Part shown: positions 1 to 51,405 of the stretch, piece after piece
Numbering within the stretch: the stretch's first letter is position 1
Layout: every line of letters begins with the position of its first letter
Assembly (NCBI GenBank): GCA_037441385.1
Contig: JBBISH010000033.1
Span: 1-51,405, forward strand
Length of the DNA: 51,405 bases
DNA from: Myxococcales bacterium
Lineage (GTDB): Bacteria > Myxococcota_A > UBA9042
Reading direction: 5' to 3'
Notes under the pieces: generated by a model
What the model saw: only the letters and a program-made list of their open reading frames with translations
Databases searched by the model: none
What the model was told of the DNA's origin: nothing
Position numbers and translations under genes: made by a program

Positions 1-2
1 CG

Positions 3-1046
3 CCGCCCCAAGCCGCACCACCGCCCTTGGGACCAGCCGCAGCCCCTGCAACCGCAACTGCAGCGCCGGCTCAGGCAGCCAGTGGTGCCGCGCGGGCCGT
101 TCCGCCCCTGCCAGCGGCCGCGGCCAGTGCAGCGAGCGCTTCGGTACGCGCAGTGCCTTCTCCGCCCGTGGCCCCGGCCAGCGCGGCCAGCGGGCCAGCA
201 CGTGCCGTGTCCGCACCGCCCGCAAGCTCGCCCAATGTCGCCGTGCGTCCCGCGGCGGCCGCCACCGGTTCTCAGCCACGCCAGCCGGCGGCCCCGGCCG
301 CACCGCCGCCGATTCCGCAGCGCGATGGCGACTTGCTGGCCCAAACCACGGTGCCCGGCAAGCCCGGAGCCGCCAGCCGCGCGGCCAGCACTTCGCCGCA
401 GTCGCCGCCCCCGCTGCCACCGGCGCCGCTGGTCAGCAGGCCCGGGCCTCCGCCTGTCCCCGAGTTGGACAACCCCACCTTTGAGCTGGCGGTGCTGTCG
501 CCGCCCGAGCTGCCGGCCCCAGCCAGCCCGCCCACCGGGACCGGTGCGGTGCCGACCGAAAGCCTGCCGCCTCCCCTTGCCGAGCGGCCGCCCACTCCAC
601 CGCCGGTGCCACCGAGCACCCCGCCGGGCCGCAAGACTGCGCCGCCCCCGCGCCCGCCGACGCGACCCAGCGCCGAGCGACAAGCCGCGGGCAAGTCCGC
701 GCCGCCGCCGCCCGCGCCGCCCCAACACGAAGACGCGACCTTCCAAATGGACCAGGCCGAGTTGACGCGGCGCCTGGCCGAGCAGCCGTCGGTCCAGCCG
801 CCAGAGGACAGCACCCGCACACAGGCGGCGGCCAGCGAGGGGCTGGACGACACCACTAAACCGCAGACGTCGCGGCAAGAATCTTGGGCCGTGCGCACTC
901 AGCCGGCAGGGCCCAGCGAAGACGAGTTGCCCGACGACGACCGCCCCGCCAGCCGATCGCTGCTCTTGGCAACCGCTGTTGTCTGGGTGGGGGCCGTCAC
1001 CCTCGCGGTCTACGCGACATTGATTACCGTGCGCGGATCGCGCTGA
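3..1046 (+). CDS. 5'-truncated Pro/Ala-rich protein with a single C-terminal transmembrane helix
   Basis: The frame is open from the window edge. Long low-complexity PPPP/AAP tracts are followed by LLLATAVVWVGAVTLAVYATLITV just before the TGA at 1044-1046. Confidence 0.7.
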   Translation, partial: PPQAAPPPLGPAAAPATATAAPAQAASGAARAVPPLPAAAASAASASVRAVPSPPVAPASAASGPARAVSAPPASSPNVAVRPAAAATGSQPRQPAAPAAPPPIPQRDGDLLAQTTVPGKPGAASRAASTSPQSPPPLPPAPLVSRPGPPPVPELDNPTFELAVLSPPELPAPASPPTGTGAVPTESLPPPLAERPPTPPPVPPSTPPGRKTAPPPRPPTRPSAERQAAGKSAPPPPAPPQHEDATFQMDQAELTRRLAEQPSVQPPEDSTRTQAAASEGLDDTTKPQTSRQESWAVRTQPAGPSEDELPDDDRPASRSLLLATAVVWVGAVTLAVYATLITVRGSR

Positions 1047-1229
1047 CGCCCGCTTGTGCACATGGCATGCGTACCAAGCCAGTACGGCTTTCTGGACACA
1101 AACCCTACCTTGTGCCCGCCTGTAGGGCTTCCCCGGTTCGCTCTGCAACCGGCGAGAATCCGGCCAGGACCGACTCGGACTTGAAGGACTGACCGAGATT
1201 TCCAGCCGACCCTAACAAGTCCCGTGCGC

Positions 1230-4200
1230 CTACTTTGGCAGCAAGCCGGTGTACACCGTGGTGCCCAGGGCCCCCTCGTAGGCCAGCGAAAACCGCGCAG
1301 CCCCTGGGGCAATGACCAAGTCCGACAGGCCGCCCGCGCCGGTCAAGGGCAAACCCACGCTGATGGGGGCAAAGTCGCTCAGCAGCACCTGCGACACCTG
1401 AGTGATGAACTTGGAGTCGTTCGCCGCCTTCAGCCGCGCCACCCAGACTTGGGCGCTGCCGGGCATGGCCCACACGGTCAAGAAATCCGTGCTTCCTGGC
1501 AGTTCGGCCAGACGGAATGCTGTGATGGCCGGCGGCTCGCCCGCCACGGGGTCGAACCACTGCGCAACCACGGCGGTCTGGGGCGAGGTGAGCGAAGGTG
1601 CAAAGCGGGTATGTGCCAAGAAACCGCGGACCTTGCCACCCTGATTCGCCGTACCAGACACGGCCACCAGAACGCGGGCCGCGTCGCTATCCCAGACCGC
1701 CTCCGCCGCCAGGAAAGCCACATCGGTGCCAATGACGTCGATGCCCTTGCACACCGCCACCCAGTTCGGTTGGGCACCCGCCGCGCTCACCTGCCCAAAC
1801 TGCAGCTGCGAATAGGGCTGGAAATCAGTACCGTTCTGGGGCGCGACGTGGACCGGCAGCAGCAAGCCCTGGGCGCTACCGATGGTAGTCACCGCCGGCC
1901 GACCAAAGTTGAACTTGGCTGGTGCTGCCGGGGCACTCGCCACCGTCACCGTTGCGCCGGCCCCTACCACGCCGTCGGGGTAGGCACCGGTCGCGTGCCA
2001 CGCCAGCGAACCGCCACTGCGCAGGGCAGTGACCTGGGCACCCACGGTGCTGTTCACGTCGGACTTGGCCACGGCCAGCGCGGCGCGCCCACCGGCGATG
2101 GGCATGCACGCGGTCGGTGCGCCGGGCTGCACGGCTGGACTGCCCAGCACCTGACTGCGGACGACACCTGTCGCGCAGGTCTTGGCGTCTACATCCAGCC
2201 AGGCCAGCAAAGTCCGGGCAAAGCTTGCCGGATGGGGGACCAGCTGCGGCTGCTGACCACACACCCCGGCCACGGCCGGCGTCGCCAACTGAACCTGCGG
2301 CGGCGCTCCGCCGGGCCCCAGCTTGACCACCGCAACCGTGCCCGACCCCGCGGGATTGCTGCACGTCGACGACTGGCCCGCCAACCACAGGCGCGGTGCT
2401 TGGCCCAGCCAGTCCTCGCCCGTGTCTTGCCAACGCAAGGTCGGTGCGACCAAGGCCGACATGCCCGCAGCGGTCAGGTTGAGGGGCACCGGGCCAAACT
2501 TGCCGCCTTGGCCCGTCAAGCATTCGCCGGCCGAGCATTCGTGAAGCGAAGGGCACGAGGTGGCTTTGACGCAGCCCAAGGCCGGGTCGCAAGCGGCCAA
2601 CAGGCACGCGGCGGAATCGCCTGGGCTGCCCGCGCAGTTGACCGGCTGGCCAACGCAAGTTCCGGCCAGGCACGTGTCGCCGCTGGTGCACGCGTTGCCG
2701 TCGTTGCAGCTGGTGCCCGATTGCACCGCATGTTGGCAACCCGCGGTGGCGGAACAGGTGTCGGTCGAGCACGGATTGGCGTCGTCGCAGTTGGCCGCGC
2801 TGCCCGCTTTGCAGACCCCACCGTTGCACGTGTCGCCAGCGGTGCACAGATTGCCGTCGTCGCAGGCACCGCTGCTGGCAGGCGTCCAGGCCGTGGCCGA
2901 AGCGCTGGGCTGGCAGACCTGGCACGGACCCGACGTCGAGAGCTCGCCGCTCGCCCGGCAGACCCCAGCAATCTTGCACCATCCGGCGCCCACGGGGTGA
3001 CTGCAGGCGCCGTCTTGGCAGACGTCTTGCGTGCACGCCAGGCCGTCGTCGCCGCAGGCGGTGCCCGGCGCCGCGGGCGTGTGGCTGCATCCGCCGGGTG
3101 CCACACAAGCGTCGGCCGTGCACGGATTGGCATCCGAGCAGTTGATGCCCGACCCCGCACACTTGCCGGCATTGCACGCGTCGCCGGTGGTGCACGCATT
3201 GCCGTCGTCGCAGGCTCCCGCGATGGGGACCCAGTAGCACGGACTGACCGGGTCGGCGCTGTTGCAGTTGTCGCTCGTGCACGGTTCGTTGTCGCTGCAC
3301 GCCAGCTTGGGGCCAACGCATTTGCCAAGCGAGTTGCAGCTCTCGGCCACGCTACACGGGTTGCCATCGTTGCAGGGCAAGTTGAGGCGCATCGACCACT
3401 GCGTTTGGCTCTGCTTGGGCAGGCAGCCCAGGCAGCTATCCAACGGGCTGATGGCACCGCCGCTCAGGCACGTGCCTTGAATCATGCACATGTCGACCTT
3501 GATGTCGGCGTGGCTGCAAACCCCGCCCACGCACTGGTCCACCGTGCAGGCAATGCCGTCGTCGGGGCAGGCGGTTCCGTTGCCGAACAAGCTGTGCTCG
3601 CAGACGCCGTTGGTCGGATTGCACGTGTCGAGCGAACAGGGGTTGCCGTCGTCGCAGAATTTGGGGCTGCCGCCGCACTTGCCCTGAACGCAAAGATCCC
3701 CCGACGTACAAGCATTGCCGTCGTTACACGGGGTGGAATCCAGGGCTTGCGTCACGCAGCCCACCTCGGCGACGCAGCCGTCCAAGGTGCAGGGATTCTT
3801 GTCGTTGCACACCACTGCCGCGCCTTTGCACCAACCGGCCTCGCAGTGGTCGCCGCTGGTGCACGCGTCGCTGTCGTTGCACGCCGGACCGGTCAAGGGC
3901 TGGGCCTGGCAGCCGCTCGCCACGCAGGTGTTGACCGTGCACGGATTGCCATCGTTGCACTCCGCGTCCGTCAGGCACGGGCAAGCCATTTGGCCGGGCA
4001 GGCATTTGCCGGCATCGCACTGGTCGCCCTTGGTGCACGGGTCGCTATCGTTGCAGGGCAGCCCGTTGGGCTTGTGGCTGCAGCCAAAGGTGGCGTCGCA
4101 CTTGTCGGTGGTGCACGCGTTGCCGTCGTCGCACGTGGCCGGGGGCAGCGGCGTTCCCACGCATTTGCCGTTCTTGCACGCGTCGCCCAGTGTGCACAGG

Positions 4201-5408
4201 CTGTCGTCGTTGCAGGTGACGTCGAGCGGCAAGAACACGCAGCCCACCGCGGGGTCGCACAAGTCCTTGGTGCAGGCCGACTTGTCGTCGCAGACCATGC
4301 CGATGCCGACGCACTGACCCTGCACGCAGTTGGTGGCAAAGGTGCAGGCGTCGCCGTCGTCGCACGGCGCGTCGTTCTTCTGGCTCCATTGGTTGGGCAC
4401 GGCGGGGTCGCAGAACAGGCAAGGGTTCCCGTCCGAGACCTTTTGTGCCGGCACGCACACTCCGCCAATGGTGCAGACGGCGTAGTTCACGCCAATGCAC
4501 GAGCCGCCGCTGCAAAAGTCCAGCGTGCAGGGATCGCCATCGGCCACACAGGGGGGAGCGTCGGGGGCCGACAATGGCTGGTGTCCGCAGCCGATTCCAG
4601 CGAGACAGTTGTCGGCGGTGCAGGGCAACCCATCGTCGCAATCGGGCGGCGGCCCGCCGGTGCACGTACCGGCTTGGCAAGCGTCTTTGGTGGTGCACGG
4701 GTCGGCGTCGTCGCAAGTGCCCTCTACGGGGAGCACCACGCAACCGCTGGCGTGGTCGCACGAAGCGGTACCGCACACGCTGGTTCCCGTGCACTCGAAC
4801 GGCAATCCGATGCAGGCCCCGGCCAAGCTACAGGCGTCGTCGCGGGTGCACGCGTCGCCGTCGTTGCAGGCGGCTTGGGCGGTGACGGCGTGGTTGCAGC
4901 CGGCGTCCGTGCAGCTGTCTACGGTGCACGGGTTCTTGTCGTCGCAGACCGCGGTGGGCACGCAAACGCCGTCTTCGCACACGCCGGCGGTGGTGCACTT
5001 GCCGACGCCGACCATGGTGCACGTGGTGTCGTCCGGCAATCGAGCCATGACGCAGACGCCGCTGGAGCAGCGGCCAAGGGTGCACGCCCCGGCATATTGT
5101 CCGCACTCGTCGTCGATCTTGCACTTGGAGAAGGCGTCGACGCCCGAGCTGAGGTCCGTGGCTGTGTCGCCAAAGGCCGCGTCGGCCTTGGGTACGCACT
5201 GGCCGGCCAAGCACACCCCAGAGAGGCAGTCCGAGTCCGACATGCAGGCGATCGACGGGGCCACCGGCGAGCAGGCGACCGCAAAAACCACAGCTAGCTG
5301 CAGCAGCCACGGCAAGCCGGCCAGCCAGCTAAAGGTCCACGCCAACGCTTTTCGCGCGCTTGAAGGCAAACTCACCGCCGCTGTCGGCAGGCCAAAACCT
5401 GCCGGCAA
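1230..5408 (-). CDS. Giant Cys-rich repeat secreted protein or lipoprotein (CDDGNxCTxDxC repeats, Dictyostelium-repeat-like) with a non-repetitive C-terminal domain; start codon uncertain
   Basis: 1392-aa ORF. The hydrophobic N-region ends in VFAVAC (lipobox-like). Dozens of C[DN]D[GK]N[AP]CTxD repeats precede a Cys-poor C-terminal region of about 430 aa. Confidence 0.85.
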   Translation of the reverse strand: MPAGFGLPTAAVSLPSSARKALAWTFSWLAGLPWLLQLAVVFAVACSPVAPSIACMSDSDCLSGVCLAGQCVPKADAAFGDTATDLSSGVDAFSKCKIDDECGQYAGACTLGRCSSGVCVMARLPDDTTCTMVGVGKCTTAGVCEDGVCVPTAVCDDKNPCTVDSCTDAGCNHAVTAQAACNDGDACTRDDACSLAGACIGLPFECTGTSVCGTASCDHASGCVVLPVEGTCDDADPCTTKDACQAGTCTGGPPPDCDDGLPCTADNCLAGIGCGHQPLSAPDAPPCVADGDPCTLDFCSGGSCIGVNYAVCTIGGVCVPAQKVSDGNPCLFCDPAVPNQWSQKNDAPCDDGDACTFATNCVQGQCVGIGMVCDDKSACTKDLCDPAVGCVFLPLDVTCNDDSLCTLGDACKNGKCVGTPLPPATCDDGNACTTDKCDATFGCSHKPNGLPCNDSDPCTKGDQCDAGKCLPGQMACPCLTDAECNDGNPCTVNTCVASGCQAQPLTGPACNDSDACTSGDHCEAGWCKGAAVVCNDKNPCTLDGCVAEVGCVTQALDSTPCNDGNACTSGDLCVQGKCGGSPKFCDDGNPCSLDTCNPTNGVCEHSLFGNGTACPDDGIACTVDQCVGGVCSHADIKVDMCMIQGTCLSGGAISPLDSCLGCLPKQSQTQWSMRLNLPCNDGNPCSVAESCNSLGKCVGPKLACSDNEPCTSDNCNSADPVSPCYWVPIAGACDDGNACTTGDACNAGKCAGSGINCSDANPCTADACVAPGGCSHTPAAPGTACGDDGLACTQDVCQDGACSHPVGAGWCKIAGVCRASGELSTSGPCQVCQPSASATAWTPASSGACDDGNLCTAGDTCNGGVCKAGSAANCDDANPCSTDTCSATAGCQHAVQSGTSCNDGNACTSGDTCLAGTCVGQPVNCAGSPGDSAACLLAACDPALGCVKATSCPSLHECSAGECLTGQGGKFGPVPLNLTAAGMSALVAPTLRWQDTGEDWLGQAPRLWLAGQSSTCSNPAGSGTVAVVKLGPGGAPPQVQLATPAVAGVCGQQPQLVPHPASFARTLLAWLDVDAKTCATGVVRSQVLGSPAVQPGAPTACMPIAGGRAALAVAKSDVNSTVGAQVTALRSGGSLAWHATGAYPDGVVGAGATVTVASAPAAPAKFNFGRPAVTTIGSAQGLLLPVHVAPQNGTDFQPYSQLQFGQVSAAGAQPNWVAVCKGIDVIGTDVAFLAAEAVWDSDAARVLVAVSGTANQGGKVRGFLAHTRFAPSLTSPQTAVVAQWFDPVAGEPPAITAFRLAELPGSTDFLTVWAMPGSAQVWVARLKAANDSKFITQVSQVLLSDFAPISVGLPLTGAGGLSDLVIAPGAARFSLAYEGALGTTVYTGLLPK

Positions 5409-5450
5409 TCAGTATCCAGAATTGCTGAGCTTGTGTCGAACCTGCCAAGA

Positions 5451-7571
5451 TCAACAAACGCGGCGGCGCAGGCGGACCCACAAGCCCGCGGCGAGCAGCA
5501 AGCCCAGCCAAGCCGGATTGCCCTGCGTGGCCGCGGAACAGCTTCCGCCGGTGGTGGTCGGGGTGCTGGCTGCCGCTTTGCCGGTATCGTTGGTGCCGGT
5601 GTCGCTGGTGCCGTTGTCGAGGGAGCCAGCGTCGGACGTGGTGGCGGCCGAATCGGCGCTGCTTCCATCACTTCCGCTCGTGGCGTCCACGCCTTCGACC
5701 GGCGGCTGCGACGGCGGAACCTTGCCGTCGGCCCAACCCGGTTTGGGCGTGCAATTGAACGCCGGCTTGGGCCAACCGCCCAGTGTGGTGACCAGCGCAT
5801 TGTCGGGCGGAACCGGCCACTGCGAGACGGTCTTGAGCACCAGGTCTTTGGGGAGCGTGGGCTTGCCGGGCAGCGCACCCGCAATCGACTGCGACACCAC
5901 GCCGGCCTGGCTGGGATCGACGGCAATCGGCGCTCCCGTCTCGTCCAGCACTTCGATGCGCAGGGCGGTCGGCGCCGACTTGAAGCGCGGATCGATCGTG
6001 TTGTTGCCCAGTTGACCGCTGCCATTGGGCGGCGAACCTTGGAACACCCAGCTGCCCATGCCATCAATTGTCAGGCGAGTTTGCTGCGCGGGCAGCCAGC
6101 CGTTGCCACAAACCTCTGTAAACGTTGCGGTGTGCACGTTGCTCACGTCGGGCAGCGACGGATTGAAAGCAAACACCGGGTCGCGGTCCATCTCTTCGGG
6201 CGAGATGCGCATCAGCAGCCGCGTGAGCTTGGCCGAGGTCTTGGCGGTGGCGACCACGTCCTGCATCGGCTGGAAGAAGTTCTTGTCCAAGGCCGTGGCC
6301 AACGCCGTGCCGTCTACGGCCAGATCACCCGCTTCCTTTGCCGACATCTGCACATACTGACCAGAGGGCAAGTACGCCGAACAGGACGACCCGTACTTCC
6401 AATTGTCGCCGCAGCTGGCCAGGACCGCCCACGCCTCAGCCGCGCTCAGGCCTTTGGCCTTGCCAAACCCGGCCACGTCCTCGAGATCCCCCATGATCTC
6501 CATGCCCGAGTATTGGTTGTTGGCAGCGACCCAGTTGGCCAAGGTCTGGACGTTCGTCACGGACTTCAGCGTGTTCAGGACATCTGGCGGCACAAACAGC
6601 GGATCGATGATCGCGTTGGGGCTGCCCGAAAACTCCGTTGAAAACGCGTTGCCGCCGGCCTCGTCGATGGCCGACGACACCAACTGCGCGTAGTTGCTCG
6701 CGGCCGTGAACCAGTTGAGCCGCGCCCAATTCGGAAGCACATGCAGGGTGTTCTTGGGCACGGTCCGACCGGGCCCCAGCACCGACACAGACACCGTCAT
6801 CTCGCTGGCCGCGGCAATCGACGTCAGGCGCAACGGCACGCACGGCTCGGCATCCGTCATCTCGAGCGCGACCGGCCGCACCAAGTCCACGCCTTTACCG
6901 TTGCTCAGCTTGATGGCCACGAACACGTCGCCCTTCTTGATGTGCGACTCGAGCACGGGCTTGGCGGCAGCGGGAGTCTTGTAGCCGCGCGAATTCAGCC
7001 AATCGTACAGCGGGTTCGTCGTCGTCGCGGCCACCACCGTGTAGTCATAGGGGCCGGTCTGCCCCTGATCGAGCACCGTGACGCCACCGCCACCGCCGGT
7101 CATGGCATCCTGTGCCGCGGCGTCCGAGTAGCTGAGACCGGCATCCACCCCACCCGGGACAGGCACGTCCTTGCCTTCAACACAGCCATCGCGCGGATCG
7201 CGGCAATTCTCAAAGCCCGCGTTCGTGCTCTTGAAGCGCGGCGCCGTTTGCTGATCCAACCGGTCAAAAACAAAGCGGGTACCCACGCCGACCTTGGGCT
7301 GCTTGGGCAGTGGCAACACCCAGCCAAAATTCTCGGCCGCGCCCGTGTACTTGACCTCGACCCAGACGATGGCCTTCTTGGTGACGGGATCCTGAACGAA
7401 CAGCACCCGTTCCGCGTCTTGCACCACGTACTGCTGATCTTGCTGGCCAGGGGGCGGCGGCGGCGTCATCGAAAAACAGCCACCGCAGGCCAAGGCGGTC
7501 TGGGCCGCCAACAGCGAAACTCCGGTCGAAAGGGCAAGCAGACGGGGGACAAGGGCGCGCTGCGACAGCAT
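5451..7571 (-). CDS. DUF2330-domain secreted protein with a MYXO-CTERM-like C-terminal sorting signal
   Basis: Signal peptide then ACGGCF...AERVLF...YTGAAENFGWVLPLP...LDQQTAPRF, typical of DUF2330. The C-terminus is GGSCSA + hydrophobic helix + RLRRR. ATG at 7571; TTG at 7586 is an alternative start. Confidence 0.8.
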   Translation of the reverse strand: MLSQRALVPRLLALSTGVSLLAAQTALACGGCFSMTPPPPPGQQDQQYVVQDAERVLFVQDPVTKKAIVWVEVKYTGAAENFGWVLPLPKQPKVGVGTRFVFDRLDQQTAPRFKSTNAGFENCRDPRDGCVEGKDVPVPGGVDAGLSYSDAAAQDAMTGGGGGVTVLDQGQTGPYDYTVVAATTTNPLYDWLNSRGYKTPAAAKPVLESHIKKGDVFVAIKLSNGKGVDLVRPVALEMTDAEPCVPLRLTSIAAASEMTVSVSVLGPGRTVPKNTLHVLPNWARLNWFTAASNYAQLVSSAIDEAGGNAFSTEFSGSPNAIIDPLFVPPDVLNTLKSVTNVQTLANWVAANNQYSGMEIMGDLEDVAGFGKAKGLSAAEAWAVLASCGDNWKYGSSCSAYLPSGQYVQMSAKEAGDLAVDGTALATALDKNFFQPMQDVVATAKTSAKLTRLLMRISPEEMDRDPVFAFNPSLPDVSNVHTATFTEVCGNGWLPAQQTRLTIDGMGSWVFQGSPPNGSGQLGNNTIDPRFKSAPTALRIEVLDETGAPIAVDPSQAGVVSQSIAGALPGKPTLPKDLVLKTVSQWPVPPDNALVTTLGGWPKPAFNCTPKPGWADGKVPPSQPPVEGVDATSGSDGSSADSAATTSDAGSLDNGTSDTGTNDTGKAAASTPTTTGGSCSAATQGNPAWLGLLLAAGLWVRLRRRVC

Positions 7572-7601
7572 GATCGACTCCAGCAAAAGGCTGTCGTCAC
7601 C

Positions 7602-8447
7602 TTACTGCCGGCCGAGGACCTCTGCAACCGCGGCCAGCCAAGCCGCCGGCGCCTCCAGGTGCACATTGTGCCCAGCGCCAGGCACCACCCGGATCTGGGC
7701 ACTTGGCAAGGGCCGCAGCCAGCGCGGCGCCAAGGCACTATAGCCCGGATCTTCATGACCTGTGAGTACAAGTGCCGCCATGTCGGCGCGTACCACTTGG
7801 TCGTCGAACTGCGGCATGGTTCCCGTGCCCAGGGTCTGCAGGTGATCGACCAGGCCATCGGCGAGCTGACTCAGGCGAATTTCCCTTTGCGCAACCAGTC
7901 TTGAATCATCCCGAGCCAGACGACCCTGGCTGGCGAATAGCGCGAGGTTCTCCCAATTCGCGACGAATTCGGGCAGCCCGGCCGTCCAGAGCTCACTGGC
8001 ACGGGCGTCGTCTTGCCGCCGCCGGGACGCGCGCTCCGCTGGCGGCAGACCCGGATGCGCCGACTCCAGCACAAGCGCCGCCAAGCCAGTCCGGGCCGGC
8101 AACTGGCCCTGGAGCGCCCACCAGGCGGCGATTCGACCACCGGCCGAGTAGCCCAGCAGGGCAAACGGAACACGCAAGTGGGGAGCCAGGCTGCGATCCA
8201 AGAGCTCGGCCACCGCGCGCCACGGATCGCGCTCGCCGGCAAGACGCACCAGCGCAGACGCGCCGTGTCCCGGCAGATCCACCGCCAGCCAGCGCCGTTC
8301 AGGCACGCTGCCGCCATCGAGCAGGTCGCGCCAAGCCCGGCCGTCGGAAAGGAAACCATGCAAGAGGACCGCGGGCGGGGCATCGACCGGACCGGCCGCC
8401 GCGATCGCCAAGTGCCCCGCAGGCTGCGGCAACCGAGTCCACCGCAT
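7602..8447 (-). CDS. menH: SHCHC synthase (alpha/beta hydrolase)
   Basis: LLHGF, DLPGHG, nucleophile motif GYSAGG, RRRQDDARA and AGHNVHLE. Lies directly downstream of menD. ATG at 8447 chosen to avoid overlap. Confidence 0.85.
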   Translation of the reverse strand: MRWTRLPQPAGHLAIAAAGPVDAPPAVLLHGFLSDGRAWRDLLDGGSVPERRWLAVDLPGHGASALVRLAGERDPWRAVAELLDRSLAPHLRVPFALLGYSAGGRIAAWWALQGQLPARTGLAALVLESAHPGLPPAERASRRRQDDARASELWTAGLPEFVANWENLALFASQGRLARDDSRLVAQREIRLSQLADGLVDHLQTLGTGTMPQFDDQVVRADMAALVLTGHEDPGYSALAPRWLRPLPSAQIRVVPGAGHNVHLEAPAAWLAAVAEVLGRQ

Positions 8448-8472
8448 CAGACGAACCCCAACGGATTCCGCA

Positions 8473-10146
8473 TCATGCCTGTTCCAGGCCGGCAAGAAGC
8501 GCCTGCTGGGCCTGCCGCCGCGCGGCAAGCGACGCATGGCGGTCCACGGTCAAGATGGCCACCCGCGGACCAAGGTCGCTCTGCGCCAGCCACGTCACGG
8601 CTTGCTCCGGGTCGTCCCATCGCCGCGTCGGGACGCCAAAACCCTGAGCAATAGCCGCCAGATTCATACCGTGGGGCGCATAGAACAGCCGATCGTGGAC
8701 TGCCGCAGGCAAAGCTTGGGCCGCCGGCAGCAGGTCAAAGATGGTGCCACCACCGTTGTCGACCACCGCGATGCGCAGGTCCGCTTGCTGCTGGGCCACG
8801 AACTGCAGCGCACCGCAGTCGTGCAAGAACGCGCCGTCGCCACACCAGAGCCACGTGCGCGGGCCGGCCAGCGCGGTACCCAAGGCGGCCGCAAGGGTGC
8901 CGTCGATCCCGTTTGCACCGCGCGCGACGTGCACCGTGACCCCTGGCGGCACCTGCGGGCAAAAGGCGTCGGCGTCGCGAATCGCCATGGAATTGGCCAG
9001 GATCAAGCGCTCGCCTGGGACCAAGGCGGCAGACAGCGCCCGCACCAACTGCCGCTCGGGCGGAGCCGACAGCTGCGCCTCGCTCCCACCGACCCGACGA
9101 TCCAGCTCGCGGAATTGCTCTTTCCATGTGCTCACTTCTGTCTTGGGCGGCCGACCCCAATCGCGCAAGGCAAGCAGCGGCGACAGGGGCGTGGCCAAGC
9201 GGTTGCAGCCCAAGGGATCCGACTTGCGCCCCGGCTCCACGACCTCGAATGGAACGCCGGCGGCGGCTGCATCGTCCAGCAGCAACTGCAACCCCTTGGA
9301 CGCCGGCCACTCTCCCAACCGCACCAGCCGATCGGGCAGGGCACGCCGGCGCCAATTGGGGTCGCGCAGCCACAGGTCAAACCAGCGCAGTTGGCCCGTC
9401 GCCAGGTGACTCGGCCACTCGGCCAGCAGCAGGGCGGACTGTTCAAGTTGCTGTAGCAACAATGGATCTTGGGGTGGCAGCGGTCCAGCCACCACCAGTA
9501 CACGCTCGCCCAGCCCAGGCGGCGCGATCACCGGCCCGGCCGGCAGCACCGAAGCGGGCATGGCGACCGCCTGACGCGGCCACACCGGCCCAGGCGCCAA
9601 CGCCAGCGGTAGGTCCAACCCGACATTCACATGCAAGGGGCACGGGGCACGCGGCAGGTCGGCCACATGCTCGCGAATTTTCGCCGCGACGGCCGCAAAC
9701 TGGCTGGGCGCGTCGGTCGCACACGCCTCTAGATGCACCACTTGGGCGTAGCTCGCCAGTAGTTCTACCTGACGAACGGTCTGCGGCGCCCCCACACCCT
9801 GCAGCCGCAAAGGCCGGTCGCCACTGAGGAGTAGCAACGGGATCCCGCTCTCGCCGGCTTCGACCACAGCAGGCAGCCAGTTGGCCACCGCGCTGCCCGA
9901 AGTGCACACCAGCAGCGGACGGCGCCCCGTGCGCGCCAGTCCCAGGGCCACAAAGGCCGCGCTGCGCTCGTCGAGCACGACCGTCAGGCGCCAGTCGCCG
10001 CACGCCTCGCGCTCGGCCACCGCTTGCGCCAAGGGCGTGGACCGTGAACCCGGCGAAAGCACAACGTGATCAACGCCAAGGTTGGCCAGCAAGTGAACCA
10101 GCGCGCGCACGACCTGCGACTGCGCTGGCGCCGCAGCAGTCGTCAC
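8473..10146 (-). CDS. menD: SEPHCHC synthase (ThDP-dependent)
   Basis: SPGSRSTPL, DERSAAFVALG, CTSGSAVAN, RGANGIDG and GDGAFLHD...NGGGTIF. The GTG start at 10146 overlaps the menF stop (GTGA). Confidence 0.93.
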   Translation of the reverse strand: MTTAAAPAQSQVVRALVHLLANLGVDHVVLSPGSRSTPLAQAVAEREACGDWRLTVVLDERSAAFVALGLARTGRRPLLVCTSGSAVANWLPAVVEAGESGIPLLLLSGDRPLRLQGVGAPQTVRQVELLASYAQVVHLEACATDAPSQFAAVAAKIREHVADLPRAPCPLHVNVGLDLPLALAPGPVWPRQAVAMPASVLPAGPVIAPPGLGERVLVVAGPLPPQDPLLLQQLEQSALLLAEWPSHLATGQLRWFDLWLRDPNWRRRALPDRLVRLGEWPASKGLQLLLDDAAAAGVPFEVVEPGRKSDPLGCNRLATPLSPLLALRDWGRPPKTEVSTWKEQFRELDRRVGGSEAQLSAPPERQLVRALSAALVPGERLILANSMAIRDADAFCPQVPPGVTVHVARGANGIDGTLAAALGTALAGPRTWLWCGDGAFLHDCGALQFVAQQQADLRIAVVDNGGGTIFDLLPAAQALPAAVHDRLFYAPHGMNLAAIAQGFGVPTRRWDDPEQAVTWLAQSDLGPRVAILTVDRHASLAARRQAQQALLAGLEQA

Positions 10147-11552
10147 GGCGAGTCCGCCAGGCCAAACATGTGGCCGATCGCTTGATGCTTGTTGCGGATC
10201 TCTGCGACCTCGGCTGCCGCGGTGCTGCCGGCTACCAAACCCGCGCCGGCCCAACTGCGCCACTGCGGGTTTTGCCACTCGGCCCCACGGAGCAGGACCG
10301 CAAATTCGCCCTCGCCGTCGCCCGCCGCCGACACCACGCCGGCAAATCCGCCATACCAACCACGTGGTTCGGGCTCCAATTCGGCCAGCGCTGCTACCGC
10401 CGCGGCCCGAGGCAAACCCAAAAGCGCAGGCGTGGGATGCAGGTGCAGCGCGGCCACCAGCGCATCCAAGCCGGGCGGACGGTGGCCACTCAGCGGCGTC
10501 GCCAAGTGGAAAAGAGGCCCGGCTCCGCGGAGTTGCCGTTCCCCCACCTGAACCTCGATGCCCATGTCCTGCAGCGCCCCGTCCAAGTAGTCGACGACGA
10601 GCTGATGCTCGCGCGCCAAGTGATCGGCCACGGGCTCCCCGGGCGAGAGCGTGCCGGCCAGAGCCAAGGTCTCGAGGTGTTCACCGTGCGTGCGAACCAA
10701 CAGTTCTGGCGAGGCACACAGGACGCCCTGCGGGCGACCTCCTAGCAAAGCCGCAGAAAAACTGCAGATCCACGCGCCGCGCTGCTGGGAAAACAGACGA
10801 CTCTCTACCACCTGCGGCTGCAACGGCGCGTCCCACAGCCGCGGCGCGGCCACCACCAGCTTGTCCAGACCCGGCCGCTGCAGGCGCTCTAGGGCGGCCG
10901 CCACCGGAGCCGCACTTGGGGCAGGTTCGGTCGGCTGCAGCAGGGGCGGCGCTGCGTGCGGGGCAGGTCGCAAGCCGCCCAGCAGACGGCGAATCTCGCC
11001 AAGGAAATCCTCTACTTCACTGCGCCTGTCGAGCACGACCGCCACCGCCAACGGCTCGCCGGCAGTCAACCACAGCCGCGGCAACCAGGCCCGCAGCGGC
11101 ACGAACAACTGCCCGGTAGCGTCGCGCTGGGGGAAGCCAGCCACCGCCACGACGTCGCAGTGGACCTGCAGGCCGCTCAACCAGGCATCCACACTGGCCA
11201 ATTGCCCCGCGTCGGGCCGGAGCCGCTCGCCCTGGACATCCAGGTTCAGGCGACTCACTGGGCACAGGTCGGCGCAGCCCAAAGCCCAGCGTTCGCGCCC
11301 ATTTGGAGCACGCCAGGCAAAGCGCCACTCACTGTCCTGTACCGTAACCTGGCCATCATCAAACGGATTCTGTAGATGAGTGCGGCAAACCACGCGCTGC
11401 TCGGGCCGGCGCAGGATGCCCAGCTGCAAGCGAAAGTGCGCGAGCAGGCTGGTCAAATCCGGCCACGATCCATCGCGCGCTGGCACGGCACCAGGCGTTG
11501 GTCCGCTGACGGCCAAGACGGGATCGCGCCCTTCTGCGGTCGCCACGCTCAT
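10143..11552 (-). CDS. menF: Isochorismate synthase (chorismate-binding MST family)
   Basis: DKLVVA, ASPELL, ALAGT, EH, LHPTPA, RGWYGG and AGAGLV...E..E...K. Located between menG and menD with 4-bp overlaps. Confidence 0.85.
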   Translation of the reverse strand: MSVATAEGRDPVLAVSGPTPGAVPARDGSWPDLTSLLAHFRLQLGILRRPEQRVVCRTHLQNPFDDGQVTVQDSEWRFAWRAPNGRERWALGCADLCPVSRLNLDVQGERLRPDAGQLASVDAWLSGLQVHCDVVAVAGFPQRDATGQLFVPLRAWLPRLWLTAGEPLAVAVVLDRRSEVEDFLGEIRRLLGGLRPAPHAAPPLLQPTEPAPSAAPVAAALERLQRPGLDKLVVAAPRLWDAPLQPQVVESRLFSQQRGAWICSFSAALLGGRPQGVLCASPELLVRTHGEHLETLALAGTLSPGEPVADHLAREHQLVVDYLDGALQDMGIEVQVGERQLRGAGPLFHLATPLSGHRPPGLDALVAALHLHPTPALLGLPRAAAVAALAELEPEPRGWYGGFAGVVSAAGDGEGEFAVLLRGAEWQNPQWRSWAGAGLVAGSTAAAEVAEIRNKHQAIGHMFGLADSP

Positions 11553-12316
11553 GCTGGGCCCGCGATCGGAAGGCGAGGCAGGGGAGATGCCACGTGAATA
11601 CAGGACGCTCCAGCAAGAAGCGTGATCAACTCCTGCATCTTCAGTCCCGAACTATCAATAAGCTTTGCAAAATCTTCTGGACTGGGGAACGCCGTCGTCG
11701 ACTGCTGCAAGTAGCGGTACTCGCGCGGCGCGCCGGACAGCAACCCACCCAGCAGCGGCACCAGCACGCGCATGTGGAGCTTGGCGCCCAGACCCAGCAG
11801 GCCCCGCGGCTCGCTCGTCTCCAAAATCGCCACGCGGGCACCAGGCTTGAGCACCCGCGCCATCTCGGCCAGGGCCCGCGGCCGGTCGACCACGTTGCGA
11901 ATGCCATAGCCCATGGTGATGCCGTCGAAGCTCTGATCAGCAAAGGGCAATTGGCAGGCATCACCCTGCACCAGCTCTACGCGGTCCGCAAGGCCGCGCG
12001 CGGCGACTTTGTCGCGCCCCACCGCCAACATGCCGGCCGACGGATCCAAGCCAACTACGGTGCACTGCGGGATGCGGTCGGCGACCATCAGCGCCAAATC
12101 CCCAGTCCCAGTCGCCAGATCCAGGATACGGGCGCCCGGTTTTGCCTGCAACGCGTCCACGGTGCGCCGCCGCCAACGTTGGTCGATGCCAAACGTCATC
12201 AAGCGATTCATCAGGTCGTAGCGCGCGGCGATGCCATCGAACATGGCGCCGCTGCCGCCGGCTACACCGGTCGCGGCCAGGGGTTGCCCAACCGGGCTGT
12301 TGGCTGAGTGGGTCAC
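11549..12316 (-). CDS. menG: Demethylmenaquinone methyltransferase (UbiE/MenG)
   Basis: MFDGIAARYDLMNRLMTFGIDQRWRR, SAM motif LDLATGTGD, YGIRNV, RVLKPG and YRYL. Confidence 0.93.
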   Translation of the reverse strand: MTHSANSPVGQPLAATGVAGGSGAMFDGIAARYDLMNRLMTFGIDQRWRRRTVDALQAKPGARILDLATGTGDLALMVADRIPQCTVVGLDPSAGMLAVGRDKVAARGLADRVELVQGDACQLPFADQSFDGITMGYGIRNVVDRPRALAEMARVLKPGARVAILETSEPRGLLGLGAKLHMRVLVPLLGGLLSGAPREYRYLQQSTTAFPSPEDFAKLIDSSGLKMQELITLLAGASCIHVASPLPRLPIAGPA

Positions 12317-12393
12317 GGGGTCCGCCTTGTCCTGTCGAAGCGATGGGATCGCACACCGCTAGTTGGCGCGCCAAGAAAACCTTGAGCCCACGG

Positions 12394-14577
12394 TCATGCC
12401 GCGCCGCCGCGCTTGCCGTGGCCCACGTCGGCCTTGCGAGCGTGCAAGCGCATGTGCCCCTGCTGGATGCCTTCGCCGGCCAACGCCCGCAGTGCCGCCA
12501 AATTCGAGGCCAACCCCACTGCCGCCATCACCACGGCCAGCTCGCGGGCGCTGCCGGTCTGGATGATCTCCATCGCCGTGCGCACGCCCGGATGCGCCTG
12601 GGTCGATCCACCGACAGTGCCAATCGCCAAGGGCAGTTCCATGCTGCCGTGCAGGCCCGCCTCCGTGCGCCGCCAGGTCGCCAGCGGCCGGTAGTCCGCG
12701 CCCAAGCCAGCAAACGAGTGCGCCCCGGCCTCGATGGCGCGCCAGTCCTGTCCCAGCGCCACCGCGACCGCGTCGATGCCGTTCAAGATGCCTTTGTTGT
12801 GCGTCGAAGCGCGGAAGGGATCCAGCTCGGCAAAGCGACTGGCGCGGGCGATGCCGTCGGCCAACCGCTCGCCCCCCAAGAAATCACTGCCCACATCGCA
12901 CTCAACGTGGCAGATGCGCCGCAGCGGCGTGTTCGACAGGATGCGTAGGCCAATGTCGCCACCGACCCACTCGCGCATCAGCGGCGCCACGTGCTCGGCT
13001 ACCGTATCGACCACGTTGGCGCCCATGGCGTCGCCCACGTCGACATACAGGTGCACCACCATGATGCCGATTTCGGTGTCGAGCACCCGCGCGTCCAGGT
13101 CCAAGCAACCGCCGCCGCGGGCCACCATGCGCGGAATGGCCGCGTTGGCCACCGCGATGATCTCGTCGCGCCGCCGCTCGATGGTGGCCACGGCCTCTTC
13201 CACCTGGGGTACGTGGTCGAACTGCACCTGCGCGGTCATCACGCTGGCGGTGGCATCGCCGCGGAAGCCGCCCGTAGCCCGCACCATGCGCGCCGCGTTG
13301 CTGGCCGCAGCGACCACGCTTGGCTCTTCCACCACCATCGGCACGATGTAGTCGCGGCCATTGACACGGAAATTGAGGCCCAGCGCCATCGGCAGCGAAA
13401 ACGTCGACACTACGTTCTCGCTCATCTTGTCGGCGATGGCGATGTCCAAGGTGCCGCTCCGCAGGTACTTCTGCGACTCGGGCGAGAGGCCCAGTTGCAT
13501 GGCCACCTGCCGGCACCGCTCGGCCACCGACTTCTTGTAGAACTCGGGATAACGACTGGTGTACGGCGGCAACTCCTGCGGCCGCGGCACCGGCACGTCC
13601 AGGCCCAGTTGGTGCCCCAGATCGGCCAACTGCTCGGGCAATAGCGCTTGCGGACCGTCGCTTTTGGCGCGCGCCGGATCCGGGTGCACTTCGACCAGCA
13701 CCACATCGGCCCCCGCGGCCTTGCCCGCCAGCGCCAGCGGCACCACCAGATCGCGCCGCCCGGCCGCGTGCGACGGATCGACCGCCACGGGCATGTGCAG
13801 CGCATGATGCAGCAGGGCCACGGCACCCAAATCCAGCGTGTTGCGCGTCTCGGCGCCGATGCCCGCCACGCCGCGCTCGCAGAACATCACCCACGGGCAG
13901 CCGTGCACTAGCAAGTGCTCGCCCGCGCAAAGCCATTCCTCTACCGACGCGCCGCGGCCGCGCTTGAGCAACACGACCTTGCCCGTGCGCCCTACAGCGC
14001 CCAGCAGCGCGAAATTCTGCATGTTGCGCGAGCCGATTTGGATCACATCGGCAAAGGCGGCCACGGCCTCGACGTGCATCTCGCTCATCGCCTCGGTCAC
14101 CACGCCCAAACGCTGCTCGGCCGCGGCGTCGGCCAGCCACTGCAGCGCGGGTGTCCCGGCTCCGGCAAAACTGTAAGGCGACGTGCGAGGTTTGTAGGCG
14201 CCACCCCGCAGCAGTCGCGCGCCAACGGACGCCACCAGCTTGGCGGTCTCGCGAATTTGCTGCTGGGATTCCACGGCACAAGGGCCTGCAATTAGAACCG
14301 TTTCGCGGCCCAGCTCGACGAGGCCACCGGCGCGCGTGTGCAGCGACCACGTGCGCGGCATCGCGTCGACCCGCGGGTGCGCCGACTTGGGCTCGCGAAT
14401 CGCCGCCACACCGGGAATCGAACGAATGAGCGCGTGGGGCACCCGCGACGAGTGCGCCTCGACCTCGAGCAGCCCTGGTCCTTCCTCGCCGGTCAGCGGC
14501 CGCGTCCACAGGCCAAGCCCTTGCAGCGCGGCGGCGACGGCAGGCGTGTCGGCATCAGGGGCAAGTACGATGATCAT
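12394..14577 (-). CDS. Fusion protein: type I-beta DAHP synthase (N-terminal, ~14577-13600) plus class II HMG-CoA reductase (C-terminal, ~13560-12394)
   Basis: Single uninterrupted ORF. DAHPS motifs: IAGPCAVES, RGGAYKPRTSPYSF, IGSRNMQNF, LKRG, CERG, DPSH, EVH, SDGPQ. HMGR motifs: SENVV, EEPSVVAAAS, GDAMGAN, THNKGILNG, GQDWRAIEAGAH, GTVGGST, GIQQGHMRLH. Confidence 0.92.
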   Translation of the reverse strand: MIIVLAPDADTPAVAAALQGLGLWTRPLTGEEGPGLLEVEAHSSRVPHALIRSIPGVAAIREPKSAHPRVDAMPRTWSLHTRAGGLVELGRETVLIAGPCAVESQQQIRETAKLVASVGARLLRGGAYKPRTSPYSFAGAGTPALQWLADAAAEQRLGVVTEAMSEMHVEAVAAFADVIQIGSRNMQNFALLGAVGRTGKVVLLKRGRGASVEEWLCAGEHLLVHGCPWVMFCERGVAGIGAETRNTLDLGAVALLHHALHMPVAVDPSHAAGRRDLVVPLALAGKAAGADVVLVEVHPDPARAKSDGPQALLPEQLADLGHQLGLDVPVPRPQELPPYTSRYPEFYKKSVAERCRQVAMQLGLSPESQKYLRSGTLDIAIADKMSENVVSTFSLPMALGLNFRVNGRDYIVPMVVEEPSVVAAASNAARMVRATGGFRGDATASVMTAQVQFDHVPQVEEAVATIERRRDEIIAVANAAIPRMVARGGGCLDLDARVLDTEIGIMVVHLYVDVGDAMGANVVDTVAEHVAPLMREWVGGDIGLRILSNTPLRRICHVECDVGSDFLGGERLADGIARASRFAELDPFRASTHNKGILNGIDAVAVALGQDWRAIEAGAHSFAGLGADYRPLATWRRTEAGLHGSMELPLAIGTVGGSTQAHPGVRTAMEIIQTGSARELAVVMAAVGLASNLAALRALAGEGIQQGHMRLHARKADVGHGKRGGAA

Positions 14578-14664
14578 GCAACCTCGGAACTCGCGCGGCA
14601 CCGCGTGCCGCTGGACCAGTGTTGGATGCGCGCCACAGGCCCGACCACCCGGGCCCGCGCCATC

Positions 14665-15807
14665 CTACGCGTGTCGCGTGGCCAGCGCATCTGCAATCGC
14701 GCGCAGGGCTTCGCGCTGGGCCGACTCGGGCAGTTGGTTCAAGGCGTCTTGCGCCTGCTGCAGCCGGGCGGCAGCCACGGCCCTTGCGGTGGCCAGGGCT
14801 CCGCTCTGCCGCACGCCCGCCACGATGGCCGCCACGGTGGGGCCTTCGGGCTGTTGGCCGGCCAGGGTGGCACTGCGCACAGCGGCTACGGCTGGCCGCA
14901 ACTCGGGATGTTGCCGCAAGGTTAGGGCCAAGGGCAGGGTGATCTTGCCCTCTTTCAGGTCGGCCAAAAGCGACTTGCCGGTCGCGGCTGGCGCGCCTTC
15001 AAAGTCCAGCACATCGTCGACCAGCTGGAAGGCCATGCCCAATTCGCTGCCAAACTGCACCAGCGCCGCCGTGGTGTCCACCGAACAGCCGCCTGCCACC
15101 GCGCCGGCCCGCAGAGCAAACCGGAACAGCGAGGCAGTCTTGCCGTCGATGACGCGGTAGTAGCCGTCGGTATCTTCCGCCAGGTTCTTCGCCCGCTCGC
15201 CCTGATCCACCTCAGCCAGAATCAGGGCTTCCACCGTGTTCAACGCCTCGGTCACCAGCGGCGCGTGCCCAGTGGCCACGATGCGACGCAGCGCTTCGAC
15301 CAACAGCCAATCGCCTGCAAAAATTGAAACTTCGTTGCCGTGCATCGCCCGCGCCGTGGCTTGGCCGCGCCGCGTCTCGGCCAGGTCCACCACGTCGTCG
15401 TGCAAGAGCGTCGCCGCGTGCACCAGCTCCACGGCCACCGCCAGGTTGCGCGCGTTGGCATGGGCGGCGGCGTCTTGGCGCGGCCCAAAACGACTGGCCA
15501 ACAGAGTACACAGCGGCCGCAACCGCTTGCCGCCCGCTGCTAGAATGTGCCAGCCCGCCCGCTGCGCCAGGTTTGCGCCGGTGGTCTGCAGCAACGCCTG
15601 CTCTACGCCCAGCAAGTCGCCCGACAGCCAGGCCTGCAATTCGCCTAGCTTTGCCGCCAGGTCGCCGTGCTCGTGCTCGCTGGCCTGGGCCGCCAAGCGC
15701 GGCAGGGGCGTGCTGTGGGGTCGGGTCGCCGTGCCATCGGCGTGCGGCGTGGTCTCGCAGCTCGCATCGTAGGGGGCGGTCACGTTGTTCAACGCTTCTG
15801 CGGGCAT
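14665..15807 (-). CDS. Long-chain trans-polyprenyl diphosphate synthase (IspB/HepT-like)
   Basis: GGKRLRP, first Asp-rich motif LLHDDVVD...RRG with a small residue (Ala) at -5, GKTA, and second motif FQLVDDVLD. Start placed at ATG 15807; 15831 is also possible. Confidence 0.92.
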   Translation of the reverse strand: MPAEALNNVTAPYDASCETTPHADGTATRPHSTPLPRLAAQASEHEHGDLAAKLGELQAWLSGDLLGVEQALLQTTGANLAQRAGWHILAAGGKRLRPLCTLLASRFGPRQDAAAHANARNLAVAVELVHAATLLHDDVVDLAETRRGQATARAMHGNEVSIFAGDWLLVEALRRIVATGHAPLVTEALNTVEALILAEVDQGERAKNLAEDTDGYYRVIDGKTASLFRFALRAGAVAGGCSVDTTAALVQFGSELGMAFQLVDDVLDFEGAPAATGKSLLADLKEGKITLPLALTLRQHPELRPAVAAVRSATLAGQQPEGPTVAAIVAGVRQSGALATARAVAAARLQQAQDALNQLPESAQREALRAIADALATRHA

Positions 15808-15854
15808 GGATGGGCCTCGCTGGGTTCGCATGGGCAAAGAGGGGAACAGAGAGG

Positions 15855-15886
15855 GTGGCGACGAAATTTCACTCGCCACTGAAATT
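15855..15886. promoter_or_regulatory. Two overlapping inverted repeats upstream of the quinone operon (candidate operator)
   Basis: AATTTCA-N8-TGAAATT (15865-15886) overlaps GTGGCGA-N11-TCGCCAC (15855-15879). Confidence 0.3.
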
Positions 15887-15947
15887 ATCGACGGCGACGG
15901 CGGCCGCGTCAAGCACGAGCCGGCAAATCCCTTTGCGATGGCGGCAA

Positions 15948-16808
15948 CTATCGCCGCGCCGCCGCAAAAACCTTTTGCAGGGTCAACGGGATCGGGCCGG
16001 CATAGCTCGGTCCGCCCAAGAGCTCGTCGGCCAATCCGTCGACCGCCACCCGTTCGGCCTCGCTCCAACCGCGGCAATCATCCCGCACCTGCAGAAGACT
16101 GTTGCGCGCCTGATGGGCAACATTCATCAGCCGACGCGCGGTGTTGGCCATGCGCCCCACCTGATAGGACAGGGTCGGGTTCTTGCGCCACGCCAGTTCT
16201 TTCACCGCGTCGGCCAGCTCGCTTTGCAAGGTGCCCAGGGTGACGAACAGATCTTCGATGCCATTCGCCGGCGGCTCGGGCGTAGCGACGACCGCCCGCA
16301 GTTGCTCGGCCACCATCTCGGTCGCCAGCCGCTCTTTGCGTTGAAAGATACGCACATACATGAGCAACGACACCACGCCGTTGACCGCCACCGCCGCTGT
16401 CCCACCCACGGCCACCGAGCTGAGCCGCACCAGCAACGTGTCCACGGGCGTCCCGCGCGGGATGAGGAGCAGGTAGATCGCCGTAAAGGCCGCCACCTGA
16501 TAGCCAGCGCCAAAACCCAGCGCGATCGTGAGCCAAACGGCAAGCCCCACGCCCAGCGACAGTTCCAGCGCAAAGGGCAGGCCCATCCACGCGAACAGCG
16601 CCGCCACCGCGCCGCCAATCAGCGAGCCCAGCACCTGATCGCGCGCCCGCCTCAGGCCCGACAGGATGATCGGAGAGGTGCAGATGACGGCCACGAAAGC
16701 CGCCGAAACGGCGTCGGGGTTGTGGAGGGCCGTCACGCCTGCCCAGCCCAGCACTGCCGACGCGGCGGCCTTGCCGGCAAGGAACCGGTGATCTACGAGC
16801 GAATTCAT
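15948..16808 (-). CDS. Aromatic acid exporter/FUSC-like membrane protein
   Basis: About five N-terminal hydrophobic helices with GKAAAS...SAAFVAVIC..P....GLRRARDQVLGSLIGG, followed by a helical soluble C-terminus. Confidence 0.65.
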   Translation of the reverse strand: MNSLVDHRFLAGKAAASAVLGWAGVTALHNPDAVSAAFVAVICTSPIILSGLRRARDQVLGSLIGGAVAALFAWMGLPFALELSLGVGLAVWLTIALGFGAGYQVAAFTAIYLLLIPRGTPVDTLLVRLSSVAVGGTAAVAVNGVVSLLMYVRIFQRKERLATEMVAEQLRAVVATPEPPANGIEDLFVTLGTLQSELADAVKELAWRKNPTLSYQVGRMANTARRLMNVAHQARNSLLQVRDDCRGWSEAERVAVDGLADELLGGPSYAGPIPLTLQKVFAAARR

Positions 16809-16823
16809 GGATATTTCCCCGAG

Positions 16824-17609
16824 CTACTGCAGCAGCTGGGTATTGTTGGCAAGGTAGGTAATGAGGTAGTCCCAGACGAAGATGCCGATGGCCGAGGTCA
16901 CGACGCAGTTGTTGACCGCCCGACCCACGCCCGCCGCGCCGCCCGAGACGCTGAGGCCATAGTAGCAGGAAACCACGCTGATCGAGGCGCCAAAGCTGGT
17001 CCCCTTGATCAGGCCGATGATGTACTCGTCGAGCAGGTGCGACTCAAAAACCCCTTGGAAGAACACGCGATAATCGACCTCTAGGATGAATTGCGAGGTC
17101 AGCGCGCCGCCCACCAGCGCGAACAGGTCGCCCAGCGCCGTCAGCAGCAGGAGCATCAGCACCATCGACACAAAGCGCGGCACCACCAGGTGGTGGATCG
17201 GATCGATGGCCAGGGCGCGCAAGGCGTCGATCTGCTCGGTCACCTTCATGGTGCCCAGTTCGGCCGTGTTGTTGGCGCCCACGCGACCCGAGAACATCAG
17301 GCCAATCAGCACCGGGCCGATCTCGGCGAGCACGGCGTAGCCCGCGCCCCAGCCCAACAGGCCGGTCGCTCCCGTCTGCTTCACGTAGCCGCCGCTTTGG
17401 ATCACCATGATCGCGCCCGTGAAAATCGCGGTCATGATCACGATCGGGTAGCTCTTGACGCCGACCTTGTACAGGTTCAGCCAGGTCTCGTCGCGGTCGA
17501 AGCGCGGCGGGATCATCGCACGGAAAATCCGCAGCATCTGCAAAGTGATGCCGCCAACCGTCTCCGAGACGCCCAAGACGCTGCTGCCGATGGCCCGCAA
17601 GGGATTCAC
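16824..17609 (-). CDS. mlaE: MlaE-family ABC permease
   Basis: EIGPVLIGLMFSGRVGANNTAELGTMKVTEQIDALRALAIDP...VVPR and GGAAGVGRAV. GTG start with AGGAG upstream. Confidence 0.92.
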   Translation of the reverse strand: MNPLRAIGSSVLGVSETVGGITLQMLRIFRAMIPPRFDRDETWLNLYKVGVKSYPIVIMTAIFTGAIMVIQSGGYVKQTGATGLLGWGAGYAVLAEIGPVLIGLMFSGRVGANNTAELGTMKVTEQIDALRALAIDPIHHLVVPRFVSMVLMLLLLTALGDLFALVGGALTSQFILEVDYRVFFQGVFESHLLDEYIIGLIKGTSFGASISVVSCYYGLSVSGGAAGVGRAVNNCVVTSAIGIFVWDYLITYLANNTQLLQ

Positions 17610-17663
17610 GTAAAGACTACTCCTACCAATCCATTGACTATACGAACATTATCTCTTTGATAA

Positions 17664-18446
17664 CTAATGGTGCTGCACATCCTTGTCGCGCTGGAAGAAT
17701 TCGTGAACGATCTCGTCCTTGCTGGCCAGCGCATCCTCGGCGGTGCCGGCAAAATGGGTCCGCGACTGATACAGCAGCACGTAGCGGTCGCACGCGGCGC
17801 GCATGCGGTCGATGTCGTGCGAAATCACCAGGCAGGTCGAGTTGCGCTGCGCCTGGGTTTTGCGAATGAGATTGAAGATTTTCGACGACGTCACCGGGTC
17901 CAGACCGGCCGTAGGATCGTCAAAGAAGATCAGCTCGGGATCATTGATGTTGGCCCGCGCCAGGCCCACGCGCTTCTTCATGCCGCCCGACAGCTCGCCA
18001 GGCATCAGGTGCCGCACCTTGGGCAAGTCCACTTCGGACAAGCGCTCTTGCACCTTGGTCACCACTTCCTCGTCCGAAAAGCCGCCGCGCTGGCGCATCG
18101 GGAAGGCCACGTTGTCGCCCACCGTCATGAAGTCAAACAGCGCGTAGTTCTGGAAGACGAGCCCCACGCGCTCGCGGAGTTTTTGCTTGGCCTGCTCGGG
18201 GATGGCGGCCAGATCGTAGCCCAGCAGCTCGATGCGGCCGGCGTCGGGCTCCATCAGGCCGCAACACAGCTTGACAAATACGCTTTTGCCCACGCCACCC
18301 GGGCCGATCAACCCCACGACCTCGCCCGCGCGCATCTCGAAGTCCAGGCCGTCAAAGACGCAGACCTCGCCGAACCACTTGACCAGGCCGGTGATCCGCA
18401 ACACAACTTCGCCAAATTGCTTGGCGTTTTCGGGCGCTGCACTCAT
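17664..18446 (-). CDS. mlaF: MlaF-family ABC ATP-binding protein
   Basis: Walker A GPGGVGKS, Q-loop VFQNYALFD, signature LSGGMKKRVGLARA, Walker B IFFDDPTAGLDP and H-loop ISHD. ATG at 18446 overlaps the upstream stop (ATGA). Confidence 0.88.
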   Translation of the reverse strand: MSAAPENAKQFGEVVLRITGLVKWFGEVCVFDGLDFEMRAGEVVGLIGPGGVGKSVFVKLCCGLMEPDAGRIELLGYDLAAIPEQAKQKLRERVGLVFQNYALFDFMTVGDNVAFPMRQRGGFSDEEVVTKVQERLSEVDLPKVRHLMPGELSGGMKKRVGLARANINDPELIFFDDPTAGLDPVTSSKIFNLIRKTQAQRNSTCLVISHDIDRMRAACDRYVLLYQSRTHFAGTAEDALASKDEIVHEFFQRDKDVQHH

Positions 18447-19711
18447 GGCTGCCCCCGATCCGGGCTGTCGGACGCCTGGCTCAGGTGGGGGCGCCGCAGC
18501 TCCGACTCCAGCCGGGCAATCCGCTCGCGGGCCAGGTTGCACTCGCGCGGCTCCACGTCGGTGCTGTCTTGCAGGCCGCGCAGGCAGCGCTCGCGCTCGT
18601 CGCTGGCATCGATTTCCTTGCAGATGCGCTGATCGTTCTTGCGAAAGTCCTGGTTGCGCCTCTCAACGAAGCGCAGTACTTCGCGATAGGTGTCCAGCGC
18701 CTTGACTTTGTTACCTTTCTGCTCCTGCACCTCGGCCAGAGTCACCAAGAAACTGGGCATTTTCAGCGGCTTGCGCAGCATCTCGGGCAGGTTGCGGGCA
18801 TGGAACTCGGCGCGGTCCAGGTCGTGCAGCGGACCACGGTACAGCTCGATCAGCCGCAGCGCGGCCGTCTTCTGCTCGTCAAACCCATACGAAGCAAACA
18901 CATAGCTGGTCTCGTAGAAGTCGACGATCTTCTCCAGATCGCGCGCCTCCAGGTCCAGCTGCTCCAGCCGCCGGTACAGGCGCGAACGGGTCATGGTGCA
19001 ATCGATGATGCTCGCGTCTTCGCGGTGTTCCCGCTCTTGGCGCTCGAGCAGCTCGGCTCCCAGCTTGCACGCGGCCGGCGAACCGTCTTGCTCAAGCAGC
19101 ATCGCCGAGCGGAGCAGCAGGTTGTCGGCGATCTCGGACTTGGGATCGGCGTGCTCCAACTGCAGAAACAACGCCACCATCTGGTTGCGCTTGGCCAGGT
19201 CCAGCTGACCGTACAAGTACAGATGATCCAGGGCCCGCAGTGCCGCCGGCTGATCGGTAGAGCGCTGCACGAGCGCCCGCCACAGCGCCAACCCTTGGTC
19301 TTCGCGATGCAAAACGTAGAACCGCAATTCCGCCGCGTGCAGGACGGCCCGCGCCCGCATGGCGGTGTCAATCGCGCTGGTCGCCAGTTGGTCGTAGCAG
19401 GCAGTGGCCTCCTCGGCCTTGTTGGCGTGGGCCTGCACTTCGCATTCCAGCAGGGCCGCTTCGTCGGCATCGCGCGGATCGGTGGCCGACTTGCGCAGCG
19501 CCGCAAAGCGCCTTTGCGCCAGGTCCGTCTGCCCGTCCATGTACAGACGCTCGGTGTAATAGAAGTCGGCCTCCCACTTGACCAGCTTGGGCTCAAGGGC
19601 GCAGCCCGCCGCCAGCAGCGCCCAACCCACGGCCACCACACCACATCGCCGCACCAGCCGGCGCGCCGGCTGGGCAACAAGGGGTTGGAGTTGGGCCGGG
19701 GCGCGGGACAT
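18443..19711 (-). CDS. TPR-like alpha-helical lipoprotein
   Basis: Lipobox LLAAGC. Repeated helical motifs such as ADNLLLRSAMLL and LVTLAEVQEQKGNKVKALDTYREVL. Start uncertain. Confidence 0.7.
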   Translation of the reverse strand: MSRAPAQLQPLVAQPARRLVRRCGVVAVGWALLAAGCALEPKLVKWEADFYYTERLYMDGQTDLAQRRFAALRKSATDPRDADEAALLECEVQAHANKAEEATACYDQLATSAIDTAMRARAVLHAAELRFYVLHREDQGLALWRALVQRSTDQPAALRALDHLYLYGQLDLAKRNQMVALFLQLEHADPKSEIADNLLLRSAMLLEQDGSPAACKLGAELLERQEREHREDASIIDCTMTRSRLYRRLEQLDLEARDLEKIVDFYETSYVFASYGFDEQKTAALRLIELYRGPLHDLDRAEFHARNLPEMLRKPLKMPSFLVTLAEVQEQKGNKVKALDTYREVLRFVERRNQDFRKNDQRICKEIDASDERERCLRGLQDSTDVEPRECNLARERIARLESELRRPHLSQASDSPDRGQP

Positions 19712-19765
19712 CGCGAGGCGCAGCGTAACGAAACCGCGGGAACCTGTCACGAATTCCAAGCGCGA

Positions 19766-20284
19766 TCAGCTGCGCTTGCGCGCGGCCTGCAGCGCCGCCT
19801 TCAGTTCCGTTTGCGCTTCCACGGTGTAGCCAAAATCTTCGGCGCGCTCGCGGAACCGTTGCCGGGCCTCTTCCACGGTCGCCTCGGCGTCCAGGGCCGC
19901 CTGCTCAAGCAGCGTTGCCTTCAGGTCTTCCAGGCGCCGCTGCGCACCGTCCAAGGTCGTGTGCGTCCGCTCGATCGCCTGCTGCAGGCGCGGTCCGGGA
20001 TCGTCGGTGCCCACCAGCGCCCGCCGCGTCTGCACCAGATCCGCCATCGAGGTCAGCAGTTCGTCGATGTCCGCGACCAGCAATTCCGCGTGTTGCGCCT
20101 TGCCTTGCGCCAGCAGGTCCAGGATCGCCGCCCGCAACCGCAGGCCCGCTGCAACGTGGGCATCGCGCAGGGCAAGCCAGCGCCAGCGCAGGGGAATCGC
20201 AAAGAACGGATGGCCGCGCAGCGCCGCAAAAAGCACCAGCGCCACCACGCCCAAGCCAACCGCCCGCTCGACCAGTGCCCACAT
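19766..20284 (-). CDS. Hypothetical membrane-anchored coiled-coil protein
   Basis: N-terminal hydrophobic segment followed by a heptad-like helical region. Fills the gap between co-oriented genes. Confidence 0.6.
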   Translation of the reverse strand: MWALVERAVGLGVVALVLFAALRGHPFFAIPLRWRWLALRDAHVAAGLRLRAAILDLLAQGKAQHAELLVADIDELLTSMADLVQTRRALVGTDDPGPRLQQAIERTHTTLDGAQRRLEDLKATLLEQAALDAEATVEEARQRFRERAEDFGYTVEAQTELKAALQAARKRS

Positions 20285-20314
20285 CCCAGAAGACCCCAAA
20301 TCCAGTCAGAATAG

Positions 20315-21355
20315 CTAGTTACTACCCATGAAGAAGCGCCGCCACGCCGCCATCGAGCCAAACTCGTACAAAAAGCGAGGATCCTGCGAGGACAAGGTGA
20401 TGTCGCCCAGCTTGAACGCCCGCGCCGCCTCGATGGCACTGTAGGTCTGCCCGGCGCGGCTGGCCAGGGCGTCGGCCTCCAATTTCTTGCCCAGCGCTTC
20501 GGCTTCGGCTTCGGCGCGGTCGCCTTGCGCAATCAGCTTCTCGTACTCCGCGTCGGCTTCGGACCGGCGTTTCTTGTCGTACTCGGTGGCCTGACCCTTG
20601 ATCTCGGCGATCTTGGTCTCGATCTCTTTGCGCTTCTCTTCGATCTTCTGATTCCACGTCTCGCGTTCCACCGCCACGTCGCGCTCGATGCCCTTTTGCA
20701 CGGTGTCGGTCTCTTGCTTGGCCTTGGACTCGTTTTGCTTGGCGGTGTCCAACTCGGCCTGCACGGCAAACAGTTGCTTGGCCTGGAGTTGCGCCTCGTA
20801 GGGCGGATCGAAGTAGATGGCCCGCAGCACCACGCCCGACGGCGCGACCTTGACGTGGTACTGCCGCAACATCTTGTTCAGCGGGTCGATCGCCGACTTG
20901 GCCACCTTCTCGCGCTCAGACGGGATCTGCACCATCTGGCTCGACAGCTGCGCCAAGTGCTCGCGCAGAAATCCCTCTGTCACAGAGCGGACTTTCGCCT
21001 CGTACGAGTCGGCAAAACCTTCGCGCACCACCTTGTGCGCCTCGCCGTTGATGATGTGGTAGGCGATCACCACGTCGACGTGCACCACATTGTTTTCGCG
21101 CGTGCGCAAGTCCAGGGTGTTGTTGCCTGCAAATTCAACATATTGCAGAGTGCGCGGCATGCGGTACCACGAGTGGAGGAACCCCAAATCCACGTGGCGC
21201 CCCTGCGGGAAGTCCTCGTCCTCGATGCCCGAGAACATCGACCGCCGCACGCCGATCTCGTCGGGGGCGATGTACACCGTCGACACCGCCGGCACCGCCC
21301 ACACGGCCAGGATCAGGATCGACAAGAACTGAATCGAAAGCAGCTTGCTCCACAT
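20315..21355 (-). CDS. SPFH/Band 7 domain protein
   Basis: N-terminal TM helix, IAPDEIGVR, LRTRENNVVHVDVVIAYHI and a long Glu/Ala/Lys coiled-coil tail. GGAGG RBS. Confidence 0.85.
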   Translation of the reverse strand: MWSKLLSIQFLSILILAVWAVPAVSTVYIAPDEIGVRRSMFSGIEDEDFPQGRHVDLGFLHSWYRMPRTLQYVEFAGNNTLDLRTRENNVVHVDVVIAYHIINGEAHKVVREGFADSYEAKVRSVTEGFLREHLAQLSSQMVQIPSEREKVAKSAIDPLNKMLRQYHVKVAPSGVVLRAIYFDPPYEAQLQAKQLFAVQAELDTAKQNESKAKQETDTVQKGIERDVAVERETWNQKIEEKRKEIETKIAEIKGQATEYDKKRRSEADAEYEKLIAQGDRAEAEAEALGKKLEADALASRAGQTYSAIEAARAFKLGDITLSSQDPRFLYEFGSMAAWRRFFMGSN

Positions 21356-21364
21356 GTCGCCCTC

Positions 21365-22501
21365 CTACTGGCCCTTGCCGCCGTGGCCGTGATCGTCCAG
21401 CACCGCGGGCATTTGCCGGATGTCCAGCGGCGTGGTCGAGCGCGAGTACGGAATCGCCGAGATCTTTTCCAGCTGTGGAAACACGTTCTTGGCAATCTCT
21501 AGGTTCAGGACGTCCGGCCCCGCCGCACCCACTGCGTTGATCTGCGCCGCCAGACCGCGAGCCCGCTCTTTGGCCGCATCGGCGTTGGCCGCGGCGTGGG
21601 TGGTTTTTTCGATGTGCAGCGCGTGGGCCTCGGCGATGCGACCGATGGCGTACTTGTCGGCCTCGCGTTGCACGGCCACCAACTCGTTGCTCGCTTGCTG
21701 CAGCTCGGCGGCCAGCTTGCCCACCAGCGCCTGGAAGTCGGCGTTCTTCTGCTCGCGCACCTCTTGGGTCTTGCGGTCCTTTTCCTTTTCAAGTCGTTCC
21801 CGCTGCTTGGCGTTGACCAGCACGGCTTGCTCAGCGGTCTGGCGGGCCTTGATGGCGTCTTCTACGTCCTGCGAAAAGCTGGGCTTGGGCGTGAGAATCT
21901 GGCTGATCTGGATGCCCGTGGGCTCCAACTGGGCATTCAGGCGCACCTTGGCCAAGCTGGTCGCCTTGCTGTAGGTCGACGGATCCGCGACCTCCAAGAA
22001 CGAGTAGCGGCCAAACTCGTCGCGCAGCACCTCGCGAGCCCGCGTGAGCACGGCCCTTTTCTTGTAGGCGTCGGCCCGACCGTGCTGCTCGATGACAAAA
22101 TCGGTGCGGGCCGGGTCCACCTGATAGTGAATTTCCAGCTTGCTGAACCAGAAGTTCGAGCCGTCGTTGGCGCGCACGGTCAGCTTGCGCACGTGGTTGT
22201 CGTTGCGGTCCTCGTCACCTTCCATGACCAACACTTGCGGTCGAATATCCAACACTTCCACGCGCTGGAACCAGGGCAGGTAGGTCACTGTGCCTTGCTC
22301 GCGGATCACCGTCCGGTCCGGGCCAAACATCGCGAGCGGGGTCGTGTTGTACAGCACCGCCGCTTCGCCGGGCTCGATCTCGATGACGCCCAGGCCGCCC
22401 GAGCCAAGGCTGAAGAACACGATGGCCATGGCGATGCCGGGCAAGATGAGCCGCCACCACGAAAAGCCAGAAAACCACGATCGAATCCCATCGATGGCCA
22501 T
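21365..22501 (-). CDS. SPFH/Band 7 domain protein
   Basis: TM helix, IEPGEAAVL, YLPWFQRVEVLDIRPQ, VRANDG and a coiled-coil tail. ATG at 22501 with an AAGGGGG RBS. Confidence 0.85.
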   Translation of the reverse strand: MAIDGIRSWFSGFSWWRLILPGIAMAIVFFSLGSGGLGVIEIEPGEAAVLYNTTPLAMFGPDRTVIREQGTVTYLPWFQRVEVLDIRPQVLVMEGDEDRNDNHVRKLTVRANDGSNFWFSKLEIHYQVDPARTDFVIEQHGRADAYKKRAVLTRAREVLRDEFGRYSFLEVADPSTYSKATSLAKVRLNAQLEPTGIQISQILTPKPSFSQDVEDAIKARQTAEQAVLVNAKQRERLEKEKDRKTQEVREQKNADFQALVGKLAAELQQASNELVAVQREADKYAIGRIAEAHALHIEKTTHAAANADAAKERARGLAAQINAVGAAGPDVLNLEIAKNVFPQLEKISAIPYSRSTTPLDIRQMPAVLDDHGHGGKGQ

Positions 22502-22702
22502 CGCTGCCCCCTTGCTGCTGCTGGTGCCGTAGACTGCCGGGGCGATTATCGCACAAGTTGGCGGCAAAACAGCAGGTCGCAGCGCCGGCGGCCAGGGCCC
22601 CACTCGCGGTTTGTCACAAAACTGTCTACACTCCCGCGCCGCCGCAGCGCCAGGACGCGCAGCACCAATAGACGCAAGAACTTTCTGCAGTTGGAGTCAC
22701 CC

Positions 22703-24379
22703 ATGGCCGAGCACGCCGCACCCGCGACCCCGGTTTCGTTTGCCACCTCGCCCGAGCAGTATCACCACTGGCAGATTCGGGTCGGCGGCGGCATCGCCAC
22801 CTTGACGCTCGCCATCGACCGCGACCACCCGCTGCGCCCTGGCTACGAGCTCAAGCTCAACAGCTACGATTTGGGCGTGGACATCGAGCTCGCGGACGCC
22901 ATCCGCCGCCTGCGCTTTGAGCACCCCGAGGTACGCTGCGTGGTGGTGACATCCGGCATCGCCAAAATGTTCTGTGCCGGCGCCAACATCCGCATGCTGT
23001 CGCAGTCGTCGCACTCGTTCAAAGTCAACTTCTGCAAGTTCACCAACGAAACGCGTTGCGAGATCGAAGACGCCACCCAGCACTCGAACCAGCGCTACAT
23101 CGCCGCCTTGAATGGCACCGCGGCCGGCGGCGGCTACGAACTGGCCGAAGCGTGCAGCGAGATCTATTTGATCGACGACGGATTCTCGGCCGTGTCGCTG
23201 CCCGAAGTGCCGCTGCTGGGCGTGTTGCCGGGCACGGGCGGACTGACGCGCCTGGTCGACAAGCGCAAGGTGCGCCGCGATGTGGCCGATCTGTTCTGCA
23301 CCAAGGCCGAAGGGTTCCGTCTGCGCGACGCATTGAAGATGCGCCTGGTCGACGGCGGTTGGGCCAAGTCCAAGTGGCAGGTCGAGATCGATCGCCGGGC
23401 CGAGAAGATCGTGCAGGACGCAGGCGGCGCCGGCAACGAAGTCGGCATCGCCCTGGCCGCGGTCGAGTGCACGGCAACTCACGAAGACGACGCCGAAATT
23501 CTGGCCTACCACTTTGTGCGCGTGACCGTGGAACAGGGCGGCCGCCACGCTCGCATCGAACTCCGCGGCCCCGAGACGGCGCCGCCGCAGACGCATCAAG
23601 AACTGCACGACTTGGGATGCAACTCGTGGGCGCTGCAAGCTTTTCGCGATCTGGATGCGGCGCTGCTGGATCTGCGCCTCAACCACAGCGCGGTCGGCCT
23701 GCTTAGCGTGACTACGGTCGGCGACCGCGAACAGGTGCTGGCGTGGGACACGGCCCTCAGCCGGTTGCGCCAAGAAGGGTCGTGGCTGGCCCGCGAGATT
23801 CAGCTGCACCAAGGGCGCACGCTGCGCCGGTTGGACAACATGGCCAAGTCGCTGTTTGCCATCGTGCTTCCCGGTTCGTGCTTTGCCGGCACGCTGGCCG
23901 AGCTGCTGTGGTCGGCGGACCGGGCCTACATGCTGGACCACCCTGACGAGGCCAGCGCGATCGCCCTGCATCCGGTCAATTTTGGCGCGCACCCCACCTA
24001 CAATGGCATGACCCGGCTGCAGATTCGCTTCTACGGCGAGCCGCAGAGCCTGGCCAAGGCCGAACAGCTCCACGCTGCCATCGAACCGGCCGACGCCGAG
24101 CGCTACGGGCTGGTCACGCGCGCCCCCGACGACCTGGACTGGGACGACGAAGTGCGCATTGCCGAAGAGGAACGTCTGTCCTTCTCGCCAGATGCACTGA
24201 CGGGCATGGAGCAGAACCTGCGGTTTGCTGGGCAAGAGAGCTGTGATACCAAGCTTTTTGGCCGTTTGACGGCCTGGCAGAACTGGATTTTCCAGCGGCC
24301 CAACGCCGTCGGCGAGCGCGGGGCCCTGACCATGTATGGCGACCCGCGCACGCCGGTGTTCGACTTCAACCGCACCTGA
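22703..24379 (+). CDS. boxC: 2,3-epoxybenzoyl-CoA dihydrolase (benzoyl-CoA-dihydrodiol lyase)
   Basis: YELKLNSYDLGVDIELADA, RLRFEHPEV, FCAGANI, HSFKVNFCKFTNETR, LPEVPLLGVLPGTGG and FGRLTAWQNWIFQRPNAVG. GGAG RBS before ATG 22703. Confidence 0.95.
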   Translation: MAEHAAPATPVSFATSPEQYHHWQIRVGGGIATLTLAIDRDHPLRPGYELKLNSYDLGVDIELADAIRRLRFEHPEVRCVVVTSGIAKMFCAGANIRMLSQSSHSFKVNFCKFTNETRCEIEDATQHSNQRYIAALNGTAAGGGYELAEACSEIYLIDDGFSAVSLPEVPLLGVLPGTGGLTRLVDKRKVRRDVADLFCTKAEGFRLRDALKMRLVDGGWAKSKWQVEIDRRAEKIVQDAGGAGNEVGIALAAVECTATHEDDAEILAYHFVRVTVEQGGRHARIELRGPETAPPQTHQELHDLGCNSWALQAFRDLDAALLDLRLNHSAVGLLSVTTVGDREQVLAWDTALSRLRQEGSWLAREIQLHQGRTLRRLDNMAKSLFAIVLPGSCFAGTLAELLWSADRAYMLDHPDEASAIALHPVNFGAHPTYNGMTRLQIRFYGEPQSLAKAEQLHAAIEPADAERYGLVTRAPDDLDWDDEVRIAEEERLSFSPDALTGMEQNLRFAGQESCDTKLFGRLTAWQNWIFQRPNAVGERGALTMYGDPRTPVFDFNRT

Positions 24380-24550
24380 TCGCGGCACCAACCGGTCGCG
24401 CCCCTTCGGCTCGGCACTTCTTGCAACGACCGTTCCAAATTCGCCTTGCAACCGGGCGCCGCGCCGTTACAATACCGTGACCCGGCGGGGTGGGCTTGCC
24501 GGCAAATCCAAAGACTTCGCCATCTTGCGCAGCGAATATTCAGGAGTCGC

Positions 24551-25966
<1,416 letters not shown>

Positions 25967-26023
25967 CACACGCGGCCTATACTGCCTGGGCGGAAGGCCC
26001 ACCGGCTTGGGGGTCGAGGTGCC

Positions 26024-26899
26024 ATGACGTTGTCCGAAGGCCCGCAGGTGCTCGACAGGCTGCACGACGGCGTGTTGACGCTGACCCTGAATCGCCCCGA
26101 CAAGCTCAACGCCTTGGACCAGCCGCTGGTCGACGCGCTGCACTCGGCGCTCGCCTACTACGAGCCGCTGGTCGACATCGTGCGCGCGGTGGTGATCTGC
26201 GGTGCCGGCGGTCGGGCTTTTGCCGCCGGGGCCGACATCGCCACCTTGCGCAATCGCAACGCGGGCGAGGCCTTGCTGGCCATCAACGCCACCCTGTTCG
26301 ATCGCTTGGCGCGCTTTCCGGCGCCCACCATCGCGGCCGTGACCGGCTTTGCCTTAGGGGGCGGTTGCGAGTTGGCGCTGGCATGCGACCTGCGCATCGC
26401 TGGCGAATCCGCCCAGTTCGGTCAACCCGAGACGGGTCTGGGCATCATCCCGGCCGCCGGTGCGACGTCGCGGCTGCCCCTGTTGGTCGGGATGGGCAGA
26501 GCGCGCGAGCTGATTTTCACCGGTCGGCTGGTCGGCGCGGACGAAGCGGCGGCCATGGGCTTGGTCAACGCCGTGGTCCCAGACAGCGAAGTAGTGGCCG
26601 CTGCAGTGGAAATGGCGGCACAGATCGCCAAGAACGACGGTCTGGCCACCCGCCTCACCAAGCAGGCGCTGCAGCTCGGCGAAGGCAACCAGGAGCACCA
26701 GCGGCGATTCGCCAATATCGCCCAGGGTTTGTGCTTTGACAGCCCAGCCAAAATCGCGCGCATGGATGCGTTCTTGGCGCGCAAGGCCGCCCGCCGCAAT
26801 AGCGCTGCCCACACGGTGCCAAGTCCGATTCCGCCGGGAGCCATGCCGGCAGCGGATGGGTCCGGCCCGGGTCTTGCCGGCAGCCCAAGTGGGAGCTAG
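26024..26899 (+). CDS. Enoyl-CoA hydratase/isomerase family protein
   Basis: TLNRPDKLNAL, AFAAGADI, GFALGGGCELALACDLRIA and QPETGLGIIP; both catalytic Glu residues present. Confidence 0.9.
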   Translation: MTLSEGPQVLDRLHDGVLTLTLNRPDKLNALDQPLVDALHSALAYYEPLVDIVRAVVICGAGGRAFAAGADIATLRNRNAGEALLAINATLFDRLARFPAPTIAAVTGFALGGGCELALACDLRIAGESAQFGQPETGLGIIPAAGATSRLPLLVGMGRARELIFTGRLVGADEAAAMGLVNAVVPDSEVVAAAVEMAAQIAKNDGLATRLTKQALQLGEGNQEHQRRFANIAQGLCFDSPAKIARMDAFLARKAARRNSAAHTVPSPIPPGAMPAADGSGPGLAGSPSGS

Positions 26900-26902
26900 G
26901 CC

Positions 26903-27511
26903 ATGGCCAACCGACGACGCCTGCTACGGTTCTGCGGTCTGTGCACTGTCCTTGCCTGCTTGGAGGCCTGCGCCAGCGCCACCGATCCCAACGCGTCGAC
27001 GTTGACCCTGCGCCTGACGGGCGTGGGTGCGCTGCCCGCTGGCGCCGAAGCCCTGGCCCTGACCGTGCAATCTGTCTCGGTCCACGTCGCCGACCCGGGC
27101 GCCGAGCCCCTGGCGGCCAACGACACCACGCTGGACAAAGACGGCCACTGGCACACGCTGCAAGCGACCACGAATGTGTCGCTTTCTGGACCGAGCACCA
27201 TCGTGACCCTGGGCAAGCTGACGGTGCCGGTGGGCTCGATCAATCAGATTCGCTTGAACCTGGGCCCCGTGGCCGGGCTGGTCGCCAAACCGGCGGGCTG
27301 CACCCTGGACGCGTCGGCCACCGAGGCCACTGGCTGGCGAATCAACAAGTCGTTCAAGCCCTTTGCCACCTACCACGGTGTCGAGCACGTGGGCACTCTG
27401 GGCGTCGACCTAGCCGCAGCTCTGGTGCCCGAGGGCAATTGCTATCGGCTGCAGCCCGCGCTGGGCGTCGCATCGTGGCAAACGGCCGGGCACTTCCTAG
27501 CGATCGATTGA
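26903..27511 (+). CDS. DUF4382-like lipoprotein
   Basis: Signal peptide with LEAC. The LTLRLT...LTVQSVSVH...VPVGSINQIRL pattern resembles DUF4382. Confidence 0.6.
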   Translation: MANRRRLLRFCGLCTVLACLEACASATDPNASTLTLRLTGVGALPAGAEALALTVQSVSVHVADPGAEPLAANDTTLDKDGHWHTLQATTNVSLSGPSTIVTLGKLTVPVGSINQIRLNLGPVAGLVAKPAGCTLDASATEATGWRINKSFKPFATYHGVEHVGTLGVDLAAALVPEGNCYRLQPALGVASWQTAGHFLAID

Positions 27512-27557
27512 GTTTGTCGGCACGCGCGCGACCGGGGCCTCCGGTTGCCGGCAAGGG

Positions 27558-28649
27558 ATGAGCATGTCGTACGTCATCTGGACCGCGTTCGTCGCCATGA
27601 TCTGCGGCTTCCTCGCCCTGGATCTCGGCGTTTTCAACAAGAAGGACCACGTCATCGGCGTGCGCGAGGCCATGCGCTGGACAGCGATCTGGGTCACGGT
27701 CGCCATGGGCTTTGTGGGCGTGGTGTACCTGCTGTACCAGAACCGGATCGCGGGTTTTGGCGACGCGGACGGCACCCACGACGTGCTGCAGGGCACCGAA
27801 GCCGCGCTACTCTTTCTGACCGGCTACCTGGTCGAGTACTCGCTGTCGATCGACAACATCTTTGTGATTGCGCTGCTGATATCGCACTTCAAGGTACCTA
27901 GAAAATACCAACATCGGGTGTTGTTCTGGGGCATTTTGGGCGCACTCGTCATGCGTGGCGCAATGATTGGCGCTGGAACTGCGCTGATTCGCAACTTTAC
28001 TTGGACAATGTACCTGTTCGGCGCCATCCTGATTTTCTCGGCCGTCAAGATGGCGATTTCCAAAGAAGACGACGACAACGACCCGCACGACAGCTGGGTC
28101 GCGCGCACTGCCAAGAAGTTCTACCCGCTGTCGCCCAAGTTCCATGGCCACAAGTTCTTTGTCACGCTGCCCGGCGGCAGCCGCGCCATGACACCGCTGT
28201 TCTTGGTGCTGCTGCTGGTCGAGTCGACCGACGTGCTATTTGCCGTGGACTCGATTCCGGCGGTTTTTGCGGTGACGACGGATCCGTTCCTAGTCTTTAC
28301 GTCGAACGTGTTCGCCATCATGGGCCTGCGTTCGCTGTTCTTTGCGCTGGCGGGCATGCTCGGCGCTTTCCATCACCTCAAGTACGCGCTGGTGGCGCTG
28401 ATGGCGTTCATCGGCCTCAAGATGCTGGCGAGCCACTACATCCACATCGCGCCGGCGCTGTCGCTCGCGGTCATCGCGGTAATTCTAGGTATCGGGATCG
28501 CCACTTCGCTCGCGTTCCCGCTGAGCCCCGAAGAGAAGGCCGCGCACTTGCGCCGGCATGGCGACGACGACCGCCACGACGAGGCTGAGCAAGCGTCCGC
28601 TGAGCCGCCCGCCGCGTCCAACGACGACGAGCAGGCTGCCGGCGGTTAG
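27558..28649 (+). CDS. TerC/Alx family membrane protein
   Basis: FLTGYLVEYSLSIDNIFV, QHRVLFWGILGALVMRG and TDVLFAVDSIPAVFAVTTDPFLVFTSNVFAIMGLRSLFF. Confidence 0.93.
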   Translation: MSMSYVIWTAFVAMICGFLALDLGVFNKKDHVIGVREAMRWTAIWVTVAMGFVGVVYLLYQNRIAGFGDADGTHDVLQGTEAALLFLTGYLVEYSLSIDNIFVIALLISHFKVPRKYQHRVLFWGILGALVMRGAMIGAGTALIRNFTWTMYLFGAILIFSAVKMAISKEDDDNDPHDSWVARTAKKFYPLSPKFHGHKFFVTLPGGSRAMTPLFLVLLLVESTDVLFAVDSIPAVFAVTTDPFLVFTSNVFAIMGLRSLFFALAGMLGAFHHLKYALVALMAFIGLKMLASHYIHIAPALSLAVIAVILGIGIATSLAFPLSPEEKAAHLRRHGDDDRHDEAEQASAEPPAASNDDEQAAGG

Positions 28650-28663
28650 CCAAGAATTTTCGG

Positions 28664-31600
28664 CTAGTTCGCGATGTAGACGTTGTCCACGATCAGCTGC
28701 GTACTCAGGGGCAGGCCGCTGCCGGTGGCCAGCAAGCCAATGTACAGCTTGCCGCCGGCCGTGGGCCCCACCACCACCGAGAGGGTCTGCTTGCCGCCGT
28801 TCAGCTGCACGGTTTGGTAGGTGGCCCAGTTGACGCCGTCGACCGAGACCTGCACGGCGATCTGCACGCCCGAACCCGGGAACGGCGGCATGATCGGCGG
28901 TAGGACAAGGTTCAGGTCGGCCGCGACCTTCAGCATCGTGCCCGTGCCCGTGTCCAGCTGCGGCGTGACCAAGCGGGCGTTGTAGGTCACGGTGGGCTGG
29001 CTGCTGATGGGCGAACCGGCGAGCAGCGCGTACTTGTTGCCGGCGGCGTCGGCCCCGAGTGTCCAGGTCGGCGTCCCAAAGCCAAGGGTCTGGCTGCCCC
29101 AGGCGCCCTCGCTCAAGTTCGCCTGATAGCTGTCGAATTTCTCACCAAAGGGCAGGGTCTTGGGGCCCACCGGCGGGGTCTTGTCGCACGCGTCGCCGAT
29201 GCCATTGCCATTGCTGTCCTTTTGATCGGGATTGGCGACCAGCGGGCAGTTGTCCTTCTCGTTGGGGATCCCATCGTTGTCGTTGTCCGGGTCGCAGGCG
29301 TCGTCCAGACCATCGCCATCGCTATCGACCGGCTTGGGGATTTTCAGCTTGACGATCGGGCAGGTGTCGGTGCTATTGGGGAAGCCGTCGCCGTCCATGT
29401 CGCTGTCGCAGGCGTTGACTGTGCCGTCGCCATCCAGGTCAAGCGGCTTGCCGAACGAGCTCCAGACGCTGACGCTGTCGATCCACACCCCCGAGGTGTC
29501 GTTGGCCACGGCGTCGCCACTGTCAAAGCGGACGCGCAGGCGGATGGTCTGGCCGGCGAACTTGCTCAAGTCGGCAAAACCCTGAGCCCAGACGCCTGTT
29601 TGCGTGGTGTCGCCCTTGCTGAAAATGGGCGTCCAGTCGTTGTACAAGCCGGCCGCGGTGCTGAATTCCACCCAGAACTTGTCGTAGCTGGTGCCGGCTT
29701 CGGTGTCGAGCAAGTACCAGAAGGCAAGGGTGATCTGGCCCGAAGGCGCCAGCGGGAAGTTGGGCGAGCGGGCGCTGCCGGTCACGGGGCCCCCGTTGTT
29801 GTAGTTGCCAGTAGCGGGGTTGCCGAACCACAGCGCCCCGGCGCCGGTCTTGGCCTTGCCCTTTTGCCAGGTCTGCCAGCCCACACCGTTTTGCGCGGGG
29901 TCCATGCTCCAGCCGCCGCTGGTGCCGTCGTCGAATTGCCAAGTCGCCACCGCGCCTTCGTCGGTCTGGCCGTTGCAGTTCTCGTCCACGCCGTTGCAGG
30001 GTACGTCGATGGCCGAGGGAATGCTGGGGTCGGTGGGCTTGCAGTCCTGGGCGTTGGCAAAGCCGTCGCCGTCGATGTCGGGGTCGCAGGCGTCGCCGAT
30101 CTGGTCGCCGTCCAGGTCGGCCTGGTCGGCGTTGGGCACCTTGGGGCAGTTGTCCACGTTGTCGCACACGCCGTCGCCGTCCACGTCGCTGAGGCAGCAG
30201 CCGGGGATGGGCTTGGTGATGCACATGCCGCCCGCGCACACGCCGGGGTTGCACTTGTCCGCGGCCTTGCAGTCGGCGTCCGTCATGCACTTGCTGGGCA
30301 CGCACTGGAAGTTGTTGCACTGCAGGCCGGGCGGGCAGCCGGGCTGGCACTGGTTGCCGCAGCCGTCGTCGCCGCACATCTTGCTGGCGCACGAGCCGAC
30401 GCACGGGCACTTGCCGCAGTCCATCGGGCAGTTGCCGCAGGTCTCGCCGCTGTTGGCGGTGCAGATGCCGTCGCCGCACTTGGCCGGGCAGGGCCCACAG
30501 TCCAGCGGGCAGTTGCCGCAGGTCTCGCCGCTTTGCGACTGGCACTGCTTGTCGCCGCACTTGGGCTGGCACTGGCCGCAGTCATTCGTGCAGTTGCTGC
30601 ACGTTTCCGCGCCAGAGCACGAGCCGTCGCCGCACACGGCTGGGCAATCGCCGCAGTCTTGCGGGCACACTTTGCAGCTTTCGCCCGCGCTGGGCTGGCA
30701 AATCGCGTCGCCGCAGGTGGGCGGCGGGGTCACGCAAACGCCCGTGAACGTGCAGGTTTGGCCGGGCAGGCACTTGCTGGGGCACTCCTTGCCGCAACCG
30801 TCGCTGCCGCACTCCTTGTTGCACTTGGGCACGCACGGGCAGGGCCCGCAATCGATCGCGCAGGTGCTGCAGTTTTCGGTCGACGCGCAGACGCCGTCGC
30901 CGCATGGGTTGCACTTGCCACAGTCGACCGGGCAGCTCGAGCAAGTCTCTTGCGCCCCGTTGGCGTCAAACGCGCACACGCCGTCGCCGCAGCTGTTGCA
31001 CTTGCCGCAGTCGCCGGGGCAGTTCTGGCAGGCTTCGCCGTTGCTGGGGCTGCAGATGCCGTCGCCGCACACCAGGCACTTGCCGCAGTCCTGCGGGCAG
31101 GTCTTGCACGACTCGATGCTGCCGTCGGGGCTGGGACCGCACAGGCCGTCGCCGCAGCCAAACGGGCAGGGTCCGCAGTCCTGCGGGCAAGTCGTGCAGG
31201 TCTCTTTTTTGCCGTCCACGGTCGGGCCGCAGATGCCGTCGCCGCAGCCGATCTTGCACGGGCCGCAGTCGAGCGGGCAGGTTTGGCAATTCTCGCCCGG
31301 TGCAAACGGCGTGTCGGGCGCGCAGACCTTGTCGCCGCACACGGGCATGCACGGGCCGCAGTCGTTCGGGCAGCTCGAGCACGACTCGCCCTGCGTGCAC
31401 ATGCCGTCGCCGCACATGACCGGGCACTCTCCGCAATCTTGTGGACATCCCTGGCAATTCTCGCCGCCGTTGCACTGCTGGTCGCCGCACACCGGCACGC
31501 CGGGGCACGGCTGCCCACACTGGGCGCACTCGTTCACGCACAGGTTGTCCCAGGCCGACTGGCAGCAGAACGAATCCTTTTGGCAGACGCAGTCTTGGCA

Positions 31601-33685
31601 CTTGCAGCCCGAGCAAGTCGGCGAGGGGCTGGGCACGCAACCGTTGGAGCAGGCCTGGCAATCCTTGGCGCAGGTGCTGCAGTTTTCGGTCTTGGCGTCG
31701 CAGATTTGGTCGCCGCAATAGGGGCAGTTGCCGCAGTCTTTGGGGCAGTTGCTGCAAGTTTCGCCCGAGCCGCACACGCCGTTGCCACACGCCGGGTTGC
31801 ATTTGCCGCAGTCGACCGCGCAGGTGTTGCAGTCTTCGCCGTTGCCACAAAAGCCGTCGCCGCACTTGGTGCAGAAACCGCAGTCTTGCTGGCAGTTGGC
31901 GCAGTCCTCGCCGGATTCGCAATTGCCATTGCCGCACACCGGCTTGCAGGGTCCGCAGTCGCTGGGGCAGCTGCTGCACGCTTCGCCGGTCTCGCACTTG
32001 CCGTTGCCGCACACGGGACCACAGGCGCCGCAATCCTTGCTGCACGACTGACAGTTTTCCGTGGGCTCGCACACGCCGTTGCCACACTTGCTGGGGCAGG
32101 CGCAGTCCATGGGGCAGTTGAAGCACGACTCGCCGGGCTCGCATACGCCGTTGGCGCACACGGGGCCGCAATTGCCGCAGTCTTTGGGGCAGTTGCTGCA
32201 GCTCTCGCCACCGGCCGCGTTGCACTGGTCATCGCCGCAGACCGCGGTTTGCGGGCAGAAGATCTGATAATCCGGGCAGCAGTCGCCCAGCTTGAGGCAG
32301 GTGACGTCGCACATGCAGCCGTCGGCCTTGCCGCCGCAATTCTGGAAGCAACTTCCTGGCTTGCAGGGGCCACAATCGGTGGGGCACAAACCGCAGGTCT
32401 CGCCGTTCCCCAGGTCGCACTTCTTGTCGCCGCAGACGGGTTTGACGCAGGGACCGCAGTCGAACGCGCAGGTGGTGCAGGTCTCGCCCAGGGCCGCGTC
32501 GCACTTCTTGTCGCCGCAGAACGGTTGGCACGCGCCGCAGTCCAGGCTGCAGGTGCTGCACGACTCGCCGGCAAAGGTGTCGCATTTCTTGTCGCCGCAG
32601 AAGCCTACGCACGGGCCGCAATCCTGACTGCAGGTCTTGCAGTCTTCGCCCGCATCGCTGGAGCACAAGCCGTCGCCGCACTGGTTGGGGCAGGGTCCGC
32701 AGTCGATGCCGCAGTTGTTGCAGTTTTCGCCGACGAACGTCTCACACGCGCCGTCGCCGCAAGTGGGCAGGCAGTCGCCGCAGTCCATCGGGCAGTTCTT
32801 GCAGGTCTCGGGCAGGACGCACTTGCCATCGCCGCAGGCGGGCTTGCAAGGGCCGCAGTCGGCGATGCAGTTGGTGCAGGTCTCGCCCTCGTTGGCCTTG
32901 CAGAAGCCATCGCCGCATTTGGGCGGGCACTTGCCGCAGTCCATCGGACAGTTGGAGCACGACTCGCTGCCGCTGCACTGACCGTCGCCGCACTTGTCCT
33001 GGCACTTGCCGCAGTCGTTCGGGCAGTTCAGGCACGTCTCCGCGCCGTTACACAGACCATCGCCGCAGATTTGGCCGCAAGGGCCGCAGTCGGTCTTGCA
33101 GTTCTGGCAGTTTTCGCCCGCGTCGGTCGAGCATTTGTTGTCGCCGCACACCGGCTTGGGGCACGTGCCGCAGTCGCCCGGACAGCTGGTGCAGGTCTCG
33201 CCGGCGCTGCACAGGCCGTCGCCGCAGCCCTTTTTGCTGCAGTAGCCGCCGACGCACGGGGCGGTATCCGGGCACAGCTCGAAGTCCACCGCACTGCTGC
33301 CATCGGCGCTGCACGTCGCGGCGTAGGGTCCCACGCAGAAGCGCTCGCCAGGGCTACATTTTTGCGGCATGCACCAGTGGGTGGCCTGGTTGCACTTCTC
33401 GCCCTTGGCGCAGTCCGTGTCGACTTTGCAGGGCGTGGGCGGCTGCTGCGTGTCGGGCGTGTCGGCGATCGGGACATCGCCCGCAGTATCGGGAACGACT
33501 TGGGTATCCCCGCCAATCGTCTCGGACCCCAGCCCAAGGCCATCGCCCTGGCTGTCCGCGCCACCGGCGTTCTTGTAGCCCACCACGGCCTGCTGATCTG
33601 TAGAGCAGGCGGTGAACGCCCCCACCAGGACCGTCCAAGCCAGCAATTGGATCCCGACCAACCCTTTGGCGGTGCAGCGACGCAT
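28664..33685 (-). CDS. Giant Cys-rich mosaic lipoprotein (CGDGxC..ExCxxCPxDCGxC repeats, somatomedin B-like module, thrombospondin type 3 repeats, jelly-roll-like domains)
   Basis: Lipobox AFTAC and about 31 CG[DN] repeats counted by eye. TSP3-type repeats DGDGVCDNVDNCPKVPNADQADLDGDQIGDACD and a CNGVDENCNGQTDEG motif are present. ATG at 33685. Confidence 0.88.
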   Translation of the reverse strand: MRRCTAKGLVGIQLLAWTVLVGAFTACSTDQQAVVGYKNAGGADSQGDGLGLGSETIGGDTQVVPDTAGDVPIADTPDTQQPPTPCKVDTDCAKGEKCNQATHWCMPQKCSPGERFCVGPYAATCSADGSSAVDFELCPDTAPCVGGYCSKKGCGDGLCSAGETCTSCPGDCGTCPKPVCGDNKCSTDAGENCQNCKTDCGPCGQICGDGLCNGAETCLNCPNDCGKCQDKCGDGQCSGSESCSNCPMDCGKCPPKCGDGFCKANEGETCTNCIADCGPCKPACGDGKCVLPETCKNCPMDCGDCLPTCGDGACETFVGENCNNCGIDCGPCPNQCGDGLCSSDAGEDCKTCSQDCGPCVGFCGDKKCDTFAGESCSTCSLDCGACQPFCGDKKCDAALGETCTTCAFDCGPCVKPVCGDKKCDLGNGETCGLCPTDCGPCKPGSCFQNCGGKADGCMCDVTCLKLGDCCPDYQIFCPQTAVCGDDQCNAAGGESCSNCPKDCGNCGPVCANGVCEPGESCFNCPMDCACPSKCGNGVCEPTENCQSCSKDCGACGPVCGNGKCETGEACSSCPSDCGPCKPVCGNGNCESGEDCANCQQDCGFCTKCGDGFCGNGEDCNTCAVDCGKCNPACGNGVCGSGETCSNCPKDCGNCPYCGDQICDAKTENCSTCAKDCQACSNGCVPSPSPTCSGCKCQDCVCQKDSFCCQSAWDNLCVNECAQCGQPCPGVPVCGDQQCNGGENCQGCPQDCGECPVMCGDGMCTQGESCSSCPNDCGPCMPVCGDKVCAPDTPFAPGENCQTCPLDCGPCKIGCGDGICGPTVDGKKETCTTCPQDCGPCPFGCGDGLCGPSPDGSIESCKTCPQDCGKCLVCGDGICSPSNGEACQNCPGDCGKCNSCGDGVCAFDANGAQETCSSCPVDCGKCNPCGDGVCASTENCSTCAIDCGPCPCVPKCNKECGSDGCGKECPSKCLPGQTCTFTGVCVTPPPTCGDAICQPSAGESCKVCPQDCGDCPAVCGDGSCSGAETCSNCTNDCGQCQPKCGDKQCQSQSGETCGNCPLDCGPCPAKCGDGICTANSGETCGNCPMDCGKCPCVGSCASKMCGDDGCGNQCQPGCPPGLQCNNFQCVPSKCMTDADCKAADKCNPGVCAGGMCITKPIPGCCLSDVDGDGVCDNVDNCPKVPNADQADLDGDQIGDACDPDIDGDGFANAQDCKPTDPSIPSAIDVPCNGVDENCNGQTDEGAVATWQFDDGTSGGWSMDPAQNGVGWQTWQKGKAKTGAGALWFGNPATGNYNNGGPVTGSARSPNFPLAPSGQITLAFWYLLDTEAGTSYDKFWVEFSTAAGLYNDWTPIFSKGDTTQTGVWAQGFADLSKFAGQTIRLRVRFDSGDAVANDTSGVWIDSVSVWSSFGKPLDLDGDGTVNACDSDMDGDGFPNSTDTCPIVKLKIPKPVDSDGDGLDDACDPDNDNDGIPNEKDNCPLVANPDQKDSNGNGIGDACDKTPPVGPKTLPFGEKFDSYQANLSEGAWGSQTLGFGTPTWTLGADAAGNKYALLAGSPISSQPTVTYNARLVTPQLDTGTGTMLKVAADLNLVLPPIMPPFPGSGVQIAVQVSVDGVNWATYQTVQLNGGKQTLSVVVGPTAGGKLYIGLLATGSGLPLSTQLIVDNVYIAN

Positions 33686-33836
33686 GGGAACCTCGATCGT
33701 CAGGGAGACCTGCGCGATCGCCAAGTGTAGCAGATAGCCACACCCGGTCGCCACAACCGCAAACGCGTGTCAAGAAAATCGCTGAATTAGGAATTCGGCT
33801 GCTACAGAGCAGGGTTCCAATCGGTTCCGCCCAGGA

Positions 33837-35948
33837 CTAGAGGCCGATGTCCGCCGCGTAGTTGACCTGGATGTTGTCGCCCTGCTTGGGCGTGATCGGG
33901 AAGTAGATGGCCTCGCTGTAGACCTTGCAGATGTGGTCGATGCAGTCCAGGCCAACGGGGCAATCGCGCGTCTTTTCACACTTGTCGCCTTGCTGGGCTG
34001 CCACGTTCGGGTCGGCGGTCAGGCAGTCGGCGGTCGACTTGAGGTAGAACGTATTGTCCTTCTGCGCTTCGGGCGAGTCGAGGTTCGCGACCCACTTCAG
34101 CGTCTCAGGTGCCCCGTTGCCGCGGACGCGCGACACCTTGAGCAGGGGCTCGCCCGTATCGGGGTCGCGGGCCGGCGCGTGCGGCAGGCAAATCTTGACG
34201 ACGCGCGTCAGAATCGTGTTGGCAATCTGGTCCAGCGCGGCGCTGAAGTCGGCACCTTCGCAGATGTTGGCCACCAAGCCATTGTCGCCAAACGCCTTGG
34301 CCACCTGGATGTAGCGCGATCCGTAGCCCGACTCGCCACGGCCACCGTTGCAGATGTAGGGCGCCTGCAAGCTGGCCTGGTTGCGTAGGAACGACCGATA
34401 ATACGACGAGCGGTCGGCGGCGAGCTGATCGCCCAGCGAGCGGCCATTCAAGCCGGCCTTGCTGATGGAATCGCCCGTAATCGCTGCAAAAATCACGCGC
34501 GCCGGGTCCGACTTGAGCGAACGGAAACGGTCGACAAAATCCGTGACCGAGGCGAAGCGCTTGTTCTGCATGAAGCCGCTGGCGTTGTCCTTGACGATCT
34601 GCGCCACGTTGGCATCGGCCTCGGTCGTGCAGGCGGTCTTGTCGGCGCCTGTCAGGGTGTGGCAGTCGCTGGGGCACTTGCGCGGCGGCTTGCCGGCCTG
34701 CTTGTCCTTGAACTTCAGGTACTCGCAGTAGCCGTTGGCCAAGTCGTGATTGCCCGCGGTGCGGTCGCCGTACTCTTGGCAGTAGGTCTGGAGCTCAGAT
34801 GGGAACAGCTGCTCCATGGCACCCTTGGCCGATGCCGCCGTACCGTCGCCAATGTACTGGTCCAGGTCAAAGGCATACGAGCAATCGTCGTCGTCGGACA
34901 CGGCCACCAGCACCAAGTACGCGTCGGGACGAACCAGGTCGTCGTACTGGCACGAACTGATCTTCTTGCCGTTCTTGTCGCGCGGGCAGTTGATGCCGTT
35001 GGGGTCCAAGGCCTGCCACAACGAGCGGAGACCGCCTTCGAACTTGGCTTCTTTGGTCTGGATGGCGCCCACGTTGGCGACGCAGTGGAACCAGTCCAAT
35101 TGCGTGCCGATCTTCTTGCCTTTGCTGTCTTTGATGTCCGCGCTCTGCTTGAGCACGCCGGGCAGCTGTTCCGGACCCGGGCAACCCGTGGTGTCGGGCG
35201 GGAACATGCAACCTGGCGTGGTGGTGGCCTTGTTGCACTTGATGCGGTGCTGGCCGTCTGGCACGTCCTTTTCGTACATCGCGTAGCAGTCGGCGTCGGT
35301 GTTGCAGCGGAACTGACAGGTGGTGTTGATCGAGCAGTTGTCGTTGTTGTTGAACTGCGGATTTTCCGTGTTGGCCTTGCAGGCGTACGAGCCGTTGCTG
35401 AGCGGGTCCGCCGTGACCTGCCCATCGGCCGTGCACATCGCCGAATTGGGGTCATAATTGTAGAACTTGAACGGCACCGGCTTGGTGCAGTCGGCGTCCT
35501 TCATGCAGGGTTGCTTGACGCGCTCGATGCACGCTGGCGGATAATCGGTGGCCGGCTTGTGCACGAACTGACCGATCTTCTTGATCTCGGTCGTGTCCGG
35601 CAGCTGCTGCACCGTGACCACCGCCATCTGCGCGTCGATGAACGACGGATCGTTGGGGTTGGTCTTACCGTAGTTCTGCAAGGTCTGGATGAACTTGCTG
35701 AAACCTTGCGACAATTGCCGCTGTTCCTGGCACATCGACGACGAGTGGTCGATCATCCACAAGAAGTCGATTTTCACGGCCTTGTCGCGGGCCAGCTGGC
35801 GGGTGACGCGCACCTCGAAGCTGTCGAGCAAGCTGTGCACCGGATAATCGTTGCAGCCGGCGACCAGGCCTGTGCCGGCGACCAGCAAGGCAAGTTGCGT
35901 GGTTGCGACCAGGCGAGCAGGAATCGAGAAGCGGAAGCGGTGGGCCAT
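33837..35948 (-). CDS. Myxobacterial vWA-domain lipoprotein (CglB-like)
   Basis: Lipobox LVAGC; MIDAS-like IDFLWMIDHSSSMCQEQ; EGGL; RPDAYLVLVAVSDDDDCS; Cys-rich inserts. Confidence 0.75.
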   Translation of the reverse strand: MAHRFRFSIPARLVATTQLALLVAGTGLVAGCNDYPVHSLLDSFEVRVTRQLARDKAVKIDFLWMIDHSSSMCQEQRQLSQGFSKFIQTLQNYGKTNPNDPSFIDAQMAVVTVQQLPDTTEIKKIGQFVHKPATDYPPACIERVKQPCMKDADCTKPVPFKFYNYDPNSAMCTADGQVTADPLSNGSYACKANTENPQFNNNDNCSINTTCQFRCNTDADCYAMYEKDVPDGQHRIKCNKATTTPGCMFPPDTTGCPGPEQLPGVLKQSADIKDSKGKKIGTQLDWFHCVANVGAIQTKEAKFEGGLRSLWQALDPNGINCPRDKNGKKISSCQYDDLVRPDAYLVLVAVSDDDDCSYAFDLDQYIGDGTAASAKGAMEQLFPSELQTYCQEYGDRTAGNHDLANGYCEYLKFKDKQAGKPPRKCPSDCHTLTGADKTACTTEADANVAQIVKDNASGFMQNKRFASVTDFVDRFRSLKSDPARVIFAAITGDSISKAGLNGRSLGDQLAADRSSYYRSFLRNQASLQAPYICNGGRGESGYGSRYIQVAKAFGDNGLVANICEGADFSAALDQIANTILTRVVKICLPHAPARDPDTGEPLLKVSRVRGNGAPETLKWVANLDSPEAQKDNTFYLKSTADCLTADPNVAAQQGDKCEKTRDCPVGLDCIDHICKVYSEAIYFPITPKQGDNIQVNYAADIGL

Positions 35949-36051
35949 GGGATGCGGGTATTCCTTACCAAGTCCTGATCCAACAACATACCACAGGTTG
36001 CCGGCCCGAGGGAAGTTCGCGGTTCGCGATGCCGCTGGGGGCGCTGCTGGG

Positions 36052-36075
36052 AGTGTCAGGTATTGACACTTGACA
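36052..36075. promoter_or_regulatory. Palindromic candidate operator AGTGTCA-N5-TGACACT overlapping tandem TTGACA hexamers in a divergent intergenic region
   Basis: Perfect 7-bp inverted repeat at 36052-36070; TTGACA at 36063-36068 and 36070-36075. Confidence 0.4.
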
Positions 36076-36089
36076 TCTTCTCTTTGAGC

Positions 36090-36165
36090 GGGGCTCTGGT
36101 CCGGGTTCCGATTCCGGATCAGGTGCCGGTTCCGCTACCGGCTCGGGCACGGGTTCCGGTCCCGG
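36090..36165. repeat. Degenerate 6-bp-period tandem repeat (CCGGTT/CCGGNN-like)
   Basis: ggtccgggttccgattccggatcaggtgccggttccgctaccggctcgggcacgggttccggtcccgg; it reads PEPVPEPVAEPAPDPESEPGPEP on the minus strand. Confidence 0.55.
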
Positions 36166-36309
36166 AAAGACGGTTTGGGCGCCCTGCCCGCACCCCCGGA
36201 TCGTTGAGTTTACATAATACCTATTATCAGACGTCACTAGTCGGTTTGAGCGGAACCGTCCAGGCCACCCTATTTTCGCCGCCGATGCGGCGCCGTACAC
36301 TACCGCGCC

Positions 36310-38001
36310 ATGCGTATCCGCCTTGCCCAGTTCGACAGCCTCATCGCCGACATCCCCGGCAACCTGGCCCGCATCACCGCCGCCTGCGAGCGCGCCCGCC
36401 AAGCCGGCGACCAGGTCGTCGTCACGCCCGAGCTGGCGCTCCACGGCTACCCACCGCTGGACCTGCTGGACCGCGACGACTTCTTGGCCGCGACCCAAGC
36501 CTGCCTGCCACAGCTTTGCGCCGCGTCGCAAGGCCTGGTGCTGGTCGTGGGCGCGGCGGCGCCGGTGGCGATGGTCGGCCTGCAGCGCGACCGCCACAAA
36601 GCCGCCAACGTAGCGCTGGTCTTGGACCATGGCCACCACGTGGCGACCGTGGCCAAGCGACTGCTGCCGACCTACGACGTCTTTGACGAAGCGCGCTGGT
36701 TCGCCGCCGGCAACGAGCCTGGGCTGGTCGAGGTCGAGCTGGACGGCCGCCGCGTCAAGCTGGGCGTGACCGTGTGCGAGGACCTGTGGTCGCGCGAGGA
36801 CGACGGCCCGCCGCGCTATGCCTGCGACCCAGTGGCCGATCTGGCCGGGCTGGGTGCCCAGGTCCTGATCAACCTGTCGGCCTCGCCGTTCGACCTGGGC
36901 AAGCCGGCCCGGCGTCTAGAGCTGGTGCGCGGCCTGGCCCGCGAGCACGCCATGCCGGCCGTGTACTGCAACACCGTGGGCGCCCAGGACCAGCTCATCT
37001 TCGACGGCCGCAGCTTTGCCGTGGACGCCCAGGGACAACTGCTCGCGGTGGGGCCGGCGCTGCAAGACGCTGACATTCAAGTCGATCTGGACGCTCCGGC
37101 CGGCCAATTTGACGAGGGCGCGCTGTTCTCGCCGCCGCGGCCGCTGCAGGCCCGCAGTGCGTTAGTGCGCGGCGTTGCCGACTACGTGCGCAAGTGCGGA
37201 TTCAAAGACGTGCTTTTGGGCCTGTCGGGTGGCATCGACTCGGCCGTGGTGGCGGCGCTGGCGGTGGAGGCGTTGGGGCCCGAGCACGTGCTGGGTGTGG
37301 CGATGCCCGGGCCGTGCAGCAGCCAAGGCAGCGTGGACGATGCCCTGGAACTGGCCAAGAACCTTGGGATTCGCTGTCCGATCCTACCCATTATCGGACC
37401 TTATCAGGCCCTGACCGCCGCCCTGGAGCCCGAGCTGGCGCGCACGCCTTCGCACGCCTACGACATCACCGACCAGAACCTACAAGCGCGGCTGCGCGGC
37501 ACGACCTTGATGGCGCTGTCGAATCGCACCGGCGCGTTGCTGCTGACCACTGGCAACAAAAGCGAAATGGCGGTGGGCTATTGCACGCTCTACGGCGACA
37601 TGAACGGCGGCTTGGCAGTCATTGGCGACCTACCCAAAATGCTCGTGTATGCCGTGGCTGAGAGCTACAACAGCGAAGTAGCCGATCAAGGTCGTGTCGT
37701 TATCCCACTGTCGACGATGACAAAAGCGCCGTCGGCCGAGCTCGCACCGAATCAGACCGACCAGGACAACCTGCCGCCCTACCCGCTTCTGGATGCGATT
37801 TTGGAGCGGTTCGTCGAACTGGGCGAGTCGGCTGCGCAAATTGTCGACGCCGGCTTTGACGCCGCCACCGTCAAAAAGGTGGTTCGCCTTGTAGAAGTTG
37901 CTGAATTCAAAAGACGTCAAGCAGCGCCTGTGCTGCGCGTCACCCGCAAAGCCTTTGGACCCGGCCGGCGCATCCCGCTGGCGCGCGCCATCCCGCGCTA
38001 A
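36310..38001 (+). CDS. nadE: Glutamine-dependent NAD+ synthetase
   Basis: Nitrilase domain triad TPEL / AKRLLP / VCED. Synthetase motifs GLSGGIDS, NLQARLRG, TTGNKSE, GYCTLYGD, APSAEL and EFKRRQ. Confidence 0.96.
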   Translation: MRIRLAQFDSLIADIPGNLARITAACERARQAGDQVVVTPELALHGYPPLDLLDRDDFLAATQACLPQLCAASQGLVLVVGAAAPVAMVGLQRDRHKAANVALVLDHGHHVATVAKRLLPTYDVFDEARWFAAGNEPGLVEVELDGRRVKLGVTVCEDLWSREDDGPPRYACDPVADLAGLGAQVLINLSASPFDLGKPARRLELVRGLAREHAMPAVYCNTVGAQDQLIFDGRSFAVDAQGQLLAVGPALQDADIQVDLDAPAGQFDEGALFSPPRPLQARSALVRGVADYVRKCGFKDVLLGLSGGIDSAVVAALAVEALGPEHVLGVAMPGPCSSQGSVDDALELAKNLGIRCPILPIIGPYQALTAALEPELARTPSHAYDITDQNLQARLRGTTLMALSNRTGALLLTTGNKSEMAVGYCTLYGDMNGGLAVIGDLPKMLVYAVAESYNSEVADQGRVVIPLSTMTKAPSAELAPNQTDQDNLPPYPLLDAILERFVELGESAAQIVDAGFDAATVKKVVRLVEVAEFKRRQAAPVLRVTRKAFGPGRRIPLARAIPR

Positions 38002-38019
38002 TTTCACCCAGGAACCATC

Positions 38020-39516
38020 ATGCCTTCCCAGTCCAACGCCCTTCCCCGCGCCGCCGGCGTCCTGCTCCACCCCTCTTCGCTGCCCGGCCCGCACGGCATC
38101 GGCGATATCGGCCCCATTTCTCACGAATTCGTCGACTGGCTGCACGAAGCCGGCGTCAAGGTCTGGCAGGTGCTGCCGCTGGGGCCCACGGGCGGTGGCG
38201 ACTCGCCCTACGCCAGTCCGGCGTCGATGGCGGGCAACCCGTGGCTGGTGGCGCTGGAGCCACTTGTCGATGGGCAACTTCTCAAGCAAGATGAACTGGT
38301 TGGGCCTGCACTCGCCAACGACTACGTCGACTTTGGTGGCATGATCGCCTGGAAACAGGACCGTTTGCACCTGGCCGCCGATCGGCTGCTCGCTCAGCCG
38401 CGCCATCCGTGGTACGGCGAACTGCAGCAATTCCGCACGGATCACCCATGGGTGCTGGACGCAGCGCTGTTCCAGGTCCTGCGCGAAGCGCGCGAGTACC
38501 GGCCGTGGTGGACCTGGGAGCCGGACCTGCGCGGCCGCAAGCCGGCGGCGCTGCAGTTCGTACGCGAGGCGCAGCGGGTCCAAGTCGACCGCTACATCGT
38601 GCTGCAGTACTTCTTTGATCGGCAGTGGCGGGCGTTGCGGCAGTACGCGCGGAGCCGCGGCATCGAATTCCTGGGCGACGTGCCGATCTACGTCGATGCC
38701 GACAGCGCCGACACGTGGTGCCAGCCCGGACTGTTCCAGTTGGATCCCAGCGGACAGCCCAGCGCGGTGGCCGGAGTTCCGCCCGATTATTTCAGCGAGA
38801 CCGGGCAGTTGTGGGGCAATCCGCTCTACGATTGGCCGGCAATGCACAAGACCCAGTACCGCTGGTGGTCGGCGCGCCTCAAGCGAGCGTTGCAGCTGGT
38901 CGACCGGGTCCGCATCGACCACTTTCGCGGCTTTGCCGCCTATTGGGCCGTGCCGCAGGGGGCCGAAGACGCCCGCGGCGGGGCGTGGCAACCCGGCCCA
39001 GGGATTGCCCTTTTCCGAGCACTGGCCCGCGACCTGGGCAGCCTGCCGCTGGTGGCGGAAGACCTGGGCGTGGTCGACGACGACGTCATCTCCCTGCGCG
39101 AAGGAGCCGGCCTACCGGGCATGCTGGTCCTGCAGTTTGCCTTTGGCGACGACGCCCACAACCCGTTCTTGCCGCACAACCATGTGGCCAACGCGGTGGT
39201 CTACACGGGCACACACGACAACGACACCACGCTGGGTTGGTGGCAGAACAGCCCGGATGTACGGGCCAAAGTCGCCGACTACCTGGGCAAGCCGCTGCTG
39301 GCCGATGTGCCCTGGACGATGGTCCGCCTGGCGATGCAGTCCGTGGCGCAATTGGCAGTGGTGCCACTGCAAGACGTGCTGGAGCTGGCCAGCGAGGCCC
39401 GCATGAACGTCCCCGGCCAACCGGAAAAGAACTGGGCATGGCGGGTGTTGCCGGGTCAGCTGACGCTGGAGCACGCCAAGCGGCTGGCGCACCTGGTCAA
39501 GCTGTACGGCAGATAG
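38020..39516 (+). CDS. malQ: 4-alpha-glucanotransferase (GH77)
   Basis: AGVLLHPSSLPG, WQVLPLGP, GDVPIYV, AGVPPDYFSETGQLWGNPLY, RIDHFRG, AEDLG and YTGTHDNDT. Confidence 0.96.
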   Translation: MPSQSNALPRAAGVLLHPSSLPGPHGIGDIGPISHEFVDWLHEAGVKVWQVLPLGPTGGGDSPYASPASMAGNPWLVALEPLVDGQLLKQDELVGPALANDYVDFGGMIAWKQDRLHLAADRLLAQPRHPWYGELQQFRTDHPWVLDAALFQVLREAREYRPWWTWEPDLRGRKPAALQFVREAQRVQVDRYIVLQYFFDRQWRALRQYARSRGIEFLGDVPIYVDADSADTWCQPGLFQLDPSGQPSAVAGVPPDYFSETGQLWGNPLYDWPAMHKTQYRWWSARLKRALQLVDRVRIDHFRGFAAYWAVPQGAEDARGGAWQPGPGIALFRALARDLGSLPLVAEDLGVVDDDVISLREGAGLPGMLVLQFAFGDDAHNPFLPHNHVANAVVYTGTHDNDTTLGWWQNSPDVRAKVADYLGKPLLADVPWTMVRLAMQSVAQLAVVPLQDVLELASEARMNVPGQPEKNWAWRVLPGQLTLEHAKRLAHLVKLYGR

Positions 39517-39528
39517 CGGGCGGGCGGC

Positions 39529-40518
39529 TCAGGTAAAGCCCAGCACCCGGCCCTTGGCATGATGGGCGGTCAGGTCCCACAGGACGCCCATGCGCAGCCC
39601 GTCCATCGACACCAGCCAGCCCGGCAAGCTCAGGACCTGGGCCAACTGCTCGTAAATGAGCGCTCCGCCCAGCAAGATGTCCGACCGGCTGGGGTCCATA
39701 CCGGGCACGCACAGGCGCTCGGTGTTGGTGGGCGCGGCCTCGATCGCCGCCGTCACGTCCTGCACATCCGCGTTGCTCAGGTGCAGACCGTGCACCGACT
39801 CCGTCACCTTGCCGGCCATCGCCTGCTGAATGCGGGCGACCCGCTGGATGGTCCCGGCCACACCGATGGCGATATCGATCGGCAGCTGCCGCAAGGCGCG
39901 GAGATCGCGATCGAGGATGGCCCGCAGCTCGGCGCGCGCCTGGGCCACGGCTTCGGGTAGGACGGGATCGGTACCCAGCCAGGTCCGTGTCACCACCAGC
40001 GCACCCAACGGGATGCTCTGGGCGTGCAACACCTCGCCATTCCTACTCAAGAGCAGCTCGGTCGAGCCTCCCCCCACATCGGCGCACAGAACCGCACCCT
40101 TGATGCGATCGGCCATGCCGCCCAGCACGCCGCGCCAGGCCAGTTGGGCCTCTTCGACGCCCTCGATCACTTCGACTTTGATTCCAGTCTGTTCACTTAG
40201 ACGCGCCGCCACCTCGGCGCCGTTCTTGGCAGCACGGAACGCCGCCGTCGCCACACAGCGAAGTTGCTGCACCCGCCAATTGGCCAGCACCAGCTTGAAG
40301 CGCTCCAGGGCTTCGGCGACCCGCGCCTCGGCCGTGGGCGAAAGTAGCCCATCCGGCCCAACCTCGTCGCGCAACCGAGCAGCATCCTTGTGCTTGGCTA
40401 CTTGCACCAGCGAGCCGTCGCGCAGCACCACCGCAACCAGCAGGCAGATCGAATTCGAGCCGATGTCGATGACCGCGACGGGTTCCAAGATGTCCTCCTC
40501 GCGCACGGTGATCTGCAC
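39529..40518 (-). CDS. ppx: Ppx/GppA family phosphatase (short form, no HD domain)
   Basis: VIDIGSNS, VATAAFRAAKN, IEGVEEA, DVGGGSTE, AGT, RSDILLGG and GLRMG. Confidence 0.9.
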   Translation of the reverse strand: MQITVREEDILEPVAVIDIGSNSICLLVAVVLRDGSLVQVAKHKDAARLRDEVGPDGLLSPTAEARVAEALERFKLVLANWRVQQLRCVATAAFRAAKNGAEVAARLSEQTGIKVEVIEGVEEAQLAWRGVLGGMADRIKGAVLCADVGGGSTELLLSRNGEVLHAQSIPLGALVVTRTWLGTDPVLPEAVAQARAELRAILDRDLRALRQLPIDIAIGVAGTIQRVARIQQAMAGKVTESVHGLHLSNADVQDVTAAIEAAPTNTERLCVPGMDPSRSDILLGGALIYEQLAQVLSLPGWLVSMDGLRMGVLWDLTAHHAKGRVLGFT

Positions 40519-40838
40519 ATCGCCCCCCTTGTCTCCACCCCACCTGATTCACGCAGGTACGGCACTGATGACCCGTTCTGCTCTTGGCGAGAATCAGGCG
40601 GGGACCCCGGTTCGGGCCCGAAGAATTGCCCGAGTTTTCGATCCGATTCGATCGGAACCGGCAGGATGCCGATTGTGGTCGAGGCGCGCGCTGCCGGCAA
40701 GCGATCGCAGACAGTCTCTGCCGCCGCGCCGAACCTTGTTGCCGACCGACTGGCTCGCACCGCTGCGGGCACCTGCCCCAGTTGCCGGTGGGCTGGGCCT
40801 GCCGTAGGCTGTGGCGGTCGCACTCGCCGAGGTTTCGC

Positions 40839-41918
40839 ATGTACCGCCGCCACGCCCTCTCGTTGCTCGTTGGCCTGCTGCCGGCAGCGCTTTTGCCCCT
40901 GAACGCCTGCGAGAGCGAGACCGCCACCCCTGTTGCGGCCAAGCCGACCTGGCAACTGCCCGTCACGGAGTATTCGGGAGCGTTCTTCTCGGCTTGGGGC
41001 ACCTCTTCCAGCGATGTTTGGATCGTGGGCGCGGCCGATCACAACACCGCCAACAGCGGCCCCGCCGTGCTGCACTTCGATGGCAGCGGCTGGCAGAAAA
41101 CGGTGGTAGATGCCCCCGGGATCGACTTTTGGTGGGTCTCGGGCCTGGCCGGTGGTGACACCTGGTTTGCCGGAACCAAGGGCACCATCGCCCGCTGGCA
41201 CCGCGCCTCCAGCAAGATTGAGGTCGAAAAAACGCCCGGTACGGACCACATCTTTGGCCTGCTGCCCGTCAGCGCGACGGACGTGTGGGCAGTCGGCGGC
41301 TCGCTGGGCTGCGGCGCGCCCAACAACAAATGCGGCGTGGTCTGGCACTTCGACGGCACGGCGTGGGCCAAAGCCGACGTGCCCGCCAACCTGCTCACGG
41401 GCGCGACCCAATGGTTCAAGGCCTGGAAGCACAACGGCATCCTGTGGATCGTGGGCGCCGAAGGCAAGGTCTTGCGCTACGACGGCAGCACCTGGACCAG
41501 CCCGGCCACACCCAGCGACCGCACCATCCTGACCATCCACGGCAACGGCGCGCTTCTGGCCGCGGTGGGCGGCGCCGGCACTGGCGACATCTTGGAGCTG
41601 GGCAGCGACGGCGCTTGGCAGAAGGTGACGCCCAGCGCCATTTTCCCCATGATGAACGGCGTCTACGTGCCCAAGGACGGCAATGCGGTCGCCGTGGGCG
41701 GCGGCGCGGCCATCGCCAGGCGCACGGCCGGCGCGTGGGCTCAAGACAAGGTCGCCCGCAACGCGCTGGAAGACCTGGGCGCGTACGAGGACTTCCACGG
41801 TGTCTACGTGGATCCCGACGGTGGCGTGTGGGCGGTGGGTGGGCAGATCATCTCGGACCCGCCGGTGCTGGGGCAGGTGTGCTACTTTGGCAGCAAGAAA
41901 GTACCCAAGCTGAAGTAA
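40839..41918 (+). CDS. Beta-propeller-type lipoprotein (WGxSxxDVWxVG / HFDGxxW repeats)
   Basis: GAGG RBS and ATG 40839; lipobox LNAC; repeats AWGTSSSDVWIVG, DVWAVG, LHFDGSGW and RYDGSTW. Confidence 0.8.
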   Translation: MYRRHALSLLVGLLPAALLPLNACESETATPVAAKPTWQLPVTEYSGAFFSAWGTSSSDVWIVGAADHNTANSGPAVLHFDGSGWQKTVVDAPGIDFWWVSGLAGGDTWFAGTKGTIARWHRASSKIEVEKTPGTDHIFGLLPVSATDVWAVGGSLGCGAPNNKCGVVWHFDGTAWAKADVPANLLTGATQWFKAWKHNGILWIVGAEGKVLRYDGSTWTSPATPSDRTILTIHGNGALLAAVGGAGTGDILELGSDGAWQKVTPSAIFPMMNGVYVPKDGNAVAVGGGAAIARRTAGAWAQDKVARNALEDLGAYEDFHGVYVDPDGGVWAVGGQIISDPPVLGQVCYFGSKKVPKLK

Positions 41919-41933
41919 GTGCCGCGCCAGCCC

Positions 41934-41981
41934 AAAAAAACAGAGCGGGCGGGCTTACTTGCGCAAACCCGCCCACCCGCC
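41934..41981 (-). terminator. Rho-independent terminator after sodC (possibly bidirectional)
   Basis: Minus-strand GGGCGGGTT...AAGCCCGCCC hairpin followed by a T7 run, between convergent genes. Confidence 0.65.
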
Positions 41982-41992
41982 TTGTTCCAGTG

Positions 41993-42658
41993 CTACGGCT
42001 TGCTGACGCCGATCAGCCCGCAAGCGATGCGACCGCCCGCGTTGCCGGTCGGCTGGCCGCCATCGTCGGTCTTGGCGTGGACGATGACGCTGCGCCCGAT
42101 GACCGCGAACTTCTTGCCGACGGTCAAGTTGTCGACCACGATCGAGTACTTGGCCTTGCCGTCCTTGTCGGCGGTCAGGTTGCCCAGGTCGCCGGCGTGG
42201 CGCTTGGGCGCCTTGTCCGGAAGGCCGTGGTCGTGGCCGCCGGGGTTGTAGTGGCCGCCGGCCGAGCTGCCGTCCGGCGCCGAGCAATCGCCAAACTCGT
42301 GAACGTGAAACGCGTGCTGTTGCCCTGGGTTCAGGCCTTCCAGTTCGGCCGTGACCGTGACCTTGCCGCCCTCGCCTTCCACAAACTTGACGGTGCCCTT
42401 GACCTTGCTGCCCGCGGTGGGCTGCATTTGCGCCAGCGCCGCGGTAGGTGCGCCCTCGCAGCAATCGGGCGAACACGGCTTGCCGTCGGGACCAGTGCAC
42501 GGTTTGCCGTCGTCCGCTTTCTTGTCTGCAGCTTTGGCGGGCTCGGCCTTTGCAGGTTCCGTCTTGGCGTGCTCGGGCTTCTTGTCGTCCTTGCCAGCCA
42601 GCGCCGGCACCGCCAACAGGGCCGAGAGAACCGCGGCCAATGCTAGATACTTCTTCAT
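41993..42658 (-). CDS. sodC: Periplasmic Cu/Zn superoxide dismutase
   Basis: Signal peptide MKKYLALAAVLSALLAVPALA; HAFHVHE, GGHYNP, HDHG, HAGDLGN, GRSVIVH and GNAGGRIACG. GAGG RBS. Confidence 0.95.
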   Translation of the reverse strand: MKKYLALAAVLSALLAVPALAGKDDKKPEHAKTEPAKAEPAKAADKKADDGKPCTGPDGKPCSPDCCEGAPTAALAQMQPTAGSKVKGTVKFVEGEGGKVTVTAELEGLNPGQQHAFHVHEFGDCSAPDGSSAGGHYNPGGHDHGLPDKAPKRHAGDLGNLTADKDGKAKYSIVVDNLTVGKKFAVIGRSVIVHAKTDDGGQPTGNAGGRIACGLIGVSKP

Positions 42659-42678
42659 GAATCCTCGCTCGTGACTCG

Positions 42679-44001
42679 CTAGGCCAGCCCCAGTTCCGCG
42701 TCGACCAGGCTGAGAGCGCGGTCGATGATGTCGAAGCCCTCGGCCATCTCGGCCTCGGTGATGCACAGAGGCGGGTTGGTCATGATGGTGCCCCACTGAA
42801 TGTGGGTGAACAGACCGTTGTCGCGGAAGAATTTGCCCACCTTGGCCATCACCGGGTGGGCGCCGGCGTACGGTACCAGCCGCTCGCCATCCAGATCCTT
42901 CTGCAATTCGATGAGCCCAAACAAGCCGATGTTGCGATGGGTGCGAACACACTTGTGTTTCGCTGCGAGACGGCGCATGTGGCCGTCCATCACGATGCCC
43001 ATCCGCGCGGCGTTCTCGATCATGCCCTCGTCGATCATCACGTCGACCGCCGCCAGCGCCGCCGCCAGGCACACCGGGTGGGCGTTGTACGTCAAGCCGC
43101 CGTAGAACACGTTCTCGCGGAAGTGGTTGGCGATCTTGTCCGACACGCCCATCACGCCCAGCGGCAAATACGAGCTCGTCACGCCCTTGGCCATGGTCAC
43201 GATGTCCGGGACGATGTCGCCGTGCTCGAAGGCCAGCTTCTTGCCCGTGCGACCCCAGCCGGCCATCACCTCGTCGCAGATGAGCAAGATGCCGTACTTG
43301 CTCAGCAACGCCTTGAGCCCCTGTAGGTAGCCCTTGGGCGGAATCAGGATGCCGTTGGTGCCGGTCACCGTCTCGATGAACATGCCGGCAATCGTGTGCG
43401 GCCCCTCGAACCGGATGACTTCTTCCAGGTAAGTCAGATTGTTGTGAACGATCTCCTCGTCCGTCTTGCCAAAGCTGTAGTCCCACGGCACCGGGTCCAT
43501 CACCCGCACCACACCGGGGATGCCGGGCTCATTGGGCCAGCGGCGCGGGTCACCGGTCAGGGTCATCGCGCCGGCAGTGGCGCCGTGGTAGCTGCGGTAG
43601 CGGACCAAGATCTTCTGCCGGCCCGTAAACAGGCGCGCCGCCTTGATGGCGTTCTCGTTCGCCTCGGCGCCGCCCAGCGTGTAGAAGAAGGTGTTGATGT
43701 CGCCGGGAACCAACTCAGCCAAACGTTTGGACAACTTGGCCCGCACCTCCGTCGCGACGCCCGGGTAAACAAAGATCAACTGGTCCAGCTGGTCCTTGAT
43801 CGCCTGGATGACCTTGGGGTGGCCGTGGCCGATGTTCACGCTCATCAATTGACTGTTGAAATCCAGCCACTTCTGACCATCGGGGCCGTAGAGGTAGACT
43901 CCCTTGGCGGTGGCCACCGGCATGGGGTCGACCTTGCCAGTCGCGGACCACGAAAACAGGCTGTGCTGCTTGCACAGGTCGATCATTTCTTGGGAATTCA
44001 T
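42679..44001 (-). CDS. Class III PLP aminotransferase (probable beta-alanine/omega-amino acid transaminase)
   Basis: WLDFNSQLMSVNIGHGHP, GGAEANENA, SYHG, ICDEVMAGWGRTG, TMAKG and GLTY. Downstream of hydA. Confidence 0.9.
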   Translation of the reverse strand: MNSQEMIDLCKQHSLFSWSATGKVDPMPVATAKGVYLYGPDGQKWLDFNSQLMSVNIGHGHPKVIQAIKDQLDQLIFVYPGVATEVRAKLSKRLAELVPGDINTFFYTLGGAEANENAIKAARLFTGRQKILVRYRSYHGATAGAMTLTGDPRRWPNEPGIPGVVRVMDPVPWDYSFGKTDEEIVHNNLTYLEEVIRFEGPHTIAGMFIETVTGTNGILIPPKGYLQGLKALLSKYGILLICDEVMAGWGRTGKKLAFEHGDIVPDIVTMAKGVTSSYLPLGVMGVSDKIANHFRENVFYGGLTYNAHPVCLAAALAAVDVMIDEGMIENAARMGIVMDGHMRRLAAKHKCVRTHRNIGLFGLIELQKDLDGERLVPYAGAHPVMAKVGKFFRDNGLFTHIQWGTIMTNPPLCITEAEMAEGFDIIDRALSLVDAELGLA

Positions 44002-44095
44002 GTTTGTTCCTTGTTGGGCGCGGGCCGGAGCGCGGCGTGCGCTGCCCGGCGCGGGCGCAGCATAGCAGGGATTGGCGGGGAAGGCTGCGGTCTGG

Positions 44096-45559
<1,464 letters not shown>

Positions 45560-45662
45560 CTACGGCAAATGCCATATAGCCAGGTGCTACCTTCCAAGCA
45601 CCGCGGTTGCCATCAAGCAACCCCTCTCCTCAGCGCGTTGAGGAGAGGGGTGACGCCGATAG

Positions 45663-45809
45663 GCGGCGGGGTGAGGAGCGGCGTTGTCGGTGCACCACGG
45701 ATCAGAATGTTCGACATGACGTTCTCCTACCTAACTACTTGATCTTTGCGATGGGTTGAATGCCCTCACCCCCAACCCCTCTCCCAACGCGTTGGGCGAG
45801 GGGCGCTAA
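45663..45809. repeat. Direct repeat, copy 1 (about 147 bp), containing an SD sequence and the first 8 codons of hydA
   Basis: 45663-45744 is identical to 45956-46037 (offset 293). Similarity continues to 45809/46102. Confidence 0.9.
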
Positions 45810-45955
45810 GTCATTCAAAATTCCACGAACCCATCTGAACCTCAGCGAGGAAAAGCCCCTCTCCCCAGCGCGTTGGGGAGGGGACCCCGCGGTCGCCCGG
45901 AGGGCGATTCTGGAAGTCCAGCGGACTTGCAGAAAGCGGGGAGGGGCAGCCGCTT

Positions 45956-46102
45956 GCGGCGGGGTGAGGAGCGGCGTTGTCGGTGCACCACGGATCAGAA
46001 TGTTCGACATGACGTTCTCCTACCTAACTACTTGATCATTGGGGAGGTTCGTATGCCCTCACCCCCAACCCCTCTCCCAACGCATTGGGCGAGGGGCGCT
46101 AA
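45956..46102. repeat. Direct repeat, copy 2 (about 147 bp), containing an SD sequence and the first 8 codons of hydA
   Basis: See copy 1. The 31-bp core CACCACGGATCAGAATGTTCGACATGACGTT is also at 45514-45544, across the real hydA start. Confidence 0.9.
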
Positions 46103-46313
46103 ATTCTTCCGAATTCAGGGTCTCCAGCTGTGCCAGCGCCCTCAGGCAACCCCGTTTCTCGCAGCGCGCTGGGCGATCGGCACCAAGCCAAGATAAATTC
46201 AATGATTCCACCCGAACGATAGCCTTCGAGCAACCCCTCTCTCCAGTGCGTTGGAGAGAGGGGTGACGCCGTGAGGCGTCGGGGTGTGAGGCGGCGTGGC
46301 ACGGCCGGCGTGG

Positions 46314-47585
46314 CTAGTGCGCTCCTTTCTTGGGTCGAATCGCCTTGCCCTGGTACAGGTACTCGTTCCACGACGCTGGCGCGTAGCCGTTGTCCACTTC
46401 GGCCATGGTGATGCAGTCGGGCACCGGGCAGACGATCTTGCACAGGTTGCAGCCCACGCACTCGCTCTCGTCCACGCGGGGGACGCGCGTGCCCTCTTGC
46501 GGATGGATGCATTGGTGGGCGCCATCCATGCACGCCACCAGGCAGGCCTGGCAGCCGATGCACGACTTCTCGTTGATTTTGGCGACGATTTCGTAGTTGA
46601 GGTCCAGGTCGCCCCAGTGCGTGTAGTTGGGGATGGCCTTGCCCACCATCTGGTCGATGGTCTCAAAACCATGCGACTTCATGTAGCCTTCTAGGCCTTC
46701 AATCATGTCCTCGACGATGCGGTAGCCCTTGAGCATCACCTCGGTGCAGACCTGGACAGAAGACGAGCCGAGCAGGATGAACTCGACCGCGTCGCGCCAA
46801 TTGGTGACACCGCCGATGCCACTGATCGGCAAGCCAAAGTTGGGGTTCTGCGCCAGCTGCGCCACCATGTGCAGCGCGATCGGCTTGACGGCCGCACCGC
46901 AATAGCCGCCGTTGGTCGACAGTCCGGCCACCCGTGGCTCCATCACAAACCGGTCGATATCCAAGCCGATGATCGACTTGATGGTGTTGATCAGCGACAC
47001 ACCATCGGCGCCGCCACGCTTGGCCGCCAGGCCATGGGGGTTGATGTCGCCCACGTTCGGCGTCAGCTTGACCAGCACCGGCACAGTCGAGTACTGCTTG
47101 GCCCAACTGGTGATTTTCTCGTTGACTTTGGGCTCTTGGCCCACCGCCGAGCCCATGCCGCGCTCGCACATGCCGTGCGGGCAGCCAAAGTTGAGCTCCA
47201 GACCATCGGCGCCGGCGTCGATCGAGCGCTTGATGATGTCCTTCCACTCCTCTTCGGTCTCGACCATCAGCGACACGACGACGGCGTGCTTGGGGTACTT
47301 CAGCTTGGTCTCGTAGATTTCGCGGAAGTTGACCTCGAGCGGCCGGTCGGTGATGAGCTCGATGTTGTTGAAGCCCGCACCGCGCACGCCGCCGATGGTG
47401 TGGCCGGCAAAGCGCGACGACACGTTCTGGATCGGCTGGCCCAGCGTCTTCCACACCGCGCCGCCCCAGCCGGCGTCAAACGCGCGCTGCACCTGGGCGC
47501 CCGAGTTGGCCGGCGGCGCCGAGGCAAGCCAAAACGGGTTGGGCGATTGAATTCCCGCACAGTTGGTCCACAAACTGGGCATCAT
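46314..47585 (-). CDS. preA: NAD-dependent dihydropyrimidine dehydrogenase subunit PreA
   Basis: NPFWLASAPP, GWGGAVWKT, NNIELI, ELNFGCPHGM, VKLTPN and SLINT; two C-terminal CxxCxxCxxxC 4Fe-4S motifs. Confidence 0.95.
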   Translation of the reverse strand: MMPSLWTNCAGIQSPNPFWLASAPPANSGAQVQRAFDAGWGGAVWKTLGQPIQNVSSRFAGHTIGGVRGAGFNNIELITDRPLEVNFREIYETKLKYPKHAVVVSLMVETEEEWKDIIKRSIDAGADGLELNFGCPHGMCERGMGSAVGQEPKVNEKITSWAKQYSTVPVLVKLTPNVGDINPHGLAAKRGGADGVSLINTIKSIIGLDIDRFVMEPRVAGLSTNGGYCGAAVKPIALHMVAQLAQNPNFGLPISGIGGVTNWRDAVEFILLGSSSVQVCTEVMLKGYRIVEDMIEGLEGYMKSHGFETIDQMVGKAIPNYTHWGDLDLNYEIVAKINEKSCIGCQACLVACMDGAHQCIHPQEGTRVPRVDESECVGCNLCKIVCPVPDCITMAEVDNGYAPASWNEYLYQGKAIRPKKGAH

Positions 47586-47644
47586 AACCTCACGTTGAGT
47601 AATCCAATAATCTGAATTTGTTGGGATGGTGTCCTGCAGACGCC

Positions 47645-48985
47645 CTATTTGCTGCGGAAGTATTGGTCGATGCCACGGGCTGCGGCCTTGCCCTCGGCCG
47701 CGGCGTTGACCACTTCTTTGCCGCCGTTGCGGCAGTCGCCACCGGCGTACCAGCCCTTGCGCCCGGTCGCGCCATCGGCGCCGGCCTGCACCACGCCCTT
47801 GTCGACCACGATGCCCGGCAAGCTGGCCACCAGCGCCCCCAGCTTGGACTGGCCAATGGCGAGCAGCACCAAGTCAGCGTCCAGCGTCACTTTTTCGCCC
47901 GTCGGCTGCTTCTTGCCGTCCAGCTTGGCGCAAACGGCTTTCTGCACGCGACCTTGGCCTTCAAAAGCCACGGGCACGGCTTGCCATTCAGCGCGCGCGC
48001 CGGCCAGCACCGCCGCTTTCCACTCGTGCTGATAACCCGGCATGCCGGCAGCAGTTCCACGGTAGACCATCCGCACATCGGGGATGTCCAGCGTCAGCGC
48101 CTCGCGCACACAGTCCAGTGCCGTATTGCCGCCGCCAATGACCAGCACCGAGCGAACCGCCCCAAGGTCGACCTTCTTCAGCTTGATGTCCTCGATCCAG
48201 GCGACCGCGCCCACCACACCCGGCAGATCCTCGCCGGGCACGGGCATCGGCGTGTCGGGACCCAGGCCCATACCCAGGAACACCGCATCAAAGTCGCGCT
48301 CGAGCTGCTCGAACGTGACGTCCTTGCCCACCTCGACGCCGGTGCGGACTTCGATACCACCGATACCAAGAATCCAGTCCACTTCTTGCAGACTTACGTC
48401 TGCCTTCATCTTGTGGGGCGCGACGCCAAAGGTGTTGAGTCCGCCCAACTCCTGGCGTTTTTCGAAAATAGTTGGGCTGTGGCCCAAGCGACGCAGCTCG
48501 TGCGCACAGGCCAAGCTGGCCGGGCCTGCACCGATGAGCGCGACCTTTTTTCCAGTCGTCTCGCCAGCTTGGAAGAACTGCTCGCCGCTCTGGAGCGCCC
48601 AATCGGTGGCAAAGCGCTGCAACCGACCGATTTGAATGGCTGGGTGCCCCAACTGGTTGTAGACGCAGGCCCCGGCGCAAAGCGTCTCGACCGGACAGAC
48701 GCGCGCGCACGAGGTACCCAGGATGTTCGCGTCAAAGATCGTGCGCGCCGAGCCATGCAGGTTGCCGGTGGCGATCTTGCGGATGAATTGCGCCACGTCG
48801 ATGTGGGTGGGGCAGGCGTTCATGCAGGGCGCGTCGCTGCAGTAGAGGCAGCGCAGCGCCTCGACCGTGGCCTGGTGGGCGGTAAATGCCGGTTTGTAGT
48901 CCGAAAAGATCGATTCCGAGCGGTCGATGGGCAGCGCACGGGCGGCAGCGTGGCTCGTGGGTGCGGGCTTGGAAATGGGCGCCAT
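47645..48985 (-). CDS. preT: Dihydropyrimidine dehydrogenase subunit PreT (GltD-like)
   Basis: EALRCLYCSDAPCMNACPTHID, CARVCPVETLCAGAC, IGAGPASL, IGGGNTALD and AGGDC. Adjacent to preA. Confidence 0.92.
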   Translation of the reverse strand: MAPISKPAPTSHAAARALPIDRSESIFSDYKPAFTAHQATVEALRCLYCSDAPCMNACPTHIDVAQFIRKIATGNLHGSARTIFDANILGTSCARVCPVETLCAGACVYNQLGHPAIQIGRLQRFATDWALQSGEQFFQAGETTGKKVALIGAGPASLACAHELRRLGHSPTIFEKRQELGGLNTFGVAPHKMKADVSLQEVDWILGIGGIEVRTGVEVGKDVTFEQLERDFDAVFLGMGLGPDTPMPVPGEDLPGVVGAVAWIEDIKLKKVDLGAVRSVLVIGGGNTALDCVREALTLDIPDVRMVYRGTAAGMPGYQHEWKAAVLAGARAEWQAVPVAFEGQGRVQKAVCAKLDGKKQPTGEKVTLDADLVLLAIGQSKLGALVASLPGIVVDKGVVQAGADGATGRKGWYAGGDCRNGGKEVVNAAAEGKAAARGIDQYFRSK

Positions 48986-49136
48986 CGTTTCTCCAGAGTA
49001 GGTTGAGGCCGACGTGGTCGTTGCGGGGACTGTACGCTGCGCGGAATTGGTGTCAAGAGAGGCGCACGCCTACCCATTTTGTTGTTGGAATGCTAGGCTG
49101 CGGGGTTGAAATGGCGGGCGAAGGCGTGAGGTAACT

Positions 49137-51405
49137 ATGCAATCATTCAAACAATTGATAGTCCGGGCAGCCTGGCTAGCCAGTGCGATGCTGGCAGTCG
49201 GCAGCGGCTGTTCCGACACCAAGCAAGGCAGCGGCACCGGCACGGCAGGCGCTGGCACCGACACCGGCAACTTTGTGTTCGACGCCAACGATGGCAGCGG
49301 TGGCGGCGGGAACGACGGCAACGCGACAGCCGATAGCACCGAAGCCCCCGACAACCAAGGCGACGGCGGCGACGGCAGCAGCGCCGACGCGGGCAAGCCC
49401 GACGTCAGCACCGTGGGCGACTTTGGCAAGGCCTGCAAAAGCGACAGCGACTGCGAGTCGGGCTGGTGCATCGAAGGCTACAACGGCTACTTCTGCACGC
49501 AGTCGTGCGGTGGCAGCTGCCCCAAGGGCTATGTTTGTCAAAAGGTTTTTGCCAACAGCACGCAACCTGTGTTCTTGTGCATGGCGCCCGTCAACAAGCT
49601 GTGCAAGCCCTGCACCACCGACCTGGATTGCTCGGGCGGCGCTTGCGTCGACAAGGACGGCGAGCACTTCTGCGCCACGCCGTGCGGCGGCAGCCTGCCG
49701 GGTTGCCCGGCGTCGCACAGCTGCGAGCCGATGAAAAACCCAGACGGCAGCGCTGGGTCCACCGTCTGCATGCCCAACTCGGGCACGTGTGCGTGCTCGG
49801 CCAAGTCCAGCGGCTTGGTGCGCGCCTGCCAACAGTCCAGCGGCCCGCAAACCTGCTACGGCATCGAGACTTGCAGCAGCGGCCAGTGGAGCACCTGCCA
49901 GTTGCCGGGCGAGGTCTGCAACGGCCAAGACGACGACTGCAACGGCGTGGTCGACGACGGCTTTGTGGACAGCAGCGGCAAGTACGCCACTTTGCAGGCG
50001 TGCGGCCAGTGCGGCATCAACTGTGCCGTGCTGAGCGGCGCCAACGCCAAACCCGCGTGCAAGGTCAACGACCAGGGCGCGGCGCAATGCGTGCTGAACT
50101 GCGACGCGGGCTACTTTGACGTGGACGACAACCCCAAGACCGGCTGCGAGTGCTTCAAGACCTCGTCGACCGATATCCCCGACGGCCCCGACCAAAACTG
50201 CGACGGCATCGACGGCGAGGTCGAAAACGGCGTGTTCGTGGCGCTGACCGGCAACGACAACAACAACGGCAGTCCGAGTGCGCCCTTGGCCACCATCGGG
50301 GCCGCCATGGCCAAGGCCTCGGCCACCGGCAAGCGCGACGTGTACGTCGCCACCGGCGTATACGAGGCCTCGTTGACCTTGGTCGCGGGCGTCCACGTGT
50401 ACGGCGGCTACAGCGCCGATTTCCGCTTCCACGACCCACAAGCGTACGAGACGGTGGTCCTGGGCACCCAGCCCACGGGCGATCAACCCGGCGCCGTCAA
50501 CGCGATCGGCCTGGCCGGCGCCAAGGCCACCTTCGACGGTTTCACCGTGTATGGCGTGTCCGTCAAGGGCAAGGGCGCGTCGACCTACGGCATCTACGTC
50601 CGCGACTGCGACAACGGCCTGACCATCCACGGCAATCGCATGGTGGCGGGCGACGCCGGAGCGGGCACGCCCGGCTCGGCTGGCAGCAACGGCGAAGGCG
50701 GTACCCCCGGCACGGCCGGAAGCAACGCCAAAGACATCGGCGGCTACACTTGCAGTGCCGCGAACAATACCGCAGGCGGCAAGCCGGGCACCCACAGCTG
50801 CGGCGGCACCGACGTCAGCGGCGGCACCGGCGGCACCGCGGTCTGCCCCGACTACGACGAAGACGGCGCGCAGCCCAAGTCCAGCCCGTACAAGCAGACC
50901 TTGAGCACCACCGAACAAGGCGGCACCGGCAAGGGCAGTGGCGGCGGCAAGGGCGGCATGCCCGGTTACGACGCCATCATTTGGGACGGCAGCTCGTCGT
51001 GCGGCATCTGCAACCCGCCGCGGCTCAAGGACGGCGACCCGTTCCTCTACTCGGTGGGCAAGAACGGCGTCGACGGCGCGGACGGCGCCCAAGGCACGGC
51101 CGGCGTGGGCTGCAACCAGACCGACGGCAGCATCAGCGCCGGGCTGTGGACAGCCGGCACCGCGATCGCCGGCAGCGCTGGCTCGTACGGCAGCGGCGGC
51201 GGCGGCGGTGGCGCGGGCGGTGGCGTAGAAGTCACGCCGACTTGCACCAGCAACGCCCTGTTCAAGTACCCGGACATCGGCGGCTCGGGCGGCGGCGCCG
51301 GCTCGGGCGGCTGCGGCGGCACCGGCGGCAAGGCGGGCGGCTCGGGCGGCGGCAGTTTTGCCGTCTTCATGGTCTTTACGGGCAACCCCGCCAGCTTGCC
51401 CAGCT
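49137..51405 (+). CDS. 3'-truncated Cys-rich and Gly-rich lipoprotein (CNGxDDDCNG motif, DUF1565-like beta-helix entry, PGRS-like Gly tract); missing from the ORF track because it has no stop in the window
   Basis: GAGGT RBS and ATG 49137: MQSFKQLIVRAAWLASAMLAVGSGC. Later: CNGQDDDCNGVVDDG, VFVALTGNDNNNGSPSAPLATIGAA...VYVATGVY...VYGGY, then GGGGGGAGG tracts. Confidence 0.85.
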   Translation, partial: MQSFKQLIVRAAWLASAMLAVGSGCSDTKQGSGTGTAGAGTDTGNFVFDANDGSGGGGNDGNATADSTEAPDNQGDGGDGSSADAGKPDVSTVGDFGKACKSDSDCESGWCIEGYNGYFCTQSCGGSCPKGYVCQKVFANSTQPVFLCMAPVNKLCKPCTTDLDCSGGACVDKDGEHFCATPCGGSLPGCPASHSCEPMKNPDGSAGSTVCMPNSGTCACSAKSSGLVRACQQSSGPQTCYGIETCSSGQWSTCQLPGEVCNGQDDDCNGVVDDGFVDSSGKYATLQACGQCGINCAVLSGANAKPACKVNDQGAAQCVLNCDAGYFDVDDNPKTGCECFKTSSTDIPDGPDQNCDGIDGEVENGVFVALTGNDNNNGSPSAPLATIGAAMAKASATGKRDVYVATGVYEASLTLVAGVHVYGGYSADFRFHDPQAYETVVLGTQPTGDQPGAVNAIGLAGAKATFDGFTVYGVSVKGKGASTYGIYVRDCDNGLTIHGNRMVAGDAGAGTPGSAGSNGEGGTPGTAGSNAKDIGGYTCSAANNTAGGKPGTHSCGGTDVSGGTGGTAVCPDYDEDGAQPKSSPYKQTLSTTEQGGTGKGSGGGKGGMPGYDAIIWDGSSSCGICNPPRLKDGDPFLYSVGKNGVDGADGAQGTAGVGCNQTDGSISAGLWTAGTAIAGSAGSYGSGGGGGGAGGGVEVTPTCTSNALFKYPDIGGSGGGAGSGGCGGTGGKAGGSGGGSFAVFMVFTGNPASLPS

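Follow-up and report, generated by a model that had tools for sequence, protein, structure and literature searches.

Introduction

Among described proteins, MvaE of Enterococcus faecalis (entries 7M1Z and 7M3H, which matched the HMGR half of the protein studied here) comes closest as a natural protein in which a class II HMG-CoA reductase (HMGR) is fused to a further pathway enzyme. It joins acetoacetyl-CoA thiolase and HMGR, which in their common pathway are the first and the third enzyme and flank HMG-CoA synthase. DAHP synthases (DAHPS) of type I-beta are also known with additional domains, and these are N-terminal, regulatory, and from the same pathway: the Thermotoga maritima enzyme carries a ferredoxin-like (FL) domain (1RZM) and others are joined to chorismate mutase (3NVT, 5J6F). 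We analyzed a gene, located in a window of 51,405 nucleotides (the whole stretch of DNA under study), that brings the two kinds of enzyme together. Its HMGR half has the fold and catalytic residues of MvaE, whereas its DAHPS half has the barrel of 1RZM, 3NVT, and 5J6F and keeps an FL-type N-terminal domain of the 1RZM type, though diverged. However, the partner of HMGR is here the entry enzyme of the shikimate pathway, the Pfam scan gave no thiolase domain in the 727-residue protein, unlike in MvaE, and what is added to the DAHPS is a full enzyme of another pathway, at the C-terminus.

Menaquinone consists of an aromatic ring made via the shikimate pathway and of a prenyl tail made via isoprenoid synthesis. 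How cells balance the supply of ring and tail has, to our knowledge, been little studied. From sequence comparisons, we consider it likely that the gene is a real bifunctional gene of four parts, that it arose by a single merger of neighbors in a cassette, and that its two halves work as independent modules.

Architecture of the fused gene

The fused gene is one uninterrupted ORF on the minus strand (window 12394-14577) encoding 727 residues. A longer ORF (12394..14601, minus strand) would encode 735 residues from a GTG, and the ATG at 14577 is the likely start, since a GAGG lies a few bases upstream and most of the aligned fused homologues (24 of 30) start there, the exceptions being P0007, P0008, P0010, P0011, P0013, and P0029, which have N-terminal extensions. 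The protein begins with a diverged FL regulatory domain of DAHPS (residues 1-80; 14338..14577, minus strand), supported by PRK08673 and a profile-profile match, which is followed by the TIM barrel of a type I-beta DAHPS (residues 81-320; 13618..14337, minus strand), supported by PF00793, TIGR01361, and the alignment to 1ZCO. A linker of about 19 residues (321-339; 13561..13617, minus strand), recognized by its identity and length across 30 fused proteins, leads to a class II HMGR (residues 340-715; 12433..13560, minus strand; PF00368, TIGR00532, and alignment to 1QAX). The last part is a variable tail with the TGA stop (residues 716-727; 12394..12432, minus strand), which has 7-23 residues and 19% mean identity in the 30 fused proteins. 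Profiles, motifs, and alignments to solved enzymes thus bear out the sequence-only reading of this ORF, which had described about 727 residues with a complete DAHPS, a complete class II HMGR, and all their metal-ligand and catalytic motifs; the short Pro-rich linker that it placed between them is indeed rich in Pro and Ala.

In the DAHPS half, the Pfam scan identified DAHP_synth_1 (PF00793) at residues 91-322 (E 1.2e-63, 215 bits, cut-off 25.5). The NCBIfam models TIGR01361 (312 bits, cut-off 267.75) and PRK08673, which spans residues 1-323 (336.8 bits, cut-off 335), also match, and the KDO8P synthase models are far under their cut-off (93.9 vs 314). The motifs GPC, DPSH, EVH, and SDG correspond to C100, H270, E296, and D307, and align without gaps to C31, H201, E227, and D238 of the Pyrococcus furiosus DAHPS 1ZCO, whose residue numbers were counted by hand on the alignment. 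We take these residues to be the metal ligands, and the motifs KPRTSPY, LLKRG, and CERG, which are also present, to bind the substrates. In the same alignment, ERGIR, the usual form of a further motif, has another residue in place of its Arg. The N-terminal extension of about 90 residues, already pointed out from the sequence alone, gave no Pfam match to PF18152 at E<=1. Yet, its comparison by hhalign with the PF18152-positive N-termini of trp-linked paralogues gave a probability of 95.5% (E 1.6e-8, 70 columns), which identifies it, at the level of profiles, as a diverged member of the ferredoxin-like regulatory domains.

In the HMGR half, HMG-CoA_red (PF00368) is found at residues 351-713 (E 2.5e-94, 316.8 bits) and the best NCBIfam model is TIGR00532 (395.1 bits, cut-off 259.95), whereas TIGR00533, the model of class I, is at 38.5 (cut-off 441.8). 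This half is of the soluble type, without a membrane domain. It aligns to residues 4-398 of the Pseudomonas mevalonii HMGR 1QAX, and its motifs EEPS, HNKG, QDWR, and GHM provide E418, K595, D611, and H708, identical to E83, K267, D283, and H381 of that enzyme. The domain has exactly 376 residues in all 30 fused proteins, with a mean identity of 79%.

Genomic context and link to menaquinone

The gene had been read as part of a menaquinone operon, and its same-strand neighbors agree with this. The first gene of the cassette encodes a long-chain polyprenyl-diphosphate synthase for the quinone tail (14665..16077, minus strand; PF00348 at residues 172-394, E 1.7e-55), for which the best NCBIfam matches are hepta- and octaprenyl synthases, all under cut-off, and whose true start is probably downstream of 16077. 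On the other side of the fused gene are a MenG/UbiE demethylmenaquinone methyltransferase (11549..12316, minus strand; NF001244, 231.4 with cut-off 216; TIGR01934, 230.3 with cut-off 158), a MenF-like isochorismate synthase (10143..11552, minus strand; PF00425, E 8.2e-40), MenD, the SEPHCHC synthase (8473..10359, minus strand; TIGR00173, 287.9 with cut-off 244.2, residues 83-497), which probably starts downstream of 10359, and a MenH-like alpha/beta hydrolase (7602..8537, minus strand; PF00561). MenF and MenH are under the cut-offs of their best models (TIGR00543, 149.8 vs 224.75, and TIGR03695, 179.5 vs 208.55, respectively). Scans of positions 5000-17000 gave weak signals, with three promoter-like sites where 1.0 were expected and four terminator-like sites where 9.3 were expected; a promoter-like site at 15912-15884 (minus strand), also weak, lies ahead of the polyprenyl synthase domain.

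Other genes of the pathway lie elsewhere in the source genome (G000), with MenB on C7 (390.7 bits, cut-off 342.7) and MenA on C78 (190.9 bits, cut-off 102.15). MenB (TIGR01929) and MenA (TIGR00751) are over cut-off in six of eight fused genomes, the source genome among them, and the futalosine-route family PF02621 was found in none of six genomes. An enoyl-CoA hydratase at 26024-26896 was rejected as MenB, as it has generic crotonase matches only. Prephenate dehydratase was found in none of 18 genomes of the family and TrpA is absent from 8 of 11 fused genomes, which suggests that chorismate in the fused lineage mainly feeds menaquinone.

PF00368 matches nothing but the fused gene in the source genome, which hence has no other HMGR. 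The lower mevalonate pathway is encoded on contig C31, with type 2 IDI and MVD over cut-off and MK-like and PMK-like proteins under cut-off. DXS and IspH were not found in the source genome, nor was IspH in any of 20 genomes. By its gene content, the source genome is mevalonate-only, and the sole HMGR of such an organism would have to supply all its isoprenoids. HMG-CoA synthase was over cut-off in none of 20 genomes; a weak match on contig C122 turned out to be FabH-like and was discarded.

The link of the fused gene to menaquinone is thus well supported by gene content and gene order, but it has exceptions. Two fused genomes carry the gene outside a men context. In G023, a complete men operon has an unfused DAHPS of its own, and the fused gene is located elsewhere. 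In G022 (95% complete), we found no MenD, MenB, MenA, or MenG above cut-off, nor a futalosine gene, and the fusion is kept. Hence, the fusion is not strictly tied to menaquinone. The role proposed from the sequence alone, the joint supply of ring and tail precursors for menaquinone, therefore stands in part: the operon, the conserved cassette, and the men-type clade of the DAHPS (see below) are in its favor, but the HMGR is not specific to menaquinone in the source genome. Since it would serve all isoprenoids there, tying it 1:1 to DAHPS cannot adjust its amount to the menaquinone demand alone.

Distribution and origin of the fusion

The same single ORF was identified in 14 of 41 related genomes, in six genera of one family, and among the 120 matches listed there are at least 29 full-length fused protein clusters (68-90% identity). 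All fused members are from uncultured metagenome-assembled genomes (MAGs). Two-domain loci numbered 28 among the 36 examined, half of them single ORFs and the other 14 two adjacent ORFs. The latter (58-64% identical) had been regarded as a second fused lineage, which we reject, and the AU test for two origins (p 0.019 against one clade) is void because it had counted them as fused. Twelve of these 14 loci have the two ORFs in different frames, L087 passes from frame 1 to 2, and in L073 one stop separates ORFs of the same frame.

The fused gene belongs to a conserved cassette in which polyprenyl-diphosphate synthase, DAHPS, HMGR, and MenG follow each other, with MenF, MenD and/or MenH behind them in some genomes. 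It is found in this cassette in 12 of the 14 fused genomes. In 10 of 10 more distant relatives the cassette (there with UbiE as its last gene) has DAHPS and HMGR adjacent but separate. The polyprenyl-diphosphate synthase is upstream of DAHPS in all these 10 adjacent-gene genomes and in 10 of the 14 fused ones. Nine of the 10 adjacent-gene genomes have a second HMGR elsewhere, so the HMGR of their cassette is a dedicated extra copy. In the tree of DAHPS, the men-type sequences form a clade (100/100, stem 1.36) apart from the trp-linked paralogues, and the fused proteins form a single clade in this tree (100/100) and in that of HMGR (95). The separate genes of L073 share one frame, with the same 75-nt spacing and a single TGA in the linker, i.e. 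they are one stop codon away from fusion. These patterns suggest that the fusion is the derived state of the cassette and that it arose once, by the merger of two adjacent genes.

Could the fusion be a selectively neutral accident, in which the stop codon between two packed, co-transcribed genes was lost, the change was fixed by drift, and it persists only because the cell needs both activities and a clean new split is unlikely? The adjacent-gene state is widespread and one of its members is a stop codon away from fusion, the linker evolves almost freely, and G022 and G023 have retained the fused gene although it left the operon. Since separate adjacent genes suffice in the relatives, the fusion itself may add little. 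However, it was kept across six genera while synonymous sites came near saturation (dS 0.8-1.4), and we found no split form within that clade (30 of 30 proteins, 14 of 14 genomes). We regard neutrality as unlikely, although a weak benefit would look the same in these data. A one-off stop loss, which the sequence-only reading had allowed for, is refuted by the recurrence of the ORF in those 14 of 41 genomes and by a dN/dS of about 0.07 in both halves (relative to G005, 0.07 in the FL domain, 0.06 in the barrel, and 0.07 in HMGR).

Independent or coupled halves

As independent catalytic modules, the two halves would each keep their own reaction. The DAHPS half would open the shikimate pathway, of which the naphthoquinone ring would be the main remaining sink in this lineage, and the HMGR half would convert HMG-CoA to mevalonate for the prenyl tail and for every other isoprenoid of the source genome. 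The fusion would then ensure the 1:1 co-synthesis and the co-localization of both entry enzymes from one promoter. The linker is the least conserved part of the protein (31% mean pairwise identity in the 30 fused proteins), with a dN/dS of 0.28 relative to G005 and of about 0.8-1.8 relative to more distant relatives, which fits a passive tether.

Type I-beta DAHPS enzymes are tetramers. HMGR, in the accessible part of PMC12292504, requires dimerization for activity, so the fused protein would have to be an oligomer to have both activities. The sequence-only reading had also suggested an allosteric coupling. In that case the halves would share an interface or an oligomer, the ligands of one half (HMG-CoA, mevalonate, NADPH, or whatever binds to the FL domain) would tune the other, and the protein would be a single valve for ring and tail. 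We find this unlikely. The dimers and tetramers would indeed be mechanically linked, and the length of the linker is kept within 15-23 residues, but its sequence is unconstrained, and in 10 of 10 cassette genomes each of the two enzymes is a polypeptide of its own. The FL domain is under strong purifying selection (dN/dS 0.07) even though the family is without the Phe/Tyr branch to which such domains usually respond, and may therefore sense something else. Nevertheless, the changes typical of the DAHPS half (GSRNMQN, and an ERGxR motif without its Arg) are older than the fusion, the Arg loss being common to unfused men-type DAHPS, and we saw no fusion-specific change. That HMGR was independently fused to an isochorismate synthase of the ring pathway (P0136, P0274) is in line with coupling. 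A complex prediction between the two halves scored 0.10 (mark 0.32), which speaks neither for nor against binding.

A bolder version would mechanically couple DAHPS tetramers and HMGR dimers within one particle, with an FL domain that, left without Phe or Tyr to sense, responds to a metabolite of the quinone pathway or an isoprenoid metabolite, the whole acting as a single allosteric valve for ring and tail precursors of menaquinone, and with Polyangiales-like bacteria organizing isoprenoid metabolism around HMGR copies dedicated to given end products. We regard it as doubtful. If true, HMGR copies should be clustered or fused with the enzyme that defines the product, be it DAHPS or an isochorismate, polyprenyl, terpene, or squalene synthase.

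Activity of the two halves and integrity of the junction

Under the preferred reading of two independent modules, both halves must be active. The fused gene is the sole PF00793 match, without any PF01474, in five of five near-complete relatives, and 20 of 20 genomes encode a chorismate synthase. From this status as the only DAHPS of relatives that keep chorismate synthase, we infer DAHP synthase activity. It is very improbable that one half is a non-catalytic remnant with a regulatory or scaffolding role. The narrow margin of PRK08673 over its cut-off and the replaced Arg of ERGIR could be read in this way, but that loss is shared with unfused men-type DAHPS, and none of 15 key residues varies among 30 fused homologues, nor do the metal ligands and substrate motifs of DAHPS or the catalytic Glu, Lys, Asp, and His of HMGR. 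Furthermore, it provides mevalonate-only genomes with their one HMGR.

The HMGR half could also be degradative, i.e. oxidize mevalonate to HMG-CoA with NAD+. Its best NCBIfam model, TIGR00532, has 'degradative' in its title, public records name the fused protein only "degradative HMG-CoA reductase", and HMG-CoA synthase was not found above cut-off. Yet, a genome with a complete lower mevalonate pathway, no MEP pathway found, and a single HMGR requires this enzyme to be reductive. The NAD-dependent 'degradative' subtype is recognized by an Asp at the cofactor position, present in 1QAX, 6DIO, and 6P7K, where the fused proteins have an invariant Ile481 (30 of 30), with Arg483 two residues on. In the accessible part of PMC12292504, the HMGRs of P. 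mevalonii and Burkholderia cenocepacia (1QAX, 6P7K) are named NADH-dependent, the Asp (D146 in P. mevalonii, D154 in Ruegeria) contacts the adenine-ribose hydroxyls, and its replacement in the Ruegeria enzyme raised the NADPH activity 53.7-fold; we equated D146 with D154 by offset arithmetic from E83/E91. Because the Asp that marks NADH-specific enzymes is absent, the fused HMGR is probably biosynthetic in direction and uses NADPH or both cofactors. A degradative role is highly unlikely, and the current label not only hides half of the protein but probably also misstates its direction and cofactor.

Finally, we give practically no credence to an assembly or frameshift artefact joining two genes, since the same single ORF recurs in 14 of 41 independent assemblies and in at least 29 fused protein clusters among the matches listed, GC content is even over the junction, and the linker is bridged free of indels by contigs of two studies (run X1, which may be the source, has contigs over 13517-14700 with 0 differences, a contig of the independent study X4, about 90% identical, covers 13500-13647 with 0 gaps, and the contig comparison reported no indels in 12300-14700).

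Comparison with known systems

The sequence-only reading knew of no described fusion of this kind, which neither literature searches nor databases contradict. We found no description of a DAHPS-HMGR fusion in the literature, and 1.84 billion representative proteins contain one DAHPS-HMGR representative (at 50% identity) besides the cluster of the query itself, so the architecture is not one catalogued as common. The ESM Atlas gave no usable match. A protein of 1195 residues, P0216, aligns over the junction (query residues 186-718), and Pfam finds only a partial HMGR domain in it.

The history suggested by these data is that of a dedicated copy of the committing enzyme of each pathway being placed in a quinone operon and then welded into one protein. 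As such, the fusion provides a natural and testable case of co-ordination across pathways and a ready-made design for the engineering of vitamin K2 or other prenylated aromatics. In the manner of a 'Rosetta stone', it also hints at joint work of DAHPS and HMGR in related bacteria that encode them separately.

A second DAHPS inside the operon of a chorismate-derived product has precedents in PhzC (accessible parts of PMC8772962 and PMC6435475) and in BagF/FevY (NF041229), and the men-type and trp-type paralogues found here parallel the distinction between dedicated and amino-acid-linked isozymes. However, PhzC is of type II and serves a secondary metabolite, whereas the DAHPS studied here is of type I-beta, is associated with a respiratory quinone, is fused to HMGR, and is the only DAHPS in most relatives. 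Class II HMGR is itself found in other natural fusions, with GHMP (mevalonate) kinase and with squalene/phytoene, polyprenyl, terpene, and isochorismate synthases. These are alike in that HMGR behaves as a fusion-prone module attached to users of the output of its pathway, and differ from the present case in the partner and in the order of the domains. The fusion with isochorismate synthase (P0136, P0274) likewise ties HMGR to the ring pathway of menaquinone.

The fused gene and its junction

The fused gene is real and conserved, and both of its halves are intact and under constraint. On the minus strand, the open reading frame (12394..14601) encodes 735 aa when read from a GTG and 727 aa when read from an ATG at 14577. 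The latter is the likely start on sequence grounds, since a GAGG lies a few bases 5' of it and, of 30 aligned fused homologues, 24 start at the same aligned position; the other 6 carry N-terminal extensions. In Pfam, residues 91-322 match DAHP_synth_1 and residues 351-713 match HMG-CoA_red, and the NCBIfam models TIGR01361, PRK08673 (residues 1-323), and TIGR00532 all exceed their cut-offs. The DAHP synthase (DAHPS) half aligns without gaps to the P. furiosus enzyme (1ZCO), C100/H270/E296/D307 matching C31/H201/E227/D238, and the HMG-CoA reductase (HMGR) half aligns to residues 4-398 of the P. mevalonii enzyme (1QAX), E418/K595/D611/H708 matching E83/K267/D283/H381 (numbering counted by eye on the alignments). 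The functions of these residues are well established for the two enzymes. The single ORF proposed by the sequence-only reading is therefore present with both domains and their catalytic positions, and the protein is predicted to have both activities.

That reading had asked whether a stop or an indel lay at the junction. Contigs of the run X1, possibly the source of the window DNA, cover 13517-14700 with 0 differences, and a contig of the independent study X4 (around 90% identical) crosses the linker at 13500-13647 without a gap. No indel was reported in 12300-14700 among the aligned contigs, and the GC content is even over the junction.

PF18152, the Pfam ferredoxin-like DAHPS domain, matched neither residues 1-90 of the fused protein nor the same region of two unfused DAHPS of the menaquinone-operon type (men-type). 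It matches the N-terminus of the other DAHPS of the window's genome at 59 bits. By profile comparison the N-terminal extension is a diverged ferredoxin-like (FL) domain, since the N-termini of 15 men-type and 8 tryptophan-operon (trp-type) DAHPS match each other (probability 95.5%, E 1.6e-8, 70 columns).

Conservation and distribution

Among the 120 matches listed by a word-indexed protein search, 29 proteins (P0002-P0030, 719-766 aa) have both Pfam domains at 98-100% query coverage and 68-90% identity, 3 more are short proteins with both domains, and 88 have only HMGR. At the genome level, 13 of 41 related genomes (the window's own included) have an uninterrupted match to residues 1-717 or more, and in a 14th, G007, the match is broken by two contig ends. 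The single ORF in 14 genomes, together with the 29 full-length proteins, shows that the architecture is no one-off. The window's genus accounts for 9 of the 14, out of its 11 genomes in the set (those lacking the fusion are 61% and 69% complete), and the remaining five come one apiece from five other genera in that family. No such match was found in the family's 11 other genomes or in 16 genomes from other families. Nor is the architecture catalogued as common: searched exhaustively with HMMER, 1.84 billion representatives of 50%-identity clusters gave one full-length match, P0014 (737 aa, 71% identity), and the remaining matches listed covered one half only.

In the alignment of 30 fused proteins, the 15 residues checked are all invariant. 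Mean pairwise identity is 56% in the FL domain, 71% in the DAHPS barrel, 31% in the linker (15-23 residues), and 79% in HMGR, which has 376 residues in all 30. In the comparison with the closest relative, G005 (dS 0.57-0.93), the FL domain and HMGR each have a dN/dS of 0.07, the barrel has 0.06, and the linker 0.28. With four more distant relatives, where synonymous sites are near saturation, the domains give 0.14-0.34 and the linker around 1 or higher where computable.

Gene context and origin

The fused gene sits within, and derives from, a menaquinone cassette. In line with the menaquinone operon named by the sequence-only reading, the window carries on the minus strand a polyprenyl-diphosphate synthase, the fused gene, MenG/UbiE, MenF-like, MenD, and MenH-like genes, which overlap or are separated by 0-87 nt. 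Just 3' of these genes are those for a 711-aa DUF2330 protein (5451-7586, minus strand) and for a protein of 1392 aa that has CTDC repeats of the Dictyostelium type (PF00526; 1230-5408, minus strand); similar CTDC-repeat proteins occur near HMGR or fusion loci in G022 and G024. Ten of the 14 fused genomes have the polyprenyl synthase upstream and UbiE downstream of the fusion. In G007, UbiE and MenF follow it and the contig ends on the upstream side, G012 has a UbiE fragment beside it at a contig end, and in G022 and G023 its neighbours are unrelated.

A scan of species-representative genomes kept 80 loci, and the reading frame was checked in 36 (L062-L097): 28 have both halves and 8 have HMGR alone. 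That all 28 are fusions was ruled out by this check, as a single ORF is present in only 14 of them, with a DAHPS half that is 65-99% identical, and the other 14 (48-64% identical) consist of two adjacent genes. Of these pairs, 12 lie in different frames, that of L087 in frames 1 and 2, and that of L073 in one shared frame interrupted by a TGA. In the latter (nt ~380-480), the 75-nt spacing is that of the fusions, and the linker has a single TGA with a GTG right behind it (…GAPRRG*AVAGHSSRISGFY…). L073 represents either the state directly before fusion, a later split of the fused gene, or an error in the sequence.

The order polyprenyl synthase, DAHPS, HMGR, UbiE is found in all 10 adjacent-gene genomes (G041-G050), followed by MenF, MenD and/or MenH in 4 of them within the stretch fetched. 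At least one additional HMGR lies elsewhere in 9 of the 10. Six such HMGRs were inspected: five stand alone in their ORFs, and the sixth is attached to a terpene synthase domain. The latter arrangement is seen in G043, where Terpene_syn_C_2 and HMGR share one 731-aa open frame (L154:37-2229, contig C25) besides a cassette HMGR and a standalone one. Loci in G029, G017, and G023 (contig C6) have the polyprenyl synthase, DAHPS, and UbiE without HMGR. In the related genus g5, polyprenyl synthase and DAHPS adjoin MenF, MenD, and MenH, and a standalone HMGR lies directly 5' of UbiE on a different contig. The 300 nt preceding each of eight standalone HMGRs contained no DAHPS remnant.

Gene trees are in agreement with this. 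The DAHPS tree (careful inference, 38 rows) separates a clade of 24 men-type rows (100/100, stem 1.36) from the trp-linked paralogues, and within it the 12 fused rows group as a single clade (100/100). In the HMGR tree (quick inference, 80 rows), the 30 fused rows also group as a single clade (support 95), sister (93) to four standalone HMGRs, g5 among them, within a 73-row clade (100) that also contains cassette HMGRs. Rows labelled 'FUSd' or 'FUS_L0xx' in the HMGR tree and in one further tree are adjacent-gene forms, so the AU test made with the latter tree is silent on the number of fusion events. The simplest reading is that an HMGR entered a men operon already owning a DAHPS, that the two genes would then have merged in one event, and that the fused gene may have relocated afterwards in two lineages.

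Isoprenoid supply and cofactor

The fused gene is the sole HMGR of the window's genome and the sole DAHPS of most relatives. In the window's genome, contig C31 encodes a type 2 IDI and a diphosphomevalonate decarboxylase above cut-off, with mevalonate-kinase-like and phosphomevalonate-kinase-like genes both below it; DXS and IspH were not found there, nor IspH in any of 20 related genomes. Since it is the only HMGR, with these mevalonate genes and no DXS or IspH found, the HMGR half must supply all isoprenoids. No bacterial-type HMG-CoA synthase exceeded the cut-off in these 20 genomes, although all are mevalonate-dependent, and in the window's genome the archaeal-type model stayed below cut-off, its best match being FabH-like. 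By analogy with the LiuC-type hydratase of leucine catabolism discussed for Myxococcus (PMC5389471), that route may be one possible source of HMG-CoA.

Public records name the protein 'hydroxymethylglutaryl-CoA reductase, degradative'. At the position of its Ile481, the structures 1QAX, 6DIO, and 6P7K have Asp; Ile481 and Arg483, two residues further, are invariant in all 30 fused proteins. The enzymes of 1QAX and 6P7K, from P. mevalonii and B. cenocepacia, are described as strictly NADH-dependent, and Asp154 of the Ruegeria enzyme, equated with D146 of P. mevalonii by arithmetic offset (catalytic E91 vs E83), as touching the adenine-ribose hydroxyls, D154K raising NADPH activity 53.7-fold (PMC12292504). 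From these residues we infer that the fused HMGR is not the NADH-specific type of its label, and predict that it works reductively with NADPH.

Chorismate sinks

The window's genome has a second, standalone FL-domain DAHPS (L001, C27:33952-35762; PRK08673 452.7 bits) immediately adjoining trpA. Five near-complete relatives have no PF00793 match besides the fused gene, and no type II DAHPS. TrpA exceeds the cut-off in 9 of 9 unfused vs 3 of 11 fused genomes, and adjoins the second DAHPS wherever present. Because this pairing recurs in every TrpA-positive relative, the family is judged from gene order to have one DAHPS paralogue tied to trp and one to men. Chorismate synthase is found in 20 of 20 genomes and prephenate dehydratase (PF00800) in 1, and in none of the 18 of the window's family (controls detected in 14 of 14). 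MenB and MenA exceed the cut-off in 6 of 8 fused genomes, the window's included, and the futalosine family was found in none of six genomes. Given the trp-linked paralogue, these losses, and the retained MenB and MenA, each chorismate sink of the lineage seems to be served by its own DAHPS. In most fused genomes menaquinone is the one remaining sink that could be identified, and the lineage is apparently unable to make Phe/Tyr, and often Trp, with the shikimate pathway retained.

In G022 (95% complete), MenD, MenB, MenA, and MenG above cut-off and futalosine genes were not found, and the fused gene and chorismate synthase are retained; either the men genes are missing from its assembly or the fusion serves something else too. 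KDO-8-phosphate synthase was not found in the window's genome (G000) or in G003, G005, G010, G018, and G022, where all PF00793 matches are DAHP synthases. An outer membrane whose lipopolysaccharide, if any, lacks Kdo would be consistent with this; an LPS-free outer membrane is reported for Sorangium.

Comparison with known fusions

Pfam scanning of 18 long matches found HMGR joined to GHMP kinase, thiolase, squalene/phytoene synthase, polyprenyl synthase, aromatic prenyltransferase, FMN-dependent dehydrogenase, and a chorismate-binding enzyme, and in none of the 18 to DAHPS. In P0136 (866 aa) and P0274 (862 aa), a class II HMGR (TIGR00532, 329.7 bits) precedes an isochorismate synthase that exceeds its cut-off (TIGR00543, 249.5 bits). 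At 52% identity they are two members of this fusion, an independent tie of HMGR to the menaquinone ring pathway. In G021, HMGR and polyprenyl synthase share one 831-aa ORF (L033:7120-9615, by Pfam). Six other relatives (G015, G016, G017, G020, G029, G034) have similarly long open frames, of 785-873 aa, at their HMGR matches, which suggests that this fusion is common in genera without the DAHPS fusion.

Type I-beta DAHP synthases are tetramers. This and the description of the HMGR active site at a dimer interface (PMC12292504) lead us to predict an oligomer carrying both activities, the benefit of fusion probably being co-synthesis and co-localisation. Allosteric coupling, as the sequence-only reading proposed, or a physical coupling of the halves, is hypothetical and less likely. 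The absence of a described DAHPS-HMGR fusion, as the sequence-only reading had it, agrees with our full-text literature search by titles and abstract openings outside subscription journals, which brought up metabolic-engineering, plant-transcriptome, and unrelated papers and no natural example. There are precedents for bifunctional fusions and for DAHPS dedicated to one pathway; the cross-pathway pairing of DAHPS with HMGR is undescribed, and bears chiefly on how cells balance ring vs tail supply of their respiratory quinones.
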